Part shown: piece after piece, positions 1 to 64,000 of the stretch
Layout of the letters: every line of letters begins with the position of its first letter
Position numbering within the stretch: the first letter of the stretch is position 1
Source of the DNA: Candidatus Latescibacterota bacterium
Lineage (GTDB): Bacteria > Latescibacterota > UBA2968 > UBA8231
Direction: 5' to 3'
NCBI GenBank assembly: GCA_965203175.1
Contig: OZ241867.1
Span: 3,776,001 to 3,840,000, forward strand
DNA length: 64,000 nt
Program-made: the position numbers and the translations under genes
The notes under the pieces: generated by a model
The model's input: the letters and a program-made list of their open reading frames with translations, nothing else
Told to the model about the DNA's origin: nothing
Database searches by the model: none

Positions 1-7
1 GGTCCAT
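1..7 (-). CDS. 5' end of a gene running off the left edge (ATG GAC C...)
   Basis: Minus-strand ATG at 7-5, preceded by AAGGAG (plus-strand ctcctt at 18-23) at normal spacing. Only two codons are visible. Confidence 0.45.
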
Positions 8-341
8 GTCAGTCTGTCTCCTTAAGAAGCGTTTTTAAAACCCCGTCAGGCTGCTTTGTCGGGCTATCGAGAGGCCTTGGCGGATCCCCCGGTCCTAGAT
101 GTTTTGAGCTGAGAGAAAGACCGAACCTCTAGTTTTAAGGACGATTCTAAATTATTCATGAGTGGTAATCCCCTTTCTTGAAGGGGTTTCGGCTTAACCT
201 GCGACGTAAAACGCTATTGCTCTTTTAATAGTAGCAAGATACGTACCACCCTAATTAAGAATAAAATCGGCTAAAAAGTGCATTTCAGCGACAGGATGGC
301 AGCGATTCGTGCTATCGTGTCATTAATATGAACGCGGCACA

Positions 342-370
342 TTGACAGGGTGCTGCCATCCGGCTAGATT
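342..370 (+). promoter_or_regulatory. sigma70-type promoter of uvrB
   Basis: TTGACA (342-347), 17 bp spacer, TAGATT (365-370); AAGGAGG RBS at 381-387. Confidence 0.65.
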
Positions 371-391
371 GGCCGCTAGCAAGGAGGATAC

Positions 392-2386
392 ATGGATCAG
401 TTCAAACTGGTTGCCGATTACTCGCCTGCTGGCGACCAACCCCAAGCCATCGCCGAGCTAGCCGAGGGCGTGCGGCAGCAGCACGCCCAACAGACGCTTT
501 TGGGCGTGACCGGCAGCGGCAAAACCTTCACCATGGCCAACGTCATTGAGGAGTTGCAGATGCCGGCCTTGGTCATCTCGCACAACAAGACGCTGGCCGC
601 CCAACTCTACGGCGAACTCAAGGGATATTTCCCCGACAATGCGGTCGAGTATTTCGTCAGCTACTACGACTACTATCAGCCCGAAGCCTACAAGCCGAGC
701 ACGGACACGTATATCGAGAAGGAGGTCGAGCGCAACGAGGAGATTGACCGCTTGCGGCTCAAGGCCATCACCTCGCTGTTGCAGCGCCGCGATGTGGTCG
801 TCGTCGCCACGGTCTCGTGCATTTACGGCATTGGCTCGCCCCGCGAATACGACGAGCAGAAGGTCTCCCTGCGGCGGGGCGAGCAAATCGAGCGCGACGA
901 CATTTTGCGCGCCTTGATAGACATCTATTACAGCCGCAATGATTTCGAACTGCAACGCGGCTGCTTTCGGGTGCGGGGCGATATCGTCGAGATTGTGCCT
1001 GGGTCGGAAGACCGCGCCGTGCGCATTGAGATGTTTGGCGACGAGATCGAGGGCATTTACCTGATCGACGCGCTCACCGGCGAGGTGCTAGAGCCGCGCG
1101 AACACGTCAGCCTCTTCCCAGCCAAAGCCTACGTGACCGACGAGGAGCGGACAGAGCAAGCCTGTGAGCAAATCCTCGTCGAGCTAGAGAGTCATCTCCT
1201 CGACTTGCGCACCGAACACAAGCTGGTGGAGGCCCAGCGGCTAGAGACGCGCACCAAGTACGACGTGGAATTGATCCGCGAGGTCGGCTTCTGTCCGGGG
1301 ATCGAAAACTACTCGCGCTACATGGACGGCCGCCAGCCGGGTTCCGCGCCGTATGTATTGCTCGATTACTTTCCCGAGGATTACCTGCTTTTTATCGACG
1401 AGTCGCACGTGACCGTGCCGCAAATCCGGGGCATGTTTCGCGGGGACCGCTCGCGCAAGGAGACCTTGGTCGAGCACGGCTTCCGCCTGCCGTCGGCCTA
1501 CGACAATCGGCCGCTGGTGTTCAAGGAGTTTGAGGAGCGGATGGGATGGACGGTCTTCGTGTCGGCCACGCCGGCCGAGTACGAACTGAAGCAGTCGGGT
1601 GGCGTGGTAGTCGAACAGGTGATCCGGCCCACGGGGTTGGTTGATCCCTCTATTGAAGTGCGGCCCCAAGAGGGACAGATCGACGATCTCGTCGAGGAGA
1701 TAAGGCAGCGGGCCGAAAAGCGCGAGCGGGTTTTGGTCACGACCATGACCAAGCGCATGGCCGAAAACCTCGCCGACTACTTTGAACAGCTCGACATCCG
1801 CGTGCGCTATCTGCATTCGGATATTGAGACGTTGGACCGCGTCGAGATCCTCCGCGATTTGCGCTTAGGGGAGTTTGACGTGCTGGTGGGGATCAACCTC
1901 CTGCGCGAAGGCTTGGATTTGCCCGAGGTCTCGCTGGTGGCCGTGCTCGACGCCAGCAAGGAGGGCTTTCTGCGCTCGGAGGTCGCACTGATCCAAACGG
2001 TTGGCCGCGCAGCCCGCAACGCCGCCGGCATGGTGATCTTCTACGCCGACCACGTCACCAATTCGATGCAGAAGGCCATAGACGAGACCTATCGCCGCCG
2101 CCACAAGCAGGAGGCGTACAACGCCGAGCACGCCATTGTGCCGGAGACGATATACCGCAGCCGGGAAGAGATTATCCAAGCGACCTCAGTGCTCGAAAGC
2201 GTGCGCGGCCTTGCGCCCGAATTGGCAGCCGAGCCGACGATCAACTACCAAGAAATAGAAGACCAAGAGGAACTGCTCGCCGATTTGGAGCAGCAAATGA
2301 AGGCCGCGGCGGCCAACTTGGAGTTTGAGAAAGCCGCGTACCTGCGCGATGAAATCACGCGGCTCAAGGAGCAGCAGGTGAGTTGA
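392..2386 (+). CDS. uvrB: Excinuclease ABC subunit B
   Basis: [64 protein letters not shown] and a C-terminal UVR motif FEKAAYLRD. Confidence 0.98.
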
Positions 2387-2404
2387 AAGCCGCGGCGGCT
2401 AAAT

Positions 2405-2433
2405 TTGACCTACGGCATTGCCCACCTTAGATT
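2405..2433 (+). promoter_or_regulatory. sigma70-type promoter of the ABC ATPase gene
   Basis: TTGACC (2405-2410), 17 bp spacer, TAGATT (2428-2433); same -10 hexamer as the uvrB promoter. Confidence 0.5.
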
Positions 2434-2475
2434 GATCCGGTCTTGCAGAAGCAACATCAAATGTAGGAGCACATT

Positions 2476-3225
2476 ATGTCCAATGGCCGTGATATAATCG
2501 TCGATGTCCGAGACGTCAAGATGGTTTACAATGCCAAAAACCGCGACGAATCGACCCATGTTCACGCACTGCGCGGTTTGACCGTCCAGGTGTACGAGAA
2601 CGAGTTTTTTGCCATCATGGGGCCTTCTGGGTCGGGGAAGAGCACGCTTTTTAATATGATCGGCGCCCTGCAGACGCCCACCGACGGCGAGGTACTTATT
2701 GAGGGCGTCAATCTGGCCTCGCTCAACACGCAGCAGCTAGCCGCGGTGCGCTGCTTTGAGCTGGGTTACATTTTCCAGACCTACAATCTCTTGCCGGTGA
2801 TGAGCGCGCTGATGAACGTGTCGCTGCCCACGGTGTTTGCCGGCATGACCACGGCCGAGGGCGAAAGGCGGGCCATGGAGTGTTTGAAGATCGTCGGGCT
2901 AGGCGATCGGGCACACCACATCCCCTCCGAGCTGTCGGGCGGTCAGCAACAGCGCGTCGCCATTGCCCGCGCGTTCGTCAACAAGCCGCGCATCATCCTC
3001 GCCGACGAGCCGACGGGTAACCTCGACAGCAATACGGGGCAAGAGATCATCAGCTACATGAAGAGCCTGCAACAGGAGATGGGAACGACGATCATTACCG
3101 TGACCCACGACGACAAAATGCTCACGGCTGCCGACCGCATGGCCTGGATCCGCGATGGGCGGCTAGAGCGGGTAGCCAATCGCGAAGACATCGAGATCCA
3201 GGTGGGCAGCATCAAAGAGCACTAA
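2476..3225 (+). CDS. ABC transporter ATP-binding protein, LolD/MacB-like
   Basis: Walker [10 protein letters not shown], signature [29 protein letters not shown]. Confidence 0.92.
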
Positions 3226-3250
3226 ATCGACTTCGGCCAAGACAGAATCT

Positions 3251-3290
3251 AAAAAAGCGCCCGATGCTGACGGAGCATCGGGCGCTTTTT
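3251..3290. terminator. Bidirectional rho-independent terminator
   Basis: AAAAAAGCGCCCGATGCT-gacgg-AGCATCGGGCGCTTTTT between convergent genes. Confidence 0.85.
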
Positions 3291-3454
3291 CGCGTTTACT
3301 TCGCTCGAGAAAAGCGTTCAATCCGGCCAAATCCCTGCTCGCCGGCATTGTAGTGGACCACCGCGTCGTAGTCTTGGGTCGCGAATTGGCGGACGAGGCC
3401 GCGCCAATCCCAGTCTAGGAGCCCGTGACTAAACAAGCCGGGCGCGACAAAAGC

Positions 3455-4438
3455 CTAACCTCGCTGGGAGAGGACGGTCTCGACGATTCGCTCTTGGCTG
3501 GGAATGGTCGGCATCTCGAGGGTGGGGCTGAAGGGGATGGGCACGTCGGCCGCGCCAATGCGCAAGACGGGGGCGTCGAGCCAATCGAATGCCTCGGCGT
3601 TGAGGATGGAAGCAAGTTCGGCCGTGGTGCCGTAGCGCTCGACACCTTCGTCAATCACCACCGCATAGCCGGTTTTGCGCACCGAGGCGAGCAGAGTCTC
3701 CTTGTCCAGCGGCACGAGAGTGCGCGGATCGACGACCTCGGCTTCTAGCCCTTGGGCGGCAAGATCTTCCGCTGCGGCCAAGGCGACGCCGACCATGCTG
3801 GAGGTGGCGACGAGGGTCAAGTCAGTGCCGGCGCGCTTGACCTCGGCCTCGCCAAAGGGAATGAGGAAATCGTCTTCTTCGGGCACGGGGCCGGAGTCGT
3901 TGTACATCATCTTGTCTTCGAAGAACAGCACGGGATTGTCGTCGCGGATCGCGGTCTTGAGCAGGCCCTTGGCGTCGCGCGGAGTAGCGGGGATGGCGAC
4001 TTTGAGGCCGGGGATATGAGCGAAAAGCGCGTGCAAGCTCTGCGAGTGCTGCGCGGCTGAAGAACGCCCGGCTCCCATCGACAGCCGGATCGTCAGCGGA
4101 ACTTTGCACTGGCCGCCCGACATGTAGCGAATCTTGGCCGCCTGATTGACGATTTGGTCCATAGTCAACAGCGAAAAGTCGCCGAACATCAGCTCGCACA
4201 GCGGGCGCATGCCAGTCATGGCGGCCCCAACGCCGAGTCCGATGTAGCCCGCCTCGGCAATGGGGGTGTCGATGACGCGCTCAGCGCCGAATTCCTCGAA
4301 GAGACCCTCGCAGCATTTGAAGATGCCGCCAGAGGCCCCCACGTCCTCGCCCATGAGAAAGACGGTCTCGTCGCGGCGCATTTCCTCGGCCGTGGCTAGG
4401 CCGATCGCCTCTCTAAACAGCATGTCCCGATCAGGCAT
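3455..4438 (-). CDS. TPP-dependent 2-oxoacid/acetoin dehydrogenase E1 beta subunit (AcoB/PdhB family)
   Basis: GEDV, RVIDTPIAE, DQIVNQAAK, QHSQ, VVDPRTLVPLD. Start placed at MPDRD (ATG 4438), overlapping the alpha-subunit stop. Confidence 0.92.
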   Translation of the reverse strand: MPDRDMLFREAIGLATAEEMRRDETVFLMGEDVGASGGIFKCCEGLFEEFGAERVIDTPIAEAGYIGLGVGAAMTGMRPLCELMFGDFSLLTMDQIVNQAAKIRYMSGGQCKVPLTIRLSMGAGRSSAAQHSQSLHALFAHIPGLKVAIPATPRDAKGLLKTAIRDDNPVLFFEDKMMYNDSGPVPEEDDFLIPFGEAEVKRAGTDLTLVATSSMVGVALAAAEDLAAQGLEAEVVDPRTLVPLDKETLLASVRKTGYAVVIDEGVERYGTTAELASILNAEAFDWLDAPVLRIGAADVPIPFSPTLEMPTIPSQERIVETVLSQRG

Positions 4439-5441
4439 ATATATCCTCAAAAGCTTGTTCTGGCGGGGGAAAGTCGGATTCTTTGCCGAATTCAATGGCG
4501 TCGAGGACTTCGCGCTCTACTTGCTCGTACAGGGCGTCGAGTTCGGCCTGTTTGGCGACCCGGTTGGCGACCATGTACTGGCCCAACAAGCGAATGGGAT
4601 CCTTGTTTTCAGACCACCAGCCGACCTCATCGCGAGTGCGGTAGGTCTGGGCGTCGCCGACGTGATGCCCGTGGTAGCGGTAGGTTTTAGCTTCGATCAG
4701 GCTCGGGCCGCCGCCCTTGCGCGCCTTGGTCACGGCTGCGGTTACTTTTTCGTACATCTCCAGCACATCGGCCCCGTCGGCGATGATCCCTTCGAGGCCA
4801 AGCCCCTTGGCGCGGTCGGCAATGTCGGTGACGCCGGTGACGCTCTCGTAGGGGGTGTGCTCGCCGTATTGGTTGTTCTCGCAGATGTAGATAACCGGCA
4901 GGTTCCAGATCACGGCCATGTTAATGGTTTCGAGCATGATGCCTTGGTTGGCCGCGCCGTCGCCAAAGAAGCAGACGCCCACTTGATCACTGCCGCGCAG
5001 TTTGGCCGATAGGCCGGCACCAGTGCAGATGCCGAAGCCGCCCCCGACAATGCCGTTGGCACCGAGGATGCCCAGCGACATATCGGCGATGTGCATGGAC
5101 CCGCCCTTGCCGCGACAATAGCCAGCTTCCTTGCCCATAATCTCGGCCATCATGCGGTCGAGCTGGCCGCCTTTGGCCAGACAGTGCCCGTGGCCGCGGT
5201 GCGTGCTGGTGATGTAGTCGTCGTCGCGCAAGGCCGCGCAAGTGCCGACGGCCACGCCTTCCTCGCCGATGTAGAGGTGGGCTAGGCCAGGCATCAGGCC
5301 GCGGGTATAGACGTCCCAGACGTGCTCTTCAAAGAGGCGAATCTCCGACATCTTGCGGTACATGAACCACAGTTTGTCGGGCGCGGCCCGGAGCTTGGTT
5401 TTCTTTGCTTTAGGTTTTTTGCGGGCAGTTGTCTTCGCCAT
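4431..5441 (-). CDS. TPP-dependent dehydrogenase E1 alpha subunit (AcoA/PdhA family)
   Basis: THRGHGH, GKGGSMH, TPP motif GDGA...ENNQY, TYRYHGH. Start at ATG 5441 with a GGAG RBS. Confidence 0.93.
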   Translation of the reverse strand: MAKTTARKKPKAKKTKLRAAPDKLWFMYRKMSEIRLFEEHVWDVYTRGLMPGLAHLYIGEEGVAVGTCAALRDDDYITSTHRGHGHCLAKGGQLDRMMAEIMGKEAGYCRGKGGSMHIADMSLGILGANGIVGGGFGICTGAGLSAKLRGSDQVGVCFFGDGAANQGIMLETINMAVIWNLPVIYICENNQYGEHTPYESVTGVTDIADRAKGLGLEGIIADGADVLEMYEKVTAAVTKARKGGGPSLIEAKTYRYHGHHVGDAQTYRTRDEVGWWSENKDPIRLLGQYMVANRVAKQAELDALYEQVEREVLDAIEFGKESDFPPPEQAFEDIYA

Positions 5442-5509
5442 GTATGCTATCTCCGGCAATACTCGTTAGGGCAAAAAATAAGCGAGGTGGGTCCGGTATC
5501 GTCAAGCGC

Positions 5510-5548
5510 GAAAAAGCCGGGAAACCCGTGGGGCATCCCGGCTTTTTC
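5510..5548. terminator. Rho-independent terminator downstream of the ferredoxin gene
   Basis: AAAAAGCCGGGA...TCCCGGCTTTTT inverted repeat with A/T tails. Confidence 0.7.
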
Positions 5549-5566
5549 GCACGAAGGGCGGGATGC

Positions 5567-5881
5567 CTAGCTCGTTTTTTCGAATTCGGCGGCGTGTTCT
5601 TGCTTCCACTGGTTCCATTCGTCGGCATCGTCGCGTAGCTCAAAGTACTTGGTGTTGATCTCGACGAAGCGGTCTTGATCCTCGGGCATGTCCTCTTCGG
5701 CGAAGATCGCCTCGACCGGGCACTCTGGCTCGCAGGCACCGCAATCAATGCACTCGTCCGGGTCGATGTAGAGCATGGGTTCGCCGTCGCCGTCGATCGG
5801 ATGGATGCAGTCCACGGGGCAAACCTCGACGCAGGCTTTGTCTTTGACGTCGATGCAGGTTTCAGTGATGTAGTAAGCCAT
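5567..5881 (-). CDS. 7Fe ferredoxin (FdxA-type [3Fe-4S]/[4Fe-4S])
   Basis: CIDVKDKACVEVCPVDCI and CIDCGACEPECPVEAIF; GGAGG RBS. Confidence 0.93.
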   Translation of the reverse strand: MAYYITETCIDVKDKACVEVCPVDCIHPIDGDGEPMLYIDPDECIDCGACEPECPVEAIFAEEDMPEDQDRFVEINTKYFELRDDADEWNQWKQEHAAEFEKTS

Positions 5882-5964
5882 GGGTTCCTCCCAATAAGGT
5901 GCTATTGCTTCATTGTTTCTTTGAATTGGGAACTATCGCAAAAATACGGGCCACTTTGTCCCTG

Positions 5965-6543
5965 TCAAGCGGCGAGATTATCCAGTAGGGTCGCTGTGTC
6001 GGCGTTGGTTTGGCAGCGTATTTTCAGATTGAGGCGCAGCTCGGAGGCGGGGTCGCGCTCTATTGCGTACTCGGCACCGGCAAAGAGTTGGGCGAGTACC
6101 GGGTCGAGGGCCGCCCGCAGGGTGTTTTCGCCTGCGTCGTCGTTGGTTGCATTGAGGCGATCGTTGGCTACGAGGAGCAAGTCGCCGCTGCGGAACTTGA
6201 CTTTGCCCGCTAGGCTGGGCTCTTCTTCGAGGCGTCGGCAGGCGGTGAGCGCCGCTTTGAAGGCACTGGCAAGCCGCTCAGTCAGGTCGCCGTCGGCGGG
6301 TTGTTTGCGCGAGTAGAGCAAACCCATCTCGGCGCTGTGGTTGTCGAGGCTGTAGTTGGCTTCGTGGCCGACGAGCAGGGTCAGCGGTCCTTCGTCTAGG
6401 TGGCTGTAGTCGGCCACGTCGATGAGGACTTCGTCTGGGGTCGTCGGAATCCAGCTATTGAAGACGCGAAAAGCCTCTTCGGCCGATAGGGACCCGGGAT
6501 CTTCGAGATAAAATTTTACGTTGATGCGCTGTAGAGATTCCAT
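5965..6543 (-). CDS. Hypothetical protein, co-transcribed with the reductase and ferredoxin
   Basis: 192-aa ORF with typical codon usage, 6 bp after the reductase stop; no recognised motif. Confidence 0.75.
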   Translation of the reverse strand: MESLQRINVKFYLEDPGSLSAEEAFRVFNSWIPTTPDEVLIDVADYSHLDEGPLTLLVGHEANYSLDNHSAEMGLLYSRKQPADGDLTERLASAFKAALTACRRLEEEPSLAGKVKFRSGDLLLVANDRLNATNDDAGENTLRAALDPVLAQLFAGAEYAIERDPASELRLNLKIRCQTNADTATLLDNLAA

Positions 6544-6549
6544 AGAGAC

Positions 6550-8793
6550 TCAAGCGGTAGTGCCGGCGGGTACGGCGATTTTGTCGTAGCAGGTGTACGC
6601 GCCTTCGATGAAGAGCTGCGCTTCCTCGATAAAGCGGTGGACTTGCACCTTGGTCAATTCGCTCGGTGGGTTCTGATACGCGGCAAAGAGGTAGTTGGCA
6701 AATTTCGGGAAGAACAACTCGCTGTCGTAGAAGCGCACGCGAAATTCGGCCACCACCACCTCGGGCGTTTCCGGTACGTCGTAGAATTGTTCTTTGACTA
6801 GGGCGCGGGCCGAGCGCAGCATGGCGTTCAACGCGCCTTGCCAAGCGGTTTCTAGCTGGCCCTCGTCAAAGGCGACTTGCGCTTCAAAGACCTCGCGCTC
6901 AGCCGCGGCGATCTCCATGGTCGTGATGGAAACGACCTCGCCGGCGCACTCGCCCTTGCCGAGGTCGTCCATGGTAAACTCGCGGGTGTCGCCCCAGTCT
7001 TGGTAGTACCAACTGTTTTCCTCGTGGGACGGCACTTGGGTCAGATCGTCGAGCATGGCCTTGACATCGCGCTTGCCGATGCGGGTGATGAAGTCCTTGA
7101 AGGTCTCGTCCTCGGCGCGCTCGGCGACAAAGTGCTGGGCCAAGCGGGTGACGACTTCGGGAATGTTCTTGGAGGGTACGGCACCCGTGGCCAAGCCGAA
7201 GGAGCCGGCGTTTTCTCGCCACTGTCCGCCCAAGACGACCTGAAAGTGCGGCACGGTGATGCCGTTGATCTTGCGGCTGTTGCCGTAGAAGCCGATGTCG
7301 GCGGCGTGGTGTTGGCCGCAGGAGTTGAAGCAGCCGCTGATCTTGATCCGCAGGGCCTCGATGGCCTCGTTGAGCTGGCCATTTTCCTCACTGAGACGAT
7401 TGCGCAACTCAGCGGCTAGGCCGCGCGAAGAGGCAATGCCTAACTTGCAGGTGTCGGTGCCAGGGCAGGCCGTCACGTCGGCAATGGTCCCGGCACCGGA
7501 TTCGGCGAGGCCGAGGGACACGAGTTCGTCGTAGAGGTGGGGCAGATCGGTCTCGCTGACCCAGCGCAGGACGAGGTTTTGCTCGACGGTGGTGCGGACG
7601 GTTTCGCGGACGTAGCGCCGGCTGATGTCAGCTAATGCGCGTAGCTGGCTAGAGGTGATGTCGCCCAGCGGCAGAACCACGGTGGCGACTGCATAGCCTT
7701 CTTGGCGTTGCGCATAGACATTGGTGCGGTACCATTCGGCGAAGCCTTCACTCGCGGTTGCGCCGTTGAGAGCTTGGCCCGGCTTGAGGGGCTGCTCGTC
7801 AGTGGCGTGAAGATCGTCGAGAAACGCGGTCCAGCTCGGATCTTCGGGCAGGATGGCGCGTTCCTCCAACACCAAGCGGCGGAATTCCTCAATGCCGAGC
7901 TTGGCGACCAAGAACTTAATACGGGCGCGATTGCGGTTTTTCTTTTCGCCGAGGCGGGCAAAGACGCGGGCGATAGCCTGGGCGATGGGCAGCAATTCCT
8001 CGGCGGGTACGAACTCGTCGAAGAGCTGGGCTTGGTGTGGCACCGCGCCCAAACCGCCGCCGACGTAGAGCTTAAAGCCGCGCTTTTCCTCGCCGTTGAT
8101 GATCTTTACCACGGCGATGCCGCCGAGGTCGTGCATGTTGGTCAGGCCGCAGGATTCGTGCTGGCAGCCGGAGAAGGCGATCTTGAATTTGCGCCCGAAG
8201 TCTTGGCAGTCGGGATGCCCGAGCAGGAAGCGCATGAGGGCTTGGGCATAGGGCGTTACGTCAAAGGTTTCCGTACGGCAGACGCCGGAGAGAGGGCAGG
8301 CGGTGACGTTGCGCACTGAGTTGCCACAGGCCTCGCGGGTGGTGATGCCCACCGAGGCTAGGCGGCGCATCAGGTCGGGCGTGTCTTCGAGGTGGACGAA
8401 GTGGATTTGGAAGTCTTGGCGCGTGGTGACGTGCAGGATTTCCTCGGAGTACTCTTCGGCCACGTCGGCGAGCACTTCCATCTGTTCGGCCGTCAGCCCG
8501 CCAAATGGGATTTTGATCCGCATCATGCCCGGGGCGTGCCAGATCGTGTCCGGCCCCTTGGTCTGATGTTCGGGGAAGAGTAGCTGTTGCGTCTGGGTGC
8601 CGTCGTAGCGCTGGCCATTGTCGTAGCGCTGGCCGTACACCCCTCGGCGCAACCGCGTCTCGGCGAAGAGCTTCTCCTCCATCTTGCCCTGCTTGCGCAG
8701 GTGGATCTGGGTCTCGAAGGTCTCGATTTCGTCGGCTAGCTCAGCGGGCATTTGCCCGGCTAGTTTTTCTTTCCAACTGCTTGCTGTGCTCAT
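6550..8793 (-). CDS. Ferredoxin-dependent nitrite/sulfite reductase (siroheme, 4Fe-4S) with a C-terminal extension
   Basis: HVTTRQDFQIH, GNSVRNVTACP, RKFKIAFSGC, and siroheme/FeS ligands CPGTDTC...SGCFNSCGQH. Start placed at MSTAS (ATG 8793). Confidence 0.9.
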   Translation of the reverse strand: MSTASSWKEKLAGQMPAELADEIETFETQIHLRKQGKMEEKLFAETRLRRGVYGQRYDNGQRYDGTQTQQLLFPEHQTKGPDTIWHAPGMMRIKIPFGGLTAEQMEVLADVAEEYSEEILHVTTRQDFQIHFVHLEDTPDLMRRLASVGITTREACGNSVRNVTACPLSGVCRTETFDVTPYAQALMRFLLGHPDCQDFGRKFKIAFSGCQHESCGLTNMHDLGGIAVVKIINGEEKRGFKLYVGGGLGAVPHQAQLFDEFVPAEELLPIAQAIARVFARLGEKKNRNRARIKFLVAKLGIEEFRRLVLEERAILPEDPSWTAFLDDLHATDEQPLKPGQALNGATASEGFAEWYRTNVYAQRQEGYAVATVVLPLGDITSSQLRALADISRRYVRETVRTTVEQNLVLRWVSETDLPHLYDELVSLGLAESGAGTIADVTACPGTDTCKLGIASSRGLAAELRNRLSEENGQLNEAIEALRIKISGCFNSCGQHHAADIGFYGNSRKINGITVPHFQVVLGGQWRENAGSFGLATGAVPSKNIPEVVTRLAQHFVAERAEDETFKDFITRIGKRDVKAMLDDLTQVPSHEENSWYYQDWGDTREFTMDDLGKGECAGEVVSITTMEIAAAEREVFEAQVAFDEGQLETAWQGALNAMLRSARALVKEQFYDVPETPEVVVAEFRVRFYDSELFFPKFANYLFAAYQNPPSELTKVQVHRFIEEAQLFIEGAYTCYDKIAVPAGTTA

Positions 8794-8839
8794 GCCTAAA
8801 ACCGCCTCTGTGTGGTTGGCGTCCAATTAAACCTTATTA

Positions 8840-8867
8840 ACATTATAGATTTGCAAGAGACTGTCAA
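8840..8867 (-). promoter_or_regulatory. Possible sigma70 promoter for the reductase operon
   Basis: Minus-strand TTGACA (8867-8862) followed by AT-rich TATAATGT (TAATGT at 16-bp spacing). Confidence 0.4.
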
Positions 8868-9721
8868 GATGAGTCGTCCGCTAGCTTTTCTCGCAGATAG
8901 GCGCGGATTTGCGCCCCCCATTCCGGATCGTCGAGCGCGTAGTCGATAAAGGTTGCAAAATAGGACAGGTGATTGCCAATGTCGCAGCGCTGCTCGTCGG
9001 TACTCAAGCGCACGGCGCGCACTGGGTCACCGGCGGCGATTAGGGCAGCAATGGCATCGGTGAGATATACCTCGCCGCTCGGCGAGGGTGCGGTGGCGTG
9101 GATGTGGGGGAAAATGGCCGGAGAAAACACGTAGCGCGCGCTAACGGCCAAGCGGCTGGAGGTTTGCGCGGGCGTTGGTTTTTCGAGGATGGCGGTCAGC
9201 TTGGAATCTGCGGCTGTGGCTACTTCGGGGACTAAGATGCCGTAGTGGTGCATCCGGTCTTCGGGCACTTCGTACGCGCCGATAGTGCAGGCGGCGCAGT
9301 GGCGGAGGTGCGAATCGATCATCCGTTGCAGCAGGGGACGACCGTTGCGCGTGCGCACGATGCTGTCGCCAAAGGCCACGACGAAAGGCTCACCGGCAGT
9401 AAAAGCTGCTCCGATGGCGACTGCAGTACCGGTGCCAGGGGGCGGAGGTTGGCGCGCGAAGAAAAACTCGATGCCGCGCTCGCGGTAGCCAAAGTGGCAC
9501 GCTGCCGCGCCGCTGTCGTCGAAGTGATTCTCGATCGCGCTTTTGTTGCGTCCGGTGATGAAGAGGATTTGACGAATGCCAGCGGTTGCTAGTTCTTCGA
9601 CGACGTGGTGGACGACCGGCAGGCGGCCCACAGGCAGCATTTCCTTAGACAGGGATTTGGTCGTGGGCAGGAGTCGGGTGCCGAGGCCGGCGACCGGCAC
9701 GATGGCTTTGGCGATGTTCAT
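8864..9721 (-). CDS. galU: UTP-glucose-1-phosphate uridylyltransferase-like nucleotidyltransferase
   Basis: KAIVPVAGLGTRLLPTTK...KEMLP, IENHFD, EKP, GEVYLTDAI. Confidence 0.75.
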   Translation of the reverse strand: MNIAKAIVPVAGLGTRLLPTTKSLSKEMLPVGRLPVVHHVVEELATAGIRQILFITGRNKSAIENHFDDSGAAACHFGYRERGIEFFFARQPPPPGTGTAVAIGAAFTAGEPFVVAFGDSIVRTRNGRPLLQRMIDSHLRHCAACTIGAYEVPEDRMHHYGILVPEVATAADSKLTAILEKPTPAQTSSRLAVSARYVFSPAIFPHIHATAPSPSGEVYLTDAIAALIAAGDPVRAVRLSTDEQRCDIGNHLSYFATFIDYALDDPEWGAQIRAYLREKLADDSS

Positions 9722-9762
9722 GGGATGGGCTCTCGCAAAAAATATGGTTGTGTTCCCAATGT

Positions 9763-9791
9763 TTGACAAGCAGTAGCTGGCGCAATATTAT
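9763..9791 (+). promoter_or_regulatory. sigma70 promoter of the Nramp-like operon
   Basis: TTGACA (9763-9768), 17 bp spacer, TATTAT (9786-9791); GAGGAG RBS before the ATG at 9825. Confidence 0.65.
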
Positions 9792-9824
9792 GGGCGATCC
9801 ACCGGTAAAAGAGGAGTTGTTCCC

Positions 9825-11240
9825 ATGAGTGAGGAGCGGCGTTATCCCGCGCTCAGCGAGGACATGCAGGCGCGCGGTTTGGGGGCCATGCTGCGCATTT
9901 TTGGCCCGGGTGCTATCATCGCCTCGGTGACGATTGGCAGCGGCGAGACGGTCTTTGCCTCGCGGGGCGGCGCAGTGTTTGGCTACGCCCTGTTGTGGTG
10001 CTTTATCGGCGGCGGCTTGATGAAGTTCGTCCAAGTCTATACAGCGGCGCGCTACATGACCCTGACGGGGGAACATCCGCTCGAACGCTGGAAGTTTTTG
10101 CCTGGGCCACAGGGTTGGGTGGTATGGGTTATGGCGGTGCTGACCGTGCTTTGCTTCCCGCTGTGGCTGTCGGGTTTGCCCAAGATGCTAGGCGGGCTGA
10201 CGGTGTGGATCTTGGGCTGTGAGGGGTTGGCGATATGGGGCGATCCCCGCGTGTGGGGCACGGCCTTTGTCGCCTTGGCCATTGCCATTACTATGGTCCA
10301 GAGCTATGGCGCGTTGGAGAAATTTCAGACGGTGGTCGTCGGCGTCTTGCTGCTGTCGATCCTGACGGCTGCGGCGGCTGCGAAGCCCGACTGGCTGGCG
10401 GTGCTGATAGGCTCTATCGTGCCGACCATGCCTGCGTATGATCCCTGGCTGATTAGCAAGTATCCGGCGGTGGCGGCGCGCTCGGCTTGGGTGGAGTTGG
10501 GCACCTACTTAGGTGCGATCGGTGGCGGCACGCAGGACTACTTTGGCTACATCGGCATGTTGCGAGAGAAGGCTTGGGGCCTGTTAGGCCGCAAAGTGGA
10601 GGCTGGCGAGGAAGGTGTGGCCATCGCAGCCGATGATGAAAATATCGCCCGAGGTAGAGCTTGGCTGCGGGGGCCATTGGTGGACTCCGGGGTGTCTTTT
10701 ACCTGCGTGGTGATTTTTACCATGGCCTTTGTAGTGCTCGGTGCGGCCGTGCTCCGCCCCCAGCACATCGTGCCAGAGGGGATGCAGCTACTGTCGGTGC
10801 AGGCCGATTTCCTCACGCTTCTGCATCCAGCCTTGGTCTATTTGTACCAGTTGGGCGTGTTTACTGCGTTTTTTGGCACCATTATGGCTGCGTACGAGCT
10901 CTATACGCGCACCACCCACGAGTGCTTGCGGCCCATCGTCCAGCGGGTGCGCGAGGTGCCCGTGGGGCGGCTGCGACCGTGGGTGGTGGGATACTGCGGT
11001 ATTGGCGGCGTCGCCATTATGTGGATGGGCGGCAACCCGGTGTCGATTGTGACGCCAGCGGCTATTTTCGGTGGGGTGCTCACTTGCGGTCTGTGGTGCT
11101 TGCTGATGGTGTGGACCGACCATCGCTTCTTGCCAGCACCGCTGCGCATGGGGTGGCCGTTGCGGGTGATCAACTTGATCAGCGGTGTCTTCCTCACGGG
11201 CTGGGGCCTGCGCGGTGCTTTTGACTTCTTCGCGGGATGA
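9825..11240 (+). CDS. Nramp-superfamily (YcsG-like) secondary transporter
   Basis: FGPGAIIASVTIGSGE and GYALLW, ARY..TGE motifs; about 11 hydrophobic segments. Confidence 0.75.
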   Translation: MSEERRYPALSEDMQARGLGAMLRIFGPGAIIASVTIGSGETVFASRGGAVFGYALLWCFIGGGLMKFVQVYTAARYMTLTGEHPLERWKFLPGPQGWVVWVMAVLTVLCFPLWLSGLPKMLGGLTVWILGCEGLAIWGDPRVWGTAFVALAIAITMVQSYGALEKFQTVVVGVLLLSILTAAAAAKPDWLAVLIGSIVPTMPAYDPWLISKYPAVAARSAWVELGTYLGAIGGGTQDYFGYIGMLREKAWGLLGRKVEAGEEGVAIAADDENIARGRAWLRGPLVDSGVSFTCVVIFTMAFVVLGAAVLRPQHIVPEGMQLLSVQADFLTLLHPALVYLYQLGVFTAFFGTIMAAYELYTRTTHECLRPIVQRVREVPVGRLRPWVVGYCGIGGVAIMWMGGNPVSIVTPAAIFGGVLTCGLWCLLMVWTDHRFLPAPLRMGWPLRVINLISGVFLTGWGLRGAFDFFAG

Positions 11241-11246
11241 AGCGGT

Positions 11247-12383
11247 TTGCGCGTCTCCGACGACATCTGGGTGCAGGTCGAAGCCGTATTGGACAGAGGC
11301 ACCCGGCTGGCTTTGGCGACCACTGGCGGGGGCAGCGAACTTATTAGCTGGCTCTTGAATCACCCTGGGGCCTCGCGCGCGATCATCGAAGCTCAAGTGC
11401 CCTATAGCGAGCGAGCGCTAGCGGCGTATTTGGCCTTTGCGGGGCCGCATGGGGCAAACGAGCAAACGGCGCGGGATATGGCGGGGCGGGCCTTTGTGCG
11501 GGCTGCTTCCTTTGCCGAGGTGGGGCAAGGCTGCATCGGCGTGGGCTGCAGTGCGGCCTTGGCGACGAGCAGGTTACGGCGCGGCGCGGATCGGGGCTGT
11601 ATCGCGCTGCGTTTGGAGAGTGCCTATCGCTTGTACACTTTGCGTTTTGAGAAGGACGCAGCCGACCGCTTGGAGCAAGAGGAGGTTTTGAGCCGCTTGG
11701 CTTTGGAGGCCATAGTGGAGGCCTGCGGCGGTCCGGTCGCCGGTGCATCGCTGCCGGGCTACGCGCATCTTGTGCGGCGCGAGTTGGCGTTGGACGATCC
11801 GCTGGGTTTGCTGTTTGCGGGGGAGTTGGACGTCGTCGAAATGCGTCCCGATGGGGTGATCGCGCCCGAGGTCGAGCGTGGGCAGCGTCTGTTCTTGTCC
11901 GGGTCCTTCAACCCGCTGCACGAGGGACACGAGCAACTCGTGGCCGCGGCGGGACAGCTAAGTGGCCGGCGGCCGAGTCTGGAACTATCCATCGAAAATG
12001 TCGATAAGCCGCCCCTGCAAAGGAGCGAGGTCGAGCGTCGCTTGGCGCAGATGCGCGGTCGCTTTCCCGTGGTGATGACGCGGTCGCCGACCTTTTTGCA
12101 GAAGGCCTGGCTTTTTGGCGGTTGTCATTTTGCGTTGGGGTATGATACGGCCGTGCGGCTTTTGCAGGGTCAATATTATGACGAGGGAGAGCGGGGCGTG
12201 GCTGCGGCCTTGGAGGAATTTGCCGCTGGGGGCTGTCGCTTTTGGGTTACTGGCCGGGTGGATGGGGATGCGTATCGCACTTTAGAGGATATAGATGTAC
12301 CTGCAGAGTACGCCGATCTTTTCGCGTCGGTGCCCTTTAGGATGGATATCAGTTCTACGGAACTCCGCGCTCGGAAGGCTTAG
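11247..12383 (+). CDS. CinA-C-like domain fused to an HxGH cytidylyltransferase/NMN adenylyltransferase-like domain
   Basis: N-terminal TGGG...PGASR...YS..A (CinA-like); C-terminal [27 protein letters not shown]. Confidence 0.75.
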
Positions 12384-12387
12384 GACA

Positions 12388-12687
12388 ATGGCTGAAGAAG
12401 AATGGGAAGAGCCTGAAGCGGTGGAAGTGCCCATTGACGGCACGCTGGACTTGCACACCTTCCATCCGCGCGACCTCAAAGAGCTGTTGCCCGACTATTT
12501 GGATGCCTGTCGCCAAGCGGGCATTTTGCAGGTGCGCGTCATCCACGGCAAGGGCACGGGCCAATTGCGGCGCTCGGTCCACGCTATTTTGGGCCGCTTG
12601 CCCGAGGTGGAATCATTCCGCTTGGCTGGGGAAGGTGGTGGCGGTTGGGGGGCGACCTTGGTCTGGTTGGTGCCGCTCGACGTTTGA
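12388..12687 (+). CDS. Smr/MutS2 C-terminal domain protein
   Basis: [24 protein letters not shown]; ATG at 12388. Confidence 0.9.
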
Positions 12688-12735
12688 CTATGCTAGGTCC
12701 CAGAAATTTCTTGATTTATGCAATACGCACAGATA

Positions 12736-12780
12736 GATTGTTACAACTACGTTACAATTTGTATAGTTGTTATAAGTATC
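12736..12780. promoter_or_regulatory. AT-rich upstream region of cassette 1 with a GTTACA-N5-GTTACA direct repeat
   Basis: GTTACAA at 12740-12746 and 12751-12757 (11-bp period), GTTATAA at 12769-12775, and an overlapping inverted repeat ACAACTA/TAGTTGT. Confidence 0.45.
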
Positions 12781-12869
12781 ATATTTTAAAAGGGGTTATC
12801 CCCCTCCTTGATATCTATTTAGAAGCGCGCAAAACTGGAATCTCGGCCGCTAAAGGGTTGGTCCTTACC

Positions 12870-14885
12870 ATGGAATATCGTCCTATCGGCCTTCTTTTCA
12901 AGCTACTGCAATCGTTGCAGATAGTCCCTCCTCTGTCAATCCTTCTACTGCTGTCCGTGTGCTCAACCAGCGCACAGGATGTTTTTACGGTTGGCGGCGA
13001 CGAACGTCCTTGGCGCGATTCTGGCACAACTCCCGGGGGCGTGATCGATTTTGTCGAGCAATTGGGAACGATCGAGGACGCCGACGGCGAAAAAGTGTTC
13101 GCCGTTGGGTTGGATTCCCTGCAAAACTGGATTATGCCGCTGCGCTTGCGCTCCGATTTCAACATTTCGCTCGGTGTTCTCGAGCGGGGAGGCTCTATAG
13201 ATATTCCAGGGCTAGATGCCAGCCAGAAAAGTCCAGAGCAACTGGAGGGTATGCTCAATGGCGACCATCGAGTGGCATTTGATCGCAAATTCGTGGCCGG
13301 CCGCATCGTGCGCAACAACGGCGTCACCATTCGCATTGACCTCGGGGCGCGCTTCGGAGTGGACCGGGTCGTGTTCTATCCGAGGATGACAGAGTCGTTT
13401 CCCTTTGGCCACGAATTCATGCGGGGGTATGAGTTGTTCCTCAACGATGGCTTGCCGCAAAACCTCTATGCCAGTGGTCAGCCCATTTTTACCTCGCCGG
13501 TGCAGCGCGACTCAGACAACCGCGAGGCCAGAGTGGACGCACGGATCAATCCCCAATTTGTCCGCTTTCTGCAACTCAAGTCGATTACCACGCTCGGATT
13601 TGAAGTTGACGAGATAGAGGTGTACGGCAGGGGGTTCGTGCCGACAGCCAGCTATGTGTCCAATGTGTTAGATCTGGGCGAGGAGGTGGTTTGGGGGAGC
13701 ATCGATTGGAGCGAAGTGGTCGCGGGGAATAGCGCGGATTCCAAGATAGAAATCCGCGTGCGCAGCGGGCAGGATACGACGCCCGATGTCTTTTTTCGCA
13801 ATGCCAATGTAGGAGGTCGGCAACCCGAATACGTGCCCATCGACAGCGAGGGCAACACGCTGACCAAGGAAGCCTTTGAAAAACTGGCGAAGAACCAGCA
13901 GGGGCCCATCAAATCCGATACGGACAACGGCTGGGTGCAGTGGCAATTGGTCGACAATGGCACCCAGCTAACGGTGCCGGCACCTCGGCGTTATTTCCAG
14001 TTCCGCATCGATTTCACCAACCTGAGCCTGGACGCTAGCCGTGCTGTCGCCGACTTGGGCTTCGAGTTCGCACGGCCCCCGGTTGATCGCATTGTCGCCG
14101 AGGTTGGACCACCGCAGGCCGAGATTGGCAAACAGACGACTTTTACGTACTTCGCCCGCATCACCAATACTACGGGGCGATCGGGATTCACGCGCTTTGA
14201 AATCGAAACCCCGGCCCGCATCGCGGCCCTCCACTCGGTGGAAATCCAAGATGGGTCGGGTAATCGCCTAGATGGAGCTGAGTTCGGCGGGGATCTAGCC
14301 GGTGTGTCTTTGCCCCTGCATGTCGGATCGTTCGCCATTGAGGCGGTGGAGGACGACCACTTTGCCCTAAGCTTGCCTTTGATTAACGCCGATGGTACCC
14401 TGTTGAAGATTGTCTTTGATGCAGCCGTATTCCGCTATGGTACGCGTTTCCAAGGGCGGGCCTTTGCCGATGCCAACGTGCAGGTGCCGCTGCAGACCGA
14501 GGGCGGGGATGCTTCAGCCGAACAGGATACCGACGAGTTGCTGGTGCGGATTCCCGTGGGCTCGCGGGTAGCTGGTCCGCTGGCAATCCAGCCGCGGACC
14601 TTCACCCCCAATGGAGACGGGGCCAATGACGTGGCGGAAATAAGCTACGCGGTTCAGCATTTGCTCGAACCATCGCCGAGCGAAGTAAGTATCTACGACT
14701 TGACGGGTGCCCGCGTGCGGCAGCTCAACTCGGTCGAAGTCCAAAACGGCCGCGTCCAGCTACAGTGGGACGGTCGCGGCGATGACGATCGCTTGGTGCC
14801 GCCGGGAATCTACTTGGCGGTAGTGGAAATTCGCTCCGATCGGAAGACTGACCGGCGGTTCAACAGTGTGTCTGTGGTATACTAG
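12870..14885 (+). CDS. Secreted protein, cassette subclass A: discoidin-like domain plus C-terminal FlgD-Ig/CHU_C-like domain
   Basis: Signal peptide ending STSA-QD; IDLGARFGV.R..FYPR, EIEVYG.GF; C-terminal FTPNGDGAND...WDGR...PGIY...SVVY*. Start moved to ATG 12870. Confidence 0.8.
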   Translation: MEYRPIGLLFKLLQSLQIVPPLSILLLLSVCSTSAQDVFTVGGDERPWRDSGTTPGGVIDFVEQLGTIEDADGEKVFAVGLDSLQNWIMPLRLRSDFNISLGVLERGGSIDIPGLDASQKSPEQLEGMLNGDHRVAFDRKFVAGRIVRNNGVTIRIDLGARFGVDRVVFYPRMTESFPFGHEFMRGYELFLNDGLPQNLYASGQPIFTSPVQRDSDNREARVDARINPQFVRFLQLKSITTLGFEVDEIEVYGRGFVPTASYVSNVLDLGEEVVWGSIDWSEVVAGNSADSKIEIRVRSGQDTTPDVFFRNANVGGRQPEYVPIDSEGNTLTKEAFEKLAKNQQGPIKSDTDNGWVQWQLVDNGTQLTVPAPRRYFQFRIDFTNLSLDASRAVADLGFEFARPPVDRIVAEVGPPQAEIGKQTTFTYFARITNTTGRSGFTRFEIETPARIAALHSVEIQDGSGNRLDGAEFGGDLAGVSLPLHVGSFAIEAVEDDHFALSLPLINADGTLLKIVFDAAVFRYGTRFQGRAFADANVQVPLQTEGGDASAEQDTDELLVRIPVGSRVAGPLAIQPRTFTPNGDGANDVAEISYAVQHLLEPSPSEVSIYDLTGARVRQLNSVEVQNGRVQLQWDGRGDDDRLVPPGIYLAVVEIRSDRKTDRRFNSVSVVY

Positions 14886-14910
14886 GTGCTAGCCAAGTGA
14901 GGAGGGGATT

Positions 14911-17580
14911 TTGAACAAGCGCTATCTGGTTGTGGTAGGTGCTGTTCTCTGCGTGCTAAGCTGGAGTGCGCCGACTCTGGTTGGTGCCCAAGCGTACGAT
15001 TCGCGCATGGGTAGGGTGAAGCAGGGTGGAAAGGTGGATTTTTCCCCGCAGGGACCGGGGGTATTATTCGATGCGCTGGATCCGGCAGTGCGCAAATGGT
15101 ACGTCCCCCAAGAATTGTATCAGGAGTACCAGTGGAGACAGTGGGAATACTCCAACTACGCCCGCGAGCCCTATCAGCGCTATGTCGATACCGCGTTGGA
15201 GGGCGATTTCTTCTACGATTTCTTCGGCAATCTAGTCACCCGAGGCTGGTTGATCTACGATTGGCAGCAAGATCGTCCCCGGCAATTCGGCAGTAGCATT
15301 CTCAAGACCAACCGGTTCAACCAATGGTTCAGCAAAGTAGCCGTCTCCTCGGACCACAAGGGACAATACTACTACAGCATCACGATCGGCGATGAGATCC
15401 GCACTACTTTGACGCCGATGACTTTTTCTAAACCCACATTCAACGGTATTCAGTGGGATTTTGCCGCCGATAAGTACCTGGGCACTCTCCTATTGGCCCG
15501 TCCCAGTCGGCCGGCCGTGGCCACTGATTTGGATATCCCCGATCAGAAGACCAGCGTCACCAACTTGCTGGGTGGGCGGGGCATCGTTCAGGTCGGCGAC
15601 TTCGTCCGGGTCGGGGCGACCTATGTGACCGCCTTCCAAGGCCAGACGCTATTCGACGATTTCACCGGCAACCCTTTTGCCGGCGGGGCTCTGACCACCG
15701 ACCAGAATGCGCTGCCCATATCCCGCATCATTATTCGGCTGTCGGACGACTCGCCCGCAGACGGAGTGGGTGGGGCGGCCCTGTTCGACGATGAAATCAT
15801 CATCGAGGATGTGGACGGCAACACTTTCCGCGGCAGTACCATAGGATTCGAGCCCATACGCGAAGGGGGGTTCCAACGGGTGGGGTTTTTAGCTGCGGAC
15901 GGGGACGAGCGCATTACCCTCACCTACGACTTTACGGACCCTTTGTACACCGGGCCCGATCCTACGACTATTGAAAGAGTATTCTTTGAATTGGTGATCT
16001 CCAACGACTACAAGGTGGAAATCACGTCCGACCGGCAGACCAACCGGGACTCACAGCCCGTCTTCTTGCTGATCGAACGGGCCGATGACAATATCCGCGA
16101 CAACTCCAACCAGCGACTGTTGAAATTCGACTACGGTCTGCCCACGGCCAATACCATCCTTGGCGTTACCTTCGAGGCCAACAAGGTCTGGGGTTTTGAC
16201 TTTTACGGGGAGTACGATTTCAACAAGCAGTACCGCCAGTATCCCAACCTCAATCTAAGGGATCACCGCAAGGCGGTTAACGACGCCCAAGCATGGATGT
16301 TCAACCTGTCCAAGGCATCCTATCCTTGGTTCGCGTTTCTCGAAGGCTATAGCATGGACGCGGACTATTCTACCCGCACCTTCTTAGCTGGTACTCGGGG
16401 ACAGGACGAAATCGATTACGAAGACGAAATATCCTATATCTACGAGTTCGTCGAGGACAACGATGACCAAGACCGCCGGCCGGACTGGAACCGCTATAGT
16501 ATGCTGTCGGACAATGCAGTCTTTCCGGGTTTTGACGAGAACAACGATTTCGTTTCGGATTTCAATCAGAACGATACGGAGGATCGCCAGAACTTCATTC
16601 CCGATTACGAAGAGCCCTTCCTGCGCTATCACGCCGACAGACCCGAATACCTCTTTGGCGTTGACATGAACAACAACGGCTGGATCGATCGCTTTGAAAA
16701 CGACGAAGAACCCGATTATCCCTACGGGCGCGACCACCGTGGCTACAATGTGTACGCGGGAACCCACATCGGGCCCGAGGCTCGGCTAACCGTCGGGCGT
16801 TTGCGCGAAAAACTGCTGGCGGGGGATCGCAAAAACGAATCCACGTACCTGCTCTTCACCTACGAAAGGGATTTTGCCCAGTTGGGCCGTTTGCGGGTGT
16901 TCGACAATTTCAAGTTGGTTGAGGACGACATTCCCAACAACCTGTTCCAGTGGGTGCAGCCGTCTAATTCCCGCGGTACTCAGCAGCGCGTTTTCGATGT
17001 GCTCCCGGCGCGCGACACTTGGGTCAACACTTCCTATGTACAGTTCGATTTCACGCTCGTAGGGAACCTGAATGTAATCAACAAGTTCAAGACTGAAATC
17101 TACAACCAGCGCCGGGAGCAGCGCGACCTGCGCGGCACGGCCAGCTTTGTCGGTCTTATCAACAAGGCCGATTACACTTTCTCCGTGCGAAATATCGAAC
17201 TTGAACCGCGCTTCAAGAGCGAATTTTTGCGCGAGCGCCCCGTTCGCCAGCGCGACCCAGAGCGCCGCGAATTGACCGAGACGCTTTTTCTCATTGCCCG
17301 CATTCCCCTGCTCTCCCATACGCTCGTCGAGTTGGGGCTAGAACTGTCTCATTTTGAGCAGTTCCGCGATGACGACGAGGGAGTGCCGGTCAATCGCGAC
17401 TTGGAGCCAGATTCCTTCAGTCGGATCGTCGCGGTGCAATTTAATAATTCCTCTGATTACTTGGGCTACAGGCTCCATCTGCAGACGGGATTTCGCCTGC
17501 AGAAACTGACGTTTGAAAATCTGCCCCCTAGCACGACCAGCAAGATATTCATGACGGCCTATGCCGGGCTGGAACGCTAG
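14911..17580 (+). CDS. Conserved ~890-aa secreted protein, predicted outer-membrane beta-barrel with Asp/Asn-rich loops
   Basis: GAGGAGG RBS, TTG start, signal peptide; amphipathic beta-strand pattern in the C-terminal third; clear paralog at 53967-56627. Barrel assignment is inferred. Confidence 0.75.
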   Translation: MNKRYLVVVGAVLCVLSWSAPTLVGAQAYDSRMGRVKQGGKVDFSPQGPGVLFDALDPAVRKWYVPQELYQEYQWRQWEYSNYAREPYQRYVDTALEGDFFYDFFGNLVTRGWLIYDWQQDRPRQFGSSILKTNRFNQWFSKVAVSSDHKGQYYYSITIGDEIRTTLTPMTFSKPTFNGIQWDFAADKYLGTLLLARPSRPAVATDLDIPDQKTSVTNLLGGRGIVQVGDFVRVGATYVTAFQGQTLFDDFTGNPFAGGALTTDQNALPISRIIIRLSDDSPADGVGGAALFDDEIIIEDVDGNTFRGSTIGFEPIREGGFQRVGFLAADGDERITLTYDFTDPLYTGPDPTTIERVFFELVISNDYKVEITSDRQTNRDSQPVFLLIERADDNIRDNSNQRLLKFDYGLPTANTILGVTFEANKVWGFDFYGEYDFNKQYRQYPNLNLRDHRKAVNDAQAWMFNLSKASYPWFAFLEGYSMDADYSTRTFLAGTRGQDEIDYEDEISYIYEFVEDNDDQDRRPDWNRYSMLSDNAVFPGFDENNDFVSDFNQNDTEDRQNFIPDYEEPFLRYHADRPEYLFGVDMNNNGWIDRFENDEEPDYPYGRDHRGYNVYAGTHIGPEARLTVGRLREKLLAGDRKNESTYLLFTYERDFAQLGRLRVFDNFKLVEDDIPNNLFQWVQPSNSRGTQQRVFDVLPARDTWVNTSYVQFDFTLVGNLNVINKFKTEIYNQRREQRDLRGTASFVGLINKADYTFSVRNIELEPRFKSEFLRERPVRQRDPERRELTETLFLIARIPLLSHTLVELGLELSHFEQFRDDDEGVPVNRDLEPDSFSRIVAVQFNNSSDYLGYRLHLQTGFRLQKLTFENLPPSTTSKIFMTAYAGLER

Positions 17581-17732
17581 TGGGTTTGATCTTCGCAAAG
17601 TTGAATCAGGTTGGATAACATGGCGACCTGTTAGCAGCGGAAAGGAGGAAAAAAACAGTCGTCATTTCAGCCCCGATTGGGGTAGCAAAAAACACAATGA
17701 CCTCACTAACTAACGGAAAAAGAGGTGTTGCA

Positions 17733-18605
17733 ATGAAGAGGATCAATAAGATAGCAATTGCTTTACTGGTCTCGGCCCTCATGGTCGGCTCGGCTTTTGG
17801 CCACCAAGGGGAGATGAAGTTCATGTTCCAGTTCCCAGATCACCTGACGCCAGTGCTGGACGGCGATATGTCGGACTGGGACATTGTCTCCGATGTATAC
17901 AAGATCAAAGCCGAAACCATGTTCAACCAGTTCGGCGCGCCCATGGATTTGAGCGATTTCAATGCCTCGCTCATTTGGGGCTACAACATCAACGACGGCA
18001 AGGCCTATTTTTCAGCTTGGGTCGCCGACGACTACATCAACAACACCGAGAAGTGGTCGACGACTACAGATTGGGACCACTCCGGCGGCATCTTCCGCGG
18101 CTTCGATCAGGGAGATGATTTCGAGACCCGCTGGGCCAGTGCCCAAGCCCAACGCTACGATTTGGCCGGCCCAATTTTCAGCTCTTCCGGTTACTATACC
18201 CGGATTATTGATGGCTCCAAAGCTTGGGCGGGCCAGTCCCCTTACGTGGAGTGGGCCGGCCAGTTTCTCCGCGGTGACGTCGATACCCAAGAGCCAGCCG
18301 AAATGTTCGGCGAATACTCCATTGTACCCTTTGACGACATCCACCCCGACGGTGCCGACCAGAGCGTTCAACACAGTTGGGTGGAAGGCACAGTTGTTGG
18401 CATAGAGGTCAACTGGGGCGACAAGGATGCCGATCCCGGCTCCTATGACGATGCCTATTGGTCCGGTTTCGGCGGCATAGGTGCCTCTAGGGATGCCGAC
18501 CAGTTCGGCGACTATCTGCTGGCACCCATCGAAGAGGGGTTGCCCGAGGCTAGGGCTACCGGAGTCGAGGCCAGCACTTGGGGCCAGATCAAGTCCACCT
18601 TCTAA
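17733..18605 (+). CDS. Secreted acidic CBM9/DOMON-like protein with a C-terminal TWGxIK motif
   Basis: AGAGGTG RBS; signal peptide ending SAFG; PVLDGDMSDW...W......Y....V.DD pattern typical of CBM9-like domains; ends GVEASTWGQIKSTF*. Confidence 0.7.
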   Translation: MKRINKIAIALLVSALMVGSAFGHQGEMKFMFQFPDHLTPVLDGDMSDWDIVSDVYKIKAETMFNQFGAPMDLSDFNASLIWGYNINDGKAYFSAWVADDYINNTEKWSTTTDWDHSGGIFRGFDQGDDFETRWASAQAQRYDLAGPIFSSSGYYTRIIDGSKAWAGQSPYVEWAGQFLRGDVDTQEPAEMFGEYSIVPFDDIHPDGADQSVQHSWVEGTVVGIEVNWGDKDADPGSYDDAYWSGFGGIGASRDADQFGDYLLAPIEEGLPEARATGVEASTWGQIKSTF

Positions 18606-18653
18606 TAAGGCTGACTTGACTGCCTGTACCATAGACGTTGCAGGATTGTTTCA

Positions 18654-18693
18654 GGCGGGATTTACGGGCGACTGTAAATCCCGCCGTTCTCTT
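18654..18693 (+). terminator. Strong intra-operon stem-loop (partial terminator or mRNA stabiliser)
   Basis: Perfect 12-bp stem GGCGGGATTTAC-8 nt-GTAAATCCCGCC followed by a weak tail, GTTCTCTT. Confidence 0.6.
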
Positions 18694-18722
18694 AGTTGGC
18701 GACCAAGCAAAGGAGGCACTGG

Positions 18723-20573
18723 GTGAGACAAGTGCTGATTATAGTCCTGATAGTGTTGGGAATGGGAGTGGGCTATCGGGCCGAGGCGCGCCAATTTTAC
18801 CAACTGGGGGGCCACGCTGGAAACCTTTGGAGTGAAAGCGGCACTCTGAGTTCTATCGATGTGGCAAGAGTGCCGGGTGCCATCCGCCCGTTCAGCGCCG
18901 AAAGCGGTGAGAACCTGATTGCCTCGATGGGCGGGCGAAATGGCGACATTACCAGCTTGGTGAGCATTTACACCCTACCGGCCAATTGGCTAGAAGAGCG
19001 CGTGTTTGTAGTGGATGGCGATTCTAGTACGGCTTTTGTGCATCCGCCGCGCATCAATTTCTTCCGCGGTCCTGGGTTCTTCTATACTACGCCGATGTTC
19101 TTCGACTTGGGGGCACCATTCCCCATCGAAAGGGTTCGTTTTGCAACTCGTGCTGATCATCCGGGGCACAAGATCCGCCAGTTTAGGCTTTCTATCAACG
19201 ACGGCAGGGAAGAGAGCAAAAACGAAAAAGGAAATCTCATCTGGACCTTGGTTCACGACGAGAAGGACAACTTGAGCCCGGTAGTCGAATTGGATATCGA
19301 ACCCCAAATAGCACGCCACGTCTATCTCCATCCCTTGGAAGTGGGGGAGACTTGGGAGGTGGCCGAGTTCGAAGTGTACGGTCAGGGGTTTGTTCCGCAG
19401 GCCTCATTTCTGTCCGACCCGATTGATCTGGGACGAGCATCCAGTTTGGGGCGCATTTGGTGGAACGGCCAACTCGATTTAGGAGCGAAAATAGTCATCC
19501 AGAGCCGCAGCGGCAGCGATGACCAGCCCGAGGTTTACTGGCGCAAGACCGGGGTGGGTGGAGAGGAAGTGCCACTCGGGGCCAATGGCCAGCCCATGAG
19601 CCGCAAAAATTATGAAGCCATGCCCAAGAACGTGCGGGGGAGCATTACTCAGGATCTGGAAAACTGGAGCGTATGGCACACCTATGAGTATGCGGACGGA
19701 CTCGCCGGCATCCAGATTCGCTCTCCGAGTCCCCGGCAGTATGTGCAGTTACACATCGCTTTTTTCTCCGCCAGATTGGCGGGGGGCCAGATTGACTCGC
19801 TGTTTTTTGAATTTTCCCAACCGCCTGTAGTCTCCGAGGCGATTGGCGAAATCTACCCTCCTTTTGTAGAGTCGGCCGATCCGGTGCGGTTCACCTATGC
19901 GGTGCGAACCCGACTGGAGGAGGATCAAGCGGGTTTCAATGTTTTCGAGGTAAGCACGTCCGCCCGTCTGGAGGCTATCCACGAGGTGCGCATCGACCGC
20001 GAGGTGGTCGATTTTACCCCGAGTTTCGATCCGGCAGATCCCCACCAGTTTGCCGTCCAATTTGACCGCATCGACCAAGATCAGACGCTGCTAGAGGTAG
20101 ATTTTGACGCCCGAGTCTTCAACTATGGAACGGCCTTCAACGGTGCCGTGTCGGATGCGGACAGCGACGAAGTGCCTCAGAGCGTGATCCCCGGAGATGC
20201 TGTGAGCGAGTTGTTGAGTGACGCCTTGAACGTCCGCACGCCGCTCAAGGGCAGTCTGCTCAGTGCCGTGCAGGTGGTGCCCAACCCGTTTTCACCCAAT
20301 GGAGACGGCGTCAATGACCAAGTGCAGTTCTCCTATACATTACTGCGTCTGACCGATGCCGTGCCCCTTGAGACGGAAATCTACACGCTGGCGGGAAACC
20401 GAGTGCGCACTTTGGGCGCTGGGGAGGGGGGGAGCGCGCTCTATCAAACTGCTTGGGACGGGCGAGATGACCAAGGCGAATTGGTAGCCCCAGGGCTATA
20501 CATTTATCGCGTCGTGGTAGAAGCGGGCAGTGGCCGGGAGGAACGACTGGGGTCTATCGCTTTGGTGTACTGA
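18723..20573 (+). CDS. Secreted protein, cassette subclass A (discoidin-like plus FlgD-Ig/CHU_C-like C-terminus)
   Basis: AGGAGG RBS, GTG at 18723, signal peptide ending AEA; FDLGAPF, EFEVYGQGF, RSGSDDQP; FSPNGDGVND...WDGRD...ALVY*. Confidence 0.8.
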   Translation: MRQVLIIVLIVLGMGVGYRAEARQFYQLGGHAGNLWSESGTLSSIDVARVPGAIRPFSAESGENLIASMGGRNGDITSLVSIYTLPANWLEERVFVVDGDSSTAFVHPPRINFFRGPGFFYTTPMFFDLGAPFPIERVRFATRADHPGHKIRQFRLSINDGREESKNEKGNLIWTLVHDEKDNLSPVVELDIEPQIARHVYLHPLEVGETWEVAEFEVYGQGFVPQASFLSDPIDLGRASSLGRIWWNGQLDLGAKIVIQSRSGSDDQPEVYWRKTGVGGEEVPLGANGQPMSRKNYEAMPKNVRGSITQDLENWSVWHTYEYADGLAGIQIRSPSPRQYVQLHIAFFSARLAGGQIDSLFFEFSQPPVVSEAIGEIYPPFVESADPVRFTYAVRTRLEEDQAGFNVFEVSTSARLEAIHEVRIDREVVDFTPSFDPADPHQFAVQFDRIDQDQTLLEVDFDARVFNYGTAFNGAVSDADSDEVPQSVIPGDAVSELLSDALNVRTPLKGSLLSAVQVVPNPFSPNGDGVNDQVQFSYTLLRLTDAVPLETEIYTLAGNRVRTLGAGEGGSALYQTAWDGRDDQGELVAPGLYIYRVVVEAGSGREERLGSIALVY

Positions 20574-20582
20574 ATAGAAGAT

Positions 20583-22322
20583 ATGAGACACAGAAAACCA
20601 TGGACTTGGCAAGGATGCGGGTTGGTACTCATGTGGAGTCTCGCGGCGTGTTCGCCGAGTGCGGAGGTCGTCCTTGAACCCGGTGTGGTGGCGCGCATTG
20701 ATTCCACGTCTATCTCGGCTGCCGAAATGCGCGATTTCGTCGTCCAGATGCCCCAGTCCTTGCGCCTTCAGGGACAGGGCGATCCAGTGCGGAAGCGCTA
20801 CCTGCGCAGTCTGCTGGGCAAGTACCTGATCGTACTGGAGGCCAAAGAGCGGGGATTGGACACCGCTCAGGTGGTCCAGACTAAGGCGATGCAGTACTGG
20901 CGTCAGCACTTGGTCGATACCTATCGCCAGATCGCATTGGTGCCCAACGTGCAGGTTTCTGAGGAGGAGGTACGAGACTATTTCGCCCGCAGTGGCCTAG
21001 GCCGCAAGCGCCAGATGGCGGGCATTCTGGTGGAAGAGGACAGCACCGCAAAGCAAATCTATGAGCAACTCAAAGCGGGTGGGGATTTTGCCCAACTGGC
21101 CGCCGAATATACCATAGACGAACGGTCGGCTACCCAAGGGGGCGTGTTGGGATTTATCGATCTGGAGCAGGCCCGCAGGTTGCAGATTCCAGACGAGCTG
21201 TTTCGCAGTCTGCCGAGTGGACAGCTATCCCCGATTCTGCCCATGGGCACGCGCTACCAAATTGTGCGTTTCCTCCAGGATCAGCCCGTTCCGCTAGAGG
21301 AGAAACGACAGCAGATTCGTGCTATGCTCTACGAACGCAAGCGACTAGAGCAGGAAAGGGCGGAAATCGCGTCCCTTACCCGCAAACTGGACGTGCAGCT
21401 AGTGCCAGAGGGATTGGAGCTTCTATTGAATAAAGCGGCGCTCCACACCCGGGTACGCCTCACTCATCTGACCACCGAGGAGGCAGATCAGCCCCTCTTT
21501 ACCTATGAGGCGGGTCAGATCTCTCTGGGGGATTACCTCAATGCCCTGTGGGGGGATATGCGGGCCCTGTCCGGCTGGGGGGTACGGGACAGTGCCGAGG
21601 TGGTTGATACAGCGAAGGAACTGGTCTTGACTCCGGTTTTATTGGCAGAGGCGGCGCAGCGGGCCGGGTTAGAGGAGATGGCGGATGGACAACAGCGATG
21701 GCGGGAAATACGCACAGAATTCATGATTAAACAGTTACGCCAGGAAGAAGTCATTGACCAATCCGAGGCAAGCTTGGAAGAAGCTAGGGATTTTTACGAG
21801 GACAATGAGGATTTGTTCAGGGAACCGGCCCAATACATTGTAGTTGAGGTGCTGGTCGAGACCGAGGCGGAAGCCGTTGGTTTGCTGCGCGCCATCGAAC
21901 AAGGTGCGACTCTGGGAATGCTTGCCCAAAAGCACACCATCCGCCAAGGTATGCAGGAAGAAGATGGCTTGATGCATTTGGGCGAGTACGAGCGGCTGAC
22001 TCTGCCGCGGCTCTTCAAGGCAGTAAAAGCGACCGACCTCAACAAAATCACCGGCCCGGAGCACGTTGAAGGCGGATACAGCATTTTCAAGGTTCTCAAT
22101 CGCCAGGGAGGGGAAGTATCTCCCTTTTTTCAAGTCGAAAAAAAGGCGCGGGCTTTGGTGCGCGGAGAGAAGCGAGAGCAACTGTTCGAGGAATTGATAG
22201 ATGACTTGCTGGACAAGTACAAAGAGCGGATCGCCGTATCTGACAGCGCGTTGGCGGCGGCCCTACCCGATACGTTCCTGCAGCCCCATGCACGGGAAGC
22301 CCCAACCAAGGGCGATAGTTAG
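20583..22322 (+). CDS. SurA/PrsA-like lipoprotein with two parvulin (rotamase) domains
   Basis: Lipobox LAAC; EAKERGLD SurA-N-like helix; DFAQLAAEYTID...GGVLGFI; second domain EVLVETE...LAQKHT. Confidence 0.8.
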   Translation: MRHRKPWTWQGCGLVLMWSLAACSPSAEVVLEPGVVARIDSTSISAAEMRDFVVQMPQSLRLQGQGDPVRKRYLRSLLGKYLIVLEAKERGLDTAQVVQTKAMQYWRQHLVDTYRQIALVPNVQVSEEEVRDYFARSGLGRKRQMAGILVEEDSTAKQIYEQLKAGGDFAQLAAEYTIDERSATQGGVLGFIDLEQARRLQIPDELFRSLPSGQLSPILPMGTRYQIVRFLQDQPVPLEEKRQQIRAMLYERKRLEQERAEIASLTRKLDVQLVPEGLELLLNKAALHTRVRLTHLTTEEADQPLFTYEAGQISLGDYLNALWGDMRALSGWGVRDSAEVVDTAKELVLTPVLLAEAAQRAGLEEMADGQQRWREIRTEFMIKQLRQEEVIDQSEASLEEARDFYEDNEDLFREPAQYIVVEVLVETEAEAVGLLRAIEQGATLGMLAQKHTIRQGMQEEDGLMHLGEYERLTLPRLFKAVKATDLNKITGPEHVEGGYSIFKVLNRQGGEVSPFFQVEKKARALVRGEKREQLFEELIDDLLDKYKERIAVSDSALAAALPDTFLQPHAREAPTKGDS

Positions 22323-22358
22323 GTAGATACGTAGGTACGTCTTTTAGGACAATAGGTT

Positions 22359-25043
22359 ATGGGACACCGTTTACTTGCACAGTACTCGATGATTTTGGAG
22401 ACAGCCGCGAGGAGATCGACGCTCTGTTTTGTAGCCCTTTTTCTCCCGATGGCTATAAACGGGGCATGGGCCCAGTCGAAGGGTTACAGTTTGGGGGCGG
22501 ATCGGGTGGAGGTGCGGACCCAGGCGCATTGGCAGGCTTGGGAGTTTCCGAGCGATATGGTGACCATAACGCCGTCTGGCTCGGTGCAGTCCAGATTCAT
22601 ACAAGTCCCGCACAACGCCATATTGAATGTGGCCGACTTCAGCTATCCCATTGATGGCAACTTGCAAGATCAGTACGCCAATTCGTTCAAGGATGAAGAC
22701 AACAATCTGATGGCGCGCGGCGGCATCAAAAGGGCTGGTTCAAATCCGCAGCTAGCGGAGCGGGCCATTGACGCAGATCCGACTACAGCTTGGGAACCGG
22801 ACTCGGTCGATCCCCTGCGGGACTGGGTGTTGGAGATTGATCTTGGCCGTCTAGTGTCGGCTACCAAGGTCGTTGTGCGCTTTGCCGAAGAAGGGGATCC
22901 GTTTCTGCAATTCAGGGTGCATTCGGCAGGGGGACAAAACCCCTTTGGCACGGCTGACCGCAGCGGTGCCTTGGACTACACTATAGTGGGCAGTACTACC
23001 CAACCCAATCGCGACCAGCGAGTCTTTGAGTTCGACCTCGCACCACTGGGCACCCATACAGAAGAGTGGACCGGTCGCATTATGCAGTACCTGCGCGTCG
23101 CGGCCACGGCCACCAATGGCGAACGGGCGCAACAGCTCTCTGCCGAGGAGTATCAGGCGTTGGCAGCAGAGAATCAAGGCGCGGTGGAATACGTCTGGAA
23201 AATCGCTGACGAAGAGCGTCTAGTAACGGCCGAGCGCTACGATCAGTTGCCACTTGAGCAGCAGGGTGGGGTGCGCTATTACCGCCGCGAACGGCCCCAA
23301 CTCGCCGAGGTGGAGGTGTGGACTATAGGCGAGAACATTGCCTTGGGAATCGTAGAGCGCGGCGGTAATTTACACGATGTCAATCCCAATTCTTCGCCTG
23401 AACTTGCCGTTGACGGCAACGTGCGCACCGAGTGGCAGGGCATGGTTTACTTTCCCACCGGAGAGACCGCTGAGTGGGGCCTGTTGAACGTGAATCTGGG
23501 CTCTCACTTTTTGGTCCATGCCGTGCGCATCATTACCCGCGTCGGAGGCAGAAACCTGATTGGCTATATATTGCGCGGTTCGGACGGCTCGCTGGCACCC
23601 GATGGCAGTTTGATCTGGGAGGAATTGAGTGGTGAGACGCGGCAGTTAAACCAGAATACGCGGCTGTTCGAGGATCACTTCGAGCCGCGCCCAATACGCT
23701 TTCTGGAATTTCGCAACCTAGATATTGCCCGCCGCACTAGGGCCCATGAAGGGCACCGGATACTGAGCACGGTAACCGAAATCCAAGTTTTTGCCAACGG
23801 ACACCTACCGATCCTCGAGATGACTTCCGACCTCATTGATCTGGGAAGTTCCAAGACGCTGACGACCATCGACTGGGAAGCCGACATCCCCTCGGGCACG
23901 GCGGTGGAAGTTCGCACTCGCACGGGAAACGATCTGCGCGAAGTAAACCGCTATTTCAAAAAAGATGGCACGGAAGTAGCCAACAAAGAAGAATACGAGA
24001 AGCAACCGTCTTTCTATCAGGGGGATATCCTTACCGAGTTCCTGCCGGGACCGGGCTGGAGCAACTGGAGTCAAGTCTACGTCAAACCGGGCGAAGTCAT
24101 ACGTTCCCCCAATCCCCGGCGCTATATGATGATCCAGGCGAGACTGCTCAGTGCAGACGCGGCCGAGGCCGCTAGCTTAGAGTCGATCCAAGTCCATTTC
24201 ACAGCGCCGCTAGTGGATCGCATCGCTGGGGAGATAGAGCCCAAGCGAGATGTCCCCAGTGGCGAGCTCACGGATTTCGACCTCTTTATCCGTCCCTCCT
24301 TTGCTGCTCGAGACCCGGGATTCGACCGCATCCGTCTCGTCGCGCCTTCGCGAGCGAATATTGAACTGCGCCAAGTGAGTTTAGGAGACGAAAGCGATTT
24401 TGCCGCCGGAAGTGAGGAAATATTTGCCGAGGTGGAAAAAGGCCGTTTTGAAAATGGAGTGGGGGAGGAACTGGAATTGACTAAGGTGGCAAGTGATACG
24501 CTGCACCTCGGCTTGCCAAGAATACTACGGCGAGGCAGTGCGGATATTGTGCGGATCTCTTTTTCGTCGCGTGTTTTCCTGAGCGGTGCCACTTTTGCAG
24601 CCGAAGTTGGGCGCTCGACGCAAGCAGATAACTGGCAGCGGGTGGACCCAGCGGACCCGGTAGGAGATGAATTAGCCGCTGGTGAGGGGTTGACAGTATT
24701 GACGACTGCCCGCCGCGGGCAGATCGGGACAATCGAGGTAGATCCCGCCACTTTTACCCCCAATGGCGACGGCATCAACGACACGGCTGTCTTTTCGTTT
24801 GCCGTACTCAAAGTCAATGTAGCTAGGCAAGTAGCGGTGTATTTATACGACCTAGCAGGCAGGGAAGTGAGGCACCTTTCTGAGAGGCGCAATATGGCGA
24901 ATGGGCTGTATAGCCTTGCCTGGGACGGACGGGACGAAGGGGGAACGTTAGTGTCTCCGGGCCTTTACCTCGCCCGCATTGAGGTAGATGACGACGCAGG
25001 GGATGACAACTCGGCTGTTCGCCTAGTTGGGGTGGCGTATTGA
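22359..25043 (+). CDS. Secreted protein, cassette subclass B (two discoidin-like domains plus FlgD-Ig/CHU_C-like C-terminus)
   Basis: Signal peptide ending AWA-QS; AIDADPTTAWEP, EIDLGR, LAEVEVW, EVRTRTG; FTPNGDGIND...WDGRD...GVAY*. Confidence 0.8.
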   Translation: MGHRLLAQYSMILETAARRSTLCFVALFLPMAINGAWAQSKGYSLGADRVEVRTQAHWQAWEFPSDMVTITPSGSVQSRFIQVPHNAILNVADFSYPIDGNLQDQYANSFKDEDNNLMARGGIKRAGSNPQLAERAIDADPTTAWEPDSVDPLRDWVLEIDLGRLVSATKVVVRFAEEGDPFLQFRVHSAGGQNPFGTADRSGALDYTIVGSTTQPNRDQRVFEFDLAPLGTHTEEWTGRIMQYLRVAATATNGERAQQLSAEEYQALAAENQGAVEYVWKIADEERLVTAERYDQLPLEQQGGVRYYRRERPQLAEVEVWTIGENIALGIVERGGNLHDVNPNSSPELAVDGNVRTEWQGMVYFPTGETAEWGLLNVNLGSHFLVHAVRIITRVGGRNLIGYILRGSDGSLAPDGSLIWEELSGETRQLNQNTRLFEDHFEPRPIRFLEFRNLDIARRTRAHEGHRILSTVTEIQVFANGHLPILEMTSDLIDLGSSKTLTTIDWEADIPSGTAVEVRTRTGNDLREVNRYFKKDGTEVANKEEYEKQPSFYQGDILTEFLPGPGWSNWSQVYVKPGEVIRSPNPRRYMMIQARLLSADAAEAASLESIQVHFTAPLVDRIAGEIEPKRDVPSGELTDFDLFIRPSFAARDPGFDRIRLVAPSRANIELRQVSLGDESDFAAGSEEIFAEVEKGRFENGVGEELELTKVASDTLHLGLPRILRRGSADIVRISFSSRVFLSGATFAAEVGRSTQADNWQRVDPADPVGDELAAGEGLTVLTTARRGQIGTIEVDPATFTPNGDGINDTAVFSFAVLKVNVARQVAVYLYDLAGREVRHLSERRNMANGLYSLAWDGRDEGGTLVSPGLYLARIEVDDDAGDDNSAVRLVGVAY

Positions 25044-25126
25044 CTTTTGCCATCTGCCACCGGCCGTACAACGGCTAGCGGAAACTTTAAGGCGGACTAA
25101 GCCAATTCCTCGTCCCCACTGCTTCG

Positions 25127-26853
25127 CTACTCGTACAGCTCCACTGCGGTTTCACCTCGGGCAAAGCGCTGCGCCGTTTGCACTGCCGACTGACTACCCG
25201 TATTGCGTCGCACATCCGTAGCCCACCGGGCCAGCCCCACCAGCAACTGCCCCTGCGCAGGATGGTCGGCGCAACGGCTCCACTCTTCGCTGACCGTGCG
25301 CAAGCCGTGCAGCAAATGCCAGCCATTGTCGTCCTTGAGGATGGTTTGGCCCAATTCGCGCAGCAGACAGTCTCCGTCAAAGCCTCGGTGTAAGTACTCG
25401 CGCACCAAGCGGCCTACCTCACGGATCTGGATGGTCTCAATCGCCTCGATCACCTCGGCTAGGGCCTCGTCTTGGCCAGCGGACGCCTCTTCCGGGGCCG
25501 GATGTGCTCTCAGGGGCCGGGGAGCGATGTTGAGCCAGCGGTTTTCGAAGAATTGCCAAGCCGCGTGGTACAGGGCTCGGGCCGCTACTTGGTCGCCGGC
25601 GAAGCGCCGGGCCGTGCGCACGGACGCGGCTAGGAGCATTTCGTGGTTCAAATCGAACCAGCCGGGACTCATATTCACTGGCGTCCGGGCCATGCGGTCG
25701 GCTGCCAGCAACACCATGGTGGAGACCACCTGCTCGATATCGGCTCCCGCTTCCAGCACCCGGGTCACTGCGCCAAAGGTCTCTTCTATGTCGCCGCTGA
25801 CCAAGCCGGCGGCCAACAGATCCGAGTCGAAATCCCCCGAACCGGACGCGTATTGGGCGATCACCGGCTCCACCTCGGCAAGCAAATCTATGGCTTCCCG
25901 ACGGGCCTCTTGCGGGGCCGGCGATTGCGGCCCAGCATTTTGGCGGCCAGATTGCACACCAAGAGTTGGGAGCGGTCCCAGCCGAATTCCTCCAGCAACT
26001 CGGCTAGATAGCCCAAGTGGATCAGCGTTTCGGTCATGCCCAGCAGATAAGGCTCGACTGCGCACTCGTACAACAGCGGCACAATGCGGTCGTCGCAGTC
26101 GTCCAAATGCCGAGCGGTCACTAGGCATTTCTCAATGCCTTCCCAAGTCTTGTCGGCGCTGAAGACGCGGATCCAGCGAGCTAGTTTGTCCCAGTTTACT
26201 GGCTGCGGCAGTGGGTGGATTTGGGGGCGATCTCCGGACCGTCCAGCAGCCCCAGAGGCCGCCATCATGAGTGGGATGAGGCGGTCGGCTGGTTCGTACA
26301 GGCGGGCCACCTTCACGCCGTTGACCAACAGGGCTACATCGCGGCCGCCATCGGGGCCTCGCTCGGTGGCGATAAAGCGGCCCATGTGTTCCATCAGCAG
26401 GTGCAGCGTCTCATCCTCGGAGACCCCTCGGGCCAGCAGAATGGCGATGGCTTTGGACAAGGTCCAGTTGTCGCCGTTGAGCAGTCCTTCCTTCAGGAGG
26501 AGGAAGTGGGCGTCGCCGCGCTTGGAGTTGGCCCCGGCCACATCGATAAATACCTGACCGTCGCGTTCTTCTACCGGATAGGTGTCTAAATCGTCGCAGC
26601 CCCCGGTGAAGCAGCCGCCGCCCCGCATGTCGTAGCTCCAGCCGTGCCAGTCGCAGGTGAGCACGCCATTGCGCACTCGGCCCCGGGTGAGGGGATATCC
26701 CATGTGCGGACATTGGTTGTCTGTGGCGTATAAGGTGCCTTGGTGGCGAAAGAGCGCCACGCTGCGGCCCTCGATCCGCACCGCCTTGGGCCGGCCTTCT
26801 TCTACCTCGTCAGCGCGGGCTACTGGTACAAGAGTAGTCGCTTGTTCGGACAT
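25127..26853 (-). pseudogene. Rieske [2Fe-2S] plus helical-domain protein split by a 1-nt frameshift near 25920 (pseudogene or sequence error)
   Basis: ORFs 25888-26853 and 25127-26128 align end-to-end with the adjacent 576-aa paralog. Adding one base gives 575 aa. Confidence 0.75.
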
Positions 26854-26865
26854 GATTTTTTCTCC

Positions 26866-28596
26866 TTAGTCCTCGAAGATATCTACGGCGGTGTGGCCTT
26901 GGGCAAAGCGCAGAGCCGCACGCGCGGCCGAGCCACTGTCTTTGTTGGTGCGCACATCTGTGGCAAAGCGGGCTAGCCCCACCAGAATCTGCAGCCGGGC
27001 TGGGTGGTCGCTTGTGGCAAAACGCTCCCACTCCGCGAAAACGGTCCCTAGCGTGGGGAGTAGCTGATGGGCTGTGTCGTCCCACAGGATGGCCTGGCCC
27101 ATAGCTTCTACTAGGGGTTCTCCCGGGTGACCGGCTAATCCATAGGCCAAGACGCGGGGGCCTACCTCTTGGACGTTGAGCGTCTGGATGGACTCCACAA
27201 TGGACGCCGGATCCTCTGCGGTCGCCGAGGTAGTCAAAGGCTCACTCAGGGGACGGTAGGGAATGTTGAGCCAGCGGTCGTCGAAGAACTGCCACGCTGC
27301 GTGGACCAGCCCTCGGGCCGCGGCCGCGGGACCTCCGTAGCGCTGCACTGTGCGCAGGGCCGCAGCCAAGTTGAATTCCCGGGTCAGACAAGGCCAGCCC
27401 GCCTCCACGTTCACCGGCACCCGGGCCATGCGGTCGGCCGCCAGCAACAGGCAGGTGTCGATGAGGCGGTCGATACTGACTCCGGCCTCTAGCTGCTGGG
27501 TCAAGGCGCCAAAAGCGGTCTCCAGATCGGCGCTCACCAGGGCCTTGACCAAGCCATCTTCGTCATAGGGGACTTCTGGATCGCCGGCTTGAGCCTGGGC
27601 TAAGACCGGCTCCATGTCGCCCATGAAGGCAATGGCGTCTCTGCGGAAGCGCTCGGGCTCGCCGCGACCCCGACCTACTAGCTTGGCCCCTAAGTTGAAA
27701 ACCAATTCCCCGGCCCGATCCCAGCCGAATTCCTCCTGTACCTGGGCCAAGTGGTCCAGCCAGATAAGGTGGTCGGCAAAGCCGAGAAAATAGGGAGTTG
27801 TCGCACAGTCGAAGAGCAGGGGGAGAATGTTCTCTTGATAGCCCGCGTGGCCAGCGGTGAACAGGCAGCGCTCGATGCGCCCGGCTTGGCCGTCGCGGGA
27901 AAAAGCGCGCACCCAACGGTCAATGGAGGTCCAGTCCACCGGATCGGGCAGGGGGACCACATCCAAGCGCTCGGCTGCTTCCCCGGCTGCGGCCCCGGCC
28001 GCCGTAGTCAGGGCGATTAAGCGGTCCTCGCCTTCGTAGCGCCGCGCCACTTGGAGGCCGGACAACAAGAGTACCACGTCTTGGCCTCCCTCGGCCTCGT
28101 GGGAACTGGCGATGTGGCGGCCTAGGTGGCGCACGACCAACTCCACGATGTCGTCTTGGGGCACGTCGCCGCGCAACAGTAGGGCGATGGCCTTGGATTG
28201 GGTCCAGCGGTCGCAACTCAACAGGCCCTCCCACAAAAGGTTCAGGTGTTCCTCGCGCCGCCGGTAGCTCGGTTCGGGCACTTCGACCCAGATATCGGGC
28301 CCGCGCACCTCCACGGCAAAGGTCTGCAAATCGTCGCACTCGCGGTTGAAACAACCGCCGCCCTGCAAGTCGAAACTGCGGCCGTGCCAGTCGCAGGTGA
28401 GCACTCCGTGCCGCACCACGCCGCGGATCAGCGGATATCCCATGTGGGGGCATTGGTTGTCGGTCGCGTAGATTTTGTCTCCCTCGTTGAACAAAGCAAT
28501 GCTGCGCTCGCGGCCCAATCGCACCGCCCGGGTTTGGCCCGGCGGCACGGATTCGAGCGGAGCGGCGTTTACCCATTGCGTTTTCTGTGCGGACAT
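26866..28596 (-). CDS. Rieske [2Fe-2S] N-terminal domain fused to a large uncharacterised helical domain
   Basis: NQCPHMGYPL...LTCDWHG..FDL Rieske motif; AGGAG RBS. Confidence 0.85.
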   Translation of the reverse strand: MSAQKTQWVNAAPLESVPPGQTRAVRLGRERSIALFNEGDKIYATDNQCPHMGYPLIRGVVRHGVLTCDWHGRSFDLQGGGCFNRECDDLQTFAVEVRGPDIWVEVPEPSYRRREEHLNLLWEGLLSCDRWTQSKAIALLLRGDVPQDDIVELVVRHLGRHIASSHEAEGGQDVVLLLSGLQVARRYEGEDRLIALTTAAGAAAGEAAERLDVVPLPDPVDWTSIDRWVRAFSRDGQAGRIERCLFTAGHAGYQENILPLLFDCATTPYFLGFADHLIWLDHLAQVQEEFGWDRAGELVFNLGAKLVGRGRGEPERFRRDAIAFMGDMEPVLAQAQAGDPEVPYDEDGLVKALVSADLETAFGALTQQLEAGVSIDRLIDTCLLLAADRMARVPVNVEAGWPCLTREFNLAAALRTVQRYGGPAAAARGLVHAAWQFFDDRWLNIPYRPLSEPLTTSATAEDPASIVESIQTLNVQEVGPRVLAYGLAGHPGEPLVEAMGQAILWDDTAHQLLPTLGTVFAEWERFATSDHPARLQILVGLARFATDVRTNKDSGSAARAALRFAQGHTAVDIFED

Positions 28597-28652
28597 GACA
28601 TCTCCTGTATAGGGGCAGATTGGGGATAAGCGTTATTCTTTTTCTGAACAAA

Positions 28653-28681
28653 ATAATACTGAACAAATGTTTAGTTGTCAA
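28653..28681 (-). promoter_or_regulatory. sigma70 promoter of the Rieske pair, with an 18-bp palindromic operator in the spacer
   Basis: Minus-strand TTGACA (28681-28676), 17 bp spacer, TATTAT (28658-28653); ACTGAACA-AA-TGTTTAGT at 28658-28675. Confidence 0.7.
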
Positions 28682-28697
28682 GAGGTAAAACGCAAAG

Positions 28698-28738
28698 AAA
28701 ACAGCCCCCGGAAATTCTCTTCTTCCGAGGGCTGTTTT
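28698..28738. terminator. Terminator-like hairpin
   Basis: AAAACAGCCC.CGGAA...TTCCG.GGGCTGTTTT with A/T tails on both sides. Confidence 0.6.
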
Positions 28739-28984
28739 GACTTTTGCTCGGGTAAATAGTCCTCCCCAAGCCGAAACAACGCCTCCGTCAGACGAGGCTT
28801 CTTCAGAAATGGCGAAATTTGTGCGACGGCGTCTGATCTGGAATGCCGTACAAATTCCTCATTTTTGACGGCGATGTAGGATTCGGTGAAATTGTCATCG
28901 CCCAGAGTCTCATGTCGCTTACTCGCACAAAGGAGTTAATCCCGTGCTCACTACCGCCTGCAATCCTGGCAATCAGTAAACGCC

Positions 28985-29563
28985 TTGTCGAATTACTACG
29001 AACATGGACCGCTGGTTCTGTTGCAGCGTCCAGTCGCTCTCATCGGTTTCCTCGGCGTTGACCAGCACGGCTTGGGCCGCGACTTGGCCGCCTTAAGCGG
29101 CTTGACCCTCATTGAAGTGGATCGCTGGATCGAACACGAGGCTGGCCAGTCCTTGGTTGCCCTCGTGCAGACACAGGGCATAGAGGCTCTGCGCCAATTA
29201 GAAGATCGTTTCCTCACCCGAGCACTGGCCGCTCGTCCGCCCGGGATCGTCGTCTTGGGCGATGGGGCGCTGATCAAAGAGACTAACCTTCGGCAGGTAC
29301 TGGACAAAGCGACGTTGGTGTATCTCAAATTGTCGCTGGCTAGCACCTATTGGAAGCTGCGCCACCAAGCCGTAAGGCCGCATCCGCTGCTGCTACAACC
29401 GCCCGAAAGTACGGAGGAACTCCGGCCGTTGTTGGCCGAGCGCCAAGGCGGCTTTGACCAAGCCCATGTAACATTGGACATGGACGAGATGACGCCAGAG
29501 GCGGCGCTGCGACACCTGTTGGATAAGCTGCCCCAATGGGGAACGGCGCGGTCCGTATCTTAG
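28985..29563 (+). CDS. Shikimate kinase-like protein with a degenerate P-loop
   Basis: VALIGFLG, LIEVDRWIE..AGQS, G.E.LRQLE, LGDGA, VYL and RP follow the AroK fold pattern, but GKS/T is replaced by DQH. TTG start is uncertain. Confidence 0.7.
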   Translation: MSNYYEHGPLVLLQRPVALIGFLGVDQHGLGRDLAALSGLTLIEVDRWIEHEAGQSLVALVQTQGIEALRQLEDRFLTRALAARPPGIVVLGDGALIKETNLRQVLDKATLVYLKLSLASTYWKLRHQAVRPHPLLLQPPESTEELRPLLAERQGGFDQAHVTLDMDEMTPEAALRHLLDKLPQWGTARSVS

Positions 29564-29639
29564 GTTTGCTCTACCCGGCCTCCAGCGATACTTTTTTGAC
29601 CGAACTCGCCCTTGCTCTCATCATCTCAGGAGACTTGTC

Positions 29640-31121
29640 ATGTTAGACCCTCAGTTCCTCCTCGGCGACGAGGAGATGCAGCGGTTCATAGCCGAGGGCT
29701 ATCTCACGCTCAAATCCTCGCTTCCCGCTTCCCTCCACCAGGACATCTACCAGCGCACGGAAGAGGTCTTTGCCAAGGAGGGCAATCCCGGCAACAACGT
29801 CCTGCCTCGCATCCCGGCGTTGCAGCAGGTCTTTGACGATCCGGTCGTGCGCGGTGCCCTCACTTCGGTGGTCGGGTCGGATTACGTTATGCACGCCCAT
29901 CGACACTGCCACATCAATCGCGCCGGCAGCGAGGGCGGTGGCTGGCACAAGGACAGCTACTGGGGCTATCACAAGGTGCGCTATCACCGCAATCGCTGGG
30001 TGATGATCTTCTACTACCCACAAGACGTCACCTTGGAAAACGGTCCCACTGCGGTCATGCCCGGCACGCACTACTACAATGGCCGCGCAGACGACGAGCA
30101 GGACGAGCGCCACTTGCCGGTCCTCGGCGAGGCCGGCACTTGTACCTTGGTGCATTTTGACTTGTGGCACCGGGCCATGCCCAATAGCACGGACGCCAAC
30201 CGCTATATGATGAAGTTCCAATTTACCCGCCTCAGCGAGCCGAGCCGGCCCAGTTGGAACATCCAAGCCCCGGGGTGGCCGGCCAACGGCTCGGTGCCCT
30301 CTAGCAAGCATCGAGTCGTGTGGTCGCGGATATGGGATTGGCACGCGGGAGCCCAAAATCGCGCCGAGGCCAACGGGCAAATTGAGCAACTAAGCGAGTC
30401 CCTTAACGGGACGTTGGAACAACGCTTGGCAGCGACCGATGCCCTCGGCGCGTTGGGGGAAAAGGCCGCCCCCGCACTGGACGCGTTGCTCGACGCGCTG
30501 GGCGACGAGGCCGAGCCGGTGCGTCTCAACGCGGCGTATGCCTTGGGTGCAGTGGGTGCGGTTGCAGTAGGCCCGTTGCTTGCAGCCCTTGACGACGAGC
30601 GGGAACACGTGCGGGAACACGCGGCGTATGCGCTCGGTGCAGTGGGGGAGGAAGCTGTGGACGCTTTGGTTGCGGCTCTCGGCGATGAGCGGGAACACGT
30701 GCGGGGTTTTGCCGCGTATGCGCTGGGTGACATGGGGGCAAGCGCTGGAACCGACGCCGTAGATGCCCTGTGTAAGCTGGCTGACGATCCGGACGCATGG
30801 GTACGGCGCAACGTGGCCGAGGCCCTCGGAACCATCGAGCTGAATCCAGACGCCTCCGTGCCCGCGTTGGCTGCGTTGCTGGCGGACGAGGACGAGCAGG
30901 TGCGCTTCAACGCCGCGTATGCGCTGGCCCACTTCGGTCCGGCGGCGGCGGCGGCTACAGCTGCGTTGGCCGCGGCCCTCAGCGACGAGAATCGCTACGT
31001 CCAGGGACATAGCACGGCGGCCTTGCAACAGATTGGCACGCCCGAGGCCCAAGACGTATTGCTACACCATTTGACCGCGGCGCGTTGGTGCCCCATAACG
31101 ACCAAGGAGACCACGTTCTGA
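29640..31121 (+). CDS. Phytanoyl-CoA dioxygenase (PhyH) family domain fused to HEAT/PBS-lyase repeats
   Basis: F..EGYL, WHKD, NGPT..MPGTH, LWHR..PN; C-terminal LxD....VR..AAYALG repeats. Confidence 0.88.
   Translation: MLDPQFLLGDEEMQRFIAEGYLTLKSSLPASLHQDIYQRTEEVFAKEGNPGNNVLPRIPALQQVFDDPVVRGALTSVVGSDYVMHAHRHCHINRAGSEGGGWHKDSYWGYHKVRYHRNRWVMIFYYPQDVTLENGPTAVMPGTHYYNGRADDEQDERHLPVLGEAGTCTLVHFDLWHRAMPNSTDANRYMMKFQFTRLSEPSRPSWNIQAPGWPANGSVPSSKHRVVWSRIWDWHAGAQNRAEANGQIEQLSESLNGTLEQRLAATDALGALGEKAAPALDALLDALGDEAEPVRLNAAYALGAVGAVAVGPLLAALDDEREHVREHAAYALGAVGEEAVDALVAALGDEREHVRGFAAYALGDMGASAGTDAVDALCKLADDPDAWVRRNVAEALGTIELNPDASVPALAALLADEDEQVRFNAAYALAHFGPAAAAATAALAAALSDENRYVQGHSTAALQQIGTPEAQDVLLHHLTAARWCPITTKETTF
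30531..30730 (+). repeat. 90-bp-period HEAT-repeat duplication visible at DNA level
   Basis: GAGCGGGAACACGTGCGGG identical at 30597 and 30687; GC.GCGTATGC at 30531, 30621 and 30711. Confidence 0.7.
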
Positions 31122-32371
31122 GCAAATCACGCGTGAAGGCTAGGGTTCACCAATACATCGGCGAGCATCGAGAGGAGTTGCTCGGCAGCTTGCAGACGCT
31201 CGTGCGCGTGGATACCACCAATCCGCCGGGGCGGAACTACCGAGCGATGACCGACGAGCTCTTGGAGCGCTGCCAGGGCTTAGGGATGCAGGCCAAAGTC
31301 CACCGCGTTCCAGACCAAGAGGTGCGCCGCGTGCTCGGCTCGGACGAGTTTCCGCGCTACAACCTGATTGCGCGGTGGGATGCGGGCCGGTCGCAGACCG
31401 TGCATTTCAACGCCCACTACGACGTGGTACCTTGTTCCGGGCAGTGGAAATTCGGCAATCCTTTTGAGCCAGGGCTGGCCGGCGATGCGCTCTACGGCCG
31501 CGGCTCCGGGGACATGAAAGGCGCGATCACCGCATTGCTGATGGCCGTGGAGGCGCTCAAGGAAACGGGTGCTGAGCCAGCTTTTAACATTGAGTGTTCG
31601 TTTACTGCCGACGAGGAGACCGGCGGCCAATTGGGCGCGGGATGGATTGTAAACAAAGGGCTGGTGAACGCCGATTTCGCGGTCGTCTGCGAGGGGGCGG
31701 CCGGGACGCAGGTCGGCTGTGGCCACAACGGCGTGCTGTGGTTGGAGGTCGAACTGAAGGGCAAGGCTGCCCACGCTTCTAGCCCGGAACAAGGGGTCAA
31801 TGCCTTTGAAGCCATGTCGAGCGTAGTGCAGAAGTTGCAAGCTTACAAAAAGAAACTGAATGCGCCCCGGCGCTGCTACGTGGATTTCGACGGTCGGTCG
31901 CGCAACCCCACGCTCAATATCGGTGGCACGTTCGCGGGTGGAGAGGGCGACAAGGTCAACACCGTGCCCGCCTATGCCCGCTTTTCGCTGGACCGCCGCT
32001 TAGTGCCCGGCGAACAGATTGCGGCTGTCGAACGCGAGCTGCGACGCGCTGTGGAGCGGGCCGCTGAGCCGCCCTGCCGAGTAGCAGCGCCGTTGCAGAT
32101 TGAACCTTGCGTAGTCGATGCCGAGCACGCGCTGCCCCAGGCATTTGCACAGGCTGTGCAAGCCGTGCGCCGCCGCTCTGCTAGTTACCGGCTCAGCTCT
32201 GGCTTTACGGACTTGCACTACTTTGCGGTTGACGGCGGCCTGCCCGGCATTGGTTATGGCGTAAAGGGTGAGCGCGCGCACGGAGTGGATGAGCGCGTGC
32301 GGGTGCGCGACTTGGCGTTGACAGCGCGCACGTACGCCGAGTTTATGCTGCGCGGTTTGGAGGTCCATTGA
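31118..32371 (+). CDS. M20 family metallo-hydrolase (ArgE/DapE-like)
   Basis: NAHYDVVP, YGRGSGDMKG, DEETGG, GKAAHAS, AHGVDE. AAGGAG lies 8 nt before a CTG at 31118; start is uncertain. Confidence 0.88.
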   Translation: MSKSRVKARVHQYIGEHREELLGSLQTLVRVDTTNPPGRNYRAMTDELLERCQGLGMQAKVHRVPDQEVRRVLGSDEFPRYNLIARWDAGRSQTVHFNAHYDVVPCSGQWKFGNPFEPGLAGDALYGRGSGDMKGAITALLMAVEALKETGAEPAFNIECSFTADEETGGQLGAGWIVNKGLVNADFAVVCEGAAGTQVGCGHNGVLWLEVELKGKAAHASSPEQGVNAFEAMSSVVQKLQAYKKKLNAPRRCYVDFDGRSRNPTLNIGGTFAGGEGDKVNTVPAYARFSLDRRLVPGEQIAAVERELRRAVERAAEPPCRVAAPLQIEPCVVDAEHALPQAFAQAVQAVRRRSASYRLSSGFTDLHYFAVDGGLPGIGYGVKGERAHGVDERVRVRDLALTARTYAEFMLRGLEVH

Positions 32372-33108
32372 GCGAAAATTTGCGATGCTTCCTGTGGACG
32401 GCGTACGACCGCTTGGGCGGGCTGGTGGGCTACAACTTGCTGTGGAGCGCGTTGAGTCTGCCCTGGATCGCAGGGGCGTACGCGCTTTTGCAAGTAGGGT
32501 TTGGGCTGGGTGGCGTGGGTCTGGTGGGAGCTGCCGTCTTAGCCGGTACCCTGCTGTTGAGCGCACCGGCCACGGCCATGCTCTTTGCCGCTGGGGCCGC
32601 TTGGGCGCGGGGCAGGGACTTTGGCCTGCGGGAGTTCTGGGCGGCTGGTCGCGCGCTTTTTTGGCGCGCCCTCGCGTTGGGATTGCTGATGGTTGCCGCT
32701 GTCGCGCTGGTGCTGGCCAACGTGGTTTTTTATCAGCGGATCGGCGGCTGGCTGGGGGTGTTTTTGGGTGGGCTGATGGTCTGGTTCCTGCTGCTGGTGG
32801 GCATGGTTGCGGTGTATGTCTTTCCGGTGCTGGTCACCCAAGAGGGATCGGTGTGGTCCACGCTGCGCTACAGTTTTCTCCTGTCGGTTGATAATGTAAA
32901 ACTCTCGCTGGTTTTTCTGTTGACCGCAGGCTTGGCTTTGGGCCTTGGCGTCGCTTCTGGATTGGGGTTGTTCTGCGGCGGCTTGGCGGCTTGGTCTTTG
33001 TGGATCAGCGTCGGCTTTCGCGCGCTCTTGCCCAAGTACACGGGCCAGCCTCTGCCCCGCGAAGGTCCGCGCCGGCTGCGCGAACTGATCCGCCCCTGGG
33101 AGGCTTGA
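32368..33108 (+). CDS. Integral membrane protein, DUF624/YesL-like
   Basis: NLLW...SLP...APATAML pattern; about 6 TM segments; TTGA overlap with the upstream gene. Confidence 0.65.
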   Translation: MSENLRCFLWTAYDRLGGLVGYNLLWSALSLPWIAGAYALLQVGFGLGGVGLVGAAVLAGTLLLSAPATAMLFAAGAAWARGRDFGLREFWAAGRALFWRALALGLLMVAAVALVLANVVFYQRIGGWLGVFLGGLMVWFLLLVGMVAVYVFPVLVTQEGSVWSTLRYSFLLSVDNVKLSLVFLLTAGLALGLGVASGLGLFCGGLAAWSLWISVGFRALLPKYTGQPLPREGPRRLRELIRPWEA

Positions 33109-33111
33109 GCA

Positions 33112-34674
33112 TTGGACTTGCCCAAACTGGTAACGGGACGAGAAATGGCTGCGGTTGATCAGCGCACGATCGCAGAGGCGGGTATTTCTAGCGCCGAACT
33201 TATAGAGCAGGCAGGTACAGAGGTGGTTGCGGCCATTGCAGCGCGCTGGGATGGCTTGGCTGGTTTGCAGGCTGTGGTCTTGTGCGGCAAAGGCAACAAT
33301 GGCGGCGACGGGTTTGCTGTAGCTCGGCTCTTGCGCGCTGGCGGTGGGTCGGCGCGCGTCTTCCTCGCGGCAGACCGCGCGGACGTGCAAGGAGCTGCGG
33401 CCGAGCACTTGCGTCGTTGCGAACAGGAGGGTGGGGCCGTCGAAGTGCTCGGTGAGGACTTGGCCCCGCTCGACGCTGCGATTCAGAAAGCCGACTTGGT
33501 GATTGACGCGCTTTTGGGGACTGGATTGCGCGGGGCACCCCGTCCCACTATGGCGCGCGTCATCGAGCGCATTGTCCATTGCGAAAGGCCGATAGTGGCC
33601 GTGGATATTCCCTCGGGGGTCGAGGCCGACACTGGGCAGGTCCACGGCGCGGCTGCTCAAGCGGTGCTGACAGTGACCTTTGGATTGGTCAAAGTCGGGC
33701 AGCTATTCTATCCCGGCCGGTCGCATTGCGGTGCGCTGCACTTGGCCAATATCGGTTTCCCTGAGTCTATGCTACGCGATGCGGTTGCCCAGGCTCTGTT
33801 GCTTTCCGCCGAGGGGCTGGGGCCGCTCGTGCCTCGGCGGCGCGGTGACGAGCACAAGGGAAGCTGTGGGACGGTGGCCGTGGTCGCAGGTTCGGTGGGC
33901 ATGACCGGCGCGGCCGCGCTGACGGCGGATGCCGCGCTCAGGAGCGGGGCGGGCCGCGTCCATCTAGGGGTACCCGCAAGTCTCAACGACATTCTCGAGG
34001 TCAAGCTCTCGGAGGTGATGACCCGGCCGTTGCCCGAAGTGCGCAAGCGGCGCTGTTTGTCGCTACGGGCTTTGGGTGCGGTGCTCACTATGTTGACGCG
34101 GGCCGATGTCTTGGCCTTGGGGCCGGGGTTGGGGCGCTATCGGGAGACTGAGGAGTTGGTGAGGCGGTTGGTGTTGCAAACTGAGTTGCCTCTCGTTTTG
34201 GATGCGGACGGGCTTAGTGCGTTTGCCGGACAGGCCGATGTGCTAAGGGGCCGCTCGGCACCGCTGGTTCTCACGCCCCATGTGGGCGAGTTCGCCCGCT
34301 TAAGCGGGTTGGACAAGCGGCAGATTACCGATGCGCCCATGGCCGTGGCCCGCGACTTTGCCGGCGAATTCGGCGCGACGCTCGTGTTGAAGGGAGCGCC
34401 GACTGTCGTGGCTTTGTCCGATGGGCGCGTGGCGGTCAACTCCACGGGCAATCCGGGCATGGCCACGGCCGGGTCGGGCGACGTGTTGACCGGGATCATT
34501 GCCGGGCTGATGGCCCAAGGGCTAGGTGCGGAGGCCGCGACCTGTCTCGGGGTCTATGTCCACGGCCGGGCTGGCGATCGGGCGGTTGAGAGGCTGGGAG
34601 AATGGGGGATGCGGGCGGGCGATATAGCCGACGAAATCGCCTTGGCCATAGTAGATGCGGCGCAGTCTGCTTGA
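33112..34674 (+). CDS. nnr: Bifunctional NAD(P)HX epimerase/dehydratase
   Basis: CGKGNNGGDG, DALLGTGL, AVDIPSG, HKG, GPGLG, LDADG, LTPH.GE, ATAGSGDVLTG. Confidence 0.93.
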   Translation: MDLPKLVTGREMAAVDQRTIAEAGISSAELIEQAGTEVVAAIAARWDGLAGLQAVVLCGKGNNGGDGFAVARLLRAGGGSARVFLAADRADVQGAAAEHLRRCEQEGGAVEVLGEDLAPLDAAIQKADLVIDALLGTGLRGAPRPTMARVIERIVHCERPIVAVDIPSGVEADTGQVHGAAAQAVLTVTFGLVKVGQLFYPGRSHCGALHLANIGFPESMLRDAVAQALLLSAEGLGPLVPRRRGDEHKGSCGTVAVVAGSVGMTGAAALTADAALRSGAGRVHLGVPASLNDILEVKLSEVMTRPLPEVRKRRCLSLRALGAVLTMLTRADVLALGPGLGRYRETEELVRRLVLQTELPLVLDADGLSAFAGQADVLRGRSAPLVLTPHVGEFARLSGLDKRQITDAPMAVARDFAGEFGATLVLKGAPTVVALSDGRVAVNSTGNPGMATAGSGDVLTGIIAGLMAQGLGAEAATCLGVYVHGRAGDRAVERLGEWGMRAGDIADEIALAIVDAAQSA

Positions 34675-34782
34675 CATGTTTGAAGCGATGCTTTAATCTG
34701 GAAATGGAAGTGGAAACGGAGTGCCGGTGCGGGGTGCTTCTTGGTTTTTCATTTAATTAACAGGATTTACAGGGCTTGCGTT

Positions 34783-35277
34783 ATGGCCGATGTCAAAGAC
34801 GCCATTGAAGAAATGATCGAAGAGTCCTACTTGCTGGGGCTTTCGGAAGAGGAAATTCTCGCTGATTTTAGCCGCTTTATCGATACCTGTTATACCGTTA
34901 TTCAGGACAACGTAAAAAGCCGCGAAGCGCTCAGTCGCTTGGCCGAAAATTTGGCGCGCGAGAAGACCAGTACTCGCATCGCCGACCACTCCACTGATAT
35001 AGGAAAAGTCGCGGCCAAGGACGCCCAGCGGGCCTGCGCTGAAAAAGCGGCGCGCCGCAAGCGCATGGTCTTAAAAGCCATTGCCGACTACGACCCCCAC
35101 CTCGTCCGCCTCATCAACGAGCAGCGCTTTCAGGTAGATCTCCAGGAAGAAGTGGCGCGCCCCAAGTTCAAGGTCCATCGGGACCACGATTGGGAGCGCT
35201 ATGGCCAGTTCTTGCTCAAGGTCGGCTGCATCACTGTGGTCGCGCTCATCCTATTCCTCATTTACCTAAGGCTTTAG
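34783..35277 (+). CDS. Hypothetical protein with a C-terminal membrane anchor
   Basis: 164-aa helical ORF from ATG 34783 with a hydrophobic C-terminus; upstream TTGACA (34671), 17 bp spacer, TAATCT. Confidence 0.6.
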   Translation: MADVKDAIEEMIEESYLLGLSEEEILADFSRFIDTCYTVIQDNVKSREALSRLAENLAREKTSTRIADHSTDIGKVAAKDAQRACAEKAARRKRMVLKAIADYDPHLVRLINEQRFQVDLQEEVARPKFKVHRDHDWERYGQFLLKVGCITVVALILFLIYLRL

Positions 35278-35487
35278 GACAGTACGAGTTGATCAAAACG
35301 TGCAGTCTAGGCCTCTTCATCGAGTCGTTCGCACAAGGTCCGCGGAAAGGTTGGTTTGGATGGAGATCAGGCCGGTGCGCACTCCCTGGAGTGGGACGCG
35401 TACTCGGGCCACTCGCAGTCCCATGTAGTAACCACTCGCCCTGTTGTGCCGCCATTCGTCCGCGTCTTTCACATTCGCTAGAACTTC

Positions 35488-38400
35488 ATGCCCAAACGCA
35501 CAGATATTGAAAAAATAATGCTCATCGGCTCTGGCCCCATCGTCATTGGCCAAGCCTGCGAGTTTGATTACTCGGGAACGCAAGCCTGTAAGGCACTGGC
35601 CGAAGAAGGCTACGACATCGTCTTGGTCAACAGCAATCCGGCCACGATTATGACCGATCCAGAGGTGGCCCATCGGACTTATATCGAGCCGATTACGCCG
35701 GAGATTTGCGCGCGGATCATCGCCGAGGAAAAGCCGCAGGCCCTCCTGCCGACGCTTGGCGGCCAAACCGCACTCAATACAGCGGTGGCCTTAGCCGAAA
35801 GCGGAGCCCTCGCCGAGCACAATGTCGAGATGATTGGCGCTCCACTCAATGCCATCAAGATGGCCGAAGACCGCGAACTCTTCAAAGCCGCCATGGATCG
35901 GGCTGGGTTGGACATGCCTCGTGGAGCCTTCGTCCACAGCTTTGAAGAGGCGCAAAAGCACCGTGCCGACTTGGGCTTCCCGACGATCATCCGCCCCGCT
36001 TTTACGCTAGGAGGCTCTGGCGGCGGCGTAGCGTACAACGCCGAGGAATTCGAGCGGATCGTGCGCCACGGGCTCGACCTGAGTCCAATCGACGAGGTGT
36101 TGATCGAGGAATCGGTGCTCGGGTGGAAGGAATTCGAGCTGGAGGTCATGCGCGATCACCGCGACAACGTGGTCATCATCTGCTCGATTGAAAACTTCGA
36201 CCCCATGGGGATCCACACCGGCGACAGCATCACGGTCGCGCCAGCGCAGACTTTGTCCGACAAGGAATATCAACACATGCGCGACGCGGCCATCCGCATC
36301 ATGCGCGAGATCGGCGTAGATACCGGCGGGTCCAATATCCAGTTCGCGGTCAATCCCACCGACGGCCGCATGGTAGTAATCGAGATGAACCCCCGGGTCT
36401 CGCGCTCTTCGGCGCTGGCGTCCAAAGCAACGGGCTTTCCCATTGCCAAGATCGCCGCCAAACTGGCCGTGGGCTACAGTCTGGACGAAATTCGCAACGA
36501 CATCACCCGCGAGACCCCGGCGTCTTTTGAGCCGACCATCGACTACGTAGTGACCAAAATTCCGCGCTTTACCTTTGAGAAATTTCCCAGCACGCCGGAC
36601 GCACTCGACACCCAGATGCGCTCGGTGGGAGAGACTATGGCCATTGGCCGCACCTTTAAGGAGTCGCTGCAAAAGGGCCTGCGCTCGCTGGAGGTTGGCC
36701 GCGCGGGTTTTGGGGCCGACGGCAAGGACCTCAGCGCGGCCGAGGTGGCCGACGAGGAACTGCGCGAGAAATTGATGCGTCCCAACTCCCAGCGCATGTT
36801 CTACCTCAAGCTGGCCATCGCCAAAGGCTATACTCACGACGAACTCTATGGCCTCACGGGTATTGATCCGTGGTTTCTCGATCAGCTCTACCAACTTTTT
36901 GAACTCGAACAGCAGCTAGCGCGCGAAGACGTACTCGCCGATGTCGCCTTGTTGCGCCGCGCCAAGGAGTGGGGATTTAGCGATCGCCAGCTAGCGCATC
37001 TCAATGGCTGCGACGAGGCGGGTGTCCGTCGGTGTCGCCTCGAGTTGGACATTCGCCCGGTGTACAAAACAGTCGATACTTGCGCCGCTGAGTTCGAAGC
37101 CCACACGCCGTACCACTACTCGACGTACGACCGCGAGGACGAAGTGCAGCGCTCGACGCGCAAGAAGATCGCCATCCTCGGCGGAGGGCCGAACCGCATC
37201 GGCCAGGGAATTGAGTTCGATTACTGCTGCGTCCACGCGTGTTTTGCGCTGCGCGAAATCGGCTATGAGACCATCATGGTCAACTCCAATCCCGAGACGG
37301 TCAGCACGGATTACGACACGGCCGACAAGCTCTACTTCGAGCCGCTGACGATCGAAGACGTGCTGCACATCGTCGAGCGCGAAGCCCCAGACGGCGTCAT
37401 CGTGCAGTTCGGAGGGCAGACTCCGCTGAACTTGGCGGCCGAACTAGCGCGCGAGGGCGTGCCCATCATCGGCACCTCGCCTAGCAGTATTGACTTGGCC
37501 GAAGATCGCGAGCGCTTCGGCCAGTTGTTGAGCGAGTTGGGCATCCGCCAGCCGGAGAATGGCATGGCTTCCAGTTGTGACGAGGCGTGCGCGATTGCCG
37601 AGCAGATTGGCTTCCCAGTCTTGGTGCGGCCCTCTTATGTGCTTGGCGGGCGGGCCATGGTCGTCGCCTACGATGTCCAGGGTCTCGAAACCTACATCAA
37701 CGAAGCCATTGAGGTCGCGCCCGAGCGGCCCGTGCTCATCGACCGCTACTTGCAAGGCGCGGAGGAATTCGACGTGGATGCCGTGGCCGACGGGACGGAC
37801 GTGGTAGTCGGCGGAATCATGCAGCACATCGAGCACGCTGGCGTGCATTCGGGCGACAGCGCCTGCGCCTTGCCGCCCTACGACACGCCGGCCAGGCATA
37901 TTGAGGCCATGCGCGAGTACACCCACGCATTGGCGCGCTCGCTCGGCGTGGTTGGCTTGATGAACGTGCAATACGCCGTCTATCAAGGCGAGGTCTATGC
38001 GATTGAAGTAAACCCCCGGGCTTCGCGCACCGTGCCTTTTGTCAGCAAGGCCATTGGCCGCCCGCTGGCCAAGATCGCCGCGCTAGCTATGGTGGGGATG
38101 AGCTTGCGCGAGCAGGGCTTTACCGAGGAGGTCGCGCCCGCGCACATATCCGTCAAGGAGGCCGTGTTGCCCTTTATAAAATTCCCTGGGGCCGATAGCC
38201 TGCTGGGGCCGGAGATGAAGTCCACGGGCGAGGTCATGGGAATTGGCCACGACTTTGGCACGGCTTTCCTCAAGGCGCAGATGGGGGCGGGTTCGCTGCT
38301 GCCTTCGCGCGGCCGGGTCTTTATCAGCGTGGCCGATTGCGATAAAGAGGAGGTCTTGCCGGTGGCGCGCCGGCTGCGCGCGGCCGGGTTCGAGTTAGTG

Positions 38401-38706
38401 GCCACACAGGGCACGCGCGACTTCCTCGGCAAGCACGACATCGCTGCGGAGCGGGTGCACAAAATTCACGAGGGCAGCCCGCACGTCGAAGACGCGATTC
38501 GCAGCCGCCAGATTGATCTGATTATCAACACCCCTCTCGACGAACCTTCTTACCACGACGACTTCGCGGTGCGTCGAGCCGCAGTCGTAACCGGCGTGCC
38601 CTATACCACTACAATGGCCGGGGCTCGGGCTGCAGCTGCGGGTATTGAGGCGCTGCAACGCGCCGAACTGGGCGTGCAATCCCTGCAGGATTACCATCGG
38701 AGCTAG
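35488..38706 (+). CDS. carB: Carbamoyl-phosphate synthase large subunit
   Basis: [56 protein letters not shown]-terminal MGS domain. Confidence 0.98.
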
Positions 38707-38716
38707 GAGACAGCTC

Positions 38717-41353
38717 GTGCGAACCGCGCCCACCGGCCGCTTGGCCTCGGTGCTGTTGCTGGCTTGTTGTCTGGCGATTTCGGCCTGCGTCTATTTCAAT
38801 ACGTTTTACAACGCCAAAAAATCCTTCCGCGAGGCCGAGAAAGAACGGCGCAAACACGAAGAGACCTACGCCGACTGGGCCTTTGACCGGGCTGGCCCCG
38901 AATTGCAGCAGCAGCGCTCGCAGCAGGCCGACCAACTCTACGACAAAGCAGTGCGCAAGGCGTCCAAGGTGCTCGACAAATACAAGGAGAGCGACTTGGT
39001 TGACGACGCCATGTTCCTGATCGGCCAAGCGTATTACTGGCGCGGCGAATACCTCAATGCCCAAGAGTCGTTCCGCGACTTGGAGACCTTTTTCCCTGCT
39101 AGTCCGTACTTTGATCAATCCCGCTACTGGCGCGCCCGCTGTCTAGAGGAGCAGCGGATTGACGACCAAGCGCAGTCGCTCTACCGAGTACTTTTTGACG
39201 AGGCCGAAGAAAAGATCGCCGTCCAAGCGGGCCTGCACTTGGCCGAGATGGCGCACGACCGCGAGGACTACGTCGCGGCCATGCGGGAATATCGGGCGAC
39301 GCTGGAGGCCTTTCCCAAAAGCGCGGTGCGCGCCCAGTTGTGGTTGCGCTTGGGCGAGGCGCTGATGGCCTTAGAGGATCCGGCTCGCCTAAACGAGGCG
39401 CTAGCGGCCTTCGACGAGGCGCTGCAGGCCAACCCAAGTGACGATGAAAAATACCGCGCCCAGCTTAACAGCGGCCGCGCGCGCTACGCCATGGGCGCGG
39501 AGGACGAAGCCCTAGACATATACGTCAGCCTACTCGACGAGGGTCGCTTCCGCCGCTTTGAGGGACGCACCCGGCTCCTAATTGGCGAGTGGTATCAGGG
39601 CCGCCGCTTGCTCAATGAGGCCTTGGCCGAGTACGAGCAGGTCCGCAACGACTTTCCCCAAACGCCCTCTGCGGCCATGGCCTTGTATCGCATCGGCTTG
39701 CTGCGCCTACAAGAATACGGGGATACCGAGCTGGCGCGCGAGTACCTTGAGGAGAGCAGCCGCGAGAGCCCAGGAGCACAGGGCGTGCTTTTGGCACAGG
39801 AGATGCTAGGGCACATGCACCGGCTGGAGCAGATCCAGCGCCAGATCCACCGCGCTGATTCGCTCTACGCCGACTCGCTGGGCGCGGTGCAGGGGCCGCT
39901 GTTGTGGCAGGCAGAGGAAGCTCCGGCCGATACGGTAGTGGTGGCGCAGAGTTTGGATGTGCTGGACGACCTGTTCAGCGCGTGCGAACTCTATCGCCAC
40001 GAGATCGGCCAAGCCGATTCGGCTCGCGCATATTACGAGGAGGTTCTCCGCCGCTTTCCCGACAGCGACCAATTGCCTCGCGCCGTGTACAGTCTCGCTT
40101 GGATCGAGCTGCAATTGCGCGGCGACGCAGAGGGCGCTAGGCCCTATTTGCTGCGGTTGATCGAAGAATTTCCAACCTCGGCTCACGCCAACGAGGCTCG
40201 TCACCTGCTGGGGCAAAAGGCCGAGGCCACAGCCGAAGAGCTAGGGGCGCGCGAGTTTGCGCGGATCGAGACATTGCGCCTAGCGCAACCCGAAGCCACG
40301 GAAGCGTACATCCCCCTGTTGGACAGTTTGAGCCACGCCTTCGTCGGAACTCAGAGTGGGGCCCAAGCGGCGTTTTTAGCGGCCAACACCTACGAGAATG
40401 TCGTCGGCGATACGACTGCAGCCGAGCAGCGCTATCAATTGTTGCGCGAAGAGTTCGCCGAGACGCGATTTGGCAAGCTGGCCCAGCAGCGGTGGGAAGC
40501 GCGCGAGGAAAGGCTCATCGACAAGTTAGAGCGCAGCCTGAAGGCGGTCGGCGGCCAGCTCGGTGCGGGGGAGCATATCAAACTGCTCGCCTTGGAACCA
40601 GACACGCTCGACTCCGTGTCCTTGGCGCGCAAATACATCGGCTTTGCCGAGCGCGCGCAGCGGCACGGCGACGTTGCGCTAGCCCGCGATTTTTACGAGC
40701 GCAGCATCGACCAGCAGGTCGCTAACCCGCGCGCCCTGTATCAACTCGGCAACATCAACTGGGAGGAGGGCTATTTCAACGATGCTGTCGAGTTCTACCG
40801 TCAGGCTCTGTCTTTTGACAAGAGGAACCTCAACCTTTACTACCGGCTCTGGCGCGCCTTTACCGAGCAGGGCGTAGAGGATTCGGCCAATTACTACCTG
40901 CGGGAGGTTGCACGGCGCGATCGGAACAGCGCGCAAATTCGCTTCCTAGTGGAGAAGTACCCGGATTTTCAGGGAGGCCAAGACCGCGAGGATTTGGACC
41001 TAGAAGCGATGATCGAGCTCGACTTATCAATTCCTCCTGACGAACTGGGGTGGAAGGAGGGGGATCTAGCGCTGAGCGATTGGCCGTTGGTGCGGCAGGT
41101 GGTGCGGCCAGTCTATCCGGCGGCGGCTGAGGATTCGGCCGAGGTGTTGCTCGACGTGCTGATTGACCGCGAGGGACGGCCCGAGCAAGTGGAGGTCTTT
41201 CGCGGAGATCCCCCTTTTGTCGATAACGCAGTAACTGCGGCGTATGGCTATAGATTCTATCCCGCAGTGCGCCGCAACGGCGAGGAGATCAAGTCTTGGG
41301 TCGAGTTGGCCGTGCCGTTTGGCCTGCCGCAAGAAGAAGGGGAAGAGCCGTGA
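38717..41353 (+). CDS. TPR-repeat lipoprotein (SprE/PorW-like N-terminus) with a C-terminal TonB-like domain
   Basis: AGGAG RBS, GTG start, lipobox ISAC followed by VYFNTFYNAKK; many TPR repeats; C-terminal PVYP...VLIDREG...A..YRFYPA...G..IKSWV..VPF. Confidence 0.75.
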   Translation: MRTAPTGRLASVLLLACCLAISACVYFNTFYNAKKSFREAEKERRKHEETYADWAFDRAGPELQQQRSQQADQLYDKAVRKASKVLDKYKESDLVDDAMFLIGQAYYWRGEYLNAQESFRDLETFFPASPYFDQSRYWRARCLEEQRIDDQAQSLYRVLFDEAEEKIAVQAGLHLAEMAHDREDYVAAMREYRATLEAFPKSAVRAQLWLRLGEALMALEDPARLNEALAAFDEALQANPSDDEKYRAQLNSGRARYAMGAEDEALDIYVSLLDEGRFRRFEGRTRLLIGEWYQGRRLLNEALAEYEQVRNDFPQTPSAAMALYRIGLLRLQEYGDTELAREYLEESSRESPGAQGVLLAQEMLGHMHRLEQIQRQIHRADSLYADSLGAVQGPLLWQAEEAPADTVVVAQSLDVLDDLFSACELYRHEIGQADSARAYYEEVLRRFPDSDQLPRAVYSLAWIELQLRGDAEGARPYLLRLIEEFPTSAHANEARHLLGQKAEATAEELGAREFARIETLRLAQPEATEAYIPLLDSLSHAFVGTQSGAQAAFLAANTYENVVGDTTAAEQRYQLLREEFAETRFGKLAQQRWEAREERLIDKLERSLKAVGGQLGAGEHIKLLALEPDTLDSVSLARKYIGFAERAQRHGDVALARDFYERSIDQQVANPRALYQLGNINWEEGYFNDAVEFYRQALSFDKRNLNLYYRLWRAFTEQGVEDSANYYLREVARRDRNSAQIRFLVEKYPDFQGGQDREDLDLEAMIELDLSIPPDELGWKEGDLALSDWPLVRQVVRPVYPAAAEDSAEVLLDVLIDREGRPEQVEVFRGDPPFVDNAVTAAYGYRFYPAVRRNGEEIKSWVELAVPFGLPQEEGEEP

Positions 41354-42168
41354 TTGACGAGCAAGCGCGCCTGTTGAGAAACCGCGAAGTCGCCGCGGAC
41401 TTCTACTTGGCGCGCCTTAACGCGCCCTACATTGCAGCGCGGATCGAGCCAGGTCAGTTCGTCAACATCCAGGTTGGCACAGGGGTCGATCCTTTGTTGC
41501 GCATCCCGCTGAGCGTGAGCGGCGTCGGTCAAAATCGCCATAGGGGTATTATCGAGGTATTGTACGAGGTGGTCGGGCCTAAGACCCGGGCGCTGAGCCA
41601 GTTTGAGCCGGATATCATTCTGCCGACCCTCGGTCCGCTGGGCAAGAGGTTCGTGCTGCCGCCCAAGGACACGCACGTCGTACTAGTCGGAGGTGGCATT
41701 GGTGTGCCGCCGTTGCTGTACTGGGGATTGGAGCTGAGGCAGCGTGAGTACCAAACTGCGCTGTTGGTCGGGGCGCGAACCGCGGACAAACACCTGCCCA
41801 GCGAGTTGCTTACACCGGCTGCGAACGCAGTGCGCCTTGCTACCGACGACGGCAGCCTCGGGCACTCGGGCTTGGTCACCGATCTGTTGCAGCGTGAGCT
41901 AACTGAAAAAGGGCAGTGCGCGGTCTATTGCTGCGGCCCGCACGGGATGATGCAGGCCGTGGCCGCCATGTGCATAGAGGCCCAAGTTCCGTGCCAGGTT
42001 TCTCTCGAAGAGTACATGGCTTGCGGCATTGGCATCTGCGTGGGCTGCGCCGTCGAGTTGGCGACGGCAAAAGGCGACACGGACTACGGCCGCTACGCCC
42101 GCGTCTGCGTGGATGGGCCGGCGTTCGACGCGCGGCAGATAAAATGGGGCAACGCATGGCCGACCTGA
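41350..42168 (+). CDS. pyrK: Dihydroorotate dehydrogenase B electron-transfer subunit
   Basis: PGQF, LRIPLS, GPLG, GGGIGVPP, CGP, MACGIGICVGC...CVDGP; GTGA overlap. Confidence 0.92.
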   Translation: MIDEQARLLRNREVAADFYLARLNAPYIAARIEPGQFVNIQVGTGVDPLLRIPLSVSGVGQNRHRGIIEVLYEVVGPKTRALSQFEPDIILPTLGPLGKRFVLPPKDTHVVLVGGGIGVPPLLYWGLELRQREYQTALLVGARTADKHLPSELLTPAANAVRLATDDGSLGHSGLVTDLLQRELTEKGQCAVYCCGPHGMMQAVAAMCIEAQVPCQVSLEEYMACGIGICVGCAVELATAKGDTDYGRYARVCVDGPAFDARQIKWGNAWPT

Positions 42169-43070
42169 GCATAGACTTTGCCGGCGTGCAACTGCGCAAC
42201 CCAGTGCTGCTGGCTTCGGGCACCTGCAACTACGGTCAGGAGCTTTTGCCGCTGACTGATTTTGCGCGCTTGGGTGGGCTGGTCACCAAGACTATTACTC
42301 CGCAGCCGCGAGGCGGCAACCCCCCTCAGCGCATCGTCGAGACACCGGCCGGAATGCTCAATTCTATTGGCTTGCAAAACCCTGGGCTGGAGGCTTTTGT
42401 CGAGAAGCAATGGCCCTTGTTGGCCAGTTTGGACGCGCAGGTGGTGGTAAATATCGCCGGATTCGCGGTCGAGGAATTCGGGCAGATGGCGGCGAGCCTC
42501 GAAGCGTTGGCAGGCATTGCTGCGCTCGAAGTCAATATATCCTGTCCTAATGTCGAGGCCGGAGGCGACAATTTCGCCACTCGGCCTCAGACCGCGGCCG
42601 CAGCCATTGCCGCGGTCCGCAGCCGCACTCAGCGGCCGGTCATCGCCAAGCTGACGCCCAATGTCACAGATATTGCCGAAATCGCCCGCGCCGTAGTGGA
42701 TGCGGGTGCGGATGCAGTCTCGCTGATCAATACGCTCGTTGGCATGGCCATTGACGTGGAGCGGCGGCGGCCCGTCTTGGGCGGTATTACCGGTGGCTTG
42801 TCCGGTCCGGCGATCAAGCCCGTGGCTCTCGCCATGGTGTGGAAGGTAGCCCAAGCTGTTGCCGTACCCGTCATGGGCATCGGCGGTATCACCACTGCGA
42901 GCGACGTCCTAGAATTTATGGTTGCCGGTGCTTCTGCCGTCCAAGTCGGCACGGCCAGTTTCGCCAATCCCAACGCCGGCGTCGAAATCGTCGAGGGTCT
43001 CCACGCCTATTGCGACGAACGCGGCATTGACCGGATCGCCTCGCTGGTGGGCAGCTTGCGTGTTAGCTGA
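42156..43070 (+). CDS. pyrD: Dihydroorotate dehydrogenase (family 1B) catalytic subunit
   Basis: ASGT, GNPPQR, NSIGLQNPG, NISCPN, KLTPNVTDI, GGLSGPAIKP; ATG at 42156. Confidence 0.95.
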   Translation: MADLSIDFAGVQLRNPVLLASGTCNYGQELLPLTDFARLGGLVTKTITPQPRGGNPPQRIVETPAGMLNSIGLQNPGLEAFVEKQWPLLASLDAQVVVNIAGFAVEEFGQMAASLEALAGIAALEVNISCPNVEAGGDNFATRPQTAAAAIAAVRSRTQRPVIAKLTPNVTDIAEIARAVVDAGADAVSLINTLVGMAIDVERRRPVLGGITGGLSGPAIKPVALAMVWKVAQAVAVPVMGIGGITTASDVLEFMVAGASAVQVGTASFANPNAGVEIVEGLHAYCDERGIDRIASLVGSLRVS

Positions 43071-43213
43071 GGGAGAGGTCGGCTGATTGCATAGAGTACG
43101 TCTATGTACTTGAACTCGCAGCCGATTTGGCGTCCGCCAACCAGTCCACTTCGAATATTCTGAACCCACATACATCCTTGTTTTTTTGAAGTGTCGCTTT
43201 AAATTTTCAAGGT

Positions 43214-44404
43214 ATGATTCCACGCCGGACCCATAGAATCGTTGCCAACGCCTTGAGCCGCCAAGCAGCGGTCGCCCTAATCGGGCCGCGTCAGGTTGGC
43301 AAGACGACGCTCGCTTACGAGATCGCCGAGCGTACAGACGCGCTATACCTAGACCTTGAATCGAGTGTCGATCGGGCGAAACTCGCCGATGCGAGGTTTT
43401 TTCTCGCCGAGTACGAAGATCGTTTAGTCGTTCTCGATGAGATCCATCGTGCGCCCGGGCTATTTCCCGAGCTCCGTGGCATGATCGACCAAGGCCGGAG
43501 ACGCGGCAAGCGGACGGGGCGGTTCCTAATTCTCGGATCGGCGTCCGTAGATCTGCTTAGACAGTCGGGGGAGAGTTTGGCTGGACGGATCGAGTACGTG
43601 CCGCTCAACCCATTCGACGTGCTGGATGTGTCGCCGGAGGTCGCGTCCACGACCGAACTGTGGGTGCGCGGTGGATTTCCAGACAGTCTTCTGGCAGCGA
43701 GCGGCGATGACAGCCTAATTTTTCGCCGCAACCTGATTCGCACCTACTTGGAACGAGACGTATCCGAATTTACCGGACGGCGCATACCAGCCGAGACGCT
43801 GGAGCGGCTGTGGACCATGCTCGCGCATGGCCAAGGTGCGCTGCTTAATGCATCGAAGCTAGCCGCTAGCTTGATGGTCAGTAGCCCAACGGTGGCCGGC
43901 TACATTGATTTGCTGGTTGATCTGTTGTTGGTGCGCCGCCTGCGGCCGTTCCACTCCAGCACTGGAAAGCGCCTCGTTAAGTCTCCCAAAATTTACATCC
44001 GAGATAGTGGTCTGGTTCACGCCCTACTCGGCCTTGATAGCCACAATGCACTCATTGGCCATCCGGTCGCCGGTGCTAGTTGGGAAGGGTTTGTCATCGA
44101 GAACCTGTTAGCGGCGGCCCCACCCGGAACCGCCGCGCACTTCTACCGCACCCAAGCCGGGGCCGAGATTGACTTGGTATTGGAGTTGCCGGGAGAGAGC
44201 GCACCTTGGGCCATCGAAGTCAAACTGGGGTTGACGCCTAGCATTGGTCGCGGGTTCTACAACGCCTGCGAGGACGTCGCGCCGCAACGAACCTTCATTG
44301 TTTACTCAGGGGATGACCGCTACCCGCTATCAACGGACGTCGAAGCGATTGGTCTGCGGGCTATGACTAAGTTACTCTGTGAGCAAGTGCGCGGCAGTGA
44401 TTGA
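43214..44404 (+). CDS. AAA_14 ATPase with a DUF4143 C-terminal domain
   Basis: GPRQVGKTT, LDEIH, LGSAS, ESLAGR, GGFP, KSPKIY..DSGL, EIDLV...IEVK. Confidence 0.9.
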   Translation: MIPRRTHRIVANALSRQAAVALIGPRQVGKTTLAYEIAERTDALYLDLESSVDRAKLADARFFLAEYEDRLVVLDEIHRAPGLFPELRGMIDQGRRRGKRTGRFLILGSASVDLLRQSGESLAGRIEYVPLNPFDVLDVSPEVASTTELWVRGGFPDSLLAASGDDSLIFRRNLIRTYLERDVSEFTGRRIPAETLERLWTMLAHGQGALLNASKLAASLMVSSPTVAGYIDLLVDLLLVRRLRPFHSSTGKRLVKSPKIYIRDSGLVHALLGLDSHNALIGHPVAGASWEGFVIENLLAAAPPGTAAHFYRTQAGAEIDLVLELPGESAPWAIEVKLGLTPSIGRGFYNACEDVAPQRTFIVYSGDDRYPLSTDVEAIGLRAMTKLLCEQVRGSD

Positions 44405-44428
44405 ATCCTATACCACGACTAGCGAAAA

Positions 44429-44983
44429 TTATCCGCGTCTAAATTGTCCCGCCAAGTTGAGAGAGAATCCCGCCAACGTCGGCGAAGCCAAGGTTTGCCC
44501 CTCCCCGTAAGTGCCGATAGTCTCAAAGCGGTGTTCGCCTAATAATAGCACCATCGCGGTTTTTGCATTGGGATCCACAAGCCAGTATTCCTTCACGCCG
44601 TGACGGGCATACAGATCGAGCTTGAGCGTTCTATCGCGCTCGGCCGTGGATGGCGACAGGACTTCGACGATTAGGTCGGGTGCGCCTTGAATGTTCTCGC
44701 GGGTGACGATGTGCGCTCGCTCAGAGGAGACGAACAGCAGGTCTGGTTGCACTACATCCGTGTCTGAAAGCACCACATCGGTGGGGGAAATGTACACCTC
44801 CCCCAAGTTGTGCTCATCTGAGAATAACCTCATTGCAAGATGGAGATTACCCAAGACGTACTGATGAGCCGTAAGCGGTGCTGGCTCCATAACCAACAAC
44901 TCTCCGTCCAACAGTTCGTAGCGTTCGTCGTCGGGCGTTTTCAGATAGCTCTCGTATGTAAGTTTGGTTTCTGTGCTCGCCAT
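44429..44983 (-). CDS. Uma2/DUF820 family PD-(D/E)XK endonuclease-like protein
   Basis: RYELLDG, VQPDLLFV, APDLIVEVLSPST, Y...GVKEYWLVDP; ATG at 44983 with a GGAGG RBS. Confidence 0.9.
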   Translation of the reverse strand: MASTETKLTYESYLKTPDDERYELLDGELLVMEPAPLTAHQYVLGNLHLAMRLFSDEHNLGEVYISPTDVVLSDTDVVQPDLLFVSSERAHIVTRENIQGAPDLIVEVLSPSTAERDRTLKLDLYARHGVKEYWLVDPNAKTAMVLLLGEHRFETIGTYGEGQTLASPTLAGFSLNLAGQFRRG

Positions 44984-45058
44984 AGTTGCATTCCTCCACT
45001 GACGGTCTGATTTATCTATACTGTGAATGTCGTGCAATGGCAACCCTTCCGTGGCCTG

Positions 45059-45679
45059 CTACTGCATCGGCACAAAGCGCACGGGTAGGAGTTTGCGCTG
45101 GCTGAGGCTGGTTGCGCTGCGCTCTACTAAAACCAAGTGCTGGCGTTGGGTGCCTAGCGGGAGAATGAAACGGCCGTTCGGCGCTAGTTGTTCAGTTAGA
45201 GCGGGTGGGATGGTCGCGGGTGCGGCCGAGCATACGATGGCGTCAAAAGGGGCGGCCTCGGGCCAGCCCATGCGGCCGTCGCCGACGCGGAGGGCGACAT
45301 GTTCATAGCCTGTATCGGCGAGCACACGACGGGCCTGTGCGGCGAGCTGGGAAAAGAATTCAATGCTATAGACTTGCCCGGCCAGTTCGGCGAGTAGGGC
45401 GGTTTGGTATCCAGAGCCGGTGCCGATCTCCAAGACTCGGTCTTCGTCCCGTAGGCCGAGAGCCGAGAGCATGTAGGCCACTACGTACGGCTGTGAGATG
45501 GTCTGGTCCGCGCCGATGGCTAGCGGGTGATCGGCATACGCGTGGGAGCGCAGGGCCTCTGGGACGTAGCAATGCCTTGGGACGCGGTCAAACGCCGCGA
45601 GTACGCGCGGGTCGCGAATGCCGCGCTGGCTGAGTTGCTCGCGCACCATAGCGCGGCGTTGGTCGGCGTAGGAAGTCAT
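45059..45679 (-). CDS. pcm: Protein-L-isoaspartate O-methyltransferase
   Basis: VPRH, QTISQP, VLEIGTGSGYQ, GDG..GW...APFD, VRFVPM. Confidence 0.95.
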   Translation of the reverse strand: MTSYADQRRAMVREQLSQRGIRDPRVLAAFDRVPRHCYVPEALRSHAYADHPLAIGADQTISQPYVVAYMLSALGLRDEDRVLEIGTGSGYQTALLAELAGQVYSIEFFSQLAAQARRVLADTGYEHVALRVGDGRMGWPEAAPFDAIVCSAAPATIPPALTEQLAPNGRFILPLGTQRQHLVLVERSATSLSQRKLLPVRFVPMQ

Positions 45680-46572
45680 TGTGCGCTCTGGAGAAGGGCT
45701 ATGGCAGCGTCTATTGCGGTCTCAGTGGGGATTGCAGCGATGTCGGCGGCCGGTGCTTGCAGGACTTGGCTGTGCTTGCTGCGCGGTGCCCACAGCCGGG
45801 GGGCGGTGGGGCCAAACAGCGTCAGGGTTGGGGTGCCGACGGCTGCGGCTATGTGCCCGGGGCCGGAGTCGTTGCCGATGAAGAGCGCGGCTTTGGCGAG
45901 CAGGCCGGCGAGGGAACGCAGGTCTGGGGGATGGAGCGTGGGCAGGCCGCCGACTGCGAACTGGCGTTCGCGTTCAACTGGGCCGCACAGGAGCGCGATA
46001 TGCCAGCCTCTTTTTTGCAGCGCACTGGCGAGGGCGTGGAAATTTGCCGGGGGCCAGCACTTGGCTGGCGAGCCGCTGCCTAGGTGGATGACGACTTCGG
46101 GCGCGGAGGGAAGCGCATCCACATAGCCGTAGTCGCCGGGTCGCAGTTCGATGTGCGGGGTGCGGTCGCAGACGGGCAGGTCCCATTGCCGCAAGGGACT
46201 TAGCAAGTGATCGACGATGTGCCCACGGAAATTAGCTGGGGGTCGCGGGTCCCACAGCAGCACGGGGCCGGCGACGGCTCGGCGCAGTTGCGGGCCGAAG
46301 TGTTGTTGGGCATCGACCGCGTAGGCTAGCACGCGCTGCGTAGCGGCGAAGAGCTGGCGCGTGGCCGGGGGAAGGGGCCCATCGCGGTGCAGGGGAATCA
46401 AGCGCGGGTCTTCGCCGTCGAGGATGGAGGCCGCGGGGCCGAGCGCTAGGGTCGCCGGGCGGCCGATGAGGCGCAAGCCGGCGGGAAAGGCCCGGCGCAC
46501 AGCATCGATGGCAGGCAGGGTGAGGACGAAATCTCCGATGGCTCCGCCGCGAAATAGGGTTATCGCGCTCAA
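45676..46572 (-). CDS. Glycosyltransferase family 9 (heptosyltransferase-like)
   Basis: GAIGD, HLGSG..AKCWP, IGNDSGPGHIAAA, LFGPT. Confidence 0.88.
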   Translation of the reverse strand: MSAITLFRGGAIGDFVLTLPAIDAVRRAFPAGLRLIGRPATLALGPAASILDGEDPRLIPLHRDGPLPPATRQLFAATQRVLAYAVDAQQHFGPQLRRAVAGPVLLWDPRPPANFRGHIVDHLLSPLRQWDLPVCDRTPHIELRPGDYGYVDALPSAPEVVIHLGSGSPAKCWPPANFHALASALQKRGWHIALLCGPVERERQFAVGGLPTLHPPDLRSLAGLLAKAALFIGNDSGPGHIAAAVGTPTLTLFGPTAPRLWAPRSKHSQVLQAPAADIAAIPTETAIDAAIALLQSAQ

Positions 46573-46671
46573 TTTTGCCGCTCCACTGCGGGAGTCTCTT
46601 GCTCACTATGACATTTTTGCGTAATTTTTACACTTCTGTTTGCTAGACAACTATTTGAAGGAGTTGGCCTT

Positions 46672-47289
46672 ATGGGGGCCTTGATTGGCAAGAAATTGGG
46701 AATGACGCAGGTGTACAACGACCGCGAGGATCTCACGCCGGTGACGATCGTCGCGGCGGGGCCCTGCCCGGTGGTACAAGTGCGAACTGAAGAGGACAAT
46801 GGATATTCGGCTTTGCAACTCGCATTCGACGAAGTGCCAGAGCGCAAGCTGACCAAGCCGCAAAAGGGCCATCTGGACAAGGCCGGTGTGAGCGGACACC
46901 GCATCCTGCGCGAATTTCGCGGCGAAGAGGGCGAGTTCGAGGTCGGCCAAGTCTTGGACGTGAGCCAGTTTGAAGTTGGCCACCGAGTCAAAGTGACGGG
47001 CAAATCCAAGGGCAAGGGGTTTGCCGGGGTGGTCAAGCGGCACGGTTTCCGCGGCAAGAACGCCAGCCACGGCACGCCCGATACCATACGCCACGGCGGC
47101 TCCATCGGCCAGGGCACGACGCCGGGCAAGGTGTGGAAGGGTAAGAAAATGTCCGGCCAGATGGGCAACAAGCGAGTCTCCACCAAGGGGTTAACCGTCG
47201 AACGGATCGACGCGGATCGCAACTTGCTTTTCCTCAAGGGGGCGGTGCCGGGGGGAGTCAACGGCTACGTCCTGATACAGACCATTTAA
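46672..47289 (+). CDS. rplC: 50S ribosomal protein L3
   Basis: GKKLGMTQ, PVT, GYSALQ, SKGKGFAGVVKRHGF, SHG, GSIG, KGKKMSGQMG, KGAVPG; AAGGAG RBS. Confidence 0.95.
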   Translation: MGALIGKKLGMTQVYNDREDLTPVTIVAAGPCPVVQVRTEEDNGYSALQLAFDEVPERKLTKPQKGHLDKAGVSGHRILREFRGEEGEFEVGQVLDVSQFEVGHRVKVTGKSKGKGFAGVVKRHGFRGKNASHGTPDTIRHGGSIGQGTTPGKVWKGKKMSGQMGNKRVSTKGLTVERIDADRNLLFLKGAVPGGVNGYVLIQTI

Positions 47290-47313
47290 GCCCCCTGCTT
47301 TGAGAGTGCTTGC

Positions 47314-47348
47314 GAGGCGATGCCCGGTGTGGCATCGCCTCTTTTTTT
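47314..47348 (+). terminator. Rho-independent terminator after rplC
   Basis: GAGGCGATGCC-cggtgt-GGCATCGCCTC-TTTTTTT. Confidence 0.85.
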
Positions 47349-47724
47349 ATCCAGGAGGCCACTGCATGGGGCGGCCGCCGAGCAAGTGGACGTGGAGGTG
47401 GGCCACCGTTTGCCCTCCGTCGTCGCCGGCGTTGATGACCAAGCGGTAGCCCGCTGCGGCTAGGCCCTGCTCTTCGGCGATCTGGCTGGCCTTGAGCAGC
47501 AAGTGGCCGAGCAGGGGGCCGTGATCGGGAGCGGCGTACTGCACGCCAGCGACGACTTCCTTGGGGATGACGAGGATGTGCGTCGGAGCTTGGGGTTGGA
47601 TGTCGCGAAAGGCCAGACAGTCGTCGTCCTCATAGACAATGTCGGCGGGAATTTCGCGGCGGATGATTTTGCTGAAAATAGTTTCACCGCCTGAAGGCGG
47701 CGGGAAAAGCGTTTCCTCGTTCAT
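47347..47724 (-). CDS. Histidine triad nucleotide-binding protein (HINT-like)
   Basis: IFSKII..EIP, AFRDIQPQAPTHILVIPK, GQTV.HLHVHLLGGR, WPPG*. Confidence 0.93.
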   Translation of the reverse strand: MNEETLFPPPSGGETIFSKIIRREIPADIVYEDDDCLAFRDIQPQAPTHILVIPKEVVAGVQYAAPDHGPLLGHLLLKASQIAEEQGLAAAGYRLVINAGDDGGQTVAHLHVHLLGGRPMQWPPG

Positions 47725-47816
47725 CGGCCTTTCTCTCATGGCTTAGGGATTGGGTTGCGGCGGATTATAGGCGCAGCGGCTGGAAACGTCAAGCGAACTG
47801 CTGCGATTGCGCTACT

Positions 47817-48533
47817 ATGGATTTGAGCATCGTCATACCCGCGTACAACGAAGAGAAGCGGATTCTCATCGCCTTGGAGCAGACGCTCGCGTTGCTACAG
47901 CAGCGTCCGTGGTCCTGTGAATTGCTGGTTGTAGATGACGGCAGCACCGACCGCACGGTCTCCTGTGTTGCGGAGTACGCCCACGCGCACCCGCAGGTTC
48001 GCTGCGTGCAAAATGATCGCAACCGAGGCAAAGGCTATTCCGTGCAGCACGGCGTGGCCGAGGCCCAAGGCCGGTACATCGGCTTTATGGACGGCGACTA
48101 CAAGACCGACATCGCCGCGCTCGATCAGGTGATGCCTCTATTGGAAGCAGGGTGGGACGGAGCGATCGGCGACCGGACGCTGAGCGCGACGGAATTCGTC
48201 GTCGCGCGCCGACGCTATCGGCAGTGGGGGACCGAGGCGTTTGGCTGGCTCTTGCGCGCGCTGATGGGCTTGGGCGAGTTCGGCGATACGCAGTGTGGGT
48301 TTAAGTTTTTTCAGGCCGAGGTAGTGCGCGATCTTTGCGCGCGGCAGCAGATCGCTGGGTTTATGTTCGACGTGGAGCTACTGCTGCTGGCGCGCCAATC
48401 GGGCTACCGCATCGCAAAGATTCCTGTAAAATGGCGTTTCGACCCAGACAGCCGCTTTAATCCGGTGACCGGGACGCTGGCCAATCTCAAGGATTTGGCG
48501 CGGATCCGTTGGGTGCATCGCCGTCGGCCTTGA
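47817..48533 (+). CDS. GT2 polyprenyl-phosphate glycosyltransferase (Alg5/DPG synthase-like)
   Basis: LSIVIPAYNE, VDDGSTD, NRGKG, FMDGD, DTQCGFKFF, FDVE. Confidence 0.88.
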   Translation: MDLSIVIPAYNEEKRILIALEQTLALLQQRPWSCELLVVDDGSTDRTVSCVAEYAHAHPQVRCVQNDRNRGKGYSVQHGVAEAQGRYIGFMDGDYKTDIAALDQVMPLLEAGWDGAIGDRTLSATEFVVARRRYRQWGTEAFGWLLRALMGLGEFGDTQCGFKFFQAEVVRDLCARQQIAGFMFDVELLLLARQSGYRIAKIPVKWRFDPDSRFNPVTGTLANLKDLARIRWVHRRRP

Positions 48534-48537
48534 GCGG

Positions 48538-50832
48538 TCAAATGCTGTCGTCAATCTCGCGGATCAAAGCGGCTAAGCGCCCTAGGCATACGGTGAGAAA
48601 AATCTCTTGGGCAACGGGCGACTCTTGCCGCACCGGGCTGTTGATGAAGCGGCCGATGGCGATGAGGACTACGTACACCGAGAGTACATCATAGGCTTGG
48701 TCACTGGTGGCAGAGAGTCCGTCGCGCACGGTGCGCACGACCTGCCGCATGGCCTCGACTAGCGCCTCGGCCTTTTCCTCTTCATAAGCGACTACCACCT
48801 CCCGGCACAGGGCCTTTAACTGCGCGCGGTCTTCGGTGTCGATACAGTGAGCCGCGCCCAAGGTGTCCGTTGCTCGGCGCAGCAGGCGGGTGATGGCGGC
48901 GACGCGGTCAGTATCCTCGCGCGAGAGCAAGCGGTAGAACTGGTCGCCAGCGCCTAGTGCGCGGCAGACCCCGTTGAGTAGCTGTAAGCGCACGGCCGGG
49001 GAGGGGAAGTCGGGCAAGTGGCCTAGCGCAGGTCTGACGATGCGGCGGTCCTGACGATCGCCGAGGACGTCGACCAGCGTCGGGAACGTCAGAGGGTCGA
49101 AATCGCTGCCAAAGTGCCAGAATAGTAGCTCGTGGACTTCGTCCCCACGGAGGCTGGCTAGGCCGCGGATAGCGCTGATGCGCACCCGGGGATCGGCGTC
49201 GTCCAGTGCCTCGACCAGCGGATCGATGCTCGTGGAGGATCCGAGGCGGCCTAGGGCCTCGGCGGCTTCGCTGCGGATGTCCGAGGCCCCGTCGAGCAAC
49301 TCGCGCACCAAAGGTTCGGTGGCGCTTTCCGACCGGCTTTCGCCCAAGGCGCGGGCCGCGGCGCGGCGCACCCGGGGGCTGGCGTCGGCCAGCGCCTGGA
49401 CCAATTGCTCAATGGCGAGGGGGTTGCCCGAACGGCCTAGGGCCTCGGCCGCGCGCGCTCTGGTTCCCTCGGCCGTGGCTAGGCTGAAAATGGTGGCGTT
49501 GTACGCGTAGCTGAGAACATTACCGCGCAGCATCCGCGAGAGTAGGCTGCGCGAAGTTGCGCTCCGTGCGTCCTTGACAGTGCGGAGGATGAACAAAGGC
49601 ACTAGCCGGACCAAGGCGCTGAGGGCAAAGATGACTTGCAAATCGCCCATGGGCACGCCGAACACGGAAAAGCTCAAGCCCTCTAATTGGGCGACGAGCA
49701 GGCCGCCCAACAAGGGGCCGAGCGCACCCATTAAGTTGACCGTCACCGACCAAGTTGCTAGATACATCGTGCGTCTCTCGCCTTGAGGCAGCAGACCGTA
49801 GAGCAGGGGGTTGATGCCCACTCCGATCCCGGAGAATAGAATGCCGCTCAGGACCAAGGCCACAGGTACCAAGTGGTAAGCCCCTGGCTGATTAAAGGTC
49901 CAGATAAGAGGCAGGAACGCGGCCGGCGTCATCAGAATTTGCAGGACAGGTCTGGCACCGAAGCGGTCGATGAGGCCAGCCCAGAGCCGGTAGCCAGCAA
50001 TGCTGGTCAGCATGAACAGGGCGTTGAAAATCGAGACCTCGGTATAGGAGATCTGCAGGCGGTCGAGCATGAAGACGCTGTAGAGCGGTCCAGCTAGCCC
50101 AATGCCAAAAGTCCACAGGCCAAAAAAGAGAGCGGCGCGGCGGAAGTTGGCGTCGTAGAAGGGCTGCACGAGGTCGCGCAAGCGCGTGCTTTGTTCGTCG
50201 CTGGCGGTTGTCTGTTGGGGAAAGGGGGCGCGGAGGAGGTTTAAGTAGCCCAAGAATCCAAAGAGCGACCCGGCGGCAAAGACCCAGACAAAGCCGCCTC
50301 CGTCGGGGAAAAGGTCGAGGAACTGGCCGATCGCGAAACCGGCAATCATAGCTACTATGGTACTGACGATGGTCTGGCGGCTGGCAAAGCGCGCGCGGAT
50401 ATTCTCCGGCACGGCGTTGGCGATCCAAGTGCTGTAAAAGGGAGAAATCGCATAGCCGCCGAACATGCTGAGGCAGACCATGGCGACCAAGGCTGGAAGA
50501 CGGTACTGCTCTGGGACGAAGAGGGGGATGATCAGCGGTAGCCCGCGGAAGGCGATTTCCACGTAGCCACCAACGACGACAAAGCGCTTCTTGTTGCGGA
50601 CGCGGGCGCTCAACAGGGGAGCGAGCAATTGCGTCAAAGCGAGGAAGTACGCGGCAGAGGTGAAGAGGGCGATAAAGGCACCGTCGGCACCTAAGTACAG
50701 CGCAAAGCCGGTAAAGGCCGCCGTTCCCAACCCGCAGGCTTGCCCCCAAGCACCCCACAAGCCGCTGGCGACGACGAAGGACCGGAGGGCGCGATGCACT
50801 TGGCCGCGCGAGAGAGAAGGTGCATTTTGCAT
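48538..50832 (-). CDS. MFS transporter fused to C-terminal HEAT repeats
   Basis: About 12 TM segments with a GLIDRFGAR motif, followed by LxD....VR..AA.ALG repeats. Confidence 0.82.
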   Translation of the reverse strand: MQNAPSLSRGQVHRALRSFVVASGLWGAWGQACGLGTAAFTGFALYLGADGAFIALFTSAAYFLALTQLLAPLLSARVRNKKRFVVVGGYVEIAFRGLPLIIPLFVPEQYRLPALVAMVCLSMFGGYAISPFYSTWIANAVPENIRARFASRQTIVSTIVAMIAGFAIGQFLDLFPDGGGFVWVFAAGSLFGFLGYLNLLRAPFPQQTTASDEQSTRLRDLVQPFYDANFRRAALFFGLWTFGIGLAGPLYSVFMLDRLQISYTEVSIFNALFMLTSIAGYRLWAGLIDRFGARPVLQILMTPAAFLPLIWTFNQPGAYHLVPVALVLSGILFSGIGVGINPLLYGLLPQGERRTMYLATWSVTVNLMGALGPLLGGLLVAQLEGLSFSVFGVPMGDLQVIFALSALVRLVPLFILRTVKDARSATSRSLLSRMLRGNVLSYAYNATIFSLATAEGTRARAAEALGRSGNPLAIEQLVQALADASPRVRRAAARALGESRSESATEPLVRELLDGASDIRSEAAEALGRLGSSTSIDPLVEALDDADPRVRISAIRGLASLRGDEVHELLFWHFGSDFDPLTFPTLVDVLGDRQDRRIVRPALGHLPDFPSPAVRLQLLNGVCRALGAGDQFYRLLSREDTDRVAAITRLLRRATDTLGAAHCIDTEDRAQLKALCREVVVAYEEEKAEALVEAMRQVVRTVRDGLSATSDQAYDVLSVYVVLIAIGRFINSPVRQESPVAQEIFLTVCLGRLAALIREIDDSI

Positions 50833-50933
50833 AGTGAAAAAATATCGTTGCGATGGCAGAAATGGGCAACGAATGTTGCCCGTAGTTCTCTGTTTGACTT
50901 TAAGTTAGCCCACGCGAACAAAGGAGGCGAATT

Positions 50934-51740
50934 ATGGCACTCAAGATGGGATACGCGACCCTGCGCTGGCGGCAGCCGGATTTGGCAAAGGCTCTGCCCG
51001 AGCTCAAAAAGGCCGGTTGGGACGGCTGGGAGGGACGGTTGCCTCTCGACTGGCTGGGGCCGCCGCAGCGGCTGAAGCAAGTGTGCGAAGACGCGGATAT
51101 GCCGCTGTGCGTATTTACGGCTAGTGGCTCGCCTGAAGACCGCGACTGGGAGCACACGGAGCGCAACAAGCGGCGGATGGATTTCGCCGCGGAGATGGGC
51201 GTGGATTGCTTCATGTTTATGAGCGGTCGCAAGCCAGAGGGACGGCCAGCGGAACGCGCTGATATCGAGCGGGCGGCCGAGGGGGCCGAGCAATGGGCCG
51301 AGTACGCCGCTCAGTACGGGCTGGAGCTAAGCTACCACATCCACACCAACTTGCTGGTGGATTCGGCCGAGGATTGGCGGCTGTACATGAGTTTGCTGGA
51401 CAAAACGCGGCTGTGCATTGATGTCTCGCACGCCGAGTTGTGGGACTATGATCCGGTGCAGTCGCTGACGGACTTTTGGGATCAGCTCAACTACGTCCAC
51501 CTACAGGATTATACGTCTTGCACGGTGCGCGAGCCGGGACGCTACAATCCCGAGTGGGTTTCAGTCGGCGAGGGCGAGTGCCTCGACTTTGCCGGGGTGC
51601 TCAACACGCTCGCCGAGCGGGGCTTTGATCGCTGGGTGACCAGTTGTCCAGGCGAGCCGGCCTACGAGGGCGAGGACCCAGTCAGCGAGGCGCGGCGGAG
51701 TGCGGGGATGCGCCAGTATTTGCGCGGGTTGGGGTACTAG
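50934..51740 (+). CDS. Sugar-phosphate isomerase/epimerase TIM-barrel protein (IolE/AP-endonuclease-2-like)
   Basis: GWDGWE, YHIH, CIDVSH, YVHLQD, GEG..DF; AAGGAGG RBS. Confidence 0.78.
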   Translation: MALKMGYATLRWRQPDLAKALPELKKAGWDGWEGRLPLDWLGPPQRLKQVCEDADMPLCVFTASGSPEDRDWEHTERNKRRMDFAAEMGVDCFMFMSGRKPEGRPAERADIERAAEGAEQWAEYAAQYGLELSYHIHTNLLVDSAEDWRLYMSLLDKTRLCIDVSHAELWDYDPVQSLTDFWDQLNYVHLQDYTSCTVREPGRYNPEWVSVGEGECLDFAGVLNTLAERGFDRWVTSCPGEPAYEGEDPVSEARRSAGMRQYLRGLGY

Positions 51741-53986
51741 GGCACCTTGAACATGTGCCGCAGTTGGTCGGCCAGTTCTTTGGTTTTTTCCATCGTCTGT
51801 TGCTGCATGCGGTGTTGCCGCTTTAGGTGCTGGTAGCGCGCGTACTCGGCATCGGCGCGTTCGCGCTGACCCATTTTGAGCAGGAGATGGGATAGGGCCC
51901 GACGGGCCTGCAGATCGCGGGGATGGTGTTGCAAGATGCGCTCAAAGCGCTGGAGGGCTTGGCGGTACTGACCTTGGTTGGCCTCTAAGGTACCCATACT
52001 GCGCAAGGCGTGCACATTGTCGGGGTCGAGTGCCAGCGCCGCGAGTAAATGACCTTTGGCTGTTTCCTCATCCCCCCGCTTTAGCAGCAGATCGGCTAAA
52101 TGGCACAACCCGGCGAGATGATCGGGTTGCTGGACTATCAGTTGCTGATAGGCTTGTTCGGCGCGTTCGGGCTGGCCCTGGTTTTCGTATAGCTGGCCTA
52201 GCAGGTAGTGAGCCGACTGGGAGCCTAGTTCGAGTGCGCGGAGGTAAGCCGCTTCGGCTTGCGCCAGCCGACCGGCCGCGGCTTCGACTCGACCGAGGCG
52301 GAGGTAGAGGTGGGCTTGATCAGGTTGCCGCACTAAGAGTTTTTGGTACTCGACCGCTGATTCTTGAGCTTGGCCCCGTAGCCGGAGGAAATCGGCGAAC
52401 TGGAGGCGGACGTCGTCTTGGTCGGGATGGTGGTCGAGGAATTGCCGCCACGTGTGGGCGGCATCATCGTAGCGCTGGGTCGCCCCGTACATATGGGCGA
52501 GGCCCAGCAGGGCGTGGCGATGGGACGGGTCCAGTTCGACGGCGCGGCGGTAGTGCTGCAAGGCGTTGGTCTTCATGCCTTTGTTCTCATAGACAGCCGC
52601 CAGCGAGTAGTGGTGAAAAGCGGCCACGTGCGGACTGGTCGCCGCGGTCCCGGCGTTGGTGACCAACAGCAGTACGGCAAGGGCACCAGCCGACAGATAC
52701 AAGGCTCTATGGCGCAAATCAGCCAAGGTGCAAGCGCCATAGGCGGCCAGCAGCAAGAGGCAGGGCACGGCTGGCAAGCGATAGCGGCCCGTGACGAAAA
52801 ACAACACCACCGACAGCATGTAGACTCCCGCAAAGAGCAAGACGAGATAGGTTGCCGGGGTGCGGCGTTCCGGTTTGAGCAGGACATAGGCCGCCCCGAG
52901 CAGGGCGAGGGCCGAAACTAGACCAAAGGGGAATGCGAGGCCGTACTTCCACAGCAAAAGGCGCAACAGCGGCGAGTACTCAGCGGCGAAGTACGGATCG
53001 GTATTGCGGGGGATCTCAGCCCCGTGCCAAAACAGATAGCCCTTGTGCAAAAGCAGGGCCAAATAGTCCCCCGGCTCGGTGCGTATATATTCCCAAGCTT
53101 TGCCCAAAAGGTAGTTCGAGCCAGCTCCCGGCTGGGTGATGCCGGCCTCGCGTTGCGGCAAGTCAACTACCTCGCTCCACCCGGCTCCGGGCCGCGCCCC
53201 TACGGTGCGGTCGTAGTCTGGATTGTTGCCGAGGTAGAAGTTGACACCCGCGTTGAAGGAGATGAGCACCCACTCGCCACCGACGATGCGGTTGCGCAGA
53301 GTCACCGGGCCTACCAGCATCAGCAGACCGACGGCAAAGATCGCTAGGTGGAGGGCGCGGCGACGCATTGCCGCAGCAGGCCACCAGCGATACACCCACC
53401 AAGCCGCCACCGGCGCAAAGAGCAACACGTTCGGCACGGCCAAGGTGCCCAGTCCTAGGGCGAGTCCGGCGACAAGCGCGGGAAGGGCTCCGCCTTGGCG
53501 CTGGCCCCACAACAAGACCAACAGCAGGACCGCGTCGAAAAGCACGGCCCAAGTCGTGGGCAAAAGTTCGCCCTCAAAATAGAGGAAGGGGCCGTACAGC
53601 GCCGCTCCGAGGGCCGCTATCCAACCCACCGTCGGCGAGAAGACCTCGCGACCTAGCTTGAAGACGATCAGGCAAGTAGCCGTGCCAGCTAGGGCTTGGA
53701 GCAGACGCGGCAGGTAGTAGTTTTCGCCAAAAAAAGAAAAGAGAACGGCTAGGAAATAGGGGTAAAAAGGAGCCTGCCAGAACGGCATAGGACGCCCAGC
53801 CCAAGTGCCGGTCGCCAGTTCGCGGGCGTATTCGGTATAGCTTCTGGCATCGACAATGGGCGTGTCGAAAAAAGGGCTGTCGGCGGCTTGGAACAGGTAA
53901 ACTAAGCGCAAGCCTAGGGCCAAGACGGCTAGGGCGACCAGCTTGGGCCAGTGCAGCGCAAGCGCCTTACTTACCCAGGCCAGCAT
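51737..53986 (-). CDS. GT-C (PMT_2/ArnT-like) membrane glycosyltransferase fused to C-terminal TPR repeats
   Basis: D..SY...A, PFYPYFLA, RN...G..V.IS.N.G.NF..GN and RYRLP motifs; many TM segments; TPR array at the C-terminus. Start overlaps the 3' end of the 886-aa gene. Confidence 0.82.
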   Translation of the reverse strand: MLAWVSKALALHWPKLVALAVLALGLRLVYLFQAADSPFFDTPIVDARSYTEYARELATGTWAGRPMPFWQAPFYPYFLAVLFSFFGENYYLPRLLQALAGTATCLIVFKLGREVFSPTVGWIAALGAALYGPFLYFEGELLPTTWAVLFDAVLLLVLLWGQRQGGALPALVAGLALGLGTLAVPNVLLFAPVAAWWVYRWWPAAAMRRRALHLAIFAVGLLMLVGPVTLRNRIVGGEWVLISFNAGVNFYLGNNPDYDRTVGARPGAGWSEVVDLPQREAGITQPGAGSNYLLGKAWEYIRTEPGDYLALLLHKGYLFWHGAEIPRNTDPYFAAEYSPLLRLLLWKYGLAFPFGLVSALALLGAAYVLLKPERRTPATYLVLLFAGVYMLSVVLFFVTGRYRLPAVPCLLLLAAYGACTLADLRHRALYLSAGALAVLLLVTNAGTAATSPHVAAFHHYSLAAVYENKGMKTNALQHYRRAVELDPSHRHALLGLAHMYGATQRYDDAAHTWRQFLDHHPDQDDVRLQFADFLRLRGQAQESAVEYQKLLVRQPDQAHLYLRLGRVEAAAGRLAQAEAAYLRALELGSQSAHYLLGQLYENQGQPERAEQAYQQLIVQQPDHLAGLCHLADLLLKRGDEETAKGHLLAALALDPDNVHALRSMGTLEANQGQYRQALQRFERILQHHPRDLQARRALSHLLLKMGQRERADAEYARYQHLKRQHRMQQQTMEKTKELADQLRHMFKVP

Positions 53987-56627
53987 ATAGGGTGATAAAG
54001 CCCTGGGTCAGGATTTCCGATTCGCGTTCGATGCTCTTGAAATCGCGCCAATCTGCTTTGAGACCCACTTGAGCGGATACCTCGTAGCCCAAATAGGAAC
54101 TCACATTGGATAGCTGTAAGGCTCCGGCGACCCCGGTGAAATCATTGTTGTCGCGCTTCATATCGTTGGCGAAAGAATACTCAATTCCAGTTTGAATGCG
54201 GGTGTTGTTGAGGATGGGAAATCCCAAGAGGAATCCCACTATCTCGGTCAGCACCGTCTCCTCGTCGGCAGTAAACAGCCCCACGGTCTGGCGACGGTAT
54301 TCGCTTTTCCAACGCGGCTCGAGTTGGACGGTACCCAGATCGTAGCGGTAGCTGAATTTGTTGATGACGCCAAAGAAGGAGTCTGTCTCGCGCAGGGCTG
54401 CTTCGTCGCGCTGGTGAAAAAGCTCCAAGTTGAGATAATTATACGCCTCCAAGCCCCCTCGGTTGTAGTTGTGTCCGATCCAAGTGGTATTAATCCAAGT
54501 GTCTTGGGCTAAAAGAGGATCTACTACTTTTTGCAATTGGCCGTCGCGCTGCGTGTTTTCGGGGAACCACTGGAGTAGGTCGTCCGGGATATTGTCCTGA
54601 GCTAGCTTGAGCATCTGCATGAAGCGGAAGCGCCCTTGTTGGGGATTGTCCCGGTCTAGGCTGAACAGGGCGTAGGAAGTGTGGTTGCGCTTGTCGGCTG
54701 AGATCAATTCCTCGCGCAGGTGCCCGATGGTAAGGCGAATGTCTGGGGTCAGTCGGTATCCCGTATAGACGTTGAAGCCTCGGTGGTCTTTCTGATAGGG
54801 GTAGTCTGGGGATTCGTCGTTTTCAAAGCGGTCAACCCACAGGTTATTGTTCATGTCGATCCCGTAGAGGAAGTCGGGTCGGTCCACGCGGTGTCTGAGA
54901 AAGGCTTCGTCGTAGTCGGGAATGCCATTGGAGATGGTTAGGTTGTCGTTTTGGTTGAAGTCAGAGATGAAGTCGTAGTTCTCGTCCCAGCCGGGGAAGA
55001 CCCGGCGGTCGCCGGCTTGGGAATCGGCGCGGACTAAGTCGGGTGCGCGGTCTTGGTCGTCGTTGTCTTCTACTAGCTCCACCACGTGGAAGCGCTCGTT
55101 TTCGTAGTCTATATTGCCGGCCGAACCAGTGACAAAGGTGCGGGTGTTGTAGAGCGGGTCCATGCTGTACGCTTCACCAAAAAAGAACCAAGGATGGGCC
55201 ACCTTGGACAGGTTGATCATCCAAGCCGGCTCGACCTGCTCCCCAGCCACGCCCGCCGAAGTGGTGTGGCTGGTCCGCGTCACGCTGGGATATTTGCGGT
55301 AGGCTATACTCAGATCGTACTCGCCGTAGAAGTTGAAACCGGCCACATCCCGCAGCTCTAGGGTGGCTCCGATAATTTGGGTCGCCGTGGGCAGGCCGTA
55401 CTCGAATTTGAGGATGCGCAGGTTGGTGTTGTCCTGCACATTGCCCTCGGCCTGCGCTACCAATAGCAGCACGGGTTCGTCGCTGCGGTTGGTTTGGTTA
55501 TTGGACGTCATCCACACCTGATAGTCGTTGCCAATAGTCATTTCGAACTCGACTTTGGCGATTTCTTCTTTGGGACCCGAGGCCCGGTTGACGAAGGCGG
55601 GCGTGTCAAAGTCGTAGAGCAGGCGGATCTCTTCGGACCCATCGGCCGAGATGAAGCCTTCTTGGACGAATCCCCCTTGGATGGCTGGTTCAAAGCGGAT
55701 TTCTCGGCCGTGGTCAACAGTGCCGTCGTTGTAGGTAATGATGATGTCCGAACCCACTGGGAAGAAGGCGGCTCCACCGCTGCCGTCTGCGGGCGAGTCG
55801 TCGCGTAGAACAAGTTCGATAAAGGAAACGGTTTGGTTCTGGTCAACCGTCAAAGCCCCGGCAATGGGGTTGCCCTTAAAGCCGTCGCGCAGAGTATTGG
55901 ACTGGTGAGTGTTGACGAAGTGAACACCCATTTCGGTGAAGTCGCCGATCTGCGCGGTGGCCCGACCGCCCATTAGCGTGGTGAGGTTGGTGGTGAGGAC
56001 TTCGGTGTTGTCGGTCGAAGCCCCACCGGGCGAACTAAGGCGCGAGTAGATGACGGTGCCTTGGTACTTGTCGGTGGCTATGTCGAACTGGACTCCGTCC
56101 CAAAAGGGTTTGGAAAAGCTCATGGGGGTGAGCGTGGTGCGCAGGCGATTCGACACCGTCAGGGCGTAGTGATACTGACCCTTGCTGTCCGAGGCAATAG
56201 CCACGCCCGAAAACCAGTTGTTAAAGCGAGAGGCCTTGACCAGCGAACTGCCAAATTGCCGCGGCTGAGTCTGCGAGTTGCTAAATATGAGCCAGCCACG
56301 GGTGATGGCGTTGCCAAATAGGTCGTAGTAGTAGTCGCCCTCTAGCCGGATATCGACGTAGCGCTGGTACAGGTTGCGGGCGTAGTTGCTGTACTCCCAC
56401 TGGCGCCAGCGGTACTCGTTGTAGAGTTCCTGCGGCACGTACCACTTTTTAATGGCCGGATCCAGCGCGTCGAAGAGGACGCCTGGGCCATAAGGGGCGT
56501 AGCTGGTCTCGCCTTCCCCTCGGGGGACGCCCAGCCGCGTGCCATAGTCGGGTTGGCTGTAGGCCGGGCTTAGCACACAGCTCAAGACTACCAAGACAGA
56601 CGCGGTATTTAGCCTTATCACTTCCAT
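53967..56627 (-). CDS. Conserved ~890-aa secreted, predicted beta-barrel protein (paralog of 14911-17580)
   Basis: Signal peptide ending AYS-Q; shares GPGVLFDALDPA..KWYVPQELY.EY.WRQWEYSNYAR, EDNDDQDR.PD, DMNNN.W.DRFEND, LEPR.KSE and YAGL. Confidence 0.78.
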   Translation of the reverse strand: MEVIRLNTASVLVVLSCVLSPAYSQPDYGTRLGVPRGEGETSYAPYGPGVLFDALDPAIKKWYVPQELYNEYRWRQWEYSNYARNLYQRYVDIRLEGDYYYDLFGNAITRGWLIFSNSQTQPRQFGSSLVKASRFNNWFSGVAIASDSKGQYHYALTVSNRLRTTLTPMSFSKPFWDGVQFDIATDKYQGTVIYSRLSSPGGASTDNTEVLTTNLTTLMGGRATAQIGDFTEMGVHFVNTHQSNTLRDGFKGNPIAGALTVDQNQTVSFIELVLRDDSPADGSGGAAFFPVGSDIIITYNDGTVDHGREIRFEPAIQGGFVQEGFISADGSEEIRLLYDFDTPAFVNRASGPKEEIAKVEFEMTIGNDYQVWMTSNNQTNRSDEPVLLLVAQAEGNVQDNTNLRILKFEYGLPTATQIIGATLELRDVAGFNFYGEYDLSIAYRKYPSVTRTSHTTSAGVAGEQVEPAWMINLSKVAHPWFFFGEAYSMDPLYNTRTFVTGSAGNIDYENERFHVVELVEDNDDQDRAPDLVRADSQAGDRRVFPGWDENYDFISDFNQNDNLTISNGIPDYDEAFLRHRVDRPDFLYGIDMNNNLWVDRFENDESPDYPYQKDHRGFNVYTGYRLTPDIRLTIGHLREELISADKRNHTSYALFSLDRDNPQQGRFRFMQMLKLAQDNIPDDLLQWFPENTQRDGQLQKVVDPLLAQDTWINTTWIGHNYNRGGLEAYNYLNLELFHQRDEAALRETDSFFGVINKFSYRYDLGTVQLEPRWKSEYRRQTVGLFTADEETVLTEIVGFLLGFPILNNTRIQTGIEYSFANDMKRDNNDFTGVAGALQLSNVSSYLGYEVSAQVGLKADWRDFKSIERESEILTQGFITLYAGLGK

Positions 56628-56651
56628 AATCTTCCCTTTGACTGGTGTACA

Positions 56652-59600
56652 CTAATAGACTACGGCCACGATGCGGGCCAAGGCCGTGTCGGTGGCCCGG
56701 TCCGAATCGGCACCGAAATCAATCCGGCATATATAGAGGCCTGGCGGCACGGTGCGGTCAGCCGCATCGCGGCCGTTCCAGCGGATTTGCTGGGGGCCTC
56801 CTGACACTTGAGTGCTATTTTCCCATATCAGGCGTCCGTCCAGTGAGTAGAGGCGCAGACGCGCTTGGCGAGCTTGGGTCACTTGAAAGATGGAAAACGC
56901 GACGGTCAGTTCGTCGTTGATCCCGTCGCCATTGGGCGTAAAGGGGTTGGGAGCCAAGCTCAGGTCGCCGAGGACTTGCCCCCCCACGGGGATGCTCAGC
57001 GTCAGTTGGCGGCTGTCCGTTAGCGCAGTGGCGTCGCCTGGTTCTACTTGCTGCCACAAACTGCCGTCGGTGCCAGCGGCGGCGCGACGGACAAAAGGCT
57101 TAAAGGTGGTTCCGTTGCGAAAGATAGCAGCGGCAAAGCGCAAGTGGATCAGGGGGCCTTGGCCTAAGATGGCTCCGCGCTCGGCTCTGGGCAACGCGCG
57201 GTAGGTTGCGCGCGTCAGGGAATCGCCCAAGGCGTCAAAGGGCGATTGGGCCCCGCCGCCGCGCAGTTTGCGAAAATAGCGAATCGGCCCTTGTTCGGCT
57301 GAGGGCAAGTCATCGTACTCAGCGCGGCCAGAGACCGCTGCCAAGCCGCTGGCGGTCTGCCGCAAGAAGAGGATAGCTCCGCGCTCGGCCTCGTTGAGCA
57401 GGCCGTAGGCCACTTCTGTGATCAGGTCGCCGTCTTCGCCAACCATGACTTCGGCCCCTTGGGGGGTGATGCGGTGGTAGGTCTGAACTGCCTGCTCTGC
57501 CGGTAGGGTCTGGTGTAGTTGGGGCAGCAGGACCCAGATAGAGTCGGCGTGGTTGCGCCGCACTTGGGCGATGGCTCCAGCAGCGTCGGTCAAGTTGCCA
57601 TCGGCCGCTAGGGTAAATGTCTGCAAGGGGCTTCCGCGGCCTAGCTCTTCCTCGGTCCCTGTGCTCAGGCTCAACAGGTGCAGCGCGAGCCCGGGCGGAG
57701 CCTGCAACAGGATTTCGTCAAAGCCTGGGGTGCGGTCAGCCGCTGGTTCGTCTATGAATACCGGGCGCAGATACAGGTCGAACGTGTCTAGCTGGCCGAC
57801 CGCGGCCTGCGTGGGCCATACTTCGGCGGTGAGAGCGCGGGCTACGGGCGGGGCTAGCTCTACTTCGATCGAGCTAATTGAGGCGGCTTGCAGGCGATCT
57901 TGGCTGGTAAAGCGCACCTGCAACTGCATGTAATTGCGCAGCCCGGGGGAACGGACCCGGTCGCCCGGCTGTAGGTACTGCTGGCTCCAAGGACTCCAGC
58001 CGCTGCCGAGGGCAAAGGTGGTGTCGATGGGTCCCTTCCAACTGCTGATCAGCTTGTCCCATTCTTCTTTGGTCTTCTCGTTGCCGTTGACGTCGAAATG
58101 GCGAATTTGCTGCACCAGCAGATCGCCGGTGCGCGTCCGCACTTCCGCCGTCGTGCCGGAGGGGTGGGTACCGGGGGGCGGATCCCAGCGGATGGCCCCG
58201 AAGTTGCGCGGTCCCGGCAGGCGGATGATATCGGACACCAGTGAAGCTTGGCTGACAAACCCCTCAGTGTAGAGCAGGACTTCGGTCAGATCGTAGAAAA
58301 AGCCCGAAGTCCGCGCGATGCCCGGCAGGCGCAGGTTGAGGAAGCGGATATCTAGGGGTGGGTCAAAGCGGTCGGCGGCGCGCTTGAATCCCCCTTCCAT
58401 GCGGTCGGGTAGGCTGACCTGTCGCCACCGGAGCCGGCCATTGGGATCGCGGCTGCCGTCGGCCACCTCGGTGATGTAGCCGGGAATAAAGGGAACGGCC
58501 AAGCGCATGGCGTCGAGCCAGACGCGGGCACCAATATCGACGGTGAGAATGCCAGCGGTGGGATTGGTGCTAAACCACGCTGGCATGCGGAAGGTGGTGT
58601 TCCAGTCGCCGTCAAAGCCCCCAGCCGGGACTTCTGGTCCGGTAAAGCTAACGCTACCGCCCCCGTCAATTAGCTTAGGCGATAGGTTGTCGCCCCAGCC
58701 CCAGACTTCGACTTCGGCCAGCCGGGGCCGCTCGCGGAGATAGTACTCTTTGCGGCCCTGCTGTTCTTGGGGGAGGCTCTCGTAAATAGCCTGCTCCACT
58801 GGCTCCTCAAAGCCGACGTCGTCGCGGATGTAGTAGAGTATATCGCCTCGTTCGTCGGCCGGCAGGGCATCCCACGCCGCCTGGTCGATTTGGTGTGCCC
58901 GCCCCAGCTTGCTGTCGCCGATGAGAATGCGCACGGTTTGGGCCATGCGACCGGTCCACTCGGTGCGGTCGTCGTCGTCTTCGGAAAAGCCGGGCGTGTC
59001 CTCGGAAGAAAACGCCATGGTCCGCTGATTCGTATTGGGAGCTCGGGTTTGGCCGACCACCTTGAACTGGAGCACGCGGCTTTGGGCTTGAATGAGCTTC
59101 TGCTGGGGGGCTAGCATGACGCGGAACTGGCGGAAGGGATCGCCCAAGGTCTCATCGACAAAGTGCAGCACTACCTTCTCGACCACGACCGTGCGGCCCA
59201 AGTCGATCTCGATCCACCACTTGTCTGGCGTGGCCGCTAAGTCTGGTTCCCAAAAGGTGTCGCGGTCGCCATCGACAATGTAGGGGGCTAGGGCTTCGTT
59301 GGAGCCTACCCGGCTGACGCCGACGCGCTGGACGTAGTCGTACACCGGGAAGGCGATTTTGTCTTTAGCGCCAAATTCGCGCGTTGATTCTACCCCCGTG
59401 CGTTCGTCGCGCAGGCTTAGGGTCACGGTTTTGCCGTCGCCGCTGAGGGTGGTGTCGACGATGGTTAGGAGTCGGCCGTTGAGGGGGATCTGGCTGTGGT
59501 TGCCGGGGAAGCGTTTGAAGTCTCGGTTGAGGAATTTGATCAGTTGCTCGGCCTTGCTGACGGTAAAGCTGCCGTCTGCTTCCAGCGTCGGGGTGCGCTG

Positions 59601-59912
59601 GAGGTTCATAATCGCCCGATCCGCCTTGCGAATGCCCGGTTGGTCCACGGGTTTGGCAAATACCGCGCGATCTTCGGCGATGATGTTGTACACGTGGCGG
59701 AAGAAATGAGGCTTGACCGTCCCGTCTGGATGCACATCGACTACGTGCGAGGGCCCGGTCCAGTGTCGCCAATAGGAAGCCTTATCGACGATGATGCGAT
59801 CGCCCTGCAGACGGTGGCCTAAGGGCGCTTGGGCACTGACTTGCTGGAGGGCCAAACACCCAAAAGCTAAGGCCCAAATCCGGCTCCAACGGCTATATCG
59901 CTTGCGGTTCAT
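56652..59912 (-). CDS. Secreted protein, cassette subclass B (paralog of 22359-25043)
   Basis: Signal peptide ending VSA-QA; VDGDRDTFWEP, EIDLGR, RERPRLAEVEVW, EVRTRTG, GWSPWSQ; FTPNGDGIND...WNGRD...AVVY*. Confidence 0.8.
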   Translation of the reverse strand: MNRKRYSRWSRIWALAFGCLALQQVSAQAPLGHRLQGDRIIVDKASYWRHWTGPSHVVDVHPDGTVKPHFFRHVYNIIAEDRAVFAKPVDQPGIRKADRAIMNLQRTPTLEADGSFTVSKAEQLIKFLNRDFKRFPGNHSQIPLNGRLLTIVDTTLSGDGKTVTLSLRDERTGVESTREFGAKDKIAFPVYDYVQRVGVSRVGSNEALAPYIVDGDRDTFWEPDLAATPDKWWIEIDLGRTVVVEKVVLHFVDETLGDPFRQFRVMLAPQQKLIQAQSRVLQFKVVGQTRAPNTNQRTMAFSSEDTPGFSEDDDDRTEWTGRMAQTVRILIGDSKLGRAHQIDQAAWDALPADERGDILYYIRDDVGFEEPVEQAIYESLPQEQQGRKEYYLRERPRLAEVEVWGWGDNLSPKLIDGGGSVSFTGPEVPAGGFDGDWNTTFRMPAWFSTNPTAGILTVDIGARVWLDAMRLAVPFIPGYITEVADGSRDPNGRLRWRQVSLPDRMEGGFKRAADRFDPPLDIRFLNLRLPGIARTSGFFYDLTEVLLYTEGFVSQASLVSDIIRLPGPRNFGAIRWDPPPGTHPSGTTAEVRTRTGDLLVQQIRHFDVNGNEKTKEEWDKLISSWKGPIDTTFALGSGWSPWSQQYLQPGDRVRSPGLRNYMQLQVRFTSQDRLQAASISSIEVELAPPVARALTAEVWPTQAAVGQLDTFDLYLRPVFIDEPAADRTPGFDEILLQAPPGLALHLLSLSTGTEEELGRGSPLQTFTLAADGNLTDAAGAIAQVRRNHADSIWVLLPQLHQTLPAEQAVQTYHRITPQGAEVMVGEDGDLITEVAYGLLNEAERGAILFLRQTASGLAAVSGRAEYDDLPSAEQGPIRYFRKLRGGGAQSPFDALGDSLTRATYRALPRAERGAILGQGPLIHLRFAAAIFRNGTTFKPFVRRAAAGTDGSLWQQVEPGDATALTDSRQLTLSIPVGGQVLGDLSLAPNPFTPNGDGINDELTVAFSIFQVTQARQARLRLYSLDGRLIWENSTQVSGGPQQIRWNGRDAADRTVPPGLYICRIDFGADSDRATDTALARIVAVVY

Positions 59913-59938
59913 GGAGTTTCTCCAAGTTGTGCGACCGT

Positions 59939-61594
59939 TTAAAAGGCGGTGAGGAAATCGTCGGGCAGGGCCGCAGCTAATTGCTGTTGGTCCACTTGGA
60001 TCTGATCGGCGTATTGCTGGCGCAGGGTTTCTATATAGGCTTGAAACCGCTCCCGCTCCTCGGCCCGGCGCAGCATGTCGCTAACCTGCCGGCGGACTTG
60101 GGCAAAAGGCATCCGTTCCCCCGGCTGGCGGCGGACGATCTTGAATACGGAGAAGCCATCGTGGACTTGCACCGGTCCGACTAGTTCATCTGGCTGCGCG
60201 GCTAGGATATGAGATACCAAGTCCGAAGTTTTCTCCATGGGAAAGACGCCGCCCCGCGCTTGGGCCCCTCGGCGTTTGCTGCGCTCTTGGCCTAGGGCCG
60301 CGATGTCGGCCCCCGCTTCGATTTGCCGCCGCACGGCTAGCGCTTCTTCTTCGGTCTCCACCAGTACTTCGGCCACGTCGATCTGGTCCCGGCGACGGAA
60401 GCGCTCGGTCTGCTCGTCATAGTAGCGGCGCACGGCCTCTGGGGCGATGGTGATGGATGCCACTACTTTTTGCTGGCGCAGTTGGCTGATGACGACCTCT
60501 TCGCGCAGGCTCTGCCGCACCGCTTCGAGGGTCTCTCGGTCAATTAAATCCTCGTGGTGGACCGCGGCGGCAAAGATGTAAGGCTGGAGCAGAAAGCGCT
60601 CGGCGAGTTGGACCAAGGCGGTGCTGTCGGCTACGGCGTTGATGTTGCGGTTTTTGAGTTGGTCGAGCAGCTCGCCTAGGGGCACTTGGCCGCCCGTAAA
60701 CTTGAACAAAGGCGTTCGTTCTTCCTCTGGCGTCAGTTCCAAGGCTGCCAACGGCTGGCCTTTTTCCAGCAGGAGGTGCAACCCTGGTTCGTGGAGATTC
60801 CAGTCGTATTTGTCGGCCAATTGTTCGGCCCGGGCCGCTCGCGCTTCGCCGAGTCTTTCCTCTTGGAGTTGTTGGAGGATTTCGTCCCGGAAGTCGAAGT
60901 AGGATACGGGCCGTTCCTCAGTAAAGCGCACGACGCAAAAGCCTGCGGAGTGGGGCAGTACGGGCGATAAGACCCCCAAGGGCAAATCGTAGAACAGCGA
61001 ATCGGGGAGGCCCATGCGGCGGATGGATTCCACTCGGAGCCAGCCGAGTTCGCCCCCGTTGACTGCGTCGGGTGTAATGGAGTAGCGGGCGGCCACTTCG
61101 CCAAACGGAGTGCCAGCGGCCAACTCGGCCACGGCTTGTTCTAGTTCCGGCCGCGCCTTGGCCATAATACCCCACGTCATTCGCTCTAACGTGCTGTGGA
61201 GTCCTTGGCGCTCGAAGCGCTGTTTGATCTCGGTCTCTTCAACAAGGGGCGGTTGCACGGGTTTGCGCTTGAGATAGAGGGCGACCAAATGCCGACGGAT
61301 TCTGCGCTCTAGTTGGCGCTGGGTTGTGGCCGCGGTGTCCAAACCGAGGGCTTGGGCTTCCAGCCACATGAGGTGGTAGTCGATGAGGGGTTGGAGGTAC
61401 TCGCGCCGCGCTGCCGAACCTTCTTGGCGGCTCCGCTGGCTTTCGTTTAGCCCTAGGACGTAGGATCGGAGATCCTCGGCGGTGATAGCGCGTGTACCGA
61501 TCTGAACCACGGCGGGGAATTCCTGCTCACCACAGCCCCACAAAAAGGCCCCGATCAGGGCGCAAGCTATTGTCGCGATGCGTACTCTGTTCAT
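59939..61594 (-). CDS. SurA/PrsA-like lipoprotein with two parvulin domains (paralog of 20583-22322)
   Basis: Lipobox LWGC; EAQALGLD; FGEVAARYS...GGELGW; EVLVETEEEA; ALPD.FL C-terminal motif shared with the paralog. Confidence 0.8.
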   Translation of the reverse strand: MNRVRIATIACALIGAFLWGCGEQEFPAVVQIGTRAITAEDLRSYVLGLNESQRSRQEGSAARREYLQPLIDYHLMWLEAQALGLDTAATTQRQLERRIRRHLVALYLKRKPVQPPLVEETEIKQRFERQGLHSTLERMTWGIMAKARPELEQAVAELAAGTPFGEVAARYSITPDAVNGGELGWLRVESIRRMGLPDSLFYDLPLGVLSPVLPHSAGFCVVRFTEERPVSYFDFRDEILQQLQEERLGEARAARAEQLADKYDWNLHEPGLHLLLEKGQPLAALELTPEEERTPLFKFTGGQVPLGELLDQLKNRNINAVADSTALVQLAERFLLQPYIFAAAVHHEDLIDRETLEAVRQSLREEVVISQLRQQKVVASITIAPEAVRRYYDEQTERFRRRDQIDVAEVLVETEEEALAVRRQIEAGADIAALGQERSKRRGAQARGGVFPMEKTSDLVSHILAAQPDELVGPVQVHDGFSVFKIVRRQPGERMPFAQVRRQVSDMLRRAEERERFQAYIETLRQQYADQIQVDQQQLAAALPDDFLTAF

Positions 61595-61595
61595 G

Positions 61596-63650
61596 TCAAT
61601 AGGCTACGTATAGAGGGTGTGCCTGCAGGTCGTCGCCTAGGTCCCCGGCTACGGTTATGCCCAACAAGTACACGCCTGGGGGGACGAGTTGGCCACCAGC
61701 GGCTCGCCCGTCCCAAGTGAGGGCGTAACGACCGTTGCTGAGCGCCGTCTGCTGTAGGGTGTGTACCAGCCGACCCGACAAGTCGTATAGGCGCACCGCG
61801 ACGGCACCGGCCTTGGTCAGCGCCAAGATGTTATAGGCGATAGCGACTTGGTCGTTGATCCCATCGCCATTGGGCGTAAAGGGGTTGGGCGTCAGCTCGA
61901 GGGCATCAATCAGCCGTTCGCTGCGGATTACCGAAGGACTGAGCACCGTGGTGCCCGAGTGGGTGGGCTGGTCTTCGTCCCCCAAGGCGGCGCTATTGCC
62001 CGAAGTGGCGTTTTGAAACGAACCGGGTTCGCTCGACAGCGAGGCCTGCCCGCGAAATTCGGTGCTGAAGGCCAGCACGGACGCGCGAAACCTGATTTTC
62101 AGCAGGCTATCATCGGCTTGGATAGGCGGAAAGCGCACGCTGAAATGGTCCTCTGCAATGGCGTTGATGGCAAGCCCCGAACCGCCAGCCGTATCGCCTT
62201 GCGCAAAGGCGTGGGAGGCGACTAGCTGACCTTGGGCATCGAGAATTTCTACCTGTTCCACCTGTTCCACTCGAATGGGGGTAGTTATCGCAAAAGTATC
62301 GAATCCCAGTAGGTCCGGCGAATCCATGCGCATCCGCACGGCATAGGTAAAGGACGTAGAGGTTGAAGCCTCTACTTGGCGAGGGAAAATCTCGGCGACG
62401 AATTCGTCGGCCAGCGGTGGAGTCAGGTACGAAAGGGAGATGTGCTCAAGGCGGCGCGCCGATTGGATATCATTGCTCTGAGCGCTGACGCGGAACTGAA
62501 GGTAGTGCCGCGGCGAAGGGGAGATGATCGGGGTGCCTTGGGGGGACGTGCCCTCGTCGAGCGGATAGGGAGGGCTCCAAGGACTCCAGTTTTCCAGATC
62601 GTCCTTGATCGAGCCTTTGGACCACATGACGCCATTATCATCTACTAAGGGGAGTTGTTCGTACTCGTCTAGGCGCATGGGCTCGGTGGGATCGGCAATG
62701 GAAAAGGGGATCTCGGGGTCGGTGCGCTTGTCCGTGCGCTGGCGGTGAAAAACAAAAGGCGTGTCGTCATTGCCGCTGCGCGTGGAAATCAGCAGACTGG
62801 ACTGGGCTGAGTCTCCCACGGCTTTTTCCACCCAGCGAATGCGACCCCAAGCCGCAAGGCCTGGGGCGAAAATATCCGAGAAGTACGAAGCCGCCGGCAA
62901 AAAGCCAGTGCCGTAGATTTCGATCTCGTCTATTTCAAAGGGGATGGGCGTGGCCGAGCGCAGGCGGAAGGAGCGGATATAGCGGGGCGGATCGAATTCG
63001 ATGTCAACGACGGGCTTGGTGTTTTGGGCTTCCTCCACTATGGGCGAGCCCCATACGGGAAAACCATCGGCCGTGAGGTTGAGTCCGTCGTTGACAAACA
63101 GCTCAAACGCGCGCAAAAAGTCGTTCTGAAAGGCGGCCGTGGGCGCGGGGTGGACCGTATTGCGCGGGTAGAAGCGAAAGCGATTGACGCCGAAGCGGGC
63201 CCCTAAATCGCCGATGATGAGGGTGCCGCGCACGTCGCCACTTTTGCGCTCAAAGGCTTGAGTCTCACCGCCGGCTAGGTCGCTGAGAATTTCAGCGAGG
63301 GCCTCGGTGAGATCCTCGCGGGTGAAGTCCGCGGTGAAGCGCAGCACCGTGGGGGCGGCTATGGTGCCGCCGCGTTCGAGGGTGCCCGAAGCGATGTTTT
63401 CGCCCTCTTGCAGTTCCCGGGGCGCTAAGACTCGCTGGGAAAAGTCGATGAGTTCGCCTGGGGAGTTACCTATCAGCACTACGTTGGGATTGACCAAGCT
63501 GCGGTACTCTGGGTCCAACGTGCCGATAGCAGCACCGGTGCCATCCCAGTCGATAGGGGCGTCCAAGCCGACGCTGAGCGTATCCAAGGCCTCGACCGGG
63601 GCCGTGAGGACGAGGGCTGTTAGGCTGTGAGCAAGTAGGCTTCTCAACAT
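61596..63650 (-). CDS. Secreted protein, cassette subclass A (paralog of 12870-14885 and 18723-20573)
   Basis: AGGAG RBS, ATG at 63650, signal peptide ending VEA; DLGARFGVNRFRFYPR, EIEIYGTGF, RSGNDDTP; FTPNGDGIND...WDGR...YVAY*. Confidence 0.8.
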   Translation of the reverse strand: MLRSLLAHSLTALVLTAPVEALDTLSVGLDAPIDWDGTGAAIGTLDPEYRSLVNPNVVLIGNSPGELIDFSQRVLAPRELQEGENIASGTLERGGTIAAPTVLRFTADFTREDLTEALAEILSDLAGGETQAFERKSGDVRGTLIIGDLGARFGVNRFRFYPRNTVHPAPTAAFQNDFLRAFELFVNDGLNLTADGFPVWGSPIVEEAQNTKPVVDIEFDPPRYIRSFRLRSATPIPFEIDEIEIYGTGFLPAASYFSDIFAPGLAAWGRIRWVEKAVGDSAQSSLLISTRSGNDDTPFVFHRQRTDKRTDPEIPFSIADPTEPMRLDEYEQLPLVDDNGVMWSKGSIKDDLENWSPWSPPYPLDEGTSPQGTPIISPSPRHYLQFRVSAQSNDIQSARRLEHISLSYLTPPLADEFVAEIFPRQVEASTSTSFTYAVRMRMDSPDLLGFDTFAITTPIRVEQVEQVEILDAQGQLVASHAFAQGDTAGGSGLAINAIAEDHFSVRFPPIQADDSLLKIRFRASVLAFSTEFRGQASLSSEPGSFQNATSGNSAALGDEDQPTHSGTTVLSPSVIRSERLIDALELTPNPFTPNGDGINDQVAIAYNILALTKAGAVAVRLYDLSGRLVHTLQQTALSNGRYALTWDGRAAGGQLVPPGVYLLGITVAGDLGDDLQAHPLYVAY

Positions 63651-63660
63651 GCTCCGGCTC

Positions 63661-64000
63661 CTAGTAGGCGACCGAAATGGTGCCGACTTGTTCTTCTGCA
63701 CCTTCATCGGTGTCTAGTCGAATGCGGTAGATATAGACCCCTGGGGACACTAGACGGCCGTCGGACCGGCGGCCATCCCAAGAATACTCTACTATTCCGG
63801 TTTTGGTCTGCGTGGTAGCCAAGGTCTGTACTTCGTGGCCCGAGAGGTCGTACAGGGACACTTGTAGGGGCCGGCGCACGACCACTTCGCGCACATCAAA
63901 AGACAGTTGCGCAATGTCGTTGACTTGGTCGTTGTTGGGGGTAAAAGGGTTGGGATGCACTCGCACATCCGTCAACAGCCGACCACCCACGCGGGTGCGC
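63661..64000 (-). CDS. C-terminal part of a further FlgD-Ig/CHU_C-domain protein, truncated by the window edge
   Basis: PNPFTPNNDQVND...YDLSG...WDGR...PGVY...SVAY*. Confidence 0.8.
   Translation of the reverse strand, partial: RTRVGGRLLTDVRVHPNPFTPNNDQVNDIAQLSFDVREVVVRRPLQVSLYDLSGHEVQTLATTQTKTGIVEYSWDGRRSDGRLVSPGVYIYRIRLDTDEGAEEQVGTISVAY

Follow-up and report, generated by a model that had tools for sequence, protein, structure and literature searches.

The closest described relatives of the locus studied here are the type IX secretion systems (T9SS) of Bacteroidota whose cargo carries a C-terminal domain (CTD) of type B. In two reports, such cargo binds cognate, genetically linked carriers of the PorP/SprF family, which anchor it, as in SprB-SprF and Fjoh_3952-3951 of Flavobacterium johnsoniae and PG1035-PorP-PorE of Porphyromonas gingivalis (PMC9143113; PMC12618676). 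A third report describes an F. johnsoniae translocon with a PPIase subunit and a TPR lipoprotein (PMC10994853).

We analysed a window of 64,000 nucleotides, the whole stretch of Latescibacterota DNA to which the positions below refer. A first-pass annotation had singled out in it a six-gene cassette that no known system was thought to match, which proved half right. The exact gene set does differ, and literature searches retrieved no description of the module and no paper at all on DUF6785, a family found beside it. The main texts of two Latescibacteria genome papers lack the terms 'discoidin', 'Por secretion' and 'isomerase' (PMC4454575) and 'secretion', 'outer membrane', 'isomerase' and 'discoidin' (PMC12993501). 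Yet a clear closest relative exists, namely type-B CTD cargo with a cognate carrier barrel.

As in the PorP/SprF systems, the cargo of the cassette (the lectin-like proteins A and B) ends in a CHU_C/type-B beta-sandwich domain and its genes are each linked to that of a predicted outer-membrane barrel (X), cargo and barrel form cognate, co-diverging pairs, and a separate class of type-A cargo exists in the same genome. Unlike PorP/SprF, X lacks any sequence relation (no Pfam or NCBIfam match) and is predicted to have ~24 strands in ~890 residues; a beta domain is inserted in it, and one block is acidic and EF-hand-like. The cassettes also add a parvulin lipoprotein (P), a CBM9/DOMON protein (C) and TPR/GT-C proteins, belong to Latescibacterota instead of Bacteroidota, and amount to 168 cargo proteins and 62 barrels in one genome, a far higher copy number than in F. 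johnsoniae, for which 12 type-B substrates are reported. A PorP/SprF or PorE-like partner was not found. With the cassette, secreted proteins are probably anchored to the cell surface in a manner not described before. The narrower proposal, that X, though not homologous to the PorP/SprF carriers, is their counterpart in anchoring type-B cargo, we hold to be an even bet.

Organization of the two cassettes

The first cassette consists of six co-oriented, closely spaced genes on the forward strand (12870-25043 in the ORF listing), in the order A1, X, C, A2, P, B, with successive gaps of 25, 116, 90, 9 and 36 nt. All six had been described as carrying export signals; the ORFs are there and, judged by eye, each of the six N-termini has a hydrophobic signal-like stretch. 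The ATG initially chosen for A1, at 12870, is codon 76 of a longer TTG frame starting at 12645. A weak sigma-70-like promoter match lies in the AT-rich gap 5' of A1 (12738-12767, forward strand), but the scans were at chance level, with 5 promoters in the region against 6.0 in shuffles and 12 terminators against 13.2 expected. A 14-bp stem-loop sits right behind the stop codon of C (18654-18685, forward strand) and is spanned by one RNA-library contig (17782-20539). The upstream neighbours (a 471-aa Nramp-like and a 378-aa protein) and the downstream Rieske proteins were discarded as cassette parts because they do not recur at other cassettes.

A diverged second cassette occupies 51.7-64 kb on the reverse strand in the order A-P-B-X-T, preserving the A-parvulin-B succession noticed at first pass. 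It comprises A3 (61596-63707), the parvulin lipoprotein paralog P2 (59939-61594; Rotamase_2 64.6 bits), B2 (56652-59912), the 886-aa barrel paralog X2 (53967-56627; 48% identical to X over the full length by BLASTP) and T (51737-53986). In T, TPR repeats are fused to a polytopic N-terminal domain that is PMT_2-like (25.6 bits against a cut-off of 26.1) and has 10 hydrophobic segments. Pairwise BLASTP gave 34% identity for P and P2 (E 1e-84), and 35% for B and B2 (E 2e-99), A1 and A2 (E 6e-83) and A1 and A3 (E 9e-103). On the genome map the cassette extends past the window end with a further A, a C and a DUF6785/6784 membrane protein. The recurrence reported at first pass was real, but its count of four of the five component types was wrong: all five recur, the part of the cassette outside the window adding a C as well as a further A.

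A predicted giant barrel of an unannotated family

X (14911-17580, forward strand; 889 aa; 62 paralogs) had been taken for a barrel, and modelling agrees: AF2 gives long antiparallel strands predicted to fold as a large outer-membrane barrel of ~24 strands, and its fold matches are barrels. The best is the SlpA barrel 7zgx_A (Foldseek E 5e-9; Z 14.9 over 423 residues), followed by MtrB, LptD, the ushers FimD/PapC (Z 11.4-11.5), and FhaC and TamA (Z 11-12). In fold class and size X is thus like LptD-LptE, MtrB-MtrA/C, FimD/PapC and Deinococcus SlpA (Z 9.5-14.9) and, like large barrels filled by a plug or partner, may be wide enough to house or hold another protein. Unlike them, it shows no sequence similarity and superposes only at an rmsd of 5-8 A or more, ordinary porins score equally, and none of the partner proteins of LptD, MtrB, FimD/PapC or SlpA is encoded at the cassette.

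The SlpA match raises the idea of a variable surface coat, in which X would be an abundant SlpA-like tethering barrel and A and B an exchangeable lectin coat for host attachment or recognition, the paralogous cassettes providing variation instead of substrate range. This would fit the huge expansion of the cassette families and the fact that most sequencing runs containing near-identical DNA bear sponge or marine metagenome labels. But the superposition of X on SlpA has an rmsd of 8.2 A at ~10% identity and X contains no SLH or periplasmic tether domain that we could find, and we regard such a coat as improbable.

Sequence searches placed X in no described family. It had no match in Pfam even at E<=10 or in NCBIfam at E<=0.01, and its profile retrieved 0 PDB sequences at E<=1. 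Membership of PorP/SprF was rejected, since X matches neither PF11751 nor TIGR03519 and has 889 residues where that family's barrel has ~300. Homology to DUF5916 (hhalign probability 0.7% against the six DUF5916 proteins of the genome) and to DUF6029, an ESM Atlas lead (score 0.89; hhalign probability 0.13% against the genome's one DUF6029 protein), was likewise dismissed. So was a SusC/TonB-dependent transporter, as X has no Plug or TonB_dep_Rec match. The family counts 1051 representatives in 1.84 billion proteins.

The best-conserved part of X is an acidic block at about residues 505-610 (conservation 0.70-0.80 over 51 paralogs). It includes the EF-hand-like loop DMNNNGWIDRFE (residues 585-596; 16663-16698, forward strand), in which D585, N587, N589, D593, R594, F595 and E596 are invariant in 11 paralogs, a pattern that we take to be that of an EF-hand. 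A predicted complex of X (residues 27-889) with the C tail (residues 255-302) scored ipSAE 0.00 and 0.00 in a run without controls, which counts neither for nor against a contact.

Lectin-like proteins, and two kinds of secretion tail in one genome

A1 (12870-14885; ending ...VVY), A2 (18696-20573) and the larger B (22359-25043; ending ...VAY), all on the forward strand, share an architecture in which an uncharacterised region separates a CBM32/discoidin domain from a type-B-like T9SS CTD. As evidence for the first domain we accepted similarity to CBM32 modules of solved structure or a hit to PF00754 or PF22633. The A-family profile matches the PDB CBM32 modules 4a41, 4lks and 2v72 (E 1e-4 to 5e-4), as well as FlgD/PorU CTDs. 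F5_F8_type_C is matched by B2 (32.1 bits against a cut-off of 28.2) and several B paralogs (29.8-43.4), while B of the first cassette (23.6) and most A proteins stay under the Pfam cut-off. On these sequence grounds A and B are CBM32/discoidin lectin-like proteins that presumably bind sugars.

The type-B-like CTDs had been recognized from the motif FTPNGDG.ND, and profile matches support them. Taking as type-B a C-terminal domain of ~85 aa over the cut-off of Pfam CHU_C (PF13585) or NCBIfam TIGR04131, we found CHU_C at 27 bits or more in four of the five window proteins (A1 35.0, A2 28.7, B2 34.5 and A3 35.4), B remaining under the cut-off at 25.2; A1 also scores 37.3 bits with FlgD_ig. Twenty further A/B proteins all match CHU_C at E<=0.01 from profile position 2-7, nine of them reaching the 27-bit cut-off. 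None of these twenty matches Por_Secre_tail, which is matched by 5/5 non-cassette CTD proteins, at scores of 17.8-21.5 bits that lie under the cut-off.

Genome-wide, 243 ORFs have a C-terminal CTD match, 168 of them A/B proteins. The other 75 are type-A-like and far from X. A terminal Tyr ends 168/168 A/B proteins and 1/75 of the others, the motif [FL][ST]PN[GN]DG.[NY]D occurs in 87/168 and 0/75, and an X gene is no more than 10 kb away from 120/168 A/B genes (median distance 3.3 kb), compared with 10/75 other CTD genes (median 54 kb). Several results count against X as the carrier of these proteins: A/B proteins reach only 16.6-25 bits with the NCBIfam type-B model TIGR04131, whose cut-off of 35 none attains, the type-A model TIGR04183 is passed by A3 (28.5 bits against 23), and 48/168 A/B genes are more than 10 kb from any X.

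Accessory proteins of the cassette

C (17697-18605, forward strand) is a secreted protein of 302 aa whose likely start is Met13 at 17733 and whose predicted mature N-terminus is His36 (17802-17804). The CBM9-like character proposed at first pass is supported by the AF2 model (pLDDT 76, pTM 0.79), which superposes on CBM9 of Thermotoga maritima xylanase 10A (1i82_A) with Z 18.4 and an rmsd of 2.6 over 180/189 residues, by a profile match to 1i82 (E 6.4e-4) and by a Foldseek match to 7nwo (E 1e-8). Among DOMON members it resembles ethylbenzene dehydrogenase gamma (Z 11.6), NxrC (10.9) and the cytochrome domain of cellobiose dehydrogenase (7.1). The window C falls under every Pfam threshold, with no match even at E<=10, and a paralog passes PF06452 (27.1 bits against 23.4). 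Its modelled fold places C in the CBM9/DOMON superfamily.

Unlike CBM9/DOMON proteins, C is stand-alone and secreted, has a conserved N-terminal His that co-varies perfectly with a second His (His128, 92 residues later, in DxDH), and carries a C-terminal tag. A His at the mature N-terminus with a second His to form the brace is the arrangement of histidine-brace (LPMO-like) copper proteins, of which C may be one; its fold is that of CBM9/DOMON, not a known LPMO fold. The tag TGVEASTWGQIK (18558-18593, forward strand) follows the family consensus TAVExxSWGxIK, with T288, V290, E291, W295 and K299 invariant in 15 paralogs. Genome-wide, 103 ORFs have the motif within their last 25 residues, whereas random internal windows yield 4; ~100 otherwise unrelated secreted proteins share it.

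P (20583-22322, forward strand) is, as annotated at first pass, a tandem-parvulin lipoprotein. Its two PPIase domains exceed the Pfam cut-offs in separate regions, 154-229 and 399-519 (Rotamase_2 61.0 bits against 27, Rotamase 53.2 against 21.7), and a lipobox, LAAC, stands at residues 20-23. It has 38 paralogs in the genome and no named orthologue, all NCBIfam equivalogs scoring far below cut-off. Two further accessories are frequent: the DUF6785/6784 membrane protein, and T, whose TPR repeats are in many cases joined to a GT-C-like membrane domain.

Copy number, co-inheritance and neighbourhood

The first-pass annotation expected that genomes of one lineage would each hold many cassettes made of the same components, and this is what we found. 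In the genome of 6.58 Mb, 62 X genes form 41 clusters, which make up 8.7% of its DNA, and 24 of the 41 clusters carry A, B, C, P and X. With 41 occurrences in one genome, the recurrence of the set is far beyond chance. The trees of the components co-vary (Mantel r 0.63-0.88; X-B 0.88, X-C 0.82, X-P 0.67), and 0/999 permutations reach these values. X was present in 63/63 sampled genomes of the same family, and A, B, C and P adjoin X in 47/58 loci from other genomes.

In a comparison of 151 genomes from the phylum, a match to the A/B-CTD profile at E<=1e-20 was present in 83/94 X-positive and 0/57 X-negative genomes, an association that amounts to few contrasts, kin genomes not being independent. 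In one family the profile occurs only in the single X-positive genome. Another family has X arrays with no strong A/B-type CTDs nearby, which counts against X as their carrier. In distant families the retained pair is a B/A-like CTD protein directly upstream of X-X(-X), and P and C are absent from the distant X loci examined.

The many diverged loci, each pairing a barrel with surface carbohydrate-binding proteins, recall SusC/SusD polysaccharide utilization loci (PULs) and 'utilisome' complexes, and some have carbohydrate enzymes and importers nearby. Unlike PULs, the cassettes lack a TonB Plug, SusD and surface lipoproteins, their binding proteins have T9SS tails and their enzyme content is sparse. 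As the first-pass annotation had stated for the first, neither window cassette contains a TonB Plug-domain gene or a SusD-like protein. A PUL-like nutrient-capture role would have A/B and C bind glycan at the surface and X import it without TonB, as a channel whose gate would be formed by the conserved N-terminal segment and the acidic, Ca-binding one, with inner-membrane uptake by the DUF6785/6784 polytopic protein or nearby ABC systems. Such a role can coexist with anchoring by X. It would suit the CBM32-like modules of A/B, the CBM9 fold of C and the 41 diverged cassettes in one genome, a PUL-like number. Among 76 unclassified neighbours in 20 cassette regions, we found sugar ABC parts, PL4, GH5+CBM4_9, a sulfatase, FGE, three GDSL esterases and an FGGY kinase. 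DUF6785/6784, with 9-14 hydrophobic segments, appeared in six of these regions, and DUF6785 adjoins 18/41 clusters here and 32/58 loci in other genomes. But carbohydrate enzymes are a minority of the neighbours and none is next to the two window cassettes. X has no Plug or TonB-dependent receptor signature, and an open channel of 24 strands would leak. TonB-dependent transporters, represented by 31 Plug proteins elsewhere in the genome, are not enriched near cassettes (4/31 within 10 kb against 6.5 expected). We consider nutrient capture of this kind unlikely.

Type IX secretion machinery in the genome

The search for SprA, PorV and PorU suggested at first pass recovered the outer-membrane core of a T9SS: SprA_N matches at 82 bits in a 2133-aa frame, PorU at 632 bits (cut-off 420), and an adjacent PorV-like gene at 147 bits, under the cut-off of 250. 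For PorP/SprF, the best TIGR03519 match (21 bits) is on this PorV-like gene, and PF11751 gave no match in the genome in a search whose control was silent too. The barrel linked to the cargo is not a PorP/SprF carrier but X, of another family. GldM/PorM also gave no match in the genome, again with a silent control, and GldK matches cover only the FGE-sulfatase-like part (84 bits or less against a cut-off of 350). Motor and ring of the canonical T9SS are unconfirmed in this 93%-complete genome, which counts against X as a T9SS carrier.

Alternatively, X itself might translocate A, B and perhaps C in usher-like or two-partner-like fashion, independently of the T9SS and with P as chaperone. Such a self-contained exporter would agree with the undetected motor genes, with the private chaperone-like P of the cassettes (38 copies) and with the alignments of X to FimD/PapC, FhaC and TamA. 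Porins and many unrelated barrels match X in the same Z range, however, and no usher, POTRA or PapD-type signature was found. The ends of A/B match T9SS CTD models and the PorU CTD, SprA, PorU and PorV are kept, and the distant X loci examined lack P and C. We consider it a long shot. The chaperone-usher analogy drawn at first pass fails: in Pfam, X, P, A, B and C match no usher, PapD or fimbrial family, and the Tyr at the C-terminus is just where the CTD stops. The broader claim, a lineage-specific module that exports, folds and anchors its subunits, survives as regards a fixed module throughout the lineage. Nothing shows that the cassette itself exports, and export is more simply ascribed to the T9SS translocon of the genome.

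A proposed model of surface anchoring

Our results are consistent with a model in which Sec would take A and B across the inner membrane and the genome's single SprA-type translocon across the outer one, after which X, their cognate giant barrel, would receive them and hold them at the cell surface through binding of the CTD. X would take the role of the small PorP/SprF carriers, to which it is unrelated in sequence and than which it is ~3 times larger. P would be a periplasmic, cassette-specific folding or holding factor, and C a further ligand- or cofactor-binding subunit built on a CBM9/DOMON module. A and B may also form a hetero-oligomeric complex in contact with X. With ~890 aa, inserted domains and no detectable homology to PorP/SprF, X may do more than carry, or do something else. 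A bolder scenario, which we think quite unlikely, has T9SS-delivered CBM32 lectins dock on a giant calcium-binding barrel that is itself the entry channel, with the His pair of the CBM9/DOMON protein as a metal or haem centre acting on the substrate and TAVExxSWGxIK as a new sorting or docking signal of the lineage. This would be a third, hitherto undescribed kind of machine for capturing nutrients or host glycans on the diderm surface.

If X is the carrier and anchor of type-B-like cargo, the logic of the T9SS, a shared translocon with private carrier barrels, reaches beyond Bacteroidota, and an unrelated, much larger barrel would be a second solution to the same problem. The investment is considerable: the system takes up about 9% of the 6.6 Mb of an uncultured lineage's genome, with 62 barrels and 168 lectin-like cargo proteins. 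The cassettes suggest concretely how these bacteria may bind their surroundings, and offer testable handles on unannotated families, namely X, the A/B middle region, DUF6785/6784, the CBM9 proteins with a His pair and a candidate new C-terminal tag.

Parts of the first cassette are present in RNA libraries. Contigs from four runs of two studies, 95-99% alike, cover parts of A1, X, C, A2 and B. Those over C have higher word depth, though contigs cannot rank genes and the libraries may contain DNA, such that they inform on presence only and not on expression level. Close relatives of the lineage turn up in sponge- and marine-labelled data sets.

Related cassettes in the window and across the genome

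The six co-oriented genes that the first-pass annotation had placed at 12870-25043 are borne out by ORF listing and translation. All lie on the + strand, 9-116 nt apart, in the order A1 (12870-14885; a longer frame opens with TTG, and this ATG is its codon 76), X (14911-17580, 889 aa, a giant predicted barrel), C (17697-18605, 302 aa, with a predicted CBM9/DOMON fold), A2 (18696-20573), P (20583-22322, a parvulin lipoprotein) and B (22359-25043), between an AT-rich gap on the 5' side and convergent Rieske-protein genes on the 3' side. The C-termini of A1, A2 and B, which are lectin-like putative cargo with a T9SS C-terminal domain (CTD), match FlgD_ig and CHU_C in Pfam and NCBIfam searches; X and C match nothing in either, and Pfam stays blank even at E<=10. 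The divergent second cassette described there also holds: T (51737-53986, a TPR protein), X2 (53967-56627), B2 (56652-59912), P2 (59939-61594) and A3 (61596-63707) all lie on the - strand, and the two cassettes are 34-48% identical component by component. On the genome map, this second cassette continues past the window end with a further A, a C and a DUF6785/6784 gene. Two smaller features accompany cassette 1: a small ORF just upstream (12295-12687, +), Smr-type-like by eye and apparently outside the cassette, and a G+C-rich 14-bp stem-loop immediately 3' of the C gene (18654-18685).

The source genome is one contig (G000:C1) of 6.58 Mb and 59% G+C. Using a crude ORF calling (frames of at least 100 aa from the first ATG, GTG or TTG up to the next stop codon), with families assigned by BLAST or HMM, BLASTP of the window proteins against the ORFs revealed 62 X, 38 P, 35 C, 99 A, 69 B and 32 T paralogs. 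Identity of X to the window copy is at least 40% in 51 of the 62 and 25-29% in the other 11. The X genes form 41 clusters amounting to 573,726 bp, or 8.7% of the genome; A, B, C, P and X are complete in 24 of these, and A, B, P and X occur in 7 more. Certain gene orders recur (P-B-X-T-A-A-X-C, C-A-B-A-X-X-P, P-C-A-X-A-B, A-A-B-X-P), and the spacing between cassette genes is mostly -4 to 150 nt. The cassettes were copied and diverged as units, because the identities of their components are correlated between cassettes (X-B, r 0.88; B-C, 0.86; X-C, 0.82; P-B, 0.71; X-P, 0.67; P-C, 0.63), values matched by none of 999 label permutations. This co-divergence does not by itself show physical contact among the proteins. 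The X subfamily with 25-29% identity to the main type, which resembles the window copy, has another layout, two or three tandem barrels behind one A/B gene without P or C (G000:C1:5638369-5650904, 6154009-6164891, 6511322-6526567, 2792466-2802400), matching that of distant Latescibacterota families.

Other genes recur at the clusters. Proteins with DUF6785 and DUF6784 (about 650 aa, 9-14 hydrophobic segments) adjoin 18 of the 41, often in the same operon; examples are G000:C1:3842993-3844933, just past the window end, and the loci L097 and L111:1904-3889. Two further kinds of neighbour recur: small, roughly 260-aa lipoproteins, and FG-GAP/ASPIC proteins. The FG-GAP/ASPIC-UnbV proteins (about 550-740 aa) number 24 copies at 16 clusters here and occur at 22 of 58 loci elsewhere (for example, L098, L112:17439-19082 and L121:604-2295).

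Distribution across Latescibacterota

A profile built from 11 X paralogs matched 94 of 151 genomes sampled from the phylum. All 63 sampled from the same family matched, each with tens of candidates; in two sister families within the class, none of the 49 genomes did. At E<=1e-3, 1051 representatives of the X family occur among 1.84 billion. All of its named relatives carry the label Latescibacterota, or are MAGs under the name Gemmatimonadota, Handelsmanbacteria or Planctomycetota; every one has the source name 'hypothetical protein' and lacks a Pfam domain. Full-text literature searches turned up no description of the module, of X or of DUF6785, and term look-ups in the main text of genome papers on Latescibacteria returned no mention of the module's parts.

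We made a census of neighbours at 58 loci in other genomes whose 10-kb flanks around the X gene are complete; these are not independent, because many are orthologues in close relatives. An A-like gene was present at all 58, a B-like gene at 56, C at 53, P at 52 and DUF6785 at 32, and A or B, C and P occurred jointly at 47. In two distant families (f10 and f14), two or three X genes in tandem still directly follow the gene of a B/A-like CTD protein, and P and C were not found at these X loci. In family f7, the X arrays are accompanied by C and DUF6785, and no strong A/B lies in the vicinity.

A predicted barrel and its putative cargo

The AF2 model of X, from an 11-sequence alignment, is of moderate confidence (pLDDT 62, pTM 0.60). 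It shows long antiparallel strands at residues 143-244, 402-482 and 609-886, about 24 by our own count, and a beta-rich insert at about 272-390; confidence is low in the N-terminal 140 residues and at 515-604. Foldseek and VIA-align grouped it with large outer-membrane barrels, first SlpA (7zgx_A; Z 14.9, rmsd 8.2 over 423 residues), then MtrB, LptD and FimD/PapC. Porins score nearly as high as these best matches, so the model points to a fold class and not to a family. Conservation of X is highest at residues 61-120, 161-180 and 541-620. The last, its most conserved block, rich in Asp and Asn and modelled with low confidence, holds an invariant DMNNNGWIDRFE loop (window 16663-16698), whose pattern we take to be of EF-hand type.

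The A profile matches solved CBM32/discoidin modules at positions 78-219, and FlgD, the C5a-peptidase Fn3 and the PorU CTD at 516-605; the roughly 300 residues in between gave no match. An HMM of the A/B tail matched the C-terminus of 243 ORFs, the 168 A/B proteins and 75 others. Tyr is terminal in 168 of 168 A/B tails and [FL][ST]PN[GN]DG.[NY]D is present in 87; the 75 others end mostly in Lys or Arg, with Tyr in one and the motif in none. In Pfam searches of 20 further A/B proteins, CHU_C, the type-B model, was matched from its first positions in all 20 (9 at or above the cut-off) and Por_Secre_tail in none; all five non-cassette CTD proteins searched matched Por_Secre_tail, below the cut-off, plus a stronger FlgD_ig.

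The two classes also differ in location: 120 of the 168 A/B genes lie within 10 kb of X (median 3.3 kb), against 10 of the 75 others (median 54 kb). The 48 A/B genes farther away are mainly A-B pairs or arrays (A-B-A-B-A-A-B; for example, G000:C1:5505519-5521029), and would be orphan cargo requiring X in trans. Across the phylum, by our own tally, the A/B-tail profile at E<=1e-20 matched 83 of 94 X-positive and 0 of 57 X-negative genomes, an association inflated by relatedness. As an independent contrast, family f8 is the clearest: A/B-type tails occur there solely in the one X-positive genome.

The first-pass annotation had proposed a search for the T9SS itself. SprA is present, PorU scores above the cut-off and a PorV-like gene adjoins it; matches to GldK are partial, and GldM was not found. 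Neither of two models found PorP/SprF, the second with a silent control. These absences refer to a 93%-complete genome and to models derived from other phyla.

The P proteins have two parvulin domains (Pfam/NCBIfam) and, in most of the 38 copies, a lipobox. The T proteins are TPR-rich, and in 18 of 32 an N-terminal polytopic domain weakly matches PMT_2 (GT-C glycosyltransferase), an architecture reminiscent of eukaryotic TMTC O-mannosyltransferases. They could glycosylate cassette proteins.

According to published work on Bacteroidota, type-A cargo exits from the SprA translocon on PorV; type-B cargo exits on PorP/SprF-like barrels that are cognate to it and genetically linked, and is afterwards anchored by them (PMC10994853; PMC9143113; PMC12618676). 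The F. johnsoniae translocon also includes a TPR lipoprotein and a PPIase subunit whose function is unknown (PMC10994853). The Latescibacterota cassette is similar in having type-B-like cargo, a private barrel, a PPIase and TPR proteins, but its barrel is unrelated to PorP/SprF and three times larger, and it has extra subunits. Because it reproduces the logic of type-B cargo with a private barrel, A and B would be carried and anchored by X, a reading by analogy to which we give about an even chance. A nutrient channel, as in a PUL, is a less likely role for X. It would agree with the lectin modules of A and B and with the nearby DUF6785 membrane proteins and scattered genes for sugar importers, PL4, GH5, sulfatase and esterases; yet the enzyme content of the loci is thin. 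A SlpA-like coat and usher-like self-export by X are weaker alternatives.

The C protein and a candidate C-terminal tag

The model of mature C (16 sequences, pLDDT 76, pTM 0.79) superposes on the CBM9 of T. maritima Xyn10A (Z 18.4, rmsd 2.6, 180 of 189 residues) and less closely on haem-binding DOMON relatives; the family profile matches 1i82 at E 6.4e-4. Mature C is predicted to start at His36 (17802-17804), and a second His lies 92 residues on, in a DxDH motif (His128, 18078-18080). Both are present in 29 of the 35 C proteins of the source genome and neither in 6, never one alone; among 77 C proteins beside X in other genomes, 68 have both, 8 neither and one an alignment gap. Such perfect co-variation suggests a shared site on the CBM9/DOMON scaffold, for a metal or for haem in view of the DOMON relatives.

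The tail of C reads TAVExxSWGxIK(xxF) (window 18558-18593). Genome-wide, 103 ORFs have its W[GA]x[ILV]K core within 25 residues of the C-terminus, whereas random internal windows gave 4, and the carriers have unrelated folds, including CBM9-like C proteins, arrays of PD40/WD40 propellers and Cache-domain proteins. Because it is found on unrelated proteins, it behaves like a general C-terminal signal, and TAVExxSWGxIK looks like a candidate undescribed sorting or docking tag. Genomes with main-type X are rich in a degenerate DNA pattern of the motif (up to 69 matches, against 0-1 in controls), which stays at background level in the X-free sister families; it is missing from some X-rich genera too. 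Tagged ORFs often form tandem arrays (G000:C1:1361532-1376241, 4966210-4983946 and 5057660-5066094, among others), next to sigma-54 activators and to FG-GAP proteins that carry type-A-like CTDs.

Presence in RNA libraries

Metatranscriptome contigs 95-99% alike, from four runs of two studies whose libraries may contain DNA, extend over parts of A1, X, C, A2 and B; a single contig spans C and A2. Word depth over C was far above that over X in four runs, although contig depth cannot rank genes. Runs with near-identical DNA are labelled mainly as sponge or marine metagenomes.

What the first reader, a model, noticed from the sequence alone, without database searches (positions are those of the whole stretch)
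53967..64000. Copy 2 of the cassette: same parts, shuffled order, deep divergence
Seen, in transcription order: CTD protein (partial), A, parvulin lipoprotein, B, 886-aa barrel, GT-C/TPR, with gaps of 1-26 bp. The barrel has moved from second position to after B, while A-parvulin-B is kept. The proteins are clearly homologous to copy 1 but far from identical, so this is not a recent duplication. Inference: two copies within 64 kb suggest a genome-wide expanded family of loci, organised like PULs but built from different parts.
Basis: partly seen in the sequence, partly recalled or inferred. Interest (0 to 1): 0.85.

Follow-up and report, generated by a model that had tools for sequence, protein, structure and literature searches.

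The report
Expanded lectin-and-barrel surface cassette
This is one of about forty copies, in one uncultured Latescibacterota genome, of a gene cassette that pairs secreted sugar-binding-type proteins with a large outer-membrane barrel of no known family; it is probably an undescribed way of capturing nutrients or attaching at the cell surface.

Summary
On the minus strand of 51737-64000 lie an A-like gene end, A (703 aa), a parvulin lipoprotein (551), B (1086), a family-less barrel (886) and a GT-C/TPR protein (749). The gaps are 1-26 bp. Identity to copy 1 (12645-25043) is 29-48%.

The predicted expansion is real. The genome holds 62 full-length barrel genes in 38 clusters, and 285 core cassette genes make up 9.4% of the chromosome. 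The barrel occurs in 106 of 168 genomes of the phylum and co-occurs with A/B, parvulin, s302 and GT-C in other genomes. The parts co-diversify (Mantel r 0.64-0.82).

A and B are T9SS cargo. They carry a CTD like those of PorZ and PorU, and A carries a CBM32-like domain. The genome has SprA and PorU. The parvulin is SurA-like, but a histidine conserved in SurA's parvulin domains is replaced. The barrel matches nothing in Pfam, NCBIfam or PDB.

My best reading (0.4) is a PUL-like capture-and-uptake module. The main rival (0.3) is T9SS cargo with a dedicated anchor barrel. Function is inferred, not shown. CAZymes beside the cassettes are sparse.

This scan met the same cassette before on another Latescibacterota genome (e1-1360736). 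I found no paper on it.

The parts
63661..64000 (-). 3' end (C-terminal sorting domain) of an upstream A-like T9SS cargo gene. The gene continues beyond the window and is 720 aa in the genome.
   Evidence: ORF open at the window end. CHU_C 37.1 bits, FlgD_ig 36.8 bits. TIGR04183 27.8 bits, cut-off 23. One search shows the full 720-aa gene.
61596..63707 (-). A: 703-aa secreted multi-domain beta-sandwich protein, T9SS cargo.
   Evidence: AF2 model with mean pLDDT 90.6. 118 relatives in the genome by phmmer.
62898..63410 (-). CBM32 / F5-8 type C-like (galactose-binding-domain-like) module of A, residues about 100-270.
   Evidence: Z 13-14.1, rmsd 2.2-2.8 A over 125-141 residues, 17-18% identity, to CBM32 modules (4a42, 2xqx, 2v72 with galactose), chitosan-binding modules (4zy9) and the N-domain of galactose oxidase.
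61599..61919 (-). C-terminal sorting domain (CTD) of A, residues about 597-703.
   Evidence: FlgD_ig 49.1 bits, CHU_C 35.4 bits. TIGR04183 type A 28.5 bits (cut-off 23); TIGR04131 type B 25 bits (cut-off 35). PorZ CTD 5m11 Z 10.4, rmsd 2.6, 24% identity; PorU 6za2 Z 12.5.
59939..61594 (-). SurA/PrsA-like lipoprotein with two parvulin-type domains that look non-catalytic.
   Evidence: Rotamase_2 64.6 bits; lipobox-like FLWGC at residues 17-21. SurA 1m5y E 1.1e-9; the aligned GWH/GFH of SurA reads GFC/GFS here; the Cys is nearly invariant in 23 paralogues and no His is conserved.
56652..59912 (-). B: 1086-aa T9SS cargo with an F5/8 type C domain, homologous to A over much of its length.
   Evidence: F5_F8_type_C 32.1 bits, CHU_C 34.5 bits; 35.4% to B of copy 1; A and B align with each other.
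53967..56627 (-). 886-aa outer-membrane beta-barrel of an undescribed family. It has a signal peptide, a conserved aromatic-rich N-terminal region of about 100 residues, an inserted beta-sandwich (about 265-400) and a conserved acidic segment (about 520-612).
   Evidence: no Pfam, NCBIfam or PDB sequence match; invariant columns. AF2 pLDDT 71, pTM 0.71, long antiparallel strands; only generic barrel matches.
51737..53986 (-). GT-C-type (PMT_2/ArnT-like) membrane glycosyltransferase with a C-terminal TPR domain. It overlaps the barrel gene by 20 nt.
   Evidence: TPR families; PMT_2 25.6 bits (cut-off 26.1). Paralogues pass: 52.7 bits and 62.9 bits. 15 relatives in the genome.
12645..25043 (+). 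Copy 1 of the cassette, for comparison: A-like 746 aa, barrel 889, s302 (302 aa), A 625, parvulin 579, B 894.

Best explanation
Copy 2 is one unit of a lineage-specific, massively repeated cell-surface module of Latescibacterota. I read it as a PUL-like capture-and-uptake device built from unrelated parts.

Shown:
- A, B and the upstream A-like protein are exported through the type IX secretion system. They carry a CTD, and the genome has the T9SS core.
- A carries a CBM32-type lectin module, and B carries an F5/8 type C domain.
- The 886-aa protein is a large outer-membrane barrel of no known family.
- The parvulin gene encodes a SurA-like lipoprotein in which a histidine conserved in SurA's parvulin domains is replaced.
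- The genes are packed as one operon-like block, and the parts co-diversify across about 40 loci.

Inferred:
- The lectin-like proteins sit on the surface at or near their own barrel and bind a particular glycan or glycoconjugate.
- The barrel passes the captured ligand into the periplasm, perhaps driven by a Ton-type motor, as its deep-branching relatives suggest.
- The SurA-like lipoprotein acts as a dedicated periplasmic binder or chaperone, of the ligand or of the barrel and cargo, rather than as an isomerase.
- The GT-C/TPR enzyme glycosylates cassette proteins in the periplasm.
- Each paralogous cassette has its own specificity.
For: Scale and unit character:
- 62 full-length barrels in 38 clusters.
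- 285 core genes total 616 kb, or 9.4% of the genome.
- Share of each family within 10 genes of a barrel: parvulin 31/36, A 94/118, s302 28/33, GT-C 13/15. A random gene scores 15.5%.
- Mantel r between barrel and partner identity matrices: 0.64 (27 pairs, parvulin), 0.81 (29, B), 0.68 (36, A), 0.82 (22, s302). 0 of 2000 permutations reached the observed value.

Lectin-type cargo:
- CBM32-like domain in A, Z 13-14.
- F5/8 type C in B.
- The s302 profile hits chain 1i82 at E 6e-4. A 317-aa relative beside a divergent barrel passes Pfam CBM9_1 at 39.3 bits.
- 155 of 187 CTD genes in the genome belong to the A/B superfamily.

T9SS present: SprA over cut-off, PorU 632 bits, and a PorV-like gene next to PorU.

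Link to energised transport: the divergent barrels stand in operons barrel(s) - ~1100-aa TPR/YfiO protein - ExbB - ExbD. This is seen in this genome (L043), in G031 and in G011, which belong to three families. A weak TonB_C protein follows a barrel triple in L068.

Barrel without cargo: in G008, 3 of 3 loci examined have barrels but no A/B or CTD gene. They carry DUF6785, s302, a sulfatase and PhyH instead. G008 has SprA and 25 FlgD_ig matches.

Nutrient-type neighbours, of 134 unlabelled neighbours: 9 DUF6785 polytopic membrane proteins, 12 FG-GAP/ASPIC, 3 SBP_bac_1, plus UxuA, MR_MLE, FGGY, GFO/IDH, GH5+CBM4_9, a PL4-like protein and 2 sulfatases. 29 of 51 DUF6785 genes lie within 10 genes of a barrel. 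In barrel-less sister genomes, DUF6785 sits among heparinase II/III, sulfatases, an M60-like peptidase and an SBP.

Conservation: the order of copy 2 is kept in 4 of 4 close orthologous loci.
Against: - No plug domain or TonB box is recognisable. The conserved N-terminal 100 residues fold with low confidence. Fold searches give only generic barrels.
- Classical CAZymes are rare beside the cassettes: 2 of 134 neighbours are GH/PL-type and 2 of 134 are sulfatases. No recurrent regulator was seen.
- DUF6785 is not a dedicated partner. It is present in 56 of 56 genomes of families f2-f4, which lack the barrel (0 of 56). It is absent from 13 of 13 genomes of f10, where the barrel is in 12 of 13.
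- In the main subfamily, including copy 2, no ExbBD or TonB gene is adjacent.
- The nearly constant pairing with T9SS cargo, and the co-diversification, fit a pure anchor model equally well.
- The genome also has 31 ordinary Plug-type receptors over the Pfam cut-off, so a second import route is not required.
- Nothing here shows ligand binding, surface location or transport.
Confidence: 0.4

Rival explanations
1. T9SS cargo with a dedicated anchor or shuttle barrel. The barrel does what PorP/SprF-like proteins do for type B cargo in Bacteroidota: it receives the co-encoded A/B proteins after translocation and holds them on the surface. The cassettes would then be a repertoire of interchangeable lectin-like adhesins or surface-coat proteins, for example for attachment to host or particle glycans, with no import role.
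For: - Barrel genes are almost always next to CTD genes. 123 of 187 CTD genes lie within 10 genes of a barrel. A/B is present in 72 of 75 related loci.
- Barrel and A/B co-diversify, r 0.68-0.81, as expected for specific binding pairs.
- Pfam CHU_C, the type B model, is passed by the CTDs.
- Precedent: PorP binds type B cargo PG1035 and SprF binds SprB (PMC9143113, abstract). Cognate PorP/SprF shuttles are genetically linked to type B substrates and needed for their secretion (PMC12618676, abstract).
- No PF11751 match was found in this genome, so the role could be vacant. The control genomes were silent too.
Against: - The barrel has no PorP_SprF match. At 886 aa it is far longer than the 273-position Pfam PorP_SprF model.
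- There are 2-4 CTD genes per 1-2 barrels, not one to one.
- NCBIfam's type B model is below cut-off (25 against 35) while the type A model passes (28.5 against 23).
- G008 has barrels without adjacent A/B or CTD genes in 3 of 3 loci examined.
- Divergent barrels sit in ExbB-ExbD operons.
Confidence: 0.3
2. Part of a motor-coupled, envelope-spanning surface machine. Barrels, a giant TPR protein and an ExbB/ExbD-type motor would move or expose a surface adhesin, as in gliding or spore-coat machines (Agl-Glt/Nfs of Myxococcus, recalled from memory; SprB/SprF gliding in Flavobacterium). The many single-barrel cassettes would be derived adhesin modules that plug into it.
For: The operon A/B-type CTD gene - 2-3 barrels - ~1100-aa TPR/YfiO - (DUF5683) - ExbB - ExbD(x2) appears in three families of the phylum (L043, L152, L153). 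A weak TonB_C protein follows the barrel triple in L068. SprF-SprB binding is known (PMC9143113, abstract).
Against: Motor genes are next to only the 11 divergent barrels' kind of locus, not the 51 main-subfamily barrels. No Glt, Nfs or Gld homologue was tested or seen. Forty-odd adhesin modules for one machine would be unusual. The resemblance is recalled, not tested.
Confidence: 0.1
3. Export or glycosylation module. The GT-C/TPR enzyme and the barrel would build and export a glycoconjugate or surface polymer, by analogy with TPR-plus-barrel exporters such as BcsC, PgaA and AlgK/E (recalled from memory). A and B would be its scaffold or modifiers.
For: In copy 2 the GT-C/TPR gene overlaps the barrel gene by 20 nt. 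Barrel-GT-C adjacency recurs: 13 of 15 GT-C genes lie within 10 genes of a barrel, and GT-C is in 41 of 54 related loci. VIA-align lists AlgE, BcsC and PelBC among many barrels at Z 10.5-12.5.
Against: Copy 1 and many other cassettes have no GT-C gene. No synthase, flippase or polymerase recurs among the 134 neighbours. The barrel matches to exporters are no better than those to porins or BamA. GT-C enzymes of the PMT/ArnT type usually modify acceptors rather than polymerise (recalled).
Confidence: 0.08

Closest known systems
Polysaccharide utilisation loci (SusC/SusD type) of Bacteroidota
   Same: Many paralogous loci per genome. Each pairs an outer-membrane barrel with a lipoprotein and surface-exposed carbohydrate-binding-type proteins, the parts co-diversify, and transporters and sugar-catabolic genes lie nearby.
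   Different: No SusC-type Plug or TonB-receptor domain in the barrel. No SusD in the cassette; the single genomic hit lies outside the window. The lipoprotein is SurA-like. The binding proteins are T9SS cargo, not lipoproteins. CAZymes and regulators are sparse. Uptake is not shown.
T9SS type B cargo with cognate PorP/SprF-like shuttle or anchor (P. gingivalis PorP-PG1035; F. johnsoniae SprF-SprB)
   Same: CTD-bearing cargo genes are genetically linked to an outer-membrane barrel gene, in several specific pairs per genome (PMC9143113 and PMC12618676, abstracts).
   Different: The barrel is not a PorP_SprF family member and is far longer than the 273-position PF11751 model. There are several cargo genes per barrel. 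The CTD is of the FlgD_ig kind and passes the type A, not the type B, NCBIfam model. A SurA-like lipoprotein, s302 and GT-C/TPR are added. Copy number is far higher: 62 barrels here against 12 type B substrates reported for F. johnsoniae (PMC12618676, abstract).
SurA / PrsA / PpiD parvulin chaperones
   Same: Two PPIC-type parvulin domains flanked by helical segments. The best solved relatives are SurA and PrsA.
   Different: It is a lipoprotein and exists in 36 divergent paralogues (22-34% identity to the first sequence). In the alignment, the His in SurA's GWH/GFH motifs is replaced by C or S. All NCBIfam equivalog scores are far below cut-off (37.4 against 394 for SurA).
TonB-dependent transporters with ExbB/ExbD
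   Same: Large outer-membrane barrels. The divergent subfamily is co-operonic with ExbB and ExbD in three families.
   Different: No Plug or TonB_dep_Rec domain. No solved TBDT stands out in the fold searches. The main subfamily has no motor genes nearby.

Membership tests
SusC/SusD polysaccharide utilisation locus | SusC-like TonB-dependent receptor (Plug plus TonB_dep_Rec barrel) | tested here: not met
   The barrel has no Pfam family at E<=0.01 and no NCBIfam family. The genome's 32 Plug matches (31 over cut-off) lie elsewhere.
SusC/SusD polysaccharide utilisation locus | Adjacent SusD-like lipoprotein (PF07980) | tested here: not met
   The single genomic match is at G000 3767002-3767358, before the window start. 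The cassette lipoprotein is parvulin-type.
SusC/SusD polysaccharide utilisation locus | Neighbouring carbohydrate-active enzymes | tested here: inconclusive
   Of 134 unlabelled neighbours in 40 regions: GH5+CBM4_9 1, PL4-like 1, CBM9 1, sulfatase 2, plus several sugar-acid enzymes and SBPs. None is immediately beside copy 2 in the window.
Type IX secretion cargo | C-terminal sorting domain at the very C-terminus | tested here: met
   CHU_C and FlgD_ig are over cut-off in the partial gene, A and B. TIGR04183 is over cut-off in A and the partial gene. The fold matches the PorZ and PorU CTDs.
Type IX secretion cargo | T9SS core present in the same genome | tested here: met
   SprA is over cut-off. 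PorU scores 632 bits against a cut-off of 420. A PorV-like gene beside PorU scores 147.5 bits, below the cut-off of 250. PorK/L/M/N were not searched.
PorP/SprF shuttle with type B cargo | Barrel belongs to PorP_SprF (PF11751) | tested here: not met
   No hit in either barrel. No PF11751 match in the genome, though the control genomes were silent too.
PorP/SprF shuttle with type B cargo | Cargo CTD is type B | tested here: inconclusive
   Pfam CHU_C passes at 34.5-37.1 bits. NCBIfam type B TIGR04131 is below cut-off at 16.6-25 bits against 35, and type A TIGR04183 passes in A and the partial gene.
PorP/SprF shuttle with type B cargo | Physical binding of the cargo CTD to the barrel | not testable with these tools
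See Tried and rejected for the one modelling attempt.
Parvulin (PPIC-type) chaperones, SurA/PrsA | PPIC-type rotamase domain(s) | tested here: met
   Rotamase_2 64.6, Rotamase 47.6 and Rotamase_3 31.1 bits, all over cut-off. SurA and PrsA are the best PDB sequence matches.
Parvulin (PPIC-type) chaperones, SurA/PrsA | Conserved histidine of the parvulin G-[FW]-H motif (its catalytic role is recalled from memory) | tested here: not met
   The alignment to SurA shows GFC and GFS where SurA has GWH and GFH. No His column is conserved among 23 paralogues.
CBM32 / F5-8 type C lectin-like modules | Domain fold or profile | tested here: met
   B: Pfam F5_F8_type_C 32.1 bits against 28.2. A: Z 13-14.1, rmsd 2.2-2.8 A to several CBM32 structures.
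CBM32 / F5-8 type C lectin-like modules | Carbohydrate binding | not testable with these tools
   Needs glycan arrays or ITC.
GT-C glycosyltransferase (PMT_2/ArnT-like) | PMT_2 profile over cut-off | tested here: inconclusive
   The gene of copy 2 scores 25.6 bits against a cut-off of 26.1. Paralogues score 52.7 and 62.9 bits.

The most novel reading that the evidence does not exclude
A new class of outer-membrane uptake machine, independent of SusC/TonB-receptor barrels. A family-less barrel of roughly 24 strands would work with T9SS-delivered CBM32-type lectins and a catalytically dead SurA-like lipoprotein as its periplasmic receiver. It would be multiplied to about 60 specificities and serve as the main nutrient-capture system of these Latescibacterota.
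Probability: 0.3. Interest if true: 0.9.

Novelty: new variant of a known kind. Interest (0 to 1): 0.75.

Why it matters
Nearly a tenth of this genome (616 kb) is spent on one cassette. Its central protein has no Pfam, NCBIfam or solved relative. It is annotated only as 'hypothetical protein' among the 120 best homologues that were listed.

Latescibacterota are uncultured and widespread.

Whatever the cassette does, it is likely to be a main interface between these cells and their surroundings. If it is an uptake device, it shows that a PUL-like strategy was invented a second time from different parts: T9SS cargo instead of lipoproteins, a new barrel instead of SusC, and a SurA-like protein instead of SusD. 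If it is an anchor system, it greatly widens the known range of T9SS shuttle proteins beyond Bacteroidota.

Either way it yields a new barrel family, a pseudo-isomerase chaperone family and a large set of untested lectin modules.

Tried and rejected
- **Complex model.** A complex-prediction job with the barrel (residues 26-886) and the CTD of A (596-703) returned 'no answer', score 0.00. It is not evidence either way.
- **DUF6029 lead** from the protein atlas (0.88). PF19494 hits only an unrelated 532-aa frame at 5975020, none of the barrels. Rejected.
- **Fold searches on the barrel model.** Foldseek TM was at most 0.26 to the query (SlpA, MtrB, LptD, FimD). VIA-align wide gave Z 9.6-14.2 on partial alignments to porins, BamA/TamA, FhaC/CdiB, AlgE and SprA. 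No family stands out.
- **PDB sequence searches.** Both the single barrel and the 42-row profile gave 0 hits at E<=1.
- **DUF6785 as the dedicated inner-membrane partner.** Rejected as strict coupling by its phyletic pattern. Its likeness to OPT/peptide transporters is only an atlas lead at 0.76-0.78. Pfam at E<=0.05 shows no OPT, and PDB gave nothing meaningful.
- **PorP_SprF search of the genome.** No match, but the control genomes were silent as well, so absence is not shown.
- **Promoter and terminator scan of 50500-64000.** It found 1 promoter-like site against 3.0 expected and 14 terminator-like sites against 12.6 expected. Uninformative.
- **RNA-library contigs** (X15, X16, X18, X19; three studies). 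Pieces 90-99% alike cover almost the whole cassette and bridge gene junctions: one of 8034 nt over 57990-63999 and one of 3202 nt over 53749-56936. They are contigs of relatives, DNA can be present in such libraries, and a contig across genes shows no single transcript. I count this as a hint of expression only.
- **Literature.** Searches for 'DUF6785', 'Latescibacterota' + 'type IX secretion' and 'Latescibacter' + 'T9SS' each gave 0 papers. 'Latescibacteria' + 'outer membrane' + 'polysaccharide utilization' gave 1 paper (PMC4454575, listing only). In PMC7081726 I read 12 of 17 matched passages and none concerns this cassette. Its supplementary tables were not opened and might list domain counts.
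- **Labels on related loci.** The Gemmatimonadetes, Bryobacterales and Woeseia labels on some loci are record titles of MAGs and short contigs. I did not treat them as spread outside the phylum.


Full report
**What is there.** On the minus strand of 51737-64000 six ORFs follow each other:
- the 3' end of a gene that runs off the window (63661-63999)
- A (61596-63707, 703 aa)
- a parvulin gene (59939-61594, 551 aa)
- B (56652-59912, 1086 aa)
- an 886-aa ORF (53967-56627)
- a 749-aa ORF (51737-53986)

The spacers are 1, 26 and 24 nt, and the last two genes overlap by 20 nt.

Pfam finds a T9SS-type C-terminal domain in the partial gene, A and B (CHU_C and FlgD_ig, both over cut-off). It finds PPIC-type rotamase domains in the 551-aa protein and an F5/8 type C domain in B. 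The last protein has TPRs plus a borderline PMT_2 (GT-C) match. The 886-aa protein has nothing. The 551-aa protein starts with a lipobox-like FLWGC.

Copy 1 (12645-25043, plus strand) has the same families in another order, plus a 302-aa gene ('s302'). An sigma-70/terminator pattern scan of the block gave no more than chance.

**How many copies.** The window lies at G000:C1:3776001-3840000 of a 6.58-Mb single-contig genome.

A profile of the barrel hits 62 ORFs, all covering at least 600 of 892 profile positions. 51 score 400 bits or more and 11 are divergent. They lie in 38 clusters, as 36 single barrels, 10 tandem pairs and 2 tandem triples.

On a crude gene call of 5492 genes, phmmer finds:
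- 36 parvulin lipoproteins
- 141 A/B genes
- 187 CTD genes
- 33 s302 genes
- 15 GT-C/TPR genes

The 285 core genes add up to 616 kb, or 9.4% of the genome.

Shares within 10 genes of a barrel are: parvulin 31/36, A 94/118, B 90/117, s302 28/33, GT-C 13/15 and a 260-aa lipoprotein family 14/16. A random gene scores 15.5%.

The parvulin-B-barrel order of copy 2 recurs at 1.95, 2.15, 2.54, 4.09 and 6.46 Mb. Those barrels are the five closest to copy 2's, at 57-65% identity. Copy 1 and copy 2 are thus two recurrent architectures rather than one shuffled unit.

**The parts evolve together.** I compared identity matrices of barrels with those of their nearest partners. Mantel r was 0.64 (27 pairs, parvulin), 0.81 (29, B), 0.68 (36, A) and 0.82 (22, s302). 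None of 2000 permutations reached the observed value. Only the 49 barrels with phmmer E below 1e-100 were used, each partner was used once, and pairs more than 6 genes apart were dropped. Paralogues are related, so this shows duplication as a unit, and perhaps co-adaptation, but not binding.

**Other genomes.**
- The barrel profile matches 106 of 168 genomes of the phylum. That includes all 75 other genomes of the window's own family and members of nine further families. It matches 0 of 56 genomes in three sister families of the same class.
- In a library of 1.84 billion representative proteins, 1071 reach E<=1e-3 and 369 reach E<=1e-30.
- The 120 best of 672 word-indexed homologues carry no Pfam domain, and the only names given are 'hypothetical protein'.
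- A pattern scan of one genome per species gave 596 confirmed stretches. The best 75 loci are MAGs titled Latescibacterota or, in older labels, Gemmatimonadetes, plus two short contigs with other labels.
- Within 10 kb of the barrel in those 75 loci: A/B in 72, parvulin in 56, s302 in 57, GT-C in 51, DUF6785 in 23. Of the 54 loci of at least 20 kb the counts are 54, 49, 45, 41 and 21.
- The order of copy 2 is kept in the four closest orthologous loci (60-99% identity per gene). B-barrel-GT-C is kept in more distant ones.
- Full cassettes occur in two other families (G010, G006).

**What the proteins are.**

*A.* A folds with high confidence (pLDDT 90.6) into a chain of beta-sandwich domains.
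- Residues about 100-270 match CBM32 and related lectin modules at Z 13-14.1 and rmsd 2.2-2.8 A. These include C. perfringens GH89 and NanJ with galactose, EndoD, chitosan-binding modules and the galactose oxidase N-domain.
- The last 107 residues match the CTDs of PorZ (Z 10.4, 24% identity) and PorU (Z 12.5).

*T9SS context.* The genome has SprA and PorU over the NCBIfam cut-offs, and a PorV-like gene beside PorU. 155 of the 187 CTD genes are hit by a profile of A's non-CTD part. The T9SS of this organism therefore mostly serves this one superfamily.

*Parvulin.* The solved relatives are SurA and PrsA (E 1e-9 to 1e-6). Where SurA has GWH and GFH, the protein reads GFC and GFS. Among 23 paralogues only the lipobox Cys and a few structural residues are kept. 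I take it to be a binder or chaperone, not an isomerase. The catalytic role of that His is recalled, not tested.

*s302.* Its profile reaches chain 1i82 at E 6e-4. I recall that entry as a family 9 CBM. A 317-aa relative next to a divergent barrel passes Pfam CBM9_1.

*Barrel.* The model (pLDDT 71, pTM 0.71) shows a signal peptide and about two dozen long antiparallel strands, by my count from the DSSP string. It also shows an inserted beta-sandwich at about 265-400. Two highly conserved segments fold poorly: the aromatic-rich residues 26-125 and the acidic, D/N-rich 520-612. Sequence and fold searches give only generic barrels.

**Clues to mechanism.**

1. The 11 divergent barrels stand in two- or three-barrel operons with an ~1100-aa TPR/YfiO protein followed by ExbB and ExbD. 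This is seen in this genome (L043: barrel, TPR 1090, ExbB, ExbD), in G031 (L152) and in G011 (L153). A weak TonB_C protein (23.7 bits, cut-off 24.6) follows a barrel triple in L068. This ties the superfamily to a proton-driven motor, though not the main subfamily directly.
2. In G008, 3 of 3 barrel loci have no A/B or CTD gene. They carry DUF6785, s302, PhyH, a sulfatase, DUF4159 and Spermine_synth-TPR proteins instead. G008 has SprA and 25 FlgD_ig matches. The barrel can therefore exist without adjacent cargo.
3. The 134 unlabelled neighbours of at least 180 aa, in 40 regions of this genome, break down as follows:
   - 12 FG-GAP/ASPIC
   - about 13 TPR-only
   - 9 DUF6785/DUF6784 (13-14 hydrophobic segments)
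   - 5 PhyH
   - 3 FGE-sulfatase
   - 3 SBP_bac_1
   - 2 sulfatases
   - single GH5+CBM4_9, PL4-like, CBM9, UxuA, MR_MLE and FGGY proteins, and others

   This is a nutrient-use flavour but not a CAZyme-rich one. Just beyond the window, upstream of copy 2, lie two DUF6785 genes, a GMC oxidoreductase and another GT-C/TPR on the same strand (L050).
4. DUF6785 is enriched near barrels (29 of 51 within 10 genes) but is not a dedicated partner. It is in all 56 genomes of the barrel-less sister families and in none of the 13 of family f10, where the barrel is in 12. In two barrel-less genomes its neighbours include heparinase II/III (2), sulfatases (3), an M60-like peptidase, an SBP, a TonB receptor and several family-less 740-940-aa proteins.

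**Reading.** The shown facts fit two models that are not exclusive.

The first is a PUL-like capture-and-uptake module. T9SS-delivered lectins sit at a large import barrel, a SurA-like receiver waits below, and there is one specificity per cassette.

The second is cargo plus a dedicated anchor or shuttle barrel, as PorP/SprF is for type B cargo in Bacteroidota (PMC9143113 and PMC12618676, abstracts read).

I put the first at 0.4 for four reasons: the barrel's size, its motor-linked relatives, the cargo-free loci of G008 and the catabolic neighbours. I put the second at 0.3 because the pairing with cargo is so constant and no uptake feature (plug, TonB box) is visible. Motor-coupled surface machinery (0.1) and export or glycosylation (0.08) remain possible.

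The cassette fails the membership tests for SusC/SusD loci and for PorP/SprF, so it is filed under neither.

**Habitat and expression, in passing.** Fourteen runs hold 35-90% of the sampled words of 54000-63999. Contigs from four RNA libraries of three studies, 90-99% alike, cover nearly the whole cassette and bridge its gene junctions. The tool's own caveats apply.

**Novelty.** I found no paper on this. Searches gave 0 papers, one search gave one general genome paper seen as a listing only, and the passages of PMC7081726 read do not touch it. This scan met the same cassette earlier on another Latescibacterota genome (e1-1360736), and my results agree with that note. They add:
- the census of this genome
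- the co-diversification test
- the CBM32, CBM9 and dead-parvulin evidence
- the ExbBD-linked subfamily
- the cargo-free loci
- the decoupled DUF6785 profile

Noticed in passing
window 17697-18605 (s302 of copy 1) and 46 other genes of G000: A conserved motif at the extreme C-terminus, T-A-V-E-x-x-S-W-G-x-[IVL]-K-x-x-[F/Y/L], ends 47 genes of the genome. They include 20 of the 33 s302 genes and a tandem array of 190-370-aa genes at 1361532-1376241. It looks like a sorting or docking tag. Neither Pfam nor NCBIfam recognises it on s302.
   Followed up: partly
G000:C1:2792466-2806900 (L042/L043), 6156224-6169391 (L065), 5640422-5650904 (L060), 6511322-6519563 (L068); also L152 (G031) and L153 (G011): A divergent barrel subfamily (about 30% identity to copy 2) stands in operons of two or three barrels with an ~1100-aa TPR/YfiO protein, sometimes DUF5683, then ExbB and one or two ExbD. 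The arrangement is conserved in three families of the phylum.
   Followed up: partly
L050:6994-8931 and 13786-15759 (3-12 kb beyond the window end) and genome-wide: DUF6785/DUF6784 polytopic membrane proteins (about 650 aa, 13-14 hydrophobic segments) number 51 by phmmer in this genome. They are expanded (22-68 first-look candidates) even in sister families that lack the barrel, and absent from family f10. No paper mentions the name. The atlas gives only a weak lead to OPT/peptide transporters.
   Followed up: partly
G000:C1:3767002-3770884, 5-9 kb before the window start: The genome's only SusD_RagB match (37.3 bits, with one TAA inside the matched frame) lies next to a 977-aa Plug-domain receptor. 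This is an ordinary SusC/SusD-like pair close to copy 1.
   Followed up: no
genome-wide; e.g. L033:16306-18051 with 17981-19630, L069:15285-16913 with 16919-18118: FG-GAP_3/UnbV_ASPIC proteins (60 by phmmer, 38 within 10 genes of a barrel) recur beside TPR-only proteins. In L062:2888-6082 the two are fused.
   Followed up: no
window 38645-41353: A 902-aa protein with TPR, YfiO and a C-terminal TonB_C domain (27.2 bits) sits between the carbamoyl-phosphate synthase large-chain gene and the dihydroorotate dehydrogenase genes.
   Followed up: no
window 29640-31121 and 48538-50832: Two unusual fusions: PhyH dioxygenase with HEAT repeats (493 aa), and MFS_1 transporter with HEAT repeats (764 aa). 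PhyH genes also recur beside cassettes, as 5 of 134 neighbours.
   Followed up: no
L146, L147, L148 (G008): In this 3.1-Mb genome of another family, barrels (15 matches) are flanked in 3 of 3 loci by DUF4159 proteins and by 930-1120-aa Spermine_synth+TPR membrane proteins, not by T9SS cargo.
   Followed up: partly
window 54000-63999: Public runs labelled sponge metagenome hold 35-80% of the sampled words of this stretch. RNA-library contigs 90-99% alike cover it.
   Followed up: partly
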